Below, one piece after another: positions 1 through 28,612 of a stretch of DNA of 28,612 bases. The position numbers were made by a program, and so were the translations under genes. Under the pieces are notes generated by a model that searched no databases, was not told the DNA's origin, and worked only from the letters and a program-made list of their open reading frames with translations. This DNA is from an uncultured Thermococci archaeon (GTDB lineage: Archaea > Methanobacteriota_B > Thermococci > Thermococcales > Thermococcaceae): NCBI GenBank assembly GCA_964615185.1, contig CAZTOS010000025.1, positions 1 through 28,612 of the forward strand, read 5' to 3'. Each line of letters starts with the position of its first letter. Within the stretch, counting starts at the first letter, position 1.

Positions 1-55
1 GCCTACCCGCTATGAAATTAACACACTACACGCTCTTAACGGGTAGGCAGAACGG
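1..55. repeat. Left terminal copy of a hairpin-containing repeat (inverted copy at 28560-28612)
   Basis: Positions 3-55 are the exact reverse complement of 28560-28612. Internal IR GCCTACCCG (1-9) / CGGGTAGGC (40-48) around a 30-nt spacer. Abuts the middle of cbiM. Confidence 0.95.
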
Positions 56-577
56 ATACTCGGTGCTTTCTTGGGATATACAGTTTATACCAAGCTAAAG
101 AGCATAAATGAAATTGTAGCAATTGGAATAACATCATGGCTCTCAGTGTTTCTGGCATCAGTTCTGGCAGCAATCGAAATTGGAATAAGCAAAAGCTTAC
201 CCTTTGGAAAGGTTTTAACGCTCATGGCAGGCTACCATGCAATAATTGGAATAGGTGAAGCCATATTGACCATAATAATCGTCCAGGCAGTTAGAGCTAA
301 GCTCCCTGAGATAGGGGGGTGTTCCTGTATGAAAACAATAGTCAAGGGATTAATTATCATTATCATCTTGCTTGCAATAGCTTTACCATTTGCCTCAAAT
401 AACCCCGACGGATTGGAAGCAACTATGGAAAAAGTTGGACTCGAAGAACAGACAGTTTATGAAGCACCATTCGATTATGGAGAAACATGGGGACAAAGTA
501 TAGCTATGGGGCTGATTGGGATAATTTTAGTCTTCGGAGTAAGCTATGGGCTTGCTAAATTGATAAAGGGGGCTTAA
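56..577 (+). CDS. cbiM: 5'-truncated Co/Ni ECF substrate-binding component CbiM, read in frame into a PDGLE domain
   Basis: Open frame from ATA at 56 (ILGAFLGYTVY...) with CbiM C-terminal motif MAGYHAIIGIGEAILT. N-terminus is missing at the terminal repeat. Followed by cbiQ and cbiO. Confidence 0.85.
   Translation: MLGAFLGYTVYTKLKSINEIVAIGITSWLSVFLASVLAAIEIGISKSLPFGKVLTLMAGYHAIIGIGEAILTIIIVQAVRAKLPEIGGCSCMKTIVKGLIIIIILLAIALPFASNNPDGLEATMEKVGLEEQTVYEAPFDYGETWGQSIAMGLIGIILVFGVSYGLAKLIKGA
329..577 (+). CDS. PDGLE-domain (NikN-like) small membrane component, probably a separate gene in origin
   Basis: MKTIVKG...ASNNPDGLE motif and two hydrophobic segments. ATG at 329 sits in an ATGA overlap context. 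Confidence 0.7.
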   Translation: MKTIVKGLIIIIILLAIALPFASNNPDGLEATMEKVGLEEQTVYEAPFDYGETWGQSIAMGLIGIILVFGVSYGLAKLIKGA

Positions 578-579
578 AC

Positions 580-1236
580 TTGTATCTGCCCTTTCTTTTA
601 ATTTATGCTCTCGCAGTTGTTACAAGAAAAAGTTTGAGTGAGCTCACGTATTTTGGGGTAGTTCTTGTTGGACTGATTATCTTTTTAAGACCAAAAAAGA
701 GCATTTTTAAACATTTGGGATTTTTACTTGGATTTGAAGGCCTATTGTTCATTCTCGCACTTTTTAATCCTGGTGAGCCCTTAGTAAGCACACCAATTGG
801 GGCCATAACAAAAGAAGGAATTTATTCATTTTTCTTGCTTTTAGGAAGGGCTTTCTTGTCTTCTTCAGCTGTTGTTGTGACATCTAACTCTTTAGGCTTC
901 TCAAGGCTTTTGGCTGAAATGGAAGAGCTCAGATTTCCAAGGATACTGATTTTAACGCTTGCATTCACTTACCGGTATCTTGACTTGTTCAAAGATGAAG
1001 CACTGAGAATGAAACGAGCCTTAGATTCAAGAGCTTTCGGCATAGGGAAAAGGGAATATTATCAAAAGCTCGGTGCATTACTCAGCGAGATTTTTGTGAG
1101 AGCTTACCTCAGAAATGACAAGATTTACAAAGCAATGCTTTCAAGATGCTTTGGCGAATTTCCAAAATTCGAAAGACATAAAAGCATCATGCCATTAATC
1201 TTCAGCGTAATTGCGCTGATAGGTGTGCTGATATGA
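580..1236 (+). CDS. cbiQ: ECF transporter transmembrane T component (CbiQ-like)
   Basis: Hydrophobic N-half, YRYLDLFKDEALRMKRALDSR and AMLSR motifs. TTG start. Confidence 0.88.
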   Translation: MYLPFLLIYALAVVTRKSLSELTYFGVVLVGLIIFLRPKKSIFKHLGFLLGFEGLLFILALFNPGEPLVSTPIGAITKEGIYSFFLLLGRAFLSSSAVVVTSNSLGFSRLLAEMEELRFPRILILTLAFTYRYLDLFKDEALRMKRALDSRAFGIGKREYYQKLGALLSEIFVRAYLRNDKIYKAMLSRCFGEFPKFERHKSIMPLIFSVIALIGVLI

Positions 1237-2051
1237 TAGAAATAAGGCATCTACATTTTTCCTATGGTGAAAGGGAAATACTTAGGGACATAAATTTAGA
1301 AATCGAGAAAGGGGAGGTTTTTGGGTTATTAGGCCCTAATGGAGCTGGAAAATCAACCCTCATTCTGCATTTGAATGGCATACTAAAGCCCAAAAAGGGA
1401 GAAGTTCTGGTTGATGGATTAAATCCAGTTAGAAATCCACGGGAAGTTAGGAGAAAAGTAGGGATAGTCTTTCAAGATCCAAATGACCAACTTTTCTCAC
1501 CAACAGTTTTTGAAGACGTCGCCTTTGGCCCATATAACTTGGGATTGAGAGGTAAGGAACTCGAAGAGAAAGTTTATGAAGTGTTGAAAGTTGTCGGAAT
1601 GGAAGGATATGCCGACAGAGAGATAAAGCATCTAAGCTTTGGGGAGAAGAAGAGAATTGCAATAGCCACTGTTTTGGCTATGGATCCAGAAATCCTGGTC
1701 TTCGATGAACCTTTTGCAAACCTCGATTTTAGAGGAAAAGAACAAGTCAGGGGATTAATTGAGCAATTTAGAGGGGAAAAGACAATAATCTTAGCTTCTC
1801 ATGAAGCCGAGTATTTAACGCTCTGCGATAGAATTGCATTAATTGATAGAGGAGAAATAATTAAGGTCGGCACTCCAGAGGAAATTTTGGGAAGTGTTGA
1901 ACTCTTAAAAGCCCATAACTTAGAGGTTCCTCCTCTCATTGAGCTGTTTCTCAGCTTAAACTTAGGTGTTCCAAAGAGCCTCGAAGATGCTAAGGAAAAG
2001 ATAGCTAACTTTTTAAGTCTTTCAACTCAAAAGCTCAAAGGGAGGCATTAA
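1233..2051 (+). CDS. cbiO: ECF transporter ATPase (CbiO-like)
   Basis: Walker A GPNGAGKST, FQDPNDQLF Q-loop, LSFGEKKR signature, Walker B ILVFDEP. ATGA overlap with cbiQ. Confidence 0.93.
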   Translation: MIEIRHLHFSYGEREILRDINLEIEKGEVFGLLGPNGAGKSTLILHLNGILKPKKGEVLVDGLNPVRNPREVRRKVGIVFQDPNDQLFSPTVFEDVAFGPYNLGLRGKELEEKVYEVLKVVGMEGYADREIKHLSFGEKKRIAIATVLAMDPEILVFDEPFANLDFRGKEQVRGLIEQFRGEKTIILASHEAEYLTLCDRIALIDRGEIIKVGTPEEILGSVELLKAHNLEVPPLIELFLSLNLGVPKSLEDAKEKIANFLSLSTQKLKGRH

Positions 2052-2053
2052 AA

Positions 2054-2524
2054 ATGAAAGTTGAAGGATTTGTTGCAAGCTTAAGGAATGCTGAAACAAT
2101 TGAAAAACTCTTTGAGATTCTCGAAAAGAAAGGAGCACCAGTAATAGAGCTTGATGGAGAGAAATTCCTCCTCGTGGTGGAAGGGGATTTTGAAGGAACT
2201 AAGTTCTGGACAGAGATTAACGGCAAAAAGGCAAACATGGCCCTTGGAGATGCTATGTTAAATTCGGCAAGCTTTCCATTCAAGTGTAAAAAGCCCTATA
2301 CAGGCGGAAACGCAATATTTGTTAAGATGAGTGACATTGAGAGTGAAGAGTTTTTAGTTGCCTACAAAAGCGAAGGTCTCGGCTTGTACTTCAAAGTCAA
2401 AGAAGGTAAAGCTGATAAGATAAGCCCCGCCGATTATGAGAGATTAATCCCAGAAATGCCAGAGTTCAAGGTTAAAAGCTTCAGCGAAGAGCAGATGGAT
2501 ATGATGGGTGCTTTCTTCGGTTGA
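2054..2524 (+). CDS. Hypothetical protein (156 aa)
   Basis: Clean ORF with GGAGG upstream, natural protein composition, operonic with cbiO. No motif recognised. Confidence 0.8.
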   Translation: MKVEGFVASLRNAETIEKLFEILEKKGAPVIELDGEKFLLVVEGDFEGTKFWTEINGKKANMALGDAMLNSASFPFKCKKPYTGGNAIFVKMSDIESEEFLVAYKSEGLGLYFKVKEGKADKISPADYERLIPEMPEFKVKSFSEEQMDMMGAFFG

Positions 2525-2533
2525 TGTATGAAA

Positions 2534-2553
2534 GGGGGAGAAGAATCTCCCCC
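2534..2553. terminator. GC-rich hairpin between convergent genes
   Basis: GGGGGAGA-AGAA-TCTCCCCC (8-bp stem, 4-nt loop) between stops at 2524 (+) and 2580 (-). Confidence 0.45.
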
Positions 2554-2579
2554 ACAAACAAACTTTCCTTGCAACATCT

Positions 2580-3128
2580 TCATGAAGCATGTTTGTTTGT
2601 CTTTTCGCTCCACAAAACTATTTGTTCTATTGCTATCCCCATGACAATTACAAAAACTACAGTTAAAACAAGTCTCGTTATCATGAACTTCAGTCCAAGA
2701 AATTGGAGCTCCACCAGCTCTTGAGGAATCTTGATGCATGCCCATGCTGAAAGAAAGGCAATAATGTTGGAGATACGGGCGCCTTTTTTAAGTAAAGTCG
2801 CGGCTATGGGAAAAGCCACATAAAGAGGACCTGTAGGAAATGCTCCCATAAGTATAGCAAGGAATATGCCCTTTATTCCAGAACTTCTTCCCAAATACTT
2901 CACGATGACATCATTTGGGACAAACACCGCAAAAAGTCCCATCAATATCATCACGGCGGGCAGTATCAGAATCATCTCCATAAAGAACCCTCTTGAAGAT
3001 GAAATTACGGGTTCTTTCTTTTCGGGAAACATTAATAGCAAAACCATTGCAATCGCTAATGTAATCCCTAAAAAGAGCATATCTTTTACGAGTCCCTTTT
3101 TCTGTTTCTCTTTCGACATCTTTTTCAT
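2580..3128 (-). CDS. Predicted permease, DUF318/ArsP-like, subunit B
   Basis: Multi-TM protein with GAFPTGPLYVAFPIAATLLKKGA motif. Start taken as ATG 3128. Confidence 0.8.
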   Translation of the reverse strand: MKKMSKEKQKKGLVKDMLFLGITLAIAMVLLLMFPEKKEPVISSSRGFFMEMILILPAVMILMGLFAVFVPNDVIVKYLGRSSGIKGIFLAILMGAFPTGPLYVAFPIAATLLKKGARISNIIAFLSAWACIKIPQELVELQFLGLKFMITRLVLTVVFVIVMGIAIEQIVLWSEKTNKHAS

Positions 3129-3605
3129 AGTATCCCCCCATAATGAGTCCAATGATAATTGCAATGATAAAGCTCAGTCCATTTCTAAGCAACGCCAGCT
3201 TTTTCCCAATGTTCTTATTTCAAGAGGCAAAGTGACCATTCCAATCATTGTCAGTGTAGTTATAAAGACTGCAACTGAGGTAATCGAAGCTCCTTTTTCA
3301 AGGAGAGATGCCGCCAACGGGAAAGATATCAACGAAGGGATATGCAGTACTGCTCCCAAAAGTGCAACGGTAAGCACTCCTCTAAACCCTGCATTTTCAC
3401 CAACAATCTTGGAAATTTGACTTTCTGGCACGAAACCAGAAAGTAGGCCTATAATGATTATTATGGCAAGAACAGTGGGAAATATTCTAAAGAATGAAAT
3501 CACTGCCATCTTTAGTGCTTGTTTTGTTTTTGTCCTATCTTTTATTAAAGCAAAAACCAGACATACACCAGCTAAAGTATTTATAAACAGAGTAGTCACA
3601 TTCAT
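3125..3605 (-). pseudogene. Predicted permease DUF318-like subunit A, frameshifted near 3' end
   Basis: HIPSLISFPLAASLLEKGA motif. The final TM helix (LRNGLSFIIAIIIGLIMG) lies in another frame after the A-run at ~3200-3204. One more G in the G-run at 3134-3139 would give a TGA overlapping the ATG at 3128. Confidence 0.75.
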
Positions 3606-3672
3606 TGAATTCTCCTCCCACAATATATGAAAAAAGATTCAATAAAAGTTTTTGGTAGAATAAAATGGAAAA

Positions 3673-5049
3673 TCAGTCCTTCAAAGCCTCATCCAAAAGA
3701 CTCAGTCCCAAATCAAGGTATTCTTTAGCCTTCTCTTCACTTCTTGCCTCTGCAAAAATCCTTATTATTGGCTCTGTTCCGCTTGCTCTAACTAACACCC
3801 AGCCATCGTCAAAGAGAATCTTTGTTCCATCGGTTGTGTCGATTCTAAAGCCTTTCTGCTCTGCAATTTTGGCAACTTTTCCAACTATTGCATGCCTATC
3901 GCCCTCAATGTGTCTCTTTGTCTTCACCTGATAGAACTTAGGAAGCTCGTTAATAAGCTCGCTGAACTTCTTTCCGCTCTTTGCAAATATCTCGACTATC
4001 TTTGCCACGGTCATTGCTCCATCTCTTCCCAAGACATGATCTGGGAAGATAACTCCACCGTTCTCCTCTCCTCCAACCAAACCGTTGTGCTCAAGTAAAG
4101 CCCTTGAAACTACTAAATCCCCAACCTTCGTCTTGAGAACTTTTCCTCCATACTGCTTTGCAAGCTCATCAATTATGTGTGAGGTTGCTATTGTTGTAAC
4201 AACCAAGCCTCCACCGTGCTCTTGAAGCATTGCCTTAACAACGAGGGCAAACGTTTTGTCTCCCTGAATGAAGTTTCCATTTTCATCAATGAACACTGAA
4301 CGGTCTGCATCTCCATCTTGAGCCACACCAAAATCTGCTCCCAATGCTTTGACAATCTTCATGAACCCCTGCAGATTCTCTTCATTTGGCTCTGGATTTC
4401 TTGCTGGGAAGTGCCCATCTGGATGAGCATTCACACTGACAACCTTACAGCCAAGCTCCCTAAGTAGGTAGGGCAACACCAACGAGCCTGCACCGTTTGA
4501 AGTATCCACCACTATAAAGGGCTTTCTCTTCTTTATTGCTTTAACATCAACCTTAGACTTTATTGCATCGATGTATGGTCTTATTATATCCTTCTTTTCT
4601 AAGCGGCCAATTTCGTACCACTTTGCTCTGTCAAACTCTTCCTTGAAGAATAACTCCTCCACGATTGCTTCCCTCTCCTTCTTTAAGCCCAATCCATTTG
4701 GCTCTAAAAGCTTAATCCCGTTGTATTCCGGAGGATTGTGGGATGCGGTAATCACTGCCCCCCCATCAACCCCAAAGTATCTGCATGCGAATTGAATTGC
4801 AGGGGTTGGAGCAATATCCACATCAATAACATTTATCCCAACACTCAAAAGTCCGGAGATTAGAGCGTTTTTTAGCATTTCACCACTAACTCTTGTGTCC
4901 CTTCCGACAACAACCCAAAGCTCTTTGTCTGGCTGTTCTCTTTTTAGTAGAGTACCAAATGCCATTCCTATTTTAAGAGCAAATTCTGGAGTTATCTTCT
5001 CATTTGCAATTCCCCTGACTCCAAATGTTCCAAACAGCTTTCCCATTTC
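3673..5049 (-). CDS. pmm: Phosphomannomutase/phosphoglucomutase
   Basis: MGKLFGTFGVRG start, TASHNP phosphoserine motif, DGDADR metal loop, GEENGG, RASGTEP. RBS GAGGTGA. Confidence 0.95.
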   Translation of the reverse strand, partial: EMGKLFGTFGVRGIANEKITPEFALKIGMAFGTLLKREQPDKELWVVVGRDTRVSGEMLKNALISGLLSVGINVIDVDIAPTPAIQFACRYFGVDGGAVITASHNPPEYNGIKLLEPNGLGLKKEREAIVEELFFKEEFDRAKWYEIGRLEKKDIIRPYIDAIKSKVDVKAIKKRKPFIVVDTSNGAGSLVLPYLLRELGCKVVSVNAHPDGHFPARNPEPNEENLQGFMKIVKALGADFGVAQDGDADRSVFIDENGNFIQGDKTFALVVKAMLQEHGGGLVVTTIATSHIIDELAKQYGGKVLKTKVGDLVVSRALLEHNGLVGGEENGGVIFPDHVLGRDGAMTVAKIVEIFAKSGKKFSELINELPKFYQVKTKRHIEGDRHAIVGKVAKIAEQKGFRIDTTDGTKILFDDGWVLVRASGTEPIIRIFAEARSEEKAKEYLDLGLSLLDEALKD

Positions 5050-5056
5050 CATCACC

Positions 5057-5437
5057 TCACATTAGTGCATTAACTAAGCCCAAGATTATGCTTATAAACA
5101 GGTAAACACCATATATAAAGATTCCAGCTTGAACCAAGGAAAGGATCACCTTTAATACCTTTAAATCTTCTGGAATAACTGGAGCTGGAATTCCAAGGAT
5201 TAACGAACCAAACAATAGGAAAACAACTAATCTAACTGTGCTTAAATCTATCGGAAGCTTTAACTCAGGATAAACAACTTCAACATTAATATTTTGAACA
5301 GGAATAACAACTTTTGCATTTCCAAGAGCCTTCATCGTAAAGTATGCGATTATTAAAACAATGAACAATGTCCCTAAAAGATTAATTGAAAAAGATGAAA
5401 TAAGCTTGCTAAGACTTTCCCATTTGTCTTTTTCCAT
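5057..5437 (-). CDS. Hypothetical membrane protein
   Basis: Three hydrophobic segments, tightly packed between manC and pmm as in the Pyrococcus MG operon layout. Confidence 0.75.
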   Translation of the reverse strand: MEKDKWESLSKLISSFSINLLGTLFIVLIIAYFTMKALGNAKVVIPVQNINVEVVYPELKLPIDLSTVRLVVFLLFGSLILGIPAPVIPEDLKVLKVILSLVQAGIFIYGVYLFISIILGLVNALM

Positions 5438-5438
5438 C

Positions 5439-6821
5439 TCAATCCCTTCCAAAGTCATCTTGGAATCTTACTATATCGTCCTCACCGAGATACTCACCTA
5501 TCTGGGTTTCTATAACTTCAAGCACAACTTTTCCAGGGTTCTCTAATCTATGCTTAACCCCTGCAGGAATAAAAATGCTTTCACCGGGCCTCAATAGGAT
5601 TTCTTCCTCCCCCACAATAGCCTTTGCAGTTCCCCTTACAACGACCCAATGCTCTGAACGGTGATAGTGCATCTGGAGTGATAGTCTCTTTCCTGGCAAT
5701 ACTGTAAGACGCTTTATTTTGTAACGATCTCCCTCTTCAAGGACAGTATATGAACCCCACGGCCTGTATGCTGTTCTATGTACTATTACCCTTTCATCTC
5801 CCCGCTTTTTAAGCCTTTCATAAATGTACTTGACTTTCTGACTTTCCCCTCTTGATGCCACTAAAAGGGCATCCCCGGTGTCAATTATGAGCAAGTTTTC
5901 AACGCCAACAGTGGCTGTTAACCTCTCGGTTATGATAAGATTGTTCTTTGAGTCCACCTGAAGATAATCCGCTTTCATTCCTTTAATTTTGACTGCATTT
6001 CCATTTCCATCCTTTTTAAGCGCTTCATAAATTGCGTCAAAGCTTCCCAGGTCATTCCAATATACGTTCAATGGCACAACTGCAGCTTTGTCAGTCTTCT
6101 CCATGATCCCGTAATCAACTGAGATATCTGGAACTAATTCATAAGCTTCCTCGATGCTTTTGGCTTCTTCAAATGCATTGTAGATTTCTGGAGTTAGTCT
6201 CTTGACTTCTTCAATGAAGAGTTCTGTGTCAAACATGAACATTCCACTGTTCCAATAGTAACCTTCCTCAACATATTTTTTTGCAGTCTCTAAGTCCGGT
6301 TTTTCTTTGAATTCAGCGACTTTATAACCGCCTTCCAACTTTTCTCCAGGCTTTATATATCCATAACCAGTATGAGGCCTTGTAGGTTTGATTCCAAATG
6401 TTACAAAGTAGTTCTCAGCAAGTTTTTCTGCTGTCTTAAAAGCTTTGATGTATTTTTCATTTACATCAATCAGGTGATCCGATGGTAGAACAGCAACTTT
6501 TGACTTCCCAAAATTCTCATGAATTATTTTCAGTCCCCAGTAAATCGCTGGAAGGGTGTTCTTTCCCACTGGTTCAAGAAGGACGTTCTCTTTTGGAATT
6601 TCAATACCCATATCCCTAAGCTCATCAAAAACTCTAAAGTGGTACTCCTTATTGGTTACTATGAAGATTTCCCTTGGTTTTGAGAAGAGCAGAGCTCTTT
6701 CTACAGTCTTCTGGAACAGTGAAGTGTCATCAAATATTCTTATGAACTGCTTTGGCATCAATTCTCTGCTTAAAGGCCATAGACGAGTTCCTTTTCCTCC
6801 AGCTAATATCAGCGTCTTCAT
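5439..6821 (-). CDS. manC: Bifunctional mannose-1-phosphate guanylyltransferase / mannose-6-phosphate isomerase (type II)
   Basis: LAGGKGTRLWPLSR, EPVGKNT, FKEKP, WNSGMF, plus C-terminal cupin RPWG...LSLQMHYHRSEHW. Confidence 0.95.
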   Translation of the reverse strand: MKTLILAGGKGTRLWPLSRELMPKQFIRIFDDTSLFQKTVERALLFSKPREIFIVTNKEYHFRVFDELRDMGIEIPKENVLLEPVGKNTLPAIYWGLKIIHENFGKSKVAVLPSDHLIDVNEKYIKAFKTAEKLAENYFVTFGIKPTRPHTGYGYIKPGEKLEGGYKVAEFKEKPDLETAKKYVEEGYYWNSGMFMFDTELFIEEVKRLTPEIYNAFEEAKSIEEAYELVPDISVDYGIMEKTDKAAVVPLNVYWNDLGSFDAIYEALKKDGNGNAVKIKGMKADYLQVDSKNNLIITERLTATVGVENLLIIDTGDALLVASRGESQKVKYIYERLKKRGDERVIVHRTAYRPWGSYTVLEEGDRYKIKRLTVLPGKRLSLQMHYHRSEHWVVVRGTAKAIVGEEEILLRPGESIFIPAGVKHRLENPGKVVLEVIETQIGEYLGEDDIVRFQDDFGRD

Positions 6822-7555
6822 TTTATCACCTCCAGCACTTCTTCTATTGAATTTATATTCACAGCATTTGGATGCTTTAGATTTCCTATTATGAACGCTT
6901 TTCCAACAACTTTAAATAGAGGAAAATCATTCAGCCCATCCCCAACGGCATATGTCTCAATATCTCCAAAGAACTTAGAATATAGGAGGAGCAAGATACG
7001 TGCAGCTTTTCCTTTGTTTGTGTTTCCATGAACATTATAAAATCTGCTTCCTTTTGAAATCTTAAGTCCCTTTGATTTCACTGCTTCGATGAACCCTTCA
7101 TCTTTCCAGCGAAAGATTGTTTCCGAATATTCCCTCATCATTGCAAGCTCTGCTAACTGTCTTGGAAGCCCCGTAAACTCCATGACCTCCTCAATGCTTG
7201 AGTTCCCATAATATTTCAGGCCAAACTTTTTACTAAGTTCATCAAGGATGTTTTTAATGAGTTCATACCTTTCACCAAGCTCTATAACAAAGTAACCCCC
7301 CACCTCTTTTGTAAAATTGAAACTAAATGGGAAATATTTCTTCGGAATATATATTGCACTTCCGGTTTCCACTATGAACGGGTCTTCAACATTTAAGGCT
7401 CTCCTGTAATACTCTTGCTCTGCCCTTGTTTTTGATGAATTAAAGACTATTCTAAACCCCCTTCTTTTTAGCTCATCAACTATAGCTCTGGCGGGTTCTG
7501 GAGAGTAATCCTCTCCAATCAATGTCTTGTCAAGGTCAAGGAATATCACCCTCAT
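6818..7555 (-). CDS. mpgP: Mannosyl-3-phosphoglycerate phosphatase (HAD IIB)
   Basis: DLDKTL motif I, NSSKTRAEQ, REYSET, GSRFY, GDGLND. Upstream of manC/pmm. Confidence 0.9.
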   Translation of the reverse strand: MRVIFLDLDKTLIGEDYSPEPARAIVDELKRRGFRIVFNSSKTRAEQEYYRRALNVEDPFIVETGSAIYIPKKYFPFSFNFTKEVGGYFVIELGERYELIKNILDELSKKFGLKYYGNSSIEEVMEFTGLPRQLAELAMMREYSETIFRWKDEGFIEAVKSKGLKISKGSRFYNVHGNTNKGKAARILLLLYSKFFGDIETYAVGDGLNDFPLFKVVGKAFIIGNLKHPNAVNINSIEEVLEVIK

Positions 7556-7703
7556 AAAACCACCTACAGTCTGCCATAGATTTGGTCAGTCTTTCTGTCA
7601 GATTATTATCTCAATACTCCTATTTATCACCCCAATGGTTAGAATAACCACGATCTTCAACCACTACAACGCTCTAAATCCCATGAGGTATTTAGTTAAG
7701 ATC

Positions 7704-7720
7704 AGTATATAAAATTTACC
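7704..7720 (-). promoter_or_regulatory. Putative TATA box for the mpgP operon
   Basis: Minus strand GGTAAATTTTATATACT, ~150 nt upstream of the mpgP ATG. Confidence 0.45.
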
Positions 7721-7737
7721 AAGACACTTTGACAAAG

Positions 7738-7764
7738 CCAAAATAAAAAGAGACAAAAACAAAG
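7738..7764 (-). terminator. Oligo-T archaeal terminator after the PhnP-like gene
   Basis: Minus strand TTTGTTTTTGTCTCTTTTTATTTT immediately after stop 7768. Confidence 0.55.
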
Positions 7765-7767
7765 CCG

Positions 7768-8517
7768 CTAAATATAAACCACCATGCCGTCATAGGCAAC
7801 CATAACTCTGTCCCCATAGTTCTCATAAACATACTCAACAAGCTTTGTAAAGGGCAAGTTGTGGTGAGCAATATGAGTTAAATATACCTTTTCAGCAACT
7901 TTCAGTCCAATTTCTGCGGCTTCATCAACATTATTATGAGTCGGATTGTCGACACCGGGAGGGTACGTCGCATCAACAATAGCTATCTTGGGCTTTTTTC
8001 TTTTTAAAAATTCGAAGGTTTTCTCAGGTAAGCCCTTTGTATCGTATAGCACTGCAATTTTCTTCCGCTTGCTCTGCAGGAAATATCCAAGGGTTTCTGG
8101 AAAGTGGTTTAGTTTCAGTGCAGTCACCTTTAGAGGAGGAACCTTTATTACATCCCCAGCTTTTATGAATGAAATCTCCAAGTTTCTTGGTTCATTGAGT
8201 ATCGTAGCATCCGCACCTTCTCTGGGAGCATAGAGAGGCAATTTCTTTGCTATCCATCTGAGCCTGTAAAGACCATAGGTGTGATCATTATGCCAGTGGG
8301 TCAGAAGAACCGCTTTAATAGAAACCCCCGGCAAATGCTCACTTACATCCGTCCCCACATCAATTAAGATTATACCACCGCGCTTTGGCAGTATCGCAAG
8401 AGTTGGAGGTTTTCTCTGAGCAAAGCTAAATTTTCTCGCTTCTTGACAGGTTGGACAGTTGCACGATGCATTTGGTATCCCCTCTGAAGCTGCAGTCCCA
8501 ATGAAGTATAGTATCAA
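7768..8517 (-). CDS. PhnP-like metallo-beta-lactamase-fold phosphodiesterase
   Basis: GTAASEGIP, CNCPTC Zn site, THWHNDH (HxHxDH), YDTKG, THIAHH. TTG start at 8517 after GGAAGGT. Own BRE/TATA candidate at ~8565-8580. Confidence 0.85.
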   Translation of the reverse strand: MILYFIGTAASEGIPNASCNCPTCQEARKFSFAQRKPPTLAILPKRGGIILIDVGTDVSEHLPGVSIKAVLLTHWHNDHTYGLYRLRWIAKKLPLYAPREGADATILNEPRNLEISFIKAGDVIKVPPLKVTALKLNHFPETLGYFLQSKRKKIAVLYDTKGLPEKTFEFLKRKKPKIAIVDATYPPGVDNPTHNNVDEAAEIGLKVAEKVYLTHIAHHNLPFTKLVEYVYENYGDRVMVAYDGMVVYI

Positions 8518-8599
8518 CTTACCTTCCCCCAAGCTGTTTTTGTCTTATGGTACTTCTGCTTTGCTATAAAAAGGCTTTTGTTCAGTTACACTGTCATTT

Positions 8600-9679
8600 T
8601 TATGGATATACAACAACTTTTAATGCTTCTTTTTTCCTCATTAGCTCTATTCCCTTGTGAATGTCATCCAAAGAGACTCTGTGGGTTATTATATTTTTAA
8701 GGTCGTCAGTTTCTTTTTTCTTTAGAATTTCTATTGTCTGGTCAAAACTTCTTGCTGCAGCATATGATCCGAATATCTGTAACTCTTTCTGGTTCATCAA
8801 TGTAAAGCTAACATGATCGGCAAATGCATGTATATTCTGCTGACCGAATAAGGACACCCTTCCTCCTGGTCTAACAGCTTTAACTGCCAACTTCACGACT
8901 TCTGGAACTCCTGCGGCGTCTATAGCAACATCTACCCCATAGGATGTAAGCTCAGAAACAACCTCAAGAAGATCCTCTGAGGTCGGATCTACAACCCTTG
9001 TTGCTCCGAGCTTTTTGGCAATTTCTCTCCTAAGAGGGCTTATTTCAGATACTATGATTTCATTAGCCCCTGATAGCTGAGCAAGCTTTATATAGAAGGT
9101 CCCTATTGGACCTGCACCAAAGATTAAGATGCTTTCACCAGGCTTTAGATTGACTTTTTCCCAGTTGTGCACTGCAGTAGTTAGCGGCTCAAAAAGAACC
9201 GCCTTTTCGATATCCATATTTTTGGGCAAAACGTAGAGCTGCTTGGTTGGGACAACTGCATACTCTGCAAAACCCCCGTTTCCATATATTCCCAACGTTG
9301 TCATTTCTTGACACATATTTGGATATCCATTCCTACAGAACCAGCATTTTCCGCACTTTATGTTAGGATCCACAGCTACCATGTCCCCAACACTGACATT
9401 GTCAACGTCTTTTCCAACCTCTACAACTTCCCCAATGAACTCGTGCCCCAAAATCGCTCCTGGAGTTGCAGTATGCCCCGGAGGTATGCTAAGTATATGC
9501 AGATCAGTACCACAAATTCCAGCCGCCAGAACTTTCAATAGAACCAGGTCTTCCTTTCTAATTTTCATCTTTTGTTCAGGTTTGTACTTCTTTGGGATTA
9601 CCAAATCTTTGCTGAGATCTGGTTTTGGGACATCCTCAACAACCAGCTTTCCTTCCCCTTTAAACACTGCAGCCTTCAT
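8600..9679 (-). CDS. Zn-dependent medium-chain (polyol/sugar-acid) dehydrogenase
   Basis: GICGTD, GHE, CGKCWFC...C structural Zn, GAGPIG NAD site. Confidence 0.9.
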   Translation of the reverse strand: MKAAVFKGEGKLVVEDVPKPDLSKDLVIPKKYKPEQKMKIRKEDLVLLKVLAAGICGTDLHILSIPPGHTATPGAILGHEFIGEVVEVGKDVDNVSVGDMVAVDPNIKCGKCWFCRNGYPNMCQEMTTLGIYGNGGFAEYAVVPTKQLYVLPKNMDIEKAVLFEPLTTAVHNWEKVNLKPGESILIFGAGPIGTFYIKLAQLSGANEIIVSEISPLRREIAKKLGATRVVDPTSEDLLEVVSELTSYGVDVAIDAAGVPEVVKLAVKAVRPGGRVSLFGQQNIHAFADHVSFTLMNQKELQIFGSYAAARSFDQTIEILKKKETDDLKNIITHRVSLDDIHKGIELMRKKEALKVVVYP

Positions 9680-9689
9680 ACTTTCACCC

Positions 9690-10583
9690 CTATAAAACTC
9701 CTATCAACTTTAATTCATTTTTTAAATTTTTCAACTCTGTTTCATCCAAAAAAACCAAAGGACTTCTAAGTTTTCCCATATCAATACCTCTGAGTTTTAA
9801 GGCAGCTTTAATCCCGGACAGATAAGGGTATTTTTTCAAAATTTGTCTTATCTTAAGAATTTTATCCTGAATCTCTTTGGCCTTTTTCAGATTTCCTTTC
9901 TTAAATTCCCTATATAGTTCAACAACCATTTCAGGAAAGACATTGGCTATTGCTGAAACTGCTCCATCTCCCCCCAATACCAAGTGGGTATAAATTAAAG
10001 CATCACTTCCCCCCAGGAATACAAAATCTTCTCTTTCTTCTTTAATCGTAGTGATGGCATTGTAAAACCACGTGACGTCTTTGGAACTATCTTTAATGCC
10101 AACGATGTTTTTTATTTTAGAGAGAGCAACCAGTGTGTCAATGCTCATCTTGTTTCCTGTTCTACCCGGGATGTAATATATCAAAATAGGTAAATCAACT
10201 TCTTCACTTAATTTGGTATAATGTTTCAGCAGTCCATCTTTGGACAGGGGATAGTAGTATGGGATCACTACATGGATTGCATCAACCCCAATTTTTTCTG
10301 CATACTTGCTGAGCTTTATTGTTTCCCTTGTGCTTATGCTCCCAGTTCCAGCTATTATTGGAATTCGTCCATTAACTACTTCTGCAGACAATTTCATAAT
10401 CTGCATTTTTTCTTCCATATCCAAAGATGGCCCTTCTCCATTAGTTCCCAACAAAAAAAACCCATTTACTCTCTTTTTAATTAGAAATTCCAAGAACGAT
10501 ACGAGTTTTTCCTCATCTATACTCTCATCTTCTTTGAAAGGCGTGACTACTGGAGGAAACACACCCTCAAACACCCTTCTCAC
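9690..10583 (-). CDS. DapA/NAL-family class I aldolase, probable 2-keto-3-deoxy-(6-phospho)aldonate aldolase
   Basis: VTPF, GTNGE, PYYY, YYIPGRT, Schiff-base KDSS. GTGA overlap with a KdgK-like kinase. Confidence 0.85.
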   Translation of the reverse strand: MRRVFEGVFPPVVTPFKEDESIDEEKLVSFLEFLIKKRVNGFFLLGTNGEGPSLDMEEKMQIMKLSAEVVNGRIPIIAGTGSISTRETIKLSKYAEKIGVDAIHVVIPYYYPLSKDGLLKHYTKLSEEVDLPILIYYIPGRTGNKMSIDTLVALSKIKNIVGIKDSSKDVTWFYNAITTIKEEREDFVFLGGSDALIYTHLVLGGDGAVSAIANVFPEMVVELYREFKKGNLKKAKEIQDKILKIRQILKKYPYLSGIKAALKLRGIDMGKLRSPLVFLDETELKNLKNELKLIGVL

Positions 10584-11542
10584 CTTGAAACCTCAATATA
10601 GCATCGAGTTTTTACCAGTGACTCAATTTCTTCTCTTGTAACATAAATTGGATCACCTGGAATAGTATGGGCAAATGCTGCCATTGCCAAACCCCATTTT
10701 AATGCCTTGTCTATCTCACCACTTTTCAGATAAATGTAAGCAAACCCAGCATCAAAAGCATCCCCTGCTCCAATTCGATCTACAATTTCAATTTCATATG
10801 GTAGACCCCTGTATATCTTTCCATCCTTTAACGCTACAGCCCCTTTTGATCCCAAAGTTAAGACAAGGACTTCAGGTGAATATCGTTCATAAAGAAGTTC
10901 CAGAGTCTCCTCTGGGGATTTATGAATGCTAAAGACCGTTTTGGCGTCGTCTTTAGTTAAAATCAATATATCCACATCCCCAAGAATATTGTCTAAAACC
11001 TTGAATGCCTCTTTTGGGGTCCAAAGCTTTGCTCGATAATTCACATCAAATGATACCACGGTTCCAAATTCTTGAGCCCTTTTTATTCCAATTTCAACAG
11101 CTTTCTTGCAATTTTCGCTTAATGCAACGGTAATGCCCGTAGTGTGGAACAAATCATAATCACCGAGGATATCCCAATTCACTTCTTCTGGATCGATATT
11201 AGCAAATGCAGAGTTTTCTCTATCGTATATGACCTGAGTTGTCCTTGGCTTTCTTCCAAATTCTATAAAATACAGACCCATCCTGTATCTATTTGTCCAT
11301 ATCACATTGGATACATCCACTCCATGCTCCCTAATCTTGTTTACCACGAATCTTCCAAGCGGGTTATCTGGCAGTTTGCTTATCCATGCAGACCTTCCTC
11401 CCAATCTTGCAAATGCTATTGCAAAGTTAGATTCGGCGCCTCCAATTCCAATGGCAAGTTCTCTGGCCTGTTCAAGTCTTTCAAAGCCCTTGGTCGATAA
11501 CCTCAACATAGTCTCTCCAAATGAGATTGCTGAGGGAATCAT
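10580..11542 (-). CDS. kdgK: PfkB-family sugar kinase, 2-keto-3-deoxygluconate kinase-like
   Basis: FGETMLRL, GGAESN, YDRENSA, FDVNYR, DRIGAGDAF. RBS GAGGTGA before ATG 11542. Confidence 0.85.
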   Translation of the reverse strand: MIPSAISFGETMLRLSTKGFERLEQARELAIGIGGAESNFAIAFARLGGRSAWISKLPDNPLGRFVVNKIREHGVDVSNVIWTNRYRMGLYFIEFGRKPRTTQVIYDRENSAFANIDPEEVNWDILGDYDLFHTTGITVALSENCKKAVEIGIKRAQEFGTVVSFDVNYRAKLWTPKEAFKVLDNILGDVDILILTKDDAKTVFSIHKSPEETLELLYERYSPEVLVLTLGSKGAVALKDGKIYRGLPYEIEIVDRIGAGDAFDAGFAYIYLKSGEIDKALKWGLAMAAFAHTIPGDPIYVTREEIESLVKTRCYIEVSR

Positions 11543-11552
11543 GTTTCTCACC

Positions 11553-12731
11553 TCAAGCAGTGACACCAATTCTTTCAATTGAAAATTCAAAATGTCCCGA
11601 TTTTTCAGACTTCGTTAATTCGCCATTTGCCACCTTTATGATTTTTTCAATTATTTTCTCCTTTCCAAGCTCCAGCATTTCTTCAAGAGAGACATCATCT
11701 CTACGGAGCATCTCCTTCAAAATAAAGCTTAAATCAACATCTATAGCATCATGAAGACGTTTGGCAGTGTCTGCATTCCCGGTGATTTTTATTACAGGTG
11801 AAACTGGGGAGCCAAGATAAGTTCCAAGACCAGTTGTGAAAAGAACAATGTGCGCTCCACCACTGACGAGCCCTGTTACTGCCTGCACATCGTAGCCAGG
11901 ACCATCCATAAAGTATAATCCCCTTCCAGGCGGTCTTTCCCCATAGTCCACACAACCCTCCAATGGGACACTTCCAGTTTTTTTAATTGCACCCAGCGAC
12001 TTTTCTTCTATTGTTGTCAAGCCACCTCTTATATTACCCATGGAAGGCTGAGAGCCAATCCAGTCAACACCCATCTTATTAACATCTTCCACAGCTTTCC
12101 TGATTCTTCTCAGAAAATCCTCTGCAATATTCTTATCCTTAGCCCTCTTTGCTATTAGATGCTCAGCTCCTACAACCTCAAGTCTCTCGGTAAAAATCAC
12201 TGTAGCACCCTGCTCAACGAGAAAATCAACAACTTTCCCCACAGCGGGGTTTGAGATGAGCCCTGATGTAAAGTCAGATGCTCCACATTTCAGCCCTATT
12301 ACAAGCTCATCAATGGATGTTGTATCTTTCCTTGGCTTTAATGACTCTTTTGCACTGTTGATTAGCTCCACCCCTCTTTCGATTACTTTTTGGATACCTT
12401 CCTCCTGTATCAAGAGTGCTTCAGCATTTCTCCCCCTATTAGAGATTCTGTCTGCTATCTCGTAACTATCTACCCCCTCACATCCCAGCCCCACAACCAA
12501 AGTCCATGCAACGTTTGGATGTGCACCAATCCCCACTAATGTCCTCACAAATTGCTTTTTGTCCCTTCCAAACATTCCACACGCTCCATTCTCTTGTACC
12601 ACTGGAATTGCATCAGTTCTCCTGGCTATTTCTAATGCAGCGTAATTGGCACAAGCTACTGAGGACATGACAATGATGTGGTTTCTTATTCCAAAATCTC
12701 CATTTTCCCTTCTCCACCCAGTTATCTCCAT
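11553..12731 (-). CDS. UxaA/GarD-family sugar-acid dehydratase, catalytic subunit
   Basis: GIRNH, SVACA, HPN, VGLGCE, LKCGASD, GNIRGGLTTIEEKSLGAI, FTTGLG. Confidence 0.9.
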   Translation of the reverse strand: MEITGWRRENGDFGIRNHIIVMSSVACANYAALEIARRTDAIPVVQENGACGMFGRDKKQFVRTLVGIGAHPNVAWTLVVGLGCEGVDSYEIADRISNRGRNAEALLIQEEGIQKVIERGVELINSAKESLKPRKDTTSIDELVIGLKCGASDFTSGLISNPAVGKVVDFLVEQGATVIFTERLEVVGAEHLIAKRAKDKNIAEDFLRRIRKAVEDVNKMGVDWIGSQPSMGNIRGGLTTIEEKSLGAIKKTGSVPLEGCVDYGERPPGRGLYFMDGPGYDVQAVTGLVSGGAHIVLFTTGLGTYLGSPVSPVIKITGNADTAKRLHDAIDVDLSFILKEMLRRDDVSLEEMLELGKEKIIEKIIKVANGELTKSEKSGHFEFSIERIGVTA

Positions 12732-12735
12732 CCTG

Positions 12736-12999
12736 CTATCCTCCCTGATAGCGACTTTTGACATTATGGACATGGACGTATTCGCCAACTTTTATGTCCT
12801 CTGTAGCTATTCCAATAATTTCCCCGTACTTTATTACCGGCTCTCCAGCTCTTATTTCTCTGAGTGCAAACTTGTGTCCCTGAGGTATATCTTCCAGCAA
12901 AACTATCTCCCCTGCAGTGGTTCTCACCTTCTCACCTTTCTTTAAGGATACAATTGCAGTGGCAACATTATCCCTCTCGTCCATGACGATAGCTTTCAT
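12736..12999 (-). CDS. UxaA-family dehydratase SAF-domain small subunit
   Basis: DNVATA, IPQGHKFA, VIKYGEIIG, VHVHNV. Confidence 0.9.
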   Translation of the reverse strand: MKAIVMDERDNVATAIVSLKKGEKVRTTAGEIVLLEDIPQGHKFALREIRAGEPVIKYGEIIGIATEDIKVGEYVHVHNVKSRYQGG

Positions 13000-14018
13000 G
13001 GTTTTAACACCACTCTCGGGCTGTACCCACGTTCTGCTTCTTTAATAGCCTCCTCCCAGTCCTCCAGTTTATATACCTTCGAAATCAAAGGCTTAGTTTT
13101 TACTTTTCCTTCTTTCATTAGGTAAAGTATCTTCTCCCAAGATGTCCATGATGAGGAAAGATGGAATATCACTTCTATTGCCTTGAACACTATTTCGTTC
13201 CAAGGCACAGTTACGCTCCCTTTAGGAATTCCAAATGCTATGACCTTCCCCAAGTTTTGGGTAACCCTTAACGCCTGTAAAATCGCAGGAGGAGCACCAC
13301 TTGCTTCAAAAGCAATGTTTGCTCCGTTTCCATTGGTTAATCTTTTTACTTCTGAAACCGGGTCTTCCTCAGCATAGAGTGTGTAATCCGCTCCTAACTT
13401 CTCTGCTAAATCAAGTCTATATTCATCTCTCTCCGTTTTGGTTCCAACAATAGCAACTTCAGCCCCGGTAGCTTTTGCAACTTGCACTGCAAACAGTCCC
13501 ACTGCCCCAGGTCCAAAGATAACAACAAACTGACCCGGTTGAAGATTAGCACGCTCATTTAACGCATAGACAACGTCAGCCCCAATTTCCGTAATTGAAG
13601 CCTCTTCAAAACTGAGATTCTTTGGAATTCTATGCAGACCTTCTATTGGCACCAAAATCTTTTCGGTGAATGCTCCATTTGCCTTTATACCTATCACTTT
13701 TTTCTCCGGACAGTGTTGGGGATATCCAGACCTGCAAAGGTAACATTTTCCACAAGTTGAAAATGTTGTTTGTGATGTTACCCTATCTCCCTTCTTCCAT
13801 TCTCCTTTGTTCTCAGCCACCACTCCAGAGAATTCGTGTCCCAAAATAACGGGAGCTTCATATGGATGCCCTCTATCATGAATTATCAGAAGATCCGAGG
13901 CACATATGCCAGCAGCTTTTACATCGACTATTATGTATCCCTCTTTACTCTGGGGTTCTGGAACATCCTCTAACCTCACATTCCAAGGCCCTTTAGCATA
14001 TTTCACTAAAGCCTTCAC
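12996..14018 (-). CDS. Zn-dependent medium-chain dehydrogenase (sorbitol/idonate dehydrogenase-like)
   Basis: GICASD, GHEFSG, CGKCYLC...C, GPGAVG. GTG start, ATGA overlap with the SAF gene. Confidence 0.9.
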   Translation of the reverse strand: MKALVKYAKGPWNVRLEDVPEPQSKEGYIIVDVKAAGICASDLLIIHDRGHPYEAPVILGHEFSGVVAENKGEWKKGDRVTSQTTFSTCGKCYLCRSGYPQHCPEKKVIGIKANGAFTEKILVPIEGLHRIPKNLSFEEASITEIGADVVYALNERANLQPGQFVVIFGPGAVGLFAVQVAKATGAEVAIVGTKTERDEYRLDLAEKLGADYTLYAEEDPVSEVKRLTNGNGANIAFEASGAPPAILQALRVTQNLGKVIAFGIPKGSVTVPWNEIVFKAIEVIFHLSSSWTSWEKILYLMKEGKVKTKPLISKVYKLEDWEEAIKEAERGYSPRVVLKP

Positions 14019-14070
14019 ACCAATTCCCCCTTACAAATTAATAAAGACAACAAAGAAAGAAAAATTTAAA

Positions 14071-15165
14071 TCAGCCCTTTCCACCCAAACGTTTCACAAG
14101 CCCATATACTGGCTTCCACCCTTCATCTCCTGGAAGCTTCAGATATGGCTCCATCTCTTCAGTTGTTCTGAAGGTAACTTCCTCCACAGGTGGAACAGTT
14201 CCCGGTGGAAATCTCTCCAAAATCTGATCAATGAGCAATTCCAAGTACTTCAAGATGAAGGCTATTGCTCTTTTTGCTTTTTTAGCATCAGCAAGCGTCG
14301 CTTTCCCTACAACACCTTCTGGGGTATTGACTATCTCGATTGGTATGTGTCCCTCGGCACTGCTCCATCTCATAGGTCTCAGCAAACCATCCACCGCTTT
14401 ATCAAAATGCCCCTCTGGGAGATAGCTCCTTGGATTGGTGTCGACAGCGTAATCCATGTTGACCATCTCTGGTGGAAATAAGAGGAGTGCTAAAGAAGTT
14501 TCCGCTTCATCGGCATGCACAAAGTCTGTCTCAAATTCTCCTCCCCTTTCTTTGGTTCTGAAGAATTTCCCTGCTGCCCTATGCCAATCAAGAGCAATAT
14601 AAATTCCCGGCAACTGATATTTCTTCATAAACTCTTGAATAGCGGATTCAAGAACCCAAAAATGTCCATGATTATTTATGAGGATCTGCTTTCTGTATCC
14701 CATATTCCAAAGCCCCAGCATCACGTCCATTATGTATTCTTTGAGGTGATCCTCTTCTATTATAACAGTCCCTGGCATTCCGTAATGGTGCCATGGATGA
14801 GAACCATAGGTGATTGGCCATGTTATTGCAACTGGCTTCCCTTTCTTTGCCATGTGTTTCCTAACAGCCTCACTTATCTGAGTTACATATAGGGTATCGG
14901 TACCAGGTGGTAAATGGTTTCCGTGAAATTCTGTAGAACCTATTGGGATTATGACTACATCACATTGTCTAACTTCCTCAAAAATTTTGTATCCTGGAGT
15001 GGTTTGGATGTACATACCGGGTTCAGCCAATCCTGGAGGTGAAGGAATATCGAACTCCTCCAGAATCCTATCTATCTCTTCATCGCTTGCCGTCCATATT
15101 TCTCGTTCTAATTTCCCAACAGGAGTATCTTCAAATACCAAATCTTTAGGAATTTCTCGACTCAT
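14071..15165 (-). CDS. iolN: 3-dehydro-scyllo-inosose hydrolase-like (creatininase fold)
   Basis: GSTEFHG, HPWHHYGMPGT, HADEAETS, LPEGHFDKA, PEGVVGKATLA match the recalled Thermotoga maritima IolN. Adjacent to iolM. Confidence 0.85.
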   Translation of the reverse strand: MSREIPKDLVFEDTPVGKLEREIWTASDEEIDRILEEFDIPSPPGLAEPGMYIQTTPGYKIFEEVRQCDVVIIPIGSTEFHGNHLPPGTDTLYVTQISEAVRKHMAKKGKPVAITWPITYGSHPWHHYGMPGTVIIEEDHLKEYIMDVMLGLWNMGYRKQILINNHGHFWVLESAIQEFMKKYQLPGIYIALDWHRAAGKFFRTKERGGEFETDFVHADEAETSLALLLFPPEMVNMDYAVDTNPRSYLPEGHFDKAVDGLLRPMRWSSAEGHIPIEIVNTPEGVVGKATLADAKKAKRAIAFILKYLELLIDQILERFPPGTVPPVEEVTFRTTEEMEPYLKLPGDEGWKPVYGLVKRLGGKG

Positions 15166-15192
15166 TTTCAACCCTCACAAGATTCATAAATA

Positions 15193-16389
15193 TCATGGCT
15201 TTATCATAACCTTTCCAATTTCGCTCTTCTTTTCGCTTGCGAGCTTCATTGCATCCAGGATTTCCTCTAATTTGAAGCGGTGAGTTACTATCTTCGTCAT
15301 GTCAATTTTTCCTGATGCCATTAGATTTATGACACTTGGGAATATGCCGTGACCAGAGTGCCCTTGAGCTCCAAATATCTGAGCCCTCCGCACTTGAAGA
15401 ACTTCAAACTGAACTGGAACATGGGTTACCGCTCTTCCAATTGCAACAACTTTTGCATTCACTTTCTCACCATTCCAAATTGCCTCTTCCATTGCAGGCC
15501 ATGTCTTCGGGAAAGCTCCAGCAGCTTCCACATACATATCAGCACCTTCTCCATGTGTGACTTCCAGTATTTTTCCGGAGACGGAATCTACCTGAGTGGG
15601 ATCAATAACTACATCTGCCCCCATTTCTTTTGCCATCTTCTGCCTAACCTTTGCAATTTCAACGGCAATGACTTTGGCAGCTCCTGCGGCTTTGGCAAGT
15701 GCAATTCCAGCCAGTCCTATAGGGCCAGCACCAAATATGACAACATAAGCACCTGGTCTAAAACCTCCTCCCCTTTCAAATATTCCATTGTAAGCAACAG
15801 AAGTTGGTTCAACAAGAGCACCCGCTTCATAACCCTTTTCTTCCCCATACTTCTCTACTAAATCCGTGATTTCCCAGACCACCCTTGCAGGAACTGCTAT
15901 GTATTCAGCAAAAGCTCCATCCCTGCTGAAGCCTATTTCTTCAAGGTTTATGCAGTGGTTAGGATATCCCTCTCTACAGGGTCTGCAGTATCCACACCAA
16001 ACCATTTCCTCGGCAGTCACTGGGGTTCCGACTTCAAATTTTTGTCCCCACTGGTTGTATGCCTTTTCTCCAACTTTGACTATTTCTCCTGAAAATTCAT
16101 GTCCAAGTACACATGGAAATGCTGTTAAACCTGGGTACAGTATGTATCCGTCGGAAGTTGATTCATACATGTGGATATCAGACCCACAAATTCCACATGC
16201 TTTGACTTTTATTAGAACCTCATCCTCCCTGATCTTCGGAATCGGTCTGCGTTCTAATCTTAATTCTGGATATCTCCAAACAAGTCCTCCCAAATATGTC
16301 AATTTTCCTTCAATGTCTTTTGGAGTTGGTTTGTACTCCGGTTTTGGGTCCCATTTTGCATATAAAACAGCTGCCAGCATGTCTTCCAT
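15193..16389 (-). CDS. iolM: scyllo-inosose 3-dehydrogenase-like Zn-dehydrogenase
   Basis: Distinctive AKWDPKP...KDIEGKLT, GYILYPGLT, AEEMVWCG, EPTSVAYN, QVRRAQI.GAQGHSGHG match the recalled T. maritima IolM. RBS GGGTGA before ATG 16389. Confidence 0.88.
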   Translation of the reverse strand: MEDMLAAVLYAKWDPKPEYKPTPKDIEGKLTYLGGLVWRYPELRLERRPIPKIREDEVLIKVKACGICGSDIHMYESTSDGYILYPGLTAFPCVLGHEFSGEIVKVGEKAYNQWGQKFEVGTPVTAEEMVWCGYCRPCREGYPNHCINLEEIGFSRDGAFAEYIAVPARVVWEITDLVEKYGEEKGYEAGALVEPTSVAYNGIFERGGGFRPGAYVVIFGAGPIGLAGIALAKAAGAAKVIAVEIAKVRQKMAKEMGADVVIDPTQVDSVSGKILEVTHGEGADMYVEAAGAFPKTWPAMEEAIWNGEKVNAKVVAIGRAVTHVPVQFEVLQVRRAQIFGAQGHSGHGIFPSVINLMASGKIDMTKIVTHRFKLEEILDAMKLASEKKSEIGKVMIKP

Positions 16390-16420
16390 AGTTCTCACCC
16401 ACACACTTTAAGAAACAAAC

Positions 16421-16440
16421 ATTATATAAGCATTATTTTT
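16421..16440 (-). promoter_or_regulatory. Putative BRE/TATA promoter of the iolM operon
   Basis: Minus strand AAAAATAATGCTTATATAAT, ~35 nt upstream of the iolM ATG. Confidence 0.55.
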
Positions 16441-16632
16441 AAAATTTAAAGTCATATGCAAACAAAATTAACAAAAATAGGGCACAAATATGAGAAATAT
16501 CAGTTTAAATTCTTTTATCTGATGAATCAGTCCCATATATTCCCAATTACTTTCTAAAAATTTGGTAGATTGGAGATTGATGTTGCATTCCAATTAAAAT
16601 TTAATAACATAATGCCAAGACTGAGTTTAAAC

Positions 16633-16878
16633 TCATTTGATCTTTTTAGATAGTATGATTGTTGTTACCATTTTGACACCTTCAATTGTGGAGATTGAAG
16701 AGAGGAGCTTAGACAATTCTTCCCGTGTTGGGGTGTGAACATGTATGCACATATCATATTCTCCAAGAACCTCATAAACATGAAGAACCCCTTTCATTCG
16801 TGCTATTTCCATCTCCACAGGAACCTGTCTGCTTTTGGGTTCTGTTTTTACGAAAAGGAATGCCATTATGCCATCCAT
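16633..16878 (-). CDS. Stand-alone Lrp/AsnC ligand-binding (RAM) domain protein
   Basis: AFLFVK...VYEVLGEYD...IEGVKMVTTIIL, no HTH. Confidence 0.85.
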   Translation of the reverse strand: MDGIMAFLFVKTEPKSRQVPVEMEIARMKGVLHVYEVLGEYDMCIHVHTPTREELSKLLSSISTIEGVKMVTTIILSKKIK

Positions 16879-16879
16879 T

Positions 16880-17344
16880 CTACACATCCTCCAAAAGCTG
16901 CCTGCTAATTCCGATTTTATGATCCTTAATTATGAGGAGTGTGTGAGTTGCAACTATCCCCTCTATTTTGGCCAGTGTTATGGCTAAGAACTCTCTCAGC
17001 TCGTTCATGTCCTTGACTACAATTTTTGCTATGAAATCATATGTTCCACCGATCTCATAAAGTTCTACAACCTCTTTTCTTTTCTTCAGCTCTCTAATTG
17101 CATCTGCTCTCTTTTTTGCCTCCACGCTTATTTCAACAAACGCCACTATGCTGTATCCTAATTTTGTAAAATTTATATTGGCTGAATATCCTTCTATTAC
17201 CCCCTTCTCCTCCAGCTTTTTTATTCTGTTTTTAACCCCCATAACACTCAGACCAACTTTCTTAGCAATTTCTGTAAGCGAAATTCTCGCATTATCCTTT
17301 AGCAAGATTAGGATTTTTTTGTCTATATCGTCAATCACATCCAT
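16880..17344 (-). CDS. Lrp/AsnC-family transcriptional regulator
   Basis: IDDIDKKILILLKDNARISLTEIAKKVGLS...RIKKLEEKGVI HTH plus RAM domain. Confidence 0.93.
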   Translation of the reverse strand: MDVIDDIDKKILILLKDNARISLTEIAKKVGLSVMGVKNRIKKLEEKGVIEGYSANINFTKLGYSIVAFVEISVEAKKRADAIRELKKRKEVVELYEIGGTYDFIAKIVVKDMNELREFLAITLAKIEGIVATHTLLIIKDHKIGISRQLLEDV

Positions 17345-17426
17345 CTATACACTCCCCATCCATAAATTCGCGCTTAGATGGTATATAATTCCTATGGTGT
17401 TTGTAACTATTATGGCGTCAATAAAG

Positions 17427-17654
17427 TTAAGAAACTCTTGTTAGTAAACCCGGTCTGGAGAGCATTCCAACACTTCTCAACAAGGTAAGGGCAAGATCAA
17501 CACCCGAATCTCTTGGAATGGTTTCATACTCCTTAAGACCTTTTGTGGAAACTACAATTCCTCCGCTATTGTCCGATATGTATACAAAGTTCTGCATTGG
17601 GTATCTCACCTCTGGAATTTCAGAATACTTATCCAAGTCTTGGGTACCTCTATT
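17427..17654 (-). pseudogene. Internal fragment of a GH38 alpha-mannosidase C-terminal region
   Basis: YPMQNFVYISD...KGLKEYE...LALTLLRSVGMLSR resembles the GH38/MngB C-terminal domain. ~75 codons of a normally much larger protein. Confidence 0.7.
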
Positions 17655-17843
17655 CTATTTGGCCATATACCATTCTCCGTCTTAATGTGTGAGGGAGAAA
17701 ATAAGAGTCCCTCCAGTTTAAAAGCTTTTCTACGGTAAAAGAGTTTTGGCATCTTCAATTAGCATATAGACAGCTGAAATATTGATAGGGGAAAGATTTC
17801 ATGGGCATAAAGCTTTAAAGATGTTTGCTCTTTATATAGTCCT

Positions 17844-18293
17844 ATGAACGAGTTAACTGAAGAAGAAAAAGAATTTATAGAACGTGTAAAACCCATGCTC
17901 AAAAAGTTTTTAGAGTTATGTGAGAAAGAAGGAATCGAGCCAGGAGCAGGTTCCTATATTCTGTCTGAAAAAGGCAATATATATCATGGAGTTCCTTTTA
18001 AGGCAGCAAGATCTATTCATGGTGAAGAGAACGCAATAGGAACAATGGTGACAGAAGAAGGCATAAATTCAAAATTCAAAATAATTTTAATTATTGGTGG
18101 ACCTGAAGAAATAATTCTCCCTTGTGGGATATGCAGAGAAGCCATTAGTCGCTATGGTACTGAAGATGTCACAATTTTATGTGCTGACCTATCTCTATCA
18201 AAAATAAAGAGCTGGGAAGTTTATCCAAGTGGTCTTTATGACGCAATCTTTATAAATATGGAGTACAATAAACCGATTTACTTTTTCTCTTGA
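17844..18293 (+). CDS. Cytidine-deaminase-like protein with chimeric GH1-derived C-terminus
   Basis: HGEENAI (HxE) and PCGICRE Zn motifs. Residues WEVYPSGLYDAIFINMEYNKPIY near the C-terminus are identical to the GH1 at 22154-23674. Confidence 0.8.
   Translation: MNELTEEEKEFIERVKPMLKKFLELCEKEGIEPGAGSYILSEKGNIYHGVPFKAARSIHGEENAIGTMVTEEGINSKFKIILIIGGPEEIILPCGICREAISRYGTEDVTILCADLSLSKIKSWEVYPSGLYDAIFINMEYNKPIYFFS
18211..18281 (+). repeat. 71-bp direct repeat, copy 1 (GH1 gene segment)
   Basis: 66/71 identical to 23304-23374. All 5 differences are synonymous third positions. Confidence 0.95.
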
Positions 18294-18385
18294 AAGCTTC
18301 GGGGCGGGAATGCAGTAATTGAATAGATCTATTTTGGAGCAAAATTATGAGTGAGATTTTTAAGTCGGAATGAGAGGAATAAACT

Positions 18386-18670
18386 ATGCCACGGAAAAGA
18401 AAACTGGGCTAAGTACTCCCAGACAAAAAAAGTGTTCTTAGCCCTCAAAAACTCGCAAAAACAATTTACCAGAACCCTACACAATCCACACCAGCCTATA
18501 ACCCAAAAGCCATAACAGTCTTGCTTGGAAGGATATGGTTCGGTTTCAGTTGGATCATCCGCGGAAGTTTCGGCGTGTTTACAGGTTTAGGGTGCTGGTT
18601 GAGTCGTTTTTCAGTGTGTTTAAGTCTAAGTTCCTGGATTTTGTTCGGTGCAGGTTGCCTGCTTCACCGA
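18386..18670 (+). mobile_element. Internally deleted IS4/IS5-superfamily DDE transposase remnant
   Basis: N-terminal MPRKR/NWAKYSQ and PAYNPKA pieces. Perfect Y-2-R-3-E-6-K motif YRFRVLVESFFSVFK at 18580-18624. Catalytic D residues missing. Confidence 0.7.
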
Positions 18671-18755
18671 AATTTTTGGAAAAATCATCCTGTTAAACCT
18701 TATTCAGGTGATCAAAATGCAGAAAACTTAATACTCCAACCTCGTTCCTTCTTTG

Positions 18756-18802
18756 GATACTGTTAGGGTAAATTTTGGCATCACCTCTTGAAGCCAATTC
18801 TC
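18756..18802 (-). mobile_element. Isolated right end of a Thermococcales IS6-family element
   Basis: IR-like GATACTGTTAGGGTAA. Minus strand reads ENWLQEVMPK, matching the IS6 transposase C-terminus and the same end of the element at 21793. Confidence 0.65.
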
Positions 18803-18813
18803 TGCCCCTCATT

Positions 18814-18838
18814 TACCCCACTCCTAAAGACTGGGGTA
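18814..18838. mobile_element. Hairpin resembling an IS200/IS605-family subterminal end
   Basis: TACCCCA-CTCCTAAAGAC-TGGGGTA. CCCC...CTAAAG...GGGG layout recalled from archaeal tnpB-element ends. Confidence 0.35.
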
Positions 18839-18911
18839 TGCATTTAGTAAAAAACCTAAAATCACATCTAAGAACTCTCTAACTTGGTCAATAAGTAAAT
18901 TAAAAGGGATG

Positions 18912-19805
18912 CTAGAAAACCATAACTTTCCCCGAGTGAAGTTTCTCAAAGTCTTTTCCAAACTCATTTGCAAACATGCTTTCTGCCTTGAGCCCCGTGC
19001 AGTGCCCGGTATAAACCTTCCTAACTCCCATCTTCTTAAGAGTATTTACTGTATTTTGAATTCTTTCATCATCTGCGCCTATCAGATGAAATCCTCCTAT
19101 AACAGCGTATACCCGGTCAATTCCGCTTATCCTCATGGCTTTCCTCGTCATGCTAACTATTCCAGGATGGGAACATCCTCCAATAACGATTAAGCCTTTT
19201 TTGGTATTTATTGCAAGTCCTATCTCATCCTCGACCTCATCCGGAACTAATCTTCCCTTTTCAAGCTTGTAGAGACCGATAGTAACTTTTTTCTCGAATT
19301 CAACTTTCTCTTCCTTTGTAATTTCTCCAAGAGTGAAAACCCCTGGCATTAAATGTATAGGATCTCTACTCAAGATCCATATACCTCCAAGTTTTTCAAT
19401 TTCCTCCTTTGAGCCACCCCTCAGAGGTGGGATTCCGGCATACATAAACTCTGGATCCGTGGCAAAACTCACTTTAAAGATGTTTGGATGTGCGAATACT
19501 GGTATTTCTTTATTTATCTCCTTCATAATACTCAGCAAGCCCCCTGTGTGGTCAAAGTGGTTATGAGAAAGGACAATCATGTCTATGGTTTTTGGATTAA
19601 TGTTTAAAAGCTTCATATTGAAGAGGATTGGTTCGGCGTAGGATGCAGTATCGAAGAGTATTCTTCGCTTGGCATCGTTGCTCTCAACTTCAATTAAAAA
19701 GGAAACCCCGTGTTGTGCCCAAAATGGACTGTTATATCCGGCATAATCCTCAGCCAATGTATAAACTTTTAACTTGTCCACTTCTCCAAGGTTCATATTT
19801 ATCAT
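18912..19805 (-). CDS. Metallo-beta-lactamase-fold hydrolase (COG1237-like)
   Basis: AQHGVS, LFDTA, SHNHFDHTGG, GCSHPG, GGFHL, GHCTG. Confidence 0.88.
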   Translation of the reverse strand: MINMNLGEVDKLKVYTLAEDYAGYNSPFWAQHGVSFLIEVESNDAKRRILFDTASYAEPILFNMKLLNINPKTIDMIVLSHNHFDHTGGLLSIMKEINKEIPVFAHPNIFKVSFATDPEFMYAGIPPLRGGSKEEIEKLGGIWILSRDPIHLMPGVFTLGEITKEEKVEFEKKVTIGLYKLEKGRLVPDEVEDEIGLAINTKKGLIVIGGCSHPGIVSMTRKAMRISGIDRVYAVIGGFHLIGADDERIQNTVNTLKKMGVRKVYTGHCTGLKAESMFANEFGKDFEKLHSGKVMVF

Positions 19806-19818
19806 CTCCACCTAATAT

Positions 19819-21156
19819 TCACTCTAAGTACCTTCCTCTGGGCCATTCTCTTATTAATGGCATTATCTCTTCTTTGTTTTGAGATACTCTTATGTAGTAT
19901 ATTAAGAGACCTATTGCCAACCATACTCCAAAGTATGCTAAAGCCCTAGCACCCTGCAGGATAAAGAAGTAGACGGAGATTGCCAAACCAATTGCGGGGA
20001 ATATTAGCTTCCAGCCTTCTAGTTTAAAGAACTCAGTTTTCTCATACATATCTGGGTACTTCTTTGGAAGGAAGAATATGCAAAGATGGAACATTATCCA
20101 CTCAAATAAAAATGCTGCAACTACAATTTCTGCCACCAATTCGATTGTTCCAGTCACTATGAGGAAGATAGCTATTGCATCGCCAATTATTAGGGCAACG
20201 TGAGGTATTCCATATTTGTTTATTTTGTGCAGACCTGGGACTATTTTATCTCTGGAAAGTGAAAATGCTACTCTTGCGGCGGTCGCTTGCTCTCCATTAT
20301 GCGAAGTGAGAATTGCTGCCCATGCTACTAGGATTATGAATATAACACCAAAAGAACCCATGAACTTAGATGCTGCACTAGCATAAGGGGCTTCTGCACT
20401 TGCAAATTCATACCAAGGGAGCACCCCCACGCACACAAAGCTTGAGAGCACATATAACACTATGGGTATTAATGTGCCTAATAACACGGCTTTAGGCAAT
20501 ACTGAAGGAGTTTTAACTTCTTCTCCAATATCCGTGGCAATGGTAATCCCAGCATATGCAAATATGAGTAGAGATGCTGCTTTTAACACTCCTCTCCATC
20601 CAAGCGGAGATCCCAGCTTTAAATAGGAAATATGGATGTGAGGGAGCCCCCATAAGCTGAATGCAAGGATTCCAAATACTAAAAACAGAAACAGCGCATC
20701 TTGGACTTTTGCTACTACTTTCACTCCTAAGTAATTGATCACGAAAAACACTATGGTTACCAACACAGCCCCTGCAGTTATGGACATTCTCCAGCTAACT
20801 CCGGGGAGTGCGTTTAGGTAATTTACAAATGCTTGGGCTGTTATAGCAACGGGGCCAATTATTGCAAGCCACATTGCCCATCCAGTTAAGAAACCCAAAA
20901 CGGGATGAAGAATCCTTGATGGGTAGACGTAGCTTCCCCCCTCTACTGGATAAAAGGTTGATAGGGAGGCTGTTGTAATTCCAATTAGGATTACCGGGAC
21001 TGCTCCGATCAAATAAGAGACCCATACTAACGCTCCAGCATATTTGGCTGCGATTCCCGTTATAATAAAAAGTCCTGCTCCTATTACAATCCCTGCAACT
21101 ATAGAAGTAGCATCTAAAACTCCTAATTCTTTTCTAAGTTCCTTTTTTTCAACCAT
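19819..21156 (-). CDS. APC-superfamily amino acid/polyamine permease
   Basis: ~12 TM, VIGAGLF, EGGSYVY, FAYAG, GEEVKTP, ARVAFSLSRD. RBS GAGGTG before ATG 21156. Confidence 0.9.
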   Translation of the reverse strand: MVEKKELRKELGVLDATSIVAGIVIGAGLFIITGIAAKYAGALVWVSYLIGAVPVILIGITTASLSTFYPVEGGSYVYPSRILHPVLGFLTGWAMWLAIIGPVAITAQAFVNYLNALPGVSWRMSITAGAVLVTIVFFVINYLGVKVVAKVQDALFLFLVFGILAFSLWGLPHIHISYLKLGSPLGWRGVLKAASLLIFAYAGITIATDIGEEVKTPSVLPKAVLLGTLIPIVLYVLSSFVCVGVLPWYEFASAEAPYASAASKFMGSFGVIFIILVAWAAILTSHNGEQATAARVAFSLSRDKIVPGLHKINKYGIPHVALIIGDAIAIFLIVTGTIELVAEIVVAAFLFEWIMFHLCIFFLPKKYPDMYEKTEFFKLEGWKLIFPAIGLAISVYFFILQGARALAYFGVWLAIGLLIYYIRVSQNKEEIMPLIREWPRGRYLE

Positions 21157-21179
21157 CCTTGCCACCTCAAATTAAGAGG

Positions 21180-21205
21180 TAACATCAATATTTTGTTTGA
21201 TGTTA
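21180..21205. promoter_or_regulatory. Palindromic operator candidate between TATA and RBS of the APC permease
   Basis: TAACATCAA-N8-TTGATGTTA perfect 9-bp IR just downstream of minus-strand AAACCTTAAATA. Confidence 0.6.
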
Positions 21206-21317
21206 TTCTATTTAAGGTTTGCCTAATCTCTTAAGGTTTACCTACTTATAATTAATCTGAGAGGAACTATCCTTGAGTCAAGGTATGGTTTGAACTATTA
21301 CTATTTAGTCTTGATCT

Positions 21318-21588
21318 TTTTTGCACTGGTGTTTGATTAAGGGCTCGGGTGAGGATAAGATTGTTGAAAGTGTCGTTGCGTCACACTTGGCCAGAAAGTA
21401 TGAGGATGTTACTGGAGGAGTGAGGGCGAGATTGATGTGGTAACAAAAAGTGACATTAGATTTGAAGCTAAGCCTTTGAGGGTTAGGGTGGGGAAGATAA
21501 AAACGTTGTAACTCTATCAAAAGACGATTTTTCAACTGATCCTTTGATGATCCCAGTTTATCTGTTCCTTGCGTGTTTTGATGCCTGA
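21318..21588 (+). pseudogene. C-terminal remnant of an archaeal AAA+ ATPase (DUF4143-type)
   Basis: Broken frames read KIVESVVASHLAR, YWRSEGEIDVV, FEAK, LSKDDF...IPVYLFLACFDA*. Confidence 0.65.
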
Positions 21589-21792
21589 TTAATATCTGTT
21601 ATCTCACTATTTGGATTCCTAAAGTCATCAAAGCACTCATAAAGGGTTCATAAGGATATCATATTAGTGAAAAGGTAAACACCACGAACGATGTAATCGA
21701 ATTCTTTCTGCTCTAAAGAGCAAGGCTTTCAGAAGAAAAAGTGAATTATCCTAAATCCCCCCATTTCTAACTTTAGTATGCTTCCTATTATT

Positions 21793-22094
21793 CATACTGA
21801 TAGGATAACTGTAGTATCACCCCTTGGAGCCATTCAGCAATGGTGCTTGTAATCCAGAGTGCAAGTTGCTCTCAACATCAATAGCAGCTCAAAGGCATCT
21901 TTTGACTGCGAGGGCTGGTAAATTGTTTTTGCGAATTTTTGAACTGTTTCTCAGGACTAATTTCCAAAATTTCTACGGAATCTTGTTTCGGTAAAAGGTT
22001 TTAAGGCCGAAAACAAGCAGCATATTTCCCCTTTCTCTTCTGAAGTATGTCAGCTACTTAAGTCTGATGTCCTACTGCTTATCCTGACAATATG
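21793..22094 (-). mobile_element. 302-bp non-autonomous IS6-family mini-element
   Basis: Imperfect TIRs CATACTGATAGGATAA / TTATCCTGACAATATG (13/16). Interior keeps ordered transposase blocks LKTFYRNKIP, ETVQKFAKTIYQP, AAIDVES, LWIT, EWLQGVILQLS. Confidence 0.8.
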
Positions 22095-22101
22095 ATAAGC
22101 C

Positions 22102-22115
22102 AAGAAAGTTTATAA
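22102..22115 (+). promoter_or_regulatory. BRE/TATA promoter of the GH1 gene
   Basis: AAGAAAG-TTTATAA ~40 nt upstream of ATG 22154. RBS GAGGTG at 22141. Confidence 0.6.
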
Positions 22116-22153
22116 CGTGATGATGCACCTATAGAGGCTTGAGGTGTCTTCAA

Positions 22154-23674
22154 ATGCTCCCAGAAAGTTTTTTATGGGGAGTCTCTCAATGTGGATTCCA
22201 ATTTGAAATGGGGGACGAATTAAGGAAGAACATTGATACACGGACTGACTGGTGGCACTGGGTCAGAGACCCTTGGAATATCAAAAATAAAATTGTAAGC
22301 GGAGATTTACCAGAGAACGGAATAAACAACTACGAGCTGTATGAAAAAGATCATGAAATAGCCAAGGGTTTAGGATTAAATGCCTATCGTTTGGGGATTG
22401 AATGGAGTAGGATCTTTCCATGCCCAACTACTCACATTCAGGTAGACTACTCTAAAGACGGATATGGTCTGATAAAGGAGGTTAAGGTAACCAAGGATAC
22501 AATAGACGCCTTAGATGAGATTGCAAACCATAAAGAGGTGGAATATTACCGCAAAGTTATTCTAAGCCTAAGGGAAAAGGGATTCAAGGTTATACTGAAT
22601 TTGCACCACTTCACGAATCCAATTTGGATACATGACCCAATAACGGTTAGAGAAAGCGGCTTAAAGAAGGGACCAATGGGATGGGCAAGTGAAAGCACGA
22701 TTATTGAGTTCGTAAAGTTTGCAGCATATATAGCCCATAAATTCGGCGATCTTGTTGATATGTGGAGCACATTTAACGAACCAATGATAGTTGTTGATCG
22801 CGGTTATTTAGCCCACAACTCGGGCTTTCCACCGGGGATATTTAACCCAGAGCTTGCCAAAAAAGTCGCGACCAATCTAATTGTGGCTCATTCAAGAGCT
22901 TATGACGTCATTAAAAAATTCGACAAAGTTAAAGCATATAAAGACTCAAAAGAAAGTGCTTCTGTTGGCATAATAAACAACATAATACCATTTTATCCAC
23001 GCAATCCTAACGACTCAAAAGACGTGAAAGCTACCGAGAGGTACGATGCATTTTACAACAGGATGTTTTTAGAGGCTATCAACAATGGAAAACTGGACAC
23101 CCAAATGGATGGTGAAAGCTACGTTGAAGTCAAGCACTTAAAGAAGAACGACTGGCTGGGCGTGAACTACTACACAAGGGATCTTGTAAAGTATAAAGAG
23201 CCAAAAGAGGACTCTCCAGTAATCTTCGAGAAAGTTGAGGGGTATGGACGCCTTTCAAAACCAAACTCCATTTCAAAGGATGGGCTCCCAACGAGCGACT
23301 TTGGCTGGGAAGTTTATCCAAGTGGCCTTTATGATGCCATCTTTATAAATATGGAGTACAACAAACCAATTTACATAACCGAAAATGGAATTGCAGATGC
23401 AAAAGATATCCTGAGACCATACTACATTGTTTCCCACATAGCAGAAGTTGAGAGAGCAATTGAAAATGGTGCAAAAGTTTATGGATATCTGCACTGGGCA
23501 CTGATGGACAACTATGAATGGGCAAGCGGCTTTAGAATGCGCTTTGGGCTCTATGAAGTAGATTTGAAGACTAAGGAGAGGAGACCCAGAAGGAAAAGCG
23601 TGCAGGTTTTCAAAGAAATAACCCAAAACAATGGTGTTACTGAAAAACTTAGGAAAGAGTTTTTGGAGAATTGA
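22154..23674 (+). CDS. GH1 beta-glycosidase, Pyrococcus beta-mannosidase (BmnA)-like
   Basis: FLWGVSQCGFQFEMG, TFNEP acid/base, YITENG nucleophile, WALMDNYEW. Closely follows the recalled P. furiosus beta-mannosidase. Confidence 0.92.
   Translation: MLPESFLWGVSQCGFQFEMGDELRKNIDTRTDWWHWVRDPWNIKNKIVSGDLPENGINNYELYEKDHEIAKGLGLNAYRLGIEWSRIFPCPTTHIQVDYSKDGYGLIKEVKVTKDTIDALDEIANHKEVEYYRKVILSLREKGFKVILNLHHFTNPIWIHDPITVRESGLKKGPMGWASESTIIEFVKFAAYIAHKFGDLVDMWSTFNEPMIVVDRGYLAHNSGFPPGIFNPELAKKVATNLIVAHSRAYDVIKKFDKVKAYKDSKESASVGIINNIIPFYPRNPNDSKDVKATERYDAFYNRMFLEAINNGKLDTQMDGESYVEVKHLKKNDWLGVNYYTRDLVKYKEPKEDSPVIFEKVEGYGRLSKPNSISKDGLPTSDFGWEVYPSGLYDAIFINMEYNKPIYITENGIADAKDILRPYYIVSHIAEVERAIENGAKVYGYLHWALMDNYEWASGFRMRFGLYEVDLKTKERRPRRKSVQVFKEITQNNGVTEKLRKEFLEN
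23304..23374 (+). repeat. 71-bp direct repeat, copy 2 (inside GH1)
   Basis: 66/71 identical to 18211-18281. Confidence 0.95.
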
Positions 23675-23809
23675 GCTCGTGTATACCTTCTTTTTATAAA
23701 CTTCTTTACAACTATCCTCGTATGAGAAATTTAGACATTTATATGTCAAAAAAGCTTATTAAGTGGTAGAAAACCCAGCATATGGGATAATCCTTTGGGA
23801 GGACACCCT

Positions 23810-24928
23810 ATGGAAGAATTTGTCTTAAGAAATGTCGATGATGTAGCCGCATGGAAGGAATATATAGACAGCCTATACAGCAAAGTGAATTATGAAGCAG
23901 AGAAAATTATAGAGGAAAAAATAAAGAAATGCAAGAACCCCTTTGAAAGGAAGAAAAGCGGTGAAGAGATAGCGACTTTAAAGGCATATATAATACCTTC
24001 TGACGTATCACTGTGCTCTCCAGAGGGCATTGTTATTCCAATCTCTGTAGTAAGCAATCCAAGCATGAAGATTGAAGGGGAGAATGCAGTATTTTATTTG
24101 CGCGTTGCATCTGTAGGCTCATACTTTGGAAGAACCTTCATAGCCAGAGCTAAGGTTCCATTGAATAATCTAAGGGGGAGAATTCACGTAAATGCCGAGA
24201 TATTTGCTCCCAGTGTCATGCCTTATGAATGTGTGGAGGATGCAAGAGTAGACCCAGAATTCCAAAACGAAGTTTATCACGTAAGGGGATTATATAGATC
24301 AGCCCACTCGGTTTTGAAGCGCTTAACGAAATATGGAACAATAGTGCTCACCTTCTGCGGTCATGAGAAGGAAGGGAAACTGGAAAGCGTTGAAGCTGTT
24401 CACTTTGATGATGGGAAGAATCTCTTCTTGTTAAGAGATTATAGAGACACATTTCCACTCAATAAGGACTACATGATCATAAGACCATTTGTTAAAAAGA
24501 AAGAGATGGGAGGAGTGTTCATAGGCCCAAGAGAGGGTGCTAAAGTGATGTTCAATGAAATGGAACCAGTTCCGGAGTTGATACCGAACTGGAAGGATGA
24601 AGCTAAAACTGGCGGGAATATCGCGTTCAAGCTTTCTGCTAATGAGTACGTTCTCCTATATCATGTCGTTGATTCTCACGGAGTTTACTACACATATGCA
24701 ACCTTATTTAATGACAATGGAGAACTATTGGCCCACAGCACAGTTCCAATATTGGCTCCTTCCGTAAAGGAATATTACGGACGTCGTCCCTCCACAATAT
24801 TCGTATGTGGTGCGGCGCTTTATAAAGATAATGTGATTATATCCGCTGGAAGAGATGATGAGATAACTGTAATATACGAGATCGAGGTTAACAAGTTGTT
24901 CGAACACATGAAGTACTTAAAGGGGTGA
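23810..24928 (+). CDS. Divergent GH130-like five-bladed beta-propeller glycoside phosphorylase/hydrolase
   Basis: CVEDARV, YRD, IIRP, KTGG, LYHVV, PSTIFVCGA, ISAGRDD. Confidence 0.7.
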   Translation: MEEFVLRNVDDVAAWKEYIDSLYSKVNYEAEKIIEEKIKKCKNPFERKKSGEEIATLKAYIIPSDVSLCSPEGIVIPISVVSNPSMKIEGENAVFYLRVASVGSYFGRTFIARAKVPLNNLRGRIHVNAEIFAPSVMPYECVEDARVDPEFQNEVYHVRGLYRSAHSVLKRLTKYGTIVLTFCGHEKEGKLESVEAVHFDDGKNLFLLRDYRDTFPLNKDYMIIRPFVKKKEMGGVFIGPREGAKVMFNEMEPVPELIPNWKDEAKTGGNIAFKLSANEYVLLYHVVDSHGVYYTYATLFNDNGELLAHSTVPILAPSVKEYYGRRPSTIFVCGAALYKDNVIISAGRDDEITVIYEIEVNKLFEHMKYLKG

Positions 24929-24932
24929 TTCT

Positions 24933-26054
24933 ATGGATCCAGAATTAGTAGGGTTGTACAAAAAGCTGTTTGAAAGAAAACTTCAAAAAAAGCTAATCTT
25001 GGATGAAAAGGACGGCGTCGTTTTCAATCCCGGAGTTTACCGCACCGAGGATGGAAAGTACTACTTGTATGCAAGGACTTCAACCCATCACGTTAATTAC
25101 ACCTCTTGGATACGTTTATACGAATCAGATGATGGCATTAACTTCAAGAAAACCAGAGAATTCTTCATGTATCCACCATACACGATCCAGGAGTACATTT
25201 ATGGGTTTGAAGACGACAGGTGCTCGAAAATTGGGGAATGGTGGGTTCATACTCATTCAACATTACTTGCAAATGATACAGAATCACCCTCAAGAAAGAA
25301 TTACAGCGACTACATCGGAGTTTCTCTCGGAAAGAGACCAGATGAAGCCCTGTTCGTTGGAATAGTCGACATTCCCGATGATAAAAACTCAGCCTTAATT
25401 GGAGATGCACCTTGGCTAATTCATAGACCATTAAAGTGGAGCCTTCCCCCATGCATATGGTATGGGGACTTTAACAAAGGATTCACACAAGCAACCTCCC
25501 TCTACCCCAAAGCAAAAGCCGGAGAACTACCCTATGAAAGCCTTATAAGAATAAAGCCTCCGGAAAATAACAGAATTCTGCTTGCACCTCTTGAGGAATG
25601 GGGAGTGTTCAAGATTGGACTTGGAGCGCAGCCAGTTTATATTGGAAACTCCCGGTATCTCTTTACAGTCCATGTGAGAAGCATTCCGTATCAGTATTGG
25701 ATTACAGCGGGTATTTTGAGAGCAGACAAAGAGTTAAAACTTGAAAAGCTCTTACCCTTCCCCATATGCATTCCGGACACTCCATGGGAGATAATAGGGG
25801 ATGTTCCAAAAGTATGCTTCATATGCGGTGCTACACTTGCTGATGGAACGTTCGAAGGATGGTATGGAGCTGCAGACACAAGGATAATGAAGTTTGAGAT
25901 TGACCTTGACTATTTACTTTCAGTTATCGAGGAGTATGGCATTACCGAGGAAAAGATAAATGAAAACATTGAAAAGTATGTAAAAGAAAACAGAGACAAG
26001 CTGATAGGTAACGAGCTTATTGATCAGGAATGGTTGCATGCAATTCTCCAATGA
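24933..26054 (+). CDS. GH130-like beta-mannoside phosphorylase
   Basis: VFNPG, GFEDDR, DKNSAL, IHRP, KIGLGAQP, GDVPKVCFICG, YGAADT. Confidence 0.82.
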   Translation: MDPELVGLYKKLFERKLQKKLILDEKDGVVFNPGVYRTEDGKYYLYARTSTHHVNYTSWIRLYESDDGINFKKTREFFMYPPYTIQEYIYGFEDDRCSKIGEWWVHTHSTLLANDTESPSRKNYSDYIGVSLGKRPDEALFVGIVDIPDDKNSALIGDAPWLIHRPLKWSLPPCIWYGDFNKGFTQATSLYPKAKAGELPYESLIRIKPPENNRILLAPLEEWGVFKIGLGAQPVYIGNSRYLFTVHVRSIPYQYWITAGILRADKELKLEKLLPFPICIPDTPWEIIGDVPKVCFICGATLADGTFEGWYGAADTRIMKFEIDLDYLLSVIEEYGITEEKINENIEKYVKENRDKLIGNELIDQEWLHAILQ

Positions 26055-26067
26055 TTTCCTTCTTTTT

Positions 26068-26916
26068 CTATTTTGCACACTGTTTTCCGAGACTTATTAT
26101 GAAAAGCTCAGCATTTCCCTCAATTACAAATCTACCAATCGATCCAGGAACAAGCACATGCTTTGTGCTATCTATGCATATTTTTTCCTGCTTCCCCGTA
26201 ATTATCGCTTTTCCAGTAGTACATACAATAATTATGAATGAGTCAATTAAGAACTCCTTAGACCCTTTTAAATGTATATATTCAATTCTGAAAAATTCTG
26301 TATTTAGGGGCTTATCTCTTATTGAACCCAAGAGTAATTCATTCAAGCTTCTTTTCTTTACAACTTTTTTTGCTTTGTCAAGATGCAACTCCCTCCCCCT
26401 GCCAAAGTCATATACTCTGTATGTGATGTTCGAGTTTGTAGACACCTCCAGTACCTTTGTTCCTGCACCTAATGCATGCAATGTTCCAGAGGGGATGTTT
26501 ATTGAATCCAGCTTTCTAACATTCACCTTATGCATCTTTTTGATAACATCCCCTTCCAGCTCAGAAAAATCGCCTTCAAAACCTAAATATACAAAGCCCC
26601 TATCTGAGAGAACTACCCATGCCTCCTCCTTCCCATGGTCATTTTCTCCAAGCTTTTTAGCGTCTTCCTCTGATGGATGAACCTGAACACTTAGAGTTTC
26701 ATTTGGGTCTATTATTTTTACAAGAATTGGGAAATCGGAGCACTCAACGTTGCCAAGTATGTACTCTTTATGTTTTTTCAATAAATCCAAAAAATTATAC
26801 TCCTTACCTCTTACCTCAACAACTGATGGATTCTCTGGATGTGCTGAAAAAATCCATGTTTCAGTGCCCCATACCTTTTTTATAACGTCTCCAGAGTGCT
26901 CTATAAACTCGAACAT
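26068..26916 (-). CDS. manA: Type I mannose-6-phosphate isomerase (cupin)
   Basis: PILVKIID, LSVQVHP, KEEAW, GTLHA, TYRVYDFGR. RBS GGTGA before ATG 26916. Confidence 0.9.
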   Translation of the reverse strand: MFEFIEHSGDVIKKVWGTETWIFSAHPENPSVVEVRGKEYNFLDLLKKHKEYILGNVECSDFPILVKIIDPNETLSVQVHPSEEDAKKLGENDHGKEEAWVVLSDRGFVYLGFEGDFSELEGDVIKKMHKVNVRKLDSINIPSGTLHALGAGTKVLEVSTNSNITYRVYDFGRGRELHLDKAKKVVKKRSLNELLLGSIRDKPLNTEFFRIEYIHLKGSKEFLIDSFIIIVCTTGKAIITGKQEKICIDSTKHVLVPGSIGRFVIEGNAELFIISLGKQCAK

Positions 26917-26924
26917 AATTTTCA

Positions 26925-26962
26925 CCAAAAGTTTTATAAAAATTCAGCTTATATAACTTTCG
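26925..26962. promoter_or_regulatory. Overlapping divergent BRE/TATA promoters
   Basis: Plus strand CAAAAG-TTTTATAAA (26926-26940). Minus strand GAAAG-TTATATAAG (about 26948-26962). Confidence 0.55.
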
Positions 26963-26985
26963 ATTTCATATATGGGGGGAGTACC

Positions 26986-28008
26986 ATGCTTATATATGAT
27001 ATACCGGAAGTTAAAAGGGAGAACAAAACCAAAGATATTGTAAAAAGAACCGGAGTCCTATCTGCAAGCAACCTACATCTTACCAACTACCCAGGAAAAC
27101 CCGTGGCTATCTTCAACCCAGGACTGCTTATTGAAGAGGACGCACTAACCGTATATGCAAGGATGGTTACTGGATATTTTATGCATCCATACTCGAGTGC
27201 AATTGTTGAATTTAAAATACCCATAGAGGAGTTAGACGAAGTCTCCAGAAAAAGATATGAAGGCAAGTTAGTAATCATTCCAGATACGGAGTACGACATG
27301 TGGGGAGTAGAAGATCCACGAGCTACAATTGTTAATGGTGAAAAGGTTCTTGTATACTGTGGACTGACCAAAAGGTATTACACTGAAAAAGTATTTAGGA
27401 ATCTCCCAGTGGCTGCCGTTTATAAAGATGGAACTTGGAAAAAGATAGGAGCATTTAAAGTTAAAGGGGTAAAAGTCGTTGGAGATAAAGATGCATTTCT
27501 CGCCGAAATGAATGGACTAAAAATGTTTCAAAGACCAACAATTAGGGAAAATGGAACAACCAGAGATTTATGTGTAATCAGTGAAGTTCCAGAAAATATT
27601 TTTGAGACTTCTGAACCAAAGGAGATTGAGACATACAATGGAACTGTTCCAATAGACAAAGAAAAATTTGAATACAAAATTGGCTGGGGAACCCCACCGC
27701 TTAAAGTTGGAAAAGATGAATACCTTCTAATTCTCCATGCCGCAGACATGGACGCTGTATATAAAGCATTTGCAGTGCTCATGAATGACAAAGGAAAGAT
27801 AACTGCAGTTACGCCTCACTATATAATGGAACCTCAAGAAATCTATGAAAAATACGGGGACAGACCCCATGTTGTCTTCCCCACAGGAATAGCCCAGCTT
27901 GATGACGAAATCATCATAGCATACGGAGCCGCTGACAGCTTCATTGGAATTGGAAAAATAGACTTCAGCGAGATAATGTCAATTTTGGATTCCAATAGAG
28001 TTTATTGA
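26986..28008 (+). CDS. GH130 beta-mannoside phosphorylase-like protein
   Basis: IFNPG, GVEDPR, DKDAF, FQRP, KIGWGTPP, LHA, YEKYGDRPHVVFPTG, YGAAD. Confidence 0.88.
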   Translation: MLIYDIPEVKRENKTKDIVKRTGVLSASNLHLTNYPGKPVAIFNPGLLIEEDALTVYARMVTGYFMHPYSSAIVEFKIPIEELDEVSRKRYEGKLVIIPDTEYDMWGVEDPRATIVNGEKVLVYCGLTKRYYTEKVFRNLPVAAVYKDGTWKKIGAFKVKGVKVVGDKDAFLAEMNGLKMFQRPTIRENGTTRDLCVISEVPENIFETSEPKEIETYNGTVPIDKEKFEYKIGWGTPPLKVGKDEYLLILHAADMDAVYKAFAVLMNDKGKITAVTPHYIMEPQEIYEKYGDRPHVVFPTGIAQLDDEIIIAYGAADSFIGIGKIDFSEIMSILDSNRVY

Positions 28009-28013
28009 TATCT

Positions 28014-28214
28014 CTATTTCTCTATTTTCCTCTTTTTTGCATCTTTGTATTGAAGAGCAGAAATTCCTATGATGAACAATAATAACAGGGATATCCCTAT
28101 GACATTAGCATAAAATGCTGGTTCACCTTGTTTAAGAAAGGGCATTACAATAAGGCCCAGTATTAAAAATAAAAGAGCGGAAGCCAACAAGGATTTATAC
28201 AGCATTGGATGCAT
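28014..28214 (-). CDS. Small two-TM membrane protein
   Basis: Two hydrophobic helices and a basic tail. RBS GGGTGA, directly downstream of the ABC ATPase. Confidence 0.7.
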   Translation of the reverse strand: MHPMLYKSLLASALLFLILGLIVMPFLKQGEPAFYANVIGISLLLLFIIGISALQYKDAKKRKIEK

Positions 28215-28218
28215 AAAA

Positions 28219-28559
28219 TCACCCTTGATACAGATGACACGCCACATAGTGTCCAGGGCTAACTTCCTTTAATTCTGGTTCAATCTTACTGCAAATCTCT
28301 GTTGAATATGGACACCTGGTATGAAACTTGCATCCACTTGGTGGATTTAATGGACTGGGAATATCCAGACTTTTGAGCTTCAATGGCTTCCTTTTTCTTG
28401 AGAGTTCTGGATCTGCCACAGGAACCGAGGATATTAGAGCCTTGGTATATGGATGCAATGGATTCTGAATAACTTCCTCAGCAGCAGCTACTTCTGCGAT
28501 TTTTCCGAGGTACATAACGGCTATTGAACCCCCTCCTTTCGCTGAAAAATACCGAGCTG
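28219..28559 (-). CDS. 3' part of an Opp/Dpp-family ABC ATPase (OppF/DppF-like), 5'-truncated
   Basis: AARYF...[32 protein letters not shown]...C...VACH. Cut by the terminal repeat just after the expected HDL switch motif. Confidence 0.9.
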
Positions 28560-28612
28560 CCGTTCTGCCTACCCGTTAAGAGCGTGTAGTGTGTTAATTT
28601 CATAGCGGGTAG
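28560..28612. repeat. Right terminal copy of the hairpin-containing repeat
   Basis: Exact reverse complement of positions 3-55. Confidence 0.95.

Follow-up and report, generated by a model that had tools for sequence, protein, structure and literature searches.

The 53–55 nt found at both ends of the analysed window, i.e. the whole 28,612-nt stretch of DNA from an uncultured Thermococci archaeon, form in our reading (probability about 0.93) the right end (RE) of a multicopy IS607-family insertion element, one copy of which sits in cbiM and another in a relic of oppF, both pointing inward, and it is at these copies that the k=55 assembly broke. The window is the entire contig C25 of an assembly of 138 contigs and 2.26 Mb. 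The element is an ordinary member of the known IS607 kind; the genome contains three or more copies of it, and two of these bracket the window. The features are as follows:

1..55, forward strand: RE of element copy 1 (its last 55 nt), pointing into the contig; the 55-mer is shared at a branch of the assembly graph, continues into tnpB in the metagenome contig L021 and has its left-end (LE) partner in the last 51 nt of contig C42.
2..46, forward strand: last 14 codons of tnpB (translation not shown) with the TAG stop (44–46); the encoded C-terminus agrees at every residue with the 392-aa TnpB of metagenome contig L020 and is one residue off the 393-aa TnpB of genome G026.
1..48, forward strand: conserved hairpin with arms 1–9 and 40–48, the predicted terminal stem-loop in the omega-RNA scaffold of TnpB (fold z = -4.64; covariation in 26 members).
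19..40, forward strand: 22-nt subterminal motif in the hairpin loop, a candidate TnpA binding site; inverted copy (19/22) of LE positions 15–36.
48..55, forward strand: invariant terminus CAGAACGG, whose last two bases are the GG exchange dinucleotide (CAGAACG, alignment columns 108–114, invariant in 26/26 copies; column 115, the last G, in 25/26).
56..75, forward strand: putative guide segment of the predicted omega-RNA of copy 1, the first ~20 nt of the cbiM flank, assigned from the published TnpB mechanism.
47..577, forward strand: 3' part of cbiM, interrupted by copy 1 (Pfam CbiM positions 113–204 of 205; the 5' part lies at the right end of C42).
28219..28559, reverse strand: relic of an Opp/Dpp-type ABC ATPase, C-terminal part, beside copy 2 (28219–28557 matches Pfam oligo_HPY, the C-terminal domain of these ATPases, only).
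28560..28612, reverse strand: RE of element copy 2 (its last 53 nt), pointing into the contig; its terminal 55-mer is common to the right end of contig C46, and its LE partner lies at C62:154, followed by 32 tnpA codons.

Identity of the repeat and the assembly break

As the initial annotation had reported, the reverse complement of positions 28560–28612 equals window positions 3–55 with 0 mismatches (pattern search of the assembly contigs), and an exact match over 53 nt cannot be chance. The search of the whole assembly that it had proposed yielded a third copy of the 53-mer, which terminates contig C46 (19303–19355, minus strand), and no seed of 14 nt or more from the 53-mer in the interior of any of the 138 contigs. 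Its suspicion that the contig was broken at a multicopy repeat with k near 55 was borne out as well: across the assembly, contig ends have a terminal 55-mer exactly in common in 42 adjacent pairs and 17 branching pairs. Exact 55-nt overlaps of this kind are characteristic of de Bruijn assembly with k=55 and thus account for the lengths of 55 and 53 nt. The left end of C25 consists of the last 55 nt of the repeat, and the right ends of C25 and C46 share its last 53 nt plus CA, which is included because both flanks happen to begin with CA. Contig C42, in turn, ends with TGGG and 51 nt of the left end of the element, TGGG being a 4-nt target common to another copy. At all three REs in the genome (3/3) the loop lies in one orientation, reading inward, since all of them are flanks of one element end and start with one common RE k-mer. 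With k=55 the assembler was unable to cross the repeat, so that C25 both begins and stops inside element copies.

The element thereby orders three contigs, C42(+), IS, C25(+), inverted IS and C62(+), and explains two contig breaks. The two copies stand in inverted orientation around a segment of 28.5 kb; despite this, gene order is colinear with that of the relatives G002, G003 and G007 on both sides. As a side observation, such inverted bracketing of a 28.5-kb segment resembles a composite transposon or an inversion substrate.

Read in frame 2 from its start, the window encodes the C-terminus of TnpB (18 letters of translation), and after the tnpB stop codon the 55-mer runs on to the element terminus ...GCAGAACGG. 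In a separately assembled metagenome of this population the exact 53-mer occurs twice; the contigs concerned, like sequencing run X1, may share the sample of the window and are not independent of it. The first, L021, matches C25 at 100% identity for 3055 nt and extends 69 nt further into tnpB at the cbiM junction, reading ...ALKMWGVSVPPESPPMKTGGGK ahead of the first codon of the window. The second, L020, is 100% identical to C46 over 3053 nt; here the 53-mer is internal to a contig of 59.6 kb, where it ends a complete 392-aa ORF, and the C46 locus contains a complete element of 1437 bp inside a flavoprotein gene. Two further genomes, one of them complete and from another genus, contain the 53-mer with 2–3 mismatches. 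In G026, a complete genome from a sister genus, it ends a 393-aa tnpB with 2 mismatches and belongs to an element of 1852 bp with the order LE, tnpA (207 aa), tnpB, RE.

The element, which the initial annotation had called unclassified, is placed in the IS607 family by the profile matches of both proteins. The 392-aa TnpB ORF matches NCBIfam guided_TnpB with 176.4 bits (cutoff 100) as well as Pfam Cas12f1-like_TNB (79 bits) and OrfB_IS605 (37.5 bits). The G026 TnpA matches the NCBIfam equivalog for the IS607 family transposase (NF033518) with 238.8 bits (cutoff 110) and carries a Pfam HTH_17 domain (8–57) ahead of a Resolvase domain (62–194), i.e. it is a serine recombinase. In a cluster lookup, TnpB formed an unnamed singleton cluster and the exact G026 TnpA sequence was without a record. 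The first 32 tnpA codons are assembled in the genome of the window itself (C62:2–97) and are 93.75% identical to G026. Otherwise, tblastn of the element proteins against the contigs of this genome returned paralogues of at most 32% identity over long stretches and short C-terminal relics; the body of tnpA and tnpB is absent from these contigs and was probably lost to a contig-length cutoff or during binning. For both copies beside the window, the total size is deduced and not directly seen. Nevertheless, the second alternative of the initial annotation, the end of a larger mobile element, has held up, as the 55-mer encodes the C-terminus of TnpB and the full element is present in L020 and G026.

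Insertion sites and interrupted genes

The 5' part of cbiM, located at the right-hand end of C42, reads ...CTCAACATGGG and is followed by the 51 nt CTGTTTTGTAAATGG... of the LE; these 51 nt and the TGGG ahead of them agree fully with L020 over the left-end junction. In the closest relative (L005) the cbiM site is uninterrupted (...CTCAACATGGGGATACT...). The LE junction at the oppF relic reads ...CATGACTTTGGG|CTGTCTCATAAATAG... on C62 and continues into the start of tnpA; the corresponding site in the relative G007 is again uninterrupted (...CATGATTTTGGGGCAGCTCGC...). The immediate junctions are ...CATGGG|CTGT... on C42 and ...TTTGGG|CTGT... on C62, and the empty sites in the relatives read CATGGGGATACT (cbiM) and TTTTGGGGCAGCTC (oppF relic). 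Comparison of occupied with empty sites shows that both insertions took place at TGGG^G by exchange at a GG dinucleotide, with GG at both junctions and without target duplication. TGGG lies ahead of the LE in the copies in cbiM, oppF and the flavoprotein gene, and ACGG forms the end of the RE. In 5/5 further complete copies the LE directly follows GGG.

The initial annotation had also advised looking for empty sites. Besides the intact cbiM of L005 and the uninterrupted oppF-relic site of G007, we found one among the sequencing runs, which were examined as Logan contigs: in a contig of run X3, from a different study, ...CTCAACATGG is joined directly to the sequence from window position 54 onward, with 10 differences over window positions 54–700. 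This is an empty cbiM site in nature. The flanks of the element differ between the 3 RE junctions in the genome and further ones in runs X1, X3 and X4; overall, contigs from 4 sequencing runs, which belong to 4 studies, show the element next to differing flanks.

Two observations concern single junctions. Record 3 of run X1 shows a variant RE seemingly without ~23 nt of the 5' arm and loop of the hairpin, which by eye seems to be a deletion between two CTAC repeats; this variant is joined to another flank, GCCTTTTCAGC..., which is also present in run X4. In G026, a GC-rich hairpin, CCTCGCCCTTTAGGGCGGGG (L018:4886–4921), lies just outside the LE, with the element copy 16 nt downstream of it; this copy may have inserted next to the right end of another TnpB element.

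Both flanking genes had been described as broken in mid-CDS. For cbiM this is correct, its 5' part being found on C42. The Opp/Dpp ATPase gene, in contrast, is already a 5'-truncated relic without its N-terminal half in G007, where it begins at LSGGQ right after the stop codon of the upstream gene; in the genome of the window, ~170 nt more of it have been replaced by ~270 nt of AT-rich non-coding DNA (C62:155–463). Similarly, the common orientation noted for the repeat relative to the sense strand of the broken genes applies to this genome, where the sense strand of tnpB is that of the broken gene at 3/3 junctions, but does not extend to a rule: a crude open-frame test over 32 family junctions scored 10 as sense, another 10 as antisense and left 12 unclear, a noisy result in that the known-sense C46/L020 junction was misclassified and counted twice. 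The shared orientation with the host genes looks like chance, with no evident bias. For the organism, the outcome is a cbiM gene knocked out by a recent, polymorphic insertion, the gene being intact in relatives and in another vent sample.

The terminal hairpin and the predicted omega-RNA

The 55-mer contains the internal inverted repeat that had been recognised initially: GCCTACCCG (1–9) and CGGGTAGGC (40–48) form a 9-bp stem with a loop of 30 nt. Folded as RNA, the 55-mer reaches -18.1 kcal/mol (z = -4.64), a value equalled by 0/200 shuffles. For the 160-nt RE folded alone we obtained z = -0.11 (87/200 shuffles), and the hairpin was absent from the minimum-energy fold; single-sequence folding of the 160-nt RE is uninformative. 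The alignment comprises 26 distinct copies, each of 115 nt from GAAGATGTGGGG to the terminus; left out were L034 (105 nt), L050 (79 nt), L046 (truncated) and both L047 and L049 (without recognisable terminus). In the terminal hairpin 8/13 pairs change on both sides and 93.8% of the cells are paired, with compensated stems such as GCCTACCCG/CGGGTAGGC vs GGTTATCCG/CGGATAACC vs GGTCAGCCG/CGGCTGACC. Two more covarying helices lie upstream, within the tnpB coding region, and in the second helix 3/6 pairs covary. Taking the three helices together, 95.2% of the cells are paired and 11 pairs change on both sides; in controls with the partners slid by 1–3 columns, 34–52% were paired (at most 51.5%). 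The covariation score was reached by 0/500 shuffles, and RNAalifold independently predicts the same three helices. The hairpin covaries even though its 5' arm belongs to the tnpB reading frame. As wobbles and A-C mismatches occur at about the same rate in the helices, the covariation is silent on which strand is folded and on RNA versus DNA.

Judged from these sequence data, the hairpin is most likely the guide-adjacent last stem-loop of the TnpB omega-RNA. Consistent with this, the conserved secondary structure overlaps the 3' end of tnpB and the RE, as expected of an omega-RNA, and the LE-adjacent TGGG, the predicted TAM, equals the transposase target and differs from the RE-adjacent ACGG. 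When the whole G026 element was scanned against Rfam, no family matched the RE; hits were confined to HgcC (E = 0.78) and sot0042 (E = 0.25, a weak resemblance to the 3' end of a haloarchaeal tnpB-associated RNA), which fall on a short GC hairpin outside the element, near its LE.

The loop of the hairpin also shares a motif with the other end of the element. In a direct comparison of 22-mers between LE and RE the best match was 19/22, which 0/2000 shuffles reached; a repeat search of the full element at seed 7 found the hairpin (I5) and missed this motif. By eye, a shorter GYGTWAAGTT-like core recurs in the ends of divergent copies, and the extreme termini are alike at 6/8 positions. We regard the LE/RE motif as a candidate, probable binding site of TnpA.

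The same loop motif, inverted at the left end, could also be taken to mean that the hairpin acts as DNA, i.e. as a structure for recombination or binding by a transposase, like the subterminal hairpins on which the Y1 transposases of IS200/IS605 elements act in single-stranded form, and that the covariation reflects this role. The covariation would allow it, as it separates neither DNA from RNA nor one strand from the other, and the copies without tnpA need some enzyme acting in trans. Nonetheless, we consider this explanation rather unlikely: the sole transposase seen in the element family is a serine recombinase, a kind of enzyme that acts on double-stranded DNA at a GG core (available part of PMC6188088), the TGGG sites with GG at both junctions are a serine-recombinase signature, and the two further covarying helices in the tnpB coding region would be expected of an omega-RNA scaffold.

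Returning to the omega-RNA, we propose the following mechanism, which draws on published work on IS607 and TnpB. TnpA would excise and integrate the element as double-stranded DNA, and the 22-nt inverted LE motif in the hairpin loop would probably be its binding site. The RE would be transcribed together with the 3' end of tnpB into an omega-RNA with the hairpin as its last stem-loop, and the first ~16–20 nt of the flank (window positions 56–75 and 28559–28540) would serve as guide. After excision, TnpB with its omega-RNA would cut the emptied site of TGGG and flank, and repair would restore the copy; the ACGG of the RE in place of TGGG would spare the occupied site.

Element forms, competing readings and known relatives

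Behind the LE (CTGT...), the element carries one of two genes, tnpA (for a serine recombinase whose HTH is N-terminal) or a small RHH gene; tnpB comes next, and last the RE ending in ...GCAGAACGG. The long form, with tnpA and tnpB, is represented by the 1852-bp copy of G026, and the short form without tnpA by L020 (1437 bp), L024, L032 and L034, with lengths of 1413–1437 bp. In place of tnpA, the tnpA-less copies (4/4) contain a conserved ORF of 54–56 aa that overlaps the start of tnpB (L020:4181–4342, minus strand) and gives weak Pfam RHH matches below the curated cutoffs (19.9 vs 27 and 17.7 vs 20.5 bits). The 90%-identity cluster of this RHH-like ORF has 14 members, from several named Thermococcus genomes among others, annotated as 'hypothetical protein' or 'ribbon-helix-helix domain-containing'. 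The copy in cbiM has the LE of the short form and the copy in oppF the LE of the long form with the start of tnpA; at the RE, the final 53 nt or more are common to the two. With a 240-nt query spanning the RE (E ≤ 1e-5), the RE family was detected in 60 of the 97 genomes of the family.

Reduced relatives of the element are present in the same genome. C113:2361–2603 (minus strand) is a 243-bp gene-less miniature of the IS607-type family with both ends and no ORF; its LE begins CTGTTCCATAAATGG..., the hairpin stem of its RE is different but compensated, and its terminus reads ...GCCAGAACGG. Solo RE relics at C46:~12561–12683, C13:~3163–3277 and C8:~9865–9979 lack the body of tnpB and comprise its last ~30–42 codons together with the hairpin and CAGAACGG; decayed copies or independent templates for guide RNAs are possible readings. 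Apart from these, six contig ends (C7_L, C18_L, C36_L, C100_L, C122_R and C130_L) finish with ...TTATCCTGACAGTATC and mark a second multicopy element, whose flanks at C7_L/C122_R and at C18_L/C130_L are reverse complements over 8–9 nt, which suggests a classical IS with terminal inverted repeats and 8–9-bp target duplications.

The copies flanking the window could themselves be short, gene-less, MITE-like derivatives of the IS607-type element, consisting of LE and RE only. Such a derivative exists in this genome (the 243-bp C113 miniature, with both ends and no ORF), the body of tnpB is missing from the bin, and the cbiM copy is documented by 124 nt of RE and 51 nt of LE only; yet the C62 copy runs from its LE into 32 tnpA codons, and at the cbiM junction the 124-nt RE (by eye) and the 51-nt LE with its TGGG are identical to the full 1437-bp copy in L020. 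We hold gene-less copies at these two sites to be distinctly improbable, and either way the same element family would be concerned, not the 62-bp unit of the initial annotation.

That unit, a self-contained palindromic MITE (CCGTTCTGCCTACCCG-N30-CGGGTAGGCAGAACGG) with an inverted repeat continuing outward, has practically nothing left in its favour: apart from the 9-bp stem adjoining AGAACGG, whose complement could conceivably lie upstream of the contig start, it conflicts with the bases preceding GCCTACCCG, which are GGAGGAGGGAA, i.e. tnpB coding sequence, and not CCGTTCT in L021 (the same junction), L020 and G026, with the same orientation of the loop at all three ends, and with the tnpB reading frame that passes through. 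A MITE would moreover have its inverted repeat at both termini of non-coding DNA, and the upstream sequence here is that of tnpB. The chance that a library adapter, a vector or an assembly artefact caps the contig, which the initial annotation had left standing, is negligible: contig ends are the only location of the repeat in this assembly, always in the same inward orientation, but this orientation follows from the k-mer graph, and the sequence recurs with 2–3 mismatches in two other genomes, one of them complete and from a different genus, is internal to the 59.6-kb contig as part of a conserved protein-coding gene, and belongs to an RE family found in 60/97 related genomes and with distinct flanks in 4 runs from 4 studies. 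A suspected artefact can thereby be removed from the record. As further candidates, the 3' end of a group II intron and a tRNA-derived attachment site were dropped given the tnpB frame and the IS607 transposase.

The IS607-family element that remains can be compared with described systems. IS607 elements insert at GG, prefer (G)GG, generate no duplications and have GG at their termini (PMC6188088, as far as the available part of this source goes). Like IS607 of Helicobacter pylori and IS1535, the present element has a TnpA that is a serine recombinase with an N-terminal DNA-binding domain, and an accessory tnpB; it also shares with them the lack of a target duplication, GG in termini and target, the (G)GG preference and subterminal repeated motifs (same part of PMC6188088). 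Indeed, we find a serine-recombinase TnpA with N-terminal HTH, a downstream tnpB that ends at the RE, insertion at GG without duplication, and both varied and empty sites. Unlike IS607 and IS1535, the element is archaeal (Thermococcaceae), and many copies carry a small RHH gene instead of tnpA. A further difference is the 22-nt subterminal inverted motif (19/22), since the available part of PMC6188088 describes IS607 elements as being without terminal inverted repeats.

For the IS607-family IStron of Clostridium botulinum, the accessible portion of bioRxiv 10.1101/2023.11.20.567912 gives TGGG as the target of TnpA and as the TAM of TnpB, and an omega-RNA scaffold ending in ...UCGG. The target TGGG is the same in our element, for which a TGGG TAM is predicted; the scaffold ends in NCGG next to the guide in both (UCGG there, ACGG in the RNA predicted here), so that the occupied site differs from the TAM at -3, and the omega-RNA, putative in our case, overlaps the 3' end of tnpB and the RE (same portion of bioRxiv 10.1101/2023.11.20.567912). 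Unlike the IStron, the element has no group I intron match (no Intron_gpI in the full G026 element, Rfam scan with E ≤ 1), and its nuclease activity, TAM and RNA are deduced from sequence. The haloarchaeal IS1341-type tnpB-only elements with 'sot' RNAs (PMC4615843, available part) are likewise archaeal, transposase-less and equipped with a structured RNA, here a predicted one, at the 3' end of tnpB; in contrast to them, our RE is without an Rfam sot match, and the ends of the tnpA-less copies are those of their IS607-type partner element. Finally, Arc is an accessory RHH repressor of IS605-family transposons (bioRxiv 10.64898/2026.09.24.754181, available part). Its position resembles that of the small RHH-like gene just upstream of tnpB inside the element in 4/4 tnpA-less copies (same part of bioRxiv 10.64898/2026.09.24.754181); the present gene differs in that its RHH matches lie below the Pfam cutoffs, in that it belongs to an IS607-type archaeal element, where it replaces tnpA, and in that its function is putative.

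A joint reading, which we advance tentatively as possible rather than probable, is that in this Thermococcaceae lineage the 55 nt combine three overlapping functions, namely tnpB codons, the guide-adjacent stem-loop of the omega-RNA and, in its loop, the right-hand TnpA motif, and that the RHH-tnpB copies, which have no tnpA but retain the motifs of both ends, would be non-autonomous and moved in trans by the TnpA of longer copies and kept by their own hyperthermophilic TnpB with a TGGG TAM, under an Arc-like regulation. This overlap of coding sequence, RNA stem and DNA motif in the last 55 nt, together with the RHH-tnpB derivatives, is mildly interesting; knowledge of the IS607 family is unchanged, and the biological interest is modest. 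What is gained is a well-delimited IS607-type element from an archaeal hyperthermophile, for which the exact ends, the empty sites and the TGGG target are documented and covariation supports an omega-RNA model. In addition, tnpA-less RHH-tnpB derivatives that share their ends with an autonomous partner are documented, and the element may be of use in searches for thermostable TnpB nucleases.

Follow-up and report, generated by a model that had tools for sequence, protein, structure and literature searches.

IS607-family right ends at both termini of a Thermococcaceae contig, flanked by host sequences whose likeness is most likely coincidental

We propose that the DNA analysed here, the whole of contig C25 of a 138-contig genome from an uncultured member of the Thermococcaceae (28,612 nt; hereafter the window), carries at each side the right end (RE) of an insertion sequence of the IS607 family, that the two copies lie in two host genes and were cut to their last 55 nt where a k=55 assembly broke inside them, and that the likeness of the host sequences behind them, including a shared CTCGGT, is coincidental. 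We consider this reading very probable. The contig would then be a 28.5-kb stretch of Thermococcaceae chromosome between two IS607-family copies in opposite orientation, with their right ends pointing inward. The features on which the argument turns are as follows.

1..55, forward strand: RE remnant, the last 55 nt of an element assigned to the IS607 family, 96% identical to the RE of the complete element in relative G033
56..70, forward strand: left flank, the 15 nt of host DNA that adjoin the RE, cbiM codons I-L-G-A-F (Pfam CbiM alignment)
56..577, forward strand: 3′ part of the interrupted cbiM-PDGLE gene (PF01891 residues 2-85, PF13190 residues 93-132)
28219..28559, reverse strand: C-terminal remnant of an oligopeptide/dipeptide ABC ATPase gene (PF08352, oligo_HPY), interrupted on its 5′ side by the second copy
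28560..28612, reverse strand: RE in the opposite orientation, 53 nt of the element, the same sequence as 1..55

Contig ends and the interrupted genes

The same sequence stands at both ends of the window, positions 1-55 being the reverse complement of 28560-28612 (53 nt), and in the assembly this 55-mer is found solely at three of the 276 contig ends, both of those of C25 and one of C46. Exact end-to-end overlaps between contigs are 55 nt long in 42 of 48 cases and the shortest contig measures 1,536 nt; the assembly is of the de Bruijn type with k=55 and breaks at repeats. What looks like a 55-nt repeat is the first 55-mer of a dispersed repeat, i.e., the assembler cut the RE to the length of one k-mer. 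Only 53 nt instead of 55 are seen at the right ends of C25 and C46 because, with k=55, the next two flank bases (CA) are common to both, and the repeat finder extended the arms of the repeat to 67 nt at 93% identity because the flanks match. In a separate metagenome contig that has the identical cbiM junction, the sequence continues 67 nt deeper into the element. At least four other families of shared contig-end sequences occur in the assembly (group A with 5 ends, B with 6, C with 5, and D with 3-4), presumably representing other insertion sequences or repeats, and the window also holds a 71-nt direct repeat of 93% identity (18211-18281 and 23304-23374, 5.1 kb apart, inside ORFs) that probably marks paralogous genes.

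The left flank (window 56-70) reads ATACTCGGTGCTTTC and the right flank (the reverse complement of 28545-28559) reads CAGCTCGGTATTTTT, as given in the earlier note. Directly behind the RE, 9 of the 15 positions are identical in the two flanks, the longest run being six, the likeness stops after 15 nt, and the three positions closest to the element differ (ATA and CAG, respectively). The genes are indeed unrelated and the codon phases indeed differ: one flank belongs to a CbiM protein with a PDGLE domain, in which CTC-GGT forms whole codons, and the other to an oligo_HPY-type ABC ATPase, in which it straddles codons.

The missing halves of both junctions are found on other contigs. The match to the Pfam CbiM model is split between two contigs, its positions 113-204 starting at window 56 and its positions 1-113 being found at the C42 end, where 50 nt of the element's left end come after the N-terminal half of the gene. 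At the start of contig C62 stand the ~35 nt of the ABC gene that adjoin the junction, together with a second left-end variant and the first 27 codons of tnpA. Both ends of the window are the same element end from separate copies, with the partner junctions on C42 and C62, and on these grounds we rejected both a hairpin telomere and a single window-long element with a terminal inverted repeat. The two sites are separated by ~24 kb on one strand in relatives G003 and G007, where synteny is kept, and this synteny together with the partner junctions therefore makes the window a collinear piece of chromosome with two independent insertions whose right ends face inward. The ABC ATPase gene is already a remnant in G007, its frame opening at the LSGGQ region immediately downstream of the preceding gene, and in the present genome just the ~35 nt of it lie upstream of the insertion, with AT-rich sequence before that.

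The element and the RNA predicted at its right end

Matches to the RE that cover query positions 1-55 and stop at the same boundary are present in 8 of the 60 genomes of relatives searched, mostly in finished chromosomes. In G033 the RE is the 3′ end of tnpB in a complete element of 1,852 nt, in which a gene of 202 codons is followed by a tnpB of 393 codons that stops 9 nt before the element boundary. Window positions 1-46 correspondingly comprise the last 15 codons of tnpB and its stop (44-46). The 202-residue protein of G033 combines an HTH_17 domain (PF12728, residues 3-52) with a Resolvase domain (PF00239, residues 57-189) and scores 238.9 bits against NF033518, "IS607 family transposase" (cut-off 110), while the 393-residue protein scores 171.7 bits against NF040570, "RNA-guided endonuclease TnpB" (cut-off 100), and also matches PF07282. 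The earlier note had suggested looking for a linked recombinase, and what was found is an IS607-type serine TnpA together with the RNA-guided nuclease TnpB. The 27 tnpA codons assembled in the present genome (C62) are 96% identical to the G033 copy. No terminal inverted repeats were detected, the best pairing of the first 40 nt of the left end with the reverse complement of the RE over 20 offsets being 18 of 40.

Complete copies in public contigs fall into three sizes, ~260, 1,414-1,440, and 1,821-1,852 nt, of which the intermediate ones are too short for tnpA and the largest contain both tnpA and tnpB. The body of the element is absent from the present genome bin, and the full copies used for the family assignment come from relatives and metagenome contigs. 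For the copies in the window, the IS607 assignment draws on the 55-nt RE, a left end of 50-160 nt, the 27 tnpA codons, and these complete copies elsewhere, and the element is an ordinary, previously uncharacterised member of that family.

More distant versions of the RE are also scattered in this genome. Six diverged copies, all of other hairpin sub-families, lie inside its contigs:

C46:12589-12673
C13:3163-3231
C8:9865-9933
C37:133-204
C4:27307-27378
C113:2406-2608

A related RE of another hairpin sub-family occurs on C59 near the left end of that contig, and on C113 a left-end-like match lies ~100-200 nt from the RE match, which suggests that this copy is a short non-autonomous element. The same RE as in the window is found in MAG records labelled Candidatus Alkanophaga, Thermoproteota, and Desulfurococcaceae (L050, L051, L055), which points either to exchange across archaeal phyla or to errors in binning these contigs.

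Conservation of the last ~115 nt of the element extends to copies that lack tnpB as well as to those that have it. In an alignment of 52 diverse copies (A2), in which columns 1-15 and the final 8 were dictated by the search pattern and are uninformative, a three-stem structure with 23 pairs in 3 helices has 95.5% of cells paired compared with 82.3% after shuffling, and its covariation score is 0.370 compared with 0.141 in shuffles (0 of 500 reach 0.370) and 0.03-0.08 when the partners are slid. Changes on both sides are seen in 11 of the 23 pairs, and the terminal hairpin is fully swapped between sub-families, different sequences adopting the same shape and all ending in CAGAACGG. In the window this hairpin is a 9-bp stem-loop in which positions 1-9 pair with 40-48, presumably within the omega-RNA scaffold, and the RE ends in the same invariant CAGAACGG. 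Since the G-U-compatible changes fall on the sense strand of tnpB, the structure is compatible with an omega-RNA scaffold whose guide would be the flank from window 56 on. A junction-linked non-coding RNA, as had been suggested earlier, is represented by a predicted structured RNA at the RE with covariation. The last ~115 nt are most likely the omega-RNA scaffold of TnpB, to judge from their sequence, and by analogy with the TnpB literature window 56-70 is the presumed start of its guide. A search of Rfam with the full copy and both window ends returned no omega-RNA or intron family, the sole match being HgcC at chance level (E 0.15). In a bacterial IS607-family system the omega-RNA scaffold ends in ...UCGG, according to the available text of its description (bioRxiv 10.1101/2023.11.20.567912).

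Insertion target and the resemblance of the flanks

The base composition of the target became apparent when filled and empty sites were compared at four sites, the empty ones being taken from relatives of which the closest are 90-93% identical. For cbiM, all six relatives are uninterrupted, with GGGG in four and GGGA in two, and uninterrupted orthologues read ...ATGGGG/ATACTCGG... (the slash marks the insertion point). For the ABC remnant, all three relatives have GGGG, in the context ...TTTTGGGG/CAGCTCG.... The site on C46 has GGGG in five of eight empty counterparts and a complete filled counterpart in metagenome locus L100; as far as the BLAST search of the present genome reached, the host sequence upstream of this insertion had no match there. 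The insertion in G033 was compared with a near-identical empty site in G030 that reads GGAGG. A G run thus surrounds the insertion point in all four cases (GGGG for the three sites in this genome, GGAGG for G030), and at none of them were host bases found duplicated. The left flanks of 10 of the 11 true left-end junctions listed end in GGG with T or A before it. Hence the selected target is a G run of the (T/A)GGGG type at the crossover. This is the known (G)GG/TGGG preference of IS607 TnpA, which according to the available text of PMC6188088 inserts at GG within a (G)GG run in targets that are otherwise unrelated, and which in a clostridial family member has TGGG as the TnpA target, TGGG as the TnpB TAM, and TCGG at the end of the RE (bioRxiv 10.1101/2023.11.20.567912, as far as its available text goes).

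The earlier proposal of an oriented, sequence-directed insertion stands in part: the element is oriented, has no terminal inverted repeats, and chooses its site by sequence, but the signal is the G run at the crossover. Comparison with empty sites, also suggested earlier, revealed no target-site duplication and placed the G run at the crossover at all four sites. The lengths of the filled sites add a further detail, as all four have one G fewer than an exchange with GG at both ends predicts, and a simple 2-bp GG-GG conservative exchange does not fit, being off by one G at each of the four. The junctions read GG-GC on the left and C-GG on the right (window 53-58 and 28555-28560, the end of C42, the start of C62, L018, and L100). 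We infer from these sequences that the left junction keeps the GC of the element and the right junction the GG of the target, which fits the lengths. An artificial donor with a GC core likewise kept GC at its left junction and GG at its right in the experiments described in the available text of bioRxiv 10.1101/2023.11.20.567912.

The central claim of the earlier note was integration at a fixed distance from NNN-CTCGGT-RY-TTT, and this does not hold across the family. Right-end junctions were collected from this genome, from relatives (10 junctions), and from a scan of 185,579 species genomes (12 more distinct ones), giving 25 distinct junctions, and a metagenome scan added at least 120 stretches for a total of at least 150 junctions with at least 113 distinct flanks, flanks being merged if they differed at no more than 3 of their first 20 nt. 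CTCGGT at +4 to +9 occurs at 2 of the 25 distinct junctions, both of them the window's own, and at 2 of the 113 distinct junctions among the matches listed, both being the window's sites in other assemblies. None of the other 111 listed has it, and it was the absence of CTCGGT enrichment at other junctions that had been named beforehand as the result that would refute the motif; 106 of the 111 match at most 3 of the 6 CTCGGT positions. The identities to CTCGGT among the 113 listed flanks are distributed as follows.

0 identities: 14 flanks
1 identity: 41 flanks
2 identities: 43 flanks
3 identities: 8 flanks
4 identities: 4 flanks
5 identities: 1 flank
6 identities: 2 flanks

Among the 113 listed flanks T stands at position +1 in 69, a clear bias of 0.41 bit, a weak bias is seen at +2, and columns +3 to +20 hold no information. 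CTCGGT is also missing from the third junction with an identical RE (contig C46), and from the six diverged RE copies inside other contigs of this genome and the one near the C59 end. Uninterrupted orthologues that are free of the element carry exact CTCGGT in three of six cases for cbiM and in two of three for the ABC remnant, where these letters belong to ordinary coding sequence and vary at synonymous sites. CTCGGT-RY-TTT is therefore pre-existing host coding sequence at both sites, most likely with no role in targeting and a coincidental likeness.

The chance of such a coincidence was estimated against two backgrounds. Among random 15-mer pairs from this genome, agreement at 9 or more of 15 positions has a probability of 0.0060 and a run of 6 or more of 0.0028, and among random pairs of the 3,598 T+GGGG-following sites in this genome the values are 0.0075 and 0.0031, with 0.0012 for the two criteria combined. 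The probability that any of the three pairs among the genome's three identical-RE junctions satisfies both is 0.0034. The figure of below 1% estimated by hand in the earlier note is fair for a single pair (0.0012-0.0075), and the match, of about 0.1-0.3% per pair, was noticed post hoc, is unreplicated at other junctions, and is most likely due to chance. Across the family there is a mild excess of look-alike flanks. Among the matches listed (113 flanks, 6,328 pairs), 72 pairs agree at 9 or more of 15 positions compared with 48.8 under a column-shuffle null, 28 pairs of the same listed flanks share a run of 6 or more compared with 16.3, and 15 satisfy both criteria compared with 6.5 +/- 2.4 after shuffling and ~7.8 from the genome-based rate. 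This excess weighs against our reading; it could stem from heterogeneity of base composition, insertions into other repeats, or diverged orthologous sites that were not merged, and some weak sequence preference, or unmerged related sites, may lie behind it.

A true preference of this sub-lineage for right flanks resembling CTCGGT-RY-TTT, caused by an extended TnpA preference or by a parent TnpB/omega-RNA that cuts or binds guide-like sites and so favours integration there, strikes us as improbable. Two of the three identical-RE junctions in the genome do carry the motif, a coincidence of low probability for any of the three pairs as given above, CTCGGT at +4 to +9 is absent from all 3,598 other sites behind T+GGGG in the genome, and the excess of similar flank pairs points the same way. 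The third such junction lacks it, however, as do 111 of the 113 distinct junctions listed, in which nothing beyond +1/+2 is informative, and the motif was defined post hoc from two cases. In the guides of TnpB and Cas12 the seed positions nearest the element are expected to matter most, and it is these three positions (ATA vs CAG) that differ between the flanks. Published IS607 insertion maps, in the text available, show no relation among targets beyond (G)GG/TGGG. A more specific version, in which new copies favour G-run sites whose right flank resembles that of the parent, i.e., the omega-RNA guide, is by our estimate slightly more doubtful still. If it were true, TnpB/omega-RNA or an extended TnpA contact would bias integration as well as homing, the two CTCGGT sites of the window would be a parent-daughter pair, and the excess of look-alikes (15 pairs vs ~6.5-8 expected among the listed flanks) would be its trace.

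Artefact and common descent fare far worse. The 55-nt ends could be taken for a laboratory adapter or an assembly chimera, with the flanks as fragment ends, in that the sequence stands exactly at both contig ends, inverted and with a hairpin; yet 55 nt is the general overlap length of the assembly, the sequence is present at three contig ends alone, the partner half of each interrupted gene runs into the other end of the element, and relatives carry the same sequence within finished chromosomes, where it forms the 3′ end of tnpB, so that this explanation, already refuted by the overlaps and the tnpB ends, is scarcely credible. The earlier argument against adapters was sound, as these are true junctions of a mobile element. 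Hardly any probability attaches either to paralogous flanks, or to flanks copied along with the element by transduction of flanking DNA or recombination between copies: the shared run does directly adjoin the element, but the genes come from different families, the likeness ends after 15 nt, 24-28 kb of synteny between the sites is kept, and both flanks are collinear with uninterrupted orthologues that have the same letters and no element, which already refutes it.

Comparison with known systems and what the element means

The candidates put forward earlier, IS110/IS1111, IS200/IS605 (Y1), and casposons, do not fit, and the family is IS607. IS110/IS1111 elements have a DEDD transposase and a bridge RNA complementary to the target, and they were set aside on the basis of the full 1,852-nt copy, which contains a serine tnpA and tnpB alone with no match to a DEDD-transposase family; among the 113 listed junctions no conserved target beyond the G run was found. 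IS200/IS605 elements, with a Y1 HUH TnpA and TnpB, resemble the present one in an omega-RNA (here predicted) over the 3′ end of tnpB, asymmetric ends, lack of target-site duplication, and a short motif, but their target is a motif of four or five nucleotides lying 5′ to a hairpin end in single-stranded DNA, that of the present element a G run at a double-strand crossover, and they were excluded on the ground that the sole transposase gene in the full copies encodes a serine recombinase, not a Y1 HUH enzyme. Casposons have a Cas1 integrase, terminal inverted repeats, and target-site duplications, and none of the three was found here.

Within the IS607 family, as described in the available text of PMC6188088 (IS607 of Helicobacter pylori, IS1535, and the archaeal ISC1926), the likeness extends to a serine TnpA whose HTH is N-terminal and whose catalytic domain is C-terminal, a downstream tnpB, the absence of terminal inverted repeats and target-site duplications, and insertion at GG in (G)GG. 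What differs from that text is the Thermococcaceae host, the (T/A)GGGG target, the three sizes, and the junction dinucleotides, which on the reading that fits the lengths are GC on the left and GG on the right, in contrast to the GG at both ends of the model given there. A further comparison is with CboIStron and the TnpA(S)-TnpB-omega-RNA systems, in the available text of bioRxiv 10.1101/2023.11.20.567912. Both have a G-rich target and TAM by the left end (TGGG there, (T/A)GGG(G) here, where its role as TAM is presumed), and in both the RE/scaffold ends in NCGG, namely UCGG there and ACGG here, which differs from the TAM at -3. The guide there derives from the DNA behind the RE, as is presumed here, and the pattern of the GC-core donor junctions (left GC, right GG) is that read for the natural copies in the present family. 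Unlike in CboIStron, no group I intron was detected in the present element (the full copy has no match in Rfam), and its host and sequence are different.

Taken as an IS607-family pair, the two insertions may be pictured as follows. The copy in cbiM has a left end of the kind seen in the ~1.44-kb elements that contain tnpB only, and the copy in the ABC remnant a left end that runs into tnpA, as in the ~1.85-kb autonomous form. The serine-recombinase TnpA would insert a circular copy at GG inside a (T/A)GGGG run with no target-site duplication, and the RE overlapping the 3′ end of tnpB would encode the three-stem omega-RNA scaffold ending in CAGAACGG. Transcription would run on into the flank, so that window 56-70 would supply the guide, and with that guide TnpB may cut the vacated site (a G-rich TAM plus the flank) after excision.

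The main value of the analysis is one of correction, in that an IS607 element together with a k=55 break explains an inverted repeat with look-alike flanks, and the motif proposed as a target is no feature of the element. Its by-products are a Thermococcales IS607/TnpB family with at least 113 distinct junctions and three size classes, a predicted omega-RNA scaffold supported by covariation, and a (T/A)GGGG target and presumed TAM. In addition, the left and right junction dinucleotides of the natural copies, as read here, differ from each other, mirroring an unexplained experimental result for a bacterial IS607 TnpA.

Follow-up and report, generated by a model that had tools for sequence, protein, structure and literature searches.

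What does a Thermococcales archaeon do with IolM and IolN when the other enzymes of the Thermotoga inositol route appear to be missing from its genome? The question is raised by an operon in the window analysed here, a stretch of 28,612 nucleotides from an uncultured Thermococci archaeon. ORF listing of the window revealed eight ORFs, all on the minus strand and in the order given by the original prediction; they are listed here together with two further ORFs upstream of iolM:

15193..16389, minus strand: iolM, scyllo-inosose 3-dehydrogenase (Zn-dependent MDR; NF041097, PDB 3ip1)
14071..15165, minus strand: iolN, 3-dehydro-scyllo-inosose hydrolase (creatininase family; NF041098)
12996..14018, minus strand: Zn-dehydrogenase B, proposed to reduce 5-keto-L-gluconate at C5 to D-idonate (MDR, linkage)
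12736..12999, minus strand: SAF-domain small subunit of a split UxaA/GarD dehydratase (PF08666, 46.6 bits)
11553..12731, minus strand: large subunit of the split UxaA/GarD-family dehydratase, proposed to act on D-idonate (PF20629, 283.6 bits; PF04295, 107.5 bits)
10580..11542, minus strand: PfkB kinase, proposed 2-keto-3-deoxy-galactonate/gluconate kinase (NF041332, PDB matches)
9690..10583, minus strand: DHDPS/NAL-family aldolase, proposed KDPGal/KDPG aldolase (PF00701)
8600..9679, minus strand: Zn-dehydrogenase A, proposed to take the place of IolG as inositol dehydrogenase (operon context of relatives, clade)
16633..17344, minus strand: two ORFs of the Lrp/AsnC family lying upstream of iolM, candidate regulators (Pfam)

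Operon architecture and distribution

Using RBS-supported starts, the gaps from iolM to Zn-dehydrogenase A measured 27, 52, –4, 4, 10, –4 and 10 nt, with overlapping stop and start codons within the run, in line with its earlier description as tightly coupled. The iolM gene starts at the ATG at 16389, preceded by GGGTGAG. A TATA-like element (TTATATAAT, 16421..16430, minus strand) some 30 nt upstream of this start is a consensus match only, and its signal in a promoter scan did not rise above chance. Both Lrp/AsnC ORFs were found upstream of iolM in all six operon carriers (see below), and no transporter gene lies within the operon.

The predicted identities of IolM and IolN were confirmed by profile HMM scores above the curated NCBIfam cut-offs (553.7 bits on NF041097, cut-off 450, and 346.9 bits on NF041098, cut-off 245, respectively), and IolM matched a Zn-dehydrogenase of Thermotoga maritima (PDB 3ip1) with 487 bits. 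All eight genes, with their order conserved, were present in 6 of 99 Thermococcales genomes, namely that of the window (G000) and G097, G091, G088, G090 and G096, so the run is not a chance arrangement. IolN and GD_AH_C exceeded their cut-offs in these same six genomes, where IolN and the UxaA-family dehydratase always share one operon. The carriers are a few deep-sea, heat-loving archaea. Belonging to two genera, they are not independent and may reflect one acquisition; named orthologues exist in Thermococcus barophilus MP, which makes the operon testable.

Profile searches of five carriers (G000, G091, G097, G088 and G090), with T. maritima as positive control for IolO and UxaE, extended the predicted lack of both enzymes to the whole genome: IolO reached at best 29 bits (against 300) and UxaE gave nothing over its cut-off. 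The genome search for IolG that the original prediction had called for also yielded no protein over the TIGR04380 cut-off in these five (best 190.5, against 355), and none is encoded in the operon. Two carrier genomes are near-complete, and absence from a MAG is weak evidence.

Among 29 tabulated iolM/iolN loci, an IolO-like gene was present in 10 (four of them reference loci), Zn-dehydrogenase B together with UxaA in nine, neither in 10 and both in none. On two metagenome contigs, L169 and L170, iolN remains together with Zn-dehydrogenase B, SAF, UxaA, kinase and aldolase, although the kinase and aldolase of L169 differ (34% and 32% identity), and the linkage of iolN, Zn-dehydrogenase B and UxaA persists in distant contigs despite rearranged gene order.

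Proposed route

Catabolism of inositol or inosose by an IolO-independent sugar-acid branch is very probably the function of this operon, and the complete scheme, including the roles of both Zn-dehydrogenases, seems reasonably likely, its chemistry being predicted from sequence throughout. The operon would be self-contained, leading from inositol to pyruvate and D-glyceraldehyde-3-phosphate (D-GAP) without IolG, IolO or UxaE. Judged by context, Zn-dehydrogenase A would oxidise myo- (or scyllo-) inositol with NAD+ to scyllo-inosose; IolM and IolN, whose family membership is clear, would then form the diketone and open its ring to 5-keto-L-gluconate. Zn-dehydrogenase B would reduce C5 to give D-idonate, and the SAF–UxaA heteromer, a member of the appropriate superfamily, would presumably dehydrate this to 2-keto-3-deoxy-D-galactonate. 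After phosphorylation of C6 by the PfkB kinase, the DapA-type aldolase would release pyruvate and D-GAP, both entering the lower part of the modified Embden-Meyerhof pathway.

The proposed entry enzyme

Zn-dehydrogenase A is an MDR zinc dehydrogenase that exceeded no NCBIfam cut-off, and its fold is not the Gfo/Idh/MocA fold of the IolG family. Two of its closest bacterial relatives (58–59% identity), both from Patescibacteria, head canonical iolD/iolB/iolA operons without iolG. One of these (L301) reads Zn-dehydrogenase, TIM barrel, iolD-like (633/715), iolB-like (104/205), iolA (560/448) and PfkB, and the other (L300) is similar. Genome G108 contained no Gfo/Idh/MocA match, and the two in G109 (23–27% to IolG) are flanked by apparently polysaccharide-type genes. 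Zn-dehydrogenase A groups with iol-linked Zn-dehydrogenases (clade support 0.999), and its acidic E212 ends beta-2 as in Tdh, IolM and GatD. At four further loci (L088, L090, L017 and L018) members of this clade are paired with iol genes in genomes without IolG over the cut-off. Since canonical pathways have no 5-keto-L-gluconate, the clade should act on the ring. These data suggest that Zn-dehydrogenase A probably replaces IolG as the first enzyme, its likeness to IolG being one of context only; the original prediction had assigned no enzyme to this step.

The operon might serve the same purpose with another first step, Zn-dehydrogenase A acting on scyllo-inositol or another isomer, or as an LgnH-like L-gluconate 5-dehydrogenase, and a Gfo/Idh/MocA pair making the scyllo-inosose. 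This pair, present in all five carriers searched (139–190 bits on TIGR04380), could supply IolG activity. Moreover, a clade member at L100 adjoins a true IolG (368, above 355), which indicates that the clade may oxidise another isomer, and L108 and L008 have IolG plus another Zn-dehydrogenase. However, close homologues of the Gfo protein occur in 60 of the 99 genomes, so that it does not track the operon, Zn-dehydrogenase A shares just 28% identity with LgnH, and its nearest relatives of known context are those heading operons without iolG. Such a division of labour is unlikely.

The proposed reductase and the split dehydratase

Zn-dehydrogenase B, likewise an MDR zinc dehydrogenase without an NCBIfam family over cut-off, forms its own clade (support 1.0) and, among the characterised proteins compared, is no more than 30% identical to any (YdjL 30%, LgnH 27%, IdnD 25%). 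It is linked to SAF–UxaA in all nine loci that have it, which supports its earlier assignment to the aldonate-forming step as a predicted activity.

The split dehydratase comprises SAF, GD_AH_second and GD_AH_C domains (Pfam). Its SAF subunit is 37–43% identical to the N-termini of LgnE, UxaA and GarD, and its large subunit 35.5% to LgnE, the best of these three characterised references, and 31% to UxaA and GarD. The UxaA superfamily includes D-idonate dehydratase and heteromeric members (PMC6336799). In the tree the large subunit falls on a split-subunit branch outside the LgnE clade, and it is closer (44%) to the split enzyme of a Bacillus fucose-type cluster than to LgnE, so that its position in the tree points to no particular substrate. 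The four Cys that characterise the UxaA/GarD superfamily (PMC6336799) are kept, in columns aligning with LgnE, UxaA and GarD. Sulfolactate sulfo-lyase (SuyAB) was rejected as an identity: it is heteromeric too, but, compared by description only, lacks these four Cys (PMC6336799).

The choice of D-idonate was weighed against other aldonates. These could be L-gluconate, leading to 2-keto-3-deoxy-L-gluconate, or D-altronate, which would call for a C4 epimerase that has escaped recognition, by analogy with the routes of Luteolibacter and of E. coli (L-galactonate). All candidate acids, L-gluconate included, share the C2/C3 configuration of the UxaA superfamily, which leaves room for such a substrate. 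C5, in turn, sets the chirality of the released GAP, and D-GAP is obtained from D-idonate only, for which reason D-idonate is preferred over L-gluconate, whose branch would release L-GAP. Altronate, galactonate and idonate all present the C2/C3 configuration used by the superfamily (PMC6336799). AP_endonuc_2 TIM barrels, as potential epimerases, occur in every carrier, and one adjoins the phnP-like gene in G088 and G090; however, compared with IolO-like references none exceeds 30% identity and 41 bits, and G091 and G097 lack a counterpart of the one beside the operon. A substrate other than D-idonate thus appears quite improbable.

The kinase and aldolase

The best families for the kinase are bifunctional KDG/KDGal kinases, headed by the halophilic NF041332 (337 bits, cut-off 440) and followed by NF040938 (194, cut-off 400), and its best PDB matches are the KDG kinases 2afb, 1wye and 1v19. 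The aldolase is 35% identical to E. coli YagE. Counting against its proposed role, it retains an Arg in YYIPGRTG, missed the cut-off of the archaeal KD(P)G aldolase family NF040954 (183, against 390) and passed that of TIGR00674 (DapA; 250.6, against 206), so that the role is assigned from context; genome matches to DapB_N were weak and partial (best 36 bits), and its relatives sit in sugar-acid contexts. A kinase and aldolase end of the KDG/KDGal type, as in the original prediction, is supported as a putative end of the lower branch.

It is very improbable that the island merely joins two unrelated modules, iolM/iolN and a dehydratase–kinase–aldolase set for L-fuconate, D-arabinonate or (as a SuyAB-type lyase) sulfolactate: split UxaA enzymes do include SuyAB and L-fuconate dehydratase (PMC6336799), and in G080 and G081 the same kinase–aldolase pair lies beside TTT/TRAP transporters with no iol genes around it, but stop and start codons overlap, UxaA occurs in 6 of 99 genomes and always with IolN, the linkage outlasts rearrangement in distant contigs, the four Cys argue against SuyAB, and the compound formed by IolN would, on this reading, lead nowhere.

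Neighbouring genes

Further genes on either side of the operon were annotated as follows:

7768..8532, minus strand: PhnP-like metallo-beta-lactamase hydrolase, candidate inositol phosphodiesterase (PF12706; TIGR03307 161, below 272)
22139–23674, plus strand: GH1 (Pfam)
23795–24928, plus strand: GH130, first of three (Pfam)
24933–26054, plus strand: GH130, second of three (Pfam)
26896–28008, plus strand: GH130, third of three (Pfam)
26068–26928, minus strand: phosphomannose isomerase (Pfam)
28219–28560, minus strand: peptide-type ABC ATPase, end of gene (Pfam)

The linked mannoside gene region spans 22139..28560. The PhnP-like gene lies 67 nt downstream of the operon, and among the 99 genomes its paralogue (68–81%) was found, besides G000, only in G088, G090, G091 and G097. 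The second GH130 gene was confined, among the 99 genomes, to five of the six operon carriers. The best PDB matches here, both weak and partial in kind, were to beta-1,2-mannoside phosphorylases, and GDPD, MBL or GH130 genes have been independently recruited to other iolM/iolN clusters.

The operon's co-occurrence with one GH130 in particular and with a second paralogue of phosphodiesterase-like type hints at scavenging of (mannosyl-)di-myo-inositol phosphate. Together with the PDB matches and the recruitment elsewhere, it lets us tentatively propose, as a possibility, that the operon is the core of a larger island scavenging di-myo-inositol phosphate, an osmolyte of hyperthermophiles, and its beta-1,2-mannosylated derivatives by peptide-type ABC import, GH130/GH1 demannosylation and PhnP-like phosphodiester cleavage, with a new family of Zn-dependent inositol dehydrogenases (also in Patescibacteria) leading into the IolM–IolN–idonate route. 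The co-distribution could also stem from one common acquisition, with no function in common.

Comparison with known pathways

The canonical Bacillus-type inositol pathway consists of IolG, IolE, IolD, IolB, IolC, IolJ and IolA. Relatives of Zn-dehydrogenase A head such operons in Patescibacteria, whereas the operon described here lacks iolE, iolD, iolB and iolA, and its ring would be opened hydrolytically after a second oxidation.

In T. maritima, Rodionova et al. in 2013 reportedly described a pathway via IolG, IolM, IolN and IolO (TM0411–TM0416). Its intermediates, as far as the accessible text of two sources names them, are scyllo-inosose, diketo-inositol and 5-keto-L-gluconate (PMC5931981, PMC12632266). 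As a point against the proposed catabolism, T. maritima failed to grow when inositol was its only source of carbon (PMC3750489). IolM and IolN over their family cut-offs predict the same intermediates here up to 5-keto-L-gluconate. In contrast, IolG, IolO and UxaE are missing from the operon, a Zn-MDR is proposed for entry, and the exit would run by C5 reduction, a split UxaA dehydratase, a PfkB kinase and an aldolase of the DapA type, with the genes for all of these in a single operon.

The Paracoccus Lgn pathway, as outlined in the accessible text, converts 5-keto-L-gluconate via D-idonate, KDGal and KDPGal to pyruvate and GAP (PMC12632266, PMC6336799). The original prediction drew this parallel, which holds for the proposed chemistry and for the dehydratase superfamily but not for the proteins: the reductase is a Zn-MDR instead of the SDR LgnI, the kinase PfkB instead of the DgoK-type LgnF, and the aldolase DapA-type instead of the DgoA-type LgnG (with no BLASTP match of the operon proteins to P. 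denitrificans LgnI, LgnF or LgnG at E 0.01), while the dehydratase is split and outside the LgnE clade. Lgn is, moreover, fed by L-glucose and not by inositol ring opening. The lower branch is, by these comparisons, a putative analogue and not an orthologue of Lgn.

The Luteolibacter LG18 Lgu and E. coli L-galactonate pathways share the logic of a 5-keto-aldonate, reductase, UxaA-family dehydratase, KDG kinase and aldolase, but, in the accessible account, this type of route needs an IolO-like C4 epimerase (LguG) and proceeds via tagaturonate and altronate (PMC12632266); no such epimerase was found in the carriers searched. The PfkB kinase and DHDPS/NAL-family aldolase resemble the archaeal semi-phosphorylative Entner-Doudoroff end, except that both score below the curated cut-offs. 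The modified Entner-Doudoroff pathway has been described as absent from Thermococcales (PMC4853606), whereas here an Entner-Doudoroff-type end is predicted as the last module of the route, confined to a minority of their genomes.

Taken as a whole, the original interpretation is partly supported: its outline, from IolM and IolN into an IolO-independent sugar-acid branch, stands, but the operon is not the only inositol gene cluster in archaea. MAGs of Desulfurococcales, Thermoproteales and Nitrososphaeria contain Thermotoga-type iolG/M/N/O (+uxaE) clusters, so what is new is the route, not archaeal inositol catabolism as such. If correct, this would be a hitherto undescribed route from inositol to pyruvate whose first enzyme and second half are unlike the known bacterial pathway.

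Gene order and family assignments of the operon

The window corresponds to contig C25 in a Thermococcales assembly of 2.26 Mb that is 95.6% complete. As had been claimed from the sequence, eight minus-strand genes follow each other from 16389 to 8600, with tight gaps of 27, 52, –4, 4, 10, –4 and 10 nt. The identity originally given to the first two products was corroborated by profile search, as both exceeded their curated NCBIfam thresholds, IolM with 553.7 against 450 and IolN with 346.9 against 245, and IolM matched PDB entry 3ip1 of Thermotoga maritima with 487 bits.

16389-8600 (minus): iolM, iolN, Zn-DH B, SAF domain, large part of a UxaA/GarD dehydratase, PfkB kinase, DHDPS/NAL-family protein, Zn-DH A
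12996-14018 (minus): Zn-DH B, a Zn-MDR protein
8600-9679 (minus): Zn-DH A, a Zn-MDR protein

Two Lrp/AsnC ORFs lie upstream of the operon and a PhnP-like hydrolase gene lies 67 nt downstream. Promoter and terminator scans of the region yielded matches at chance level. Database labels on operon orthologues read 'L-threonine 3-dehydrogenase', 'sorbitol dehydrogenase' and 'altronate hydrolase'. The L037 operon was recovered as contigs in four RNA runs of one study; because the flanking DNA was equally covered, this coverage is no demonstration of transcription. The interpretation of the operon as a route of inositol catabolism largely holds, with all reactions predicted from family and context.

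Search for IolG, IolO and UxaE

The original prediction that IolO and UxaE are missing agrees with a profile search of five of the six carrier genomes (two of these near-complete), in which IolO reached at best 29 bits against a cut-off of 300 and UxaE gave no match over cut-off. IolG reached at best 190 bits against a cut-off of 355 in the same five genomes, the sub-threshold Gfo proteins being a UDP-GlcNAc dehydrogenase and a pair adjoining an ABC transporter. In the genome of the window, contig C17 (14872-25614) carries GH38, ABC transporter and tandem Gfo/Idh/MocA genes; the first protein of this ABC-adjacent pair has a homologue in 60 of the 99 Thermococcales genomes, a spread that disfavors the pair as the IolG of the operon. 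AP_endonuc_2 proteins are likewise disfavored as IolO.

In contrast, iolM loci of bacteria and of Desulfurococcales, Thermoproteales and Nitrososphaeria MAGs held IolG-like (296–351 bits), IolO-like (211–312 bits) and UxaE genes. Thermotoga-type iolG/iolM/iolN/iolO clusters were seen at six loci of these archaeal MAGs (L010-L012, L015, L016, L022), three of them with uxaE. Across 29 tabulated iolM/iolN loci, 10 had an IolO-like gene (4 being references), 9 had Zn-DH B with UxaA (several near-identical) and 10 had neither. Since none had both, the sugar-acid module appears where IolO does not.

Reduction, dehydration and cleavage

In a 117-sequence FastTree, Zn-DH B belongs to a tight clade (support 1.0) whose genes were directly upstream of SAF-UxaA in every case found, which places the enzyme at the aldonate step, the role originally given to it as probable. 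Its characterized comparators are all weak (YdjL 30%, LgnH 27%, LgoD 26%, IdnD 25%). AlphaFold models of the two Zn-DHs (pLDDT 90 and 88) matched the generic MDR fold alone in Foldseek, with threonine dehydrogenases as best matches, so that the fold does not name the substrates. Only suggestive are a difference at the Rossmann end, with an acidic E212 in Zn-DH A versus a GTKTERD insertion in Zn-DH B, and three lysines in a loop of Zn-DH B that is modelled with low confidence.

Reduction of 5-keto-L-gluconate can give only two products, D-idonate or L-gluconate, both of which satisfy the C2/C3 requirement of the UxaA family, while D-glyceraldehyde 3-phosphate arises from D-idonate only. The dehydratase is 35.5% identical to LgnE of the Paracoccus denitrificans L-gluconate (Lgn) pathway, 31% to UxaA and GarD of Escherichia coli and 44% to the split enzyme of a Bacillus fucose-type cluster. 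In a 73-sequence tree it grouped with the split-subunit enzymes and not within the LgnE clade, and its substrate is therefore not named by orthology. A SuyAB identity is disfavored by context and by its cysteines, the alignment retaining the four described for the UxaA/GarD superfamily in PMC6336799. A split UxaA-family dehydratase 40% identical to it lies on Haloferax volcanii pHV3 (L043:11998-14381), among Gfo, enolase-family and DapA-family genes.

For the kinase, bifunctional KDG/KDGal kinases were the top-ranking families, with a score below cut-off. The aldolase scored over the DapA cut-off, DapB matches were weak and partial, and a DHDPS role is disfavored on context. The kinase-aldolase pair also occurs in two further genomes, G081 (L306:4590-10762) and G080 (L307:2993-12559), without iol genes and adjoining TTT (TctABC) or TRAP (DctPQM) carboxylate transporters; with Ldh_2, 2-hydroxyacid dehydrogenase and FAH genes nearby, these loci would make up a second sugar-acid pathway in Thermococcales. 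As no operon protein matched LgnI, LgnF or LgnG, the link to Lgn drawn in the original prediction is cut back to analogy: the proposed route would resemble Lgn without being a homologous member of it.

A candidate entry enzyme

The predicted pathway is extended here by proposing Zn-DH A as its entry enzyme, from the context of iolG-less operons. Relatives at 50–66% identity include Patescibacteria proteins, and both for which context was obtained are encoded by the first gene of a canonical inositol operon:

L301:8001-16271: Zn-DH, TIM barrel (weakly IolE-like), IolD-like (633/715), IolB-like (104/205), IolA/MMSDH (560/448), PfkB
L300:3198-12283: resembles the L301 operon, plus an insertion, PduL and acetate kinase

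Neither operon contains iolG; one host genome gave no Gfo/Idh/MocA match, and the other has two such proteins, 23–27% identical to IolG. Together with L088:1265-4151, these loci of Patescibacteria/Saccharibacteria MAGs are apparently complete canonical inositol operons headed by a Zn-MDR gene instead of iolG, a catabolic capacity unusual for the group.

The wider Zn-DH A clade (support 0.999, same tree) has iolE/iolB-like neighbors at L088, iolM-iolN-iolO at L090 and iolM-iolN-like genes at L017 and L018, all in genomes lacking an IolG over cut-off. Several members (L089, L092, L095) have no recognized iol neighbor, and one (L100) occurs together with a true IolG. Because the canonical pathway does not involve 5-keto-L-gluconate, the simplest reading is that the clade oxidizes the ring of one or another inositol isomer and that Zn-DH A would replace IolG in the operon.

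Distribution

Among 99 Thermococcales genomes, IolN exceeded its cut-off in six (G000, the source of the window, and G088, G090, G091, G096 and G097), and the UxaA C-terminal domain was present in the identical set; as these carriers are kin, they do not amount to independent cases. The eight-gene order is conserved in each of the five relatives, with 91–92% identity for IolM and about 68–89% for the lower enzymes. Three further metagenome contigs bear the lower module: L170 has Zn-DH B, SAF, UxaA, kinase, aldolase and iolN, L169 has the same set adjoining an archaeal RFC gene (kinase 34%, aldolase 32% identical), and L171 is incomplete. When genomes were scanned with alignments A1 and A5, each gave at least 80 mostly distant loci, which is no census, and none of the 80 UxaA loci listed had iolM or iolN. 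Orthologue protein clusters are named from Thermococcus sp. SY098 and MV5, from T. barophilus MP (TERMP_00017, TERMP_00019, ADT83000) and from a second T. barophilus entry. As deletion mutants of T. barophilus MP have already been made (PMC4932500), the idea is directly testable.

The surrounding island

In all carriers the operon is surrounded by mannoside genes, in varying order. The window shows the following features:

3673-7555: mannosylglycerate synthesis genes (PMM, ManC, MpgP-like) abutting the island; an mpgS homologue is on contig C62
17436-17642: GH38 alpha-mannosidase remnant, 74% over 69 aa; G097 and G091 have the whole gene, upstream of Lrp
18213-18281: duplicate of 69 nt of the GH1 gene (23306-23374), at the 3′ end of a cytidine-deaminase-like ORF (17844-18293)
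18521-18766: short ORF of unknown kind adjoining this duplication, which looks like a rearrangement scar
18912-21165: MBL-fold protein and APC-family permease between operon and GH1/GH130 genes, not seen at the loci of other carriers
24933-26054: GH130

The GH130 type of 24933-26054 occurs in five of six carriers and in 0 of 93 other genomes. GH130 as a family is unspecific (55/99 genomes), only this type and the presence of at least three GH130 matches being specific. The same five carriers hold the PhnP-like paralogue (68–81%) in addition to a housekeeping copy that is present in most of the 81 genomes matched. The binding protein of the G088 island matched in 4 of 99 genomes, each a carrier; it was not found in G091, nor in G000, where the contig breaks off within the transporter. 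Hitch-hiking on one island, without shared function, would explain this co-distribution too.

Two GH130s had beta-1,2-mannoside phosphorylases as best, weak and partial matches, and Thermotoga makes beta-1,2-mannosylated di-myo-inositol phosphate (DIP) (PMC3124967). Recruitment of GDPD (L015, L022), MBL hydrolase (L090) or GH130 (L011) genes is also seen in iolM/iolN clusters elsewhere. PMC4932500 describes T. barophilus as making no DIP and as having MPGS and MPGP separated by a 17-kb insertion; given locus tags TERMP_00017/TERMP_00019 and the adjoining mpgP in the window, this insertion is probably the island described here. That the island serves scavenging of DIP or mannosyl-DIP is a tentative and rather doubtful proposal, and our literature search found no paper on DIP degradation. 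A bifunctional IPCT/DIPPS-like gene is apparently split into two ORFs on G000 contig C54 (L297), whole in G091 and G097 and without match in G088 and G090. On contig C42 (2888-3739; L305), a homologue of T. kodakarensis myo-inositol 3-kinase (PDB 3w4s/4xf7, 261 bits) is divergent from a second DapA-family gene.

Relation to known inositol catabolism

A literature search, thin on subscription journals, found no description of inositol catabolism in Thermococcales, of a Zn-MDR inositol dehydrogenase or of the proposed route; the tables of Rodionova et al. 2013 could already list archaeal orthologues. The accessible parts of PMC8305020, PMC9007349, PMC8397731 and PMC10547907 contain nothing on archaeal inositol catabolism. 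T. maritima did not grow on inositol alone (PMC3750489), and PMC5931981 covers the TM0411-0416 pathway intermediates and the T. kodakarensis inositol kinase.

The operon combines a known core for ring opening with another entry and another exit, its reactions being predicted from family and context. If true, it would be a third architecture of inositol catabolism, with three enzymes new to assignment: two Zn-MDR proteins, one an inositol dehydrogenase displacing IolG and the other a reductase of 5-keto-L-gluconate, and a heteromeric dehydratase acting on D-idonate. An order said to lack the Entner-Doudoroff pathway (PMC4853606) would also gain an end of that type. Should the island handle DIP, the finding would bear on the recycling of the signature osmolyte of vent hyperthermophiles.
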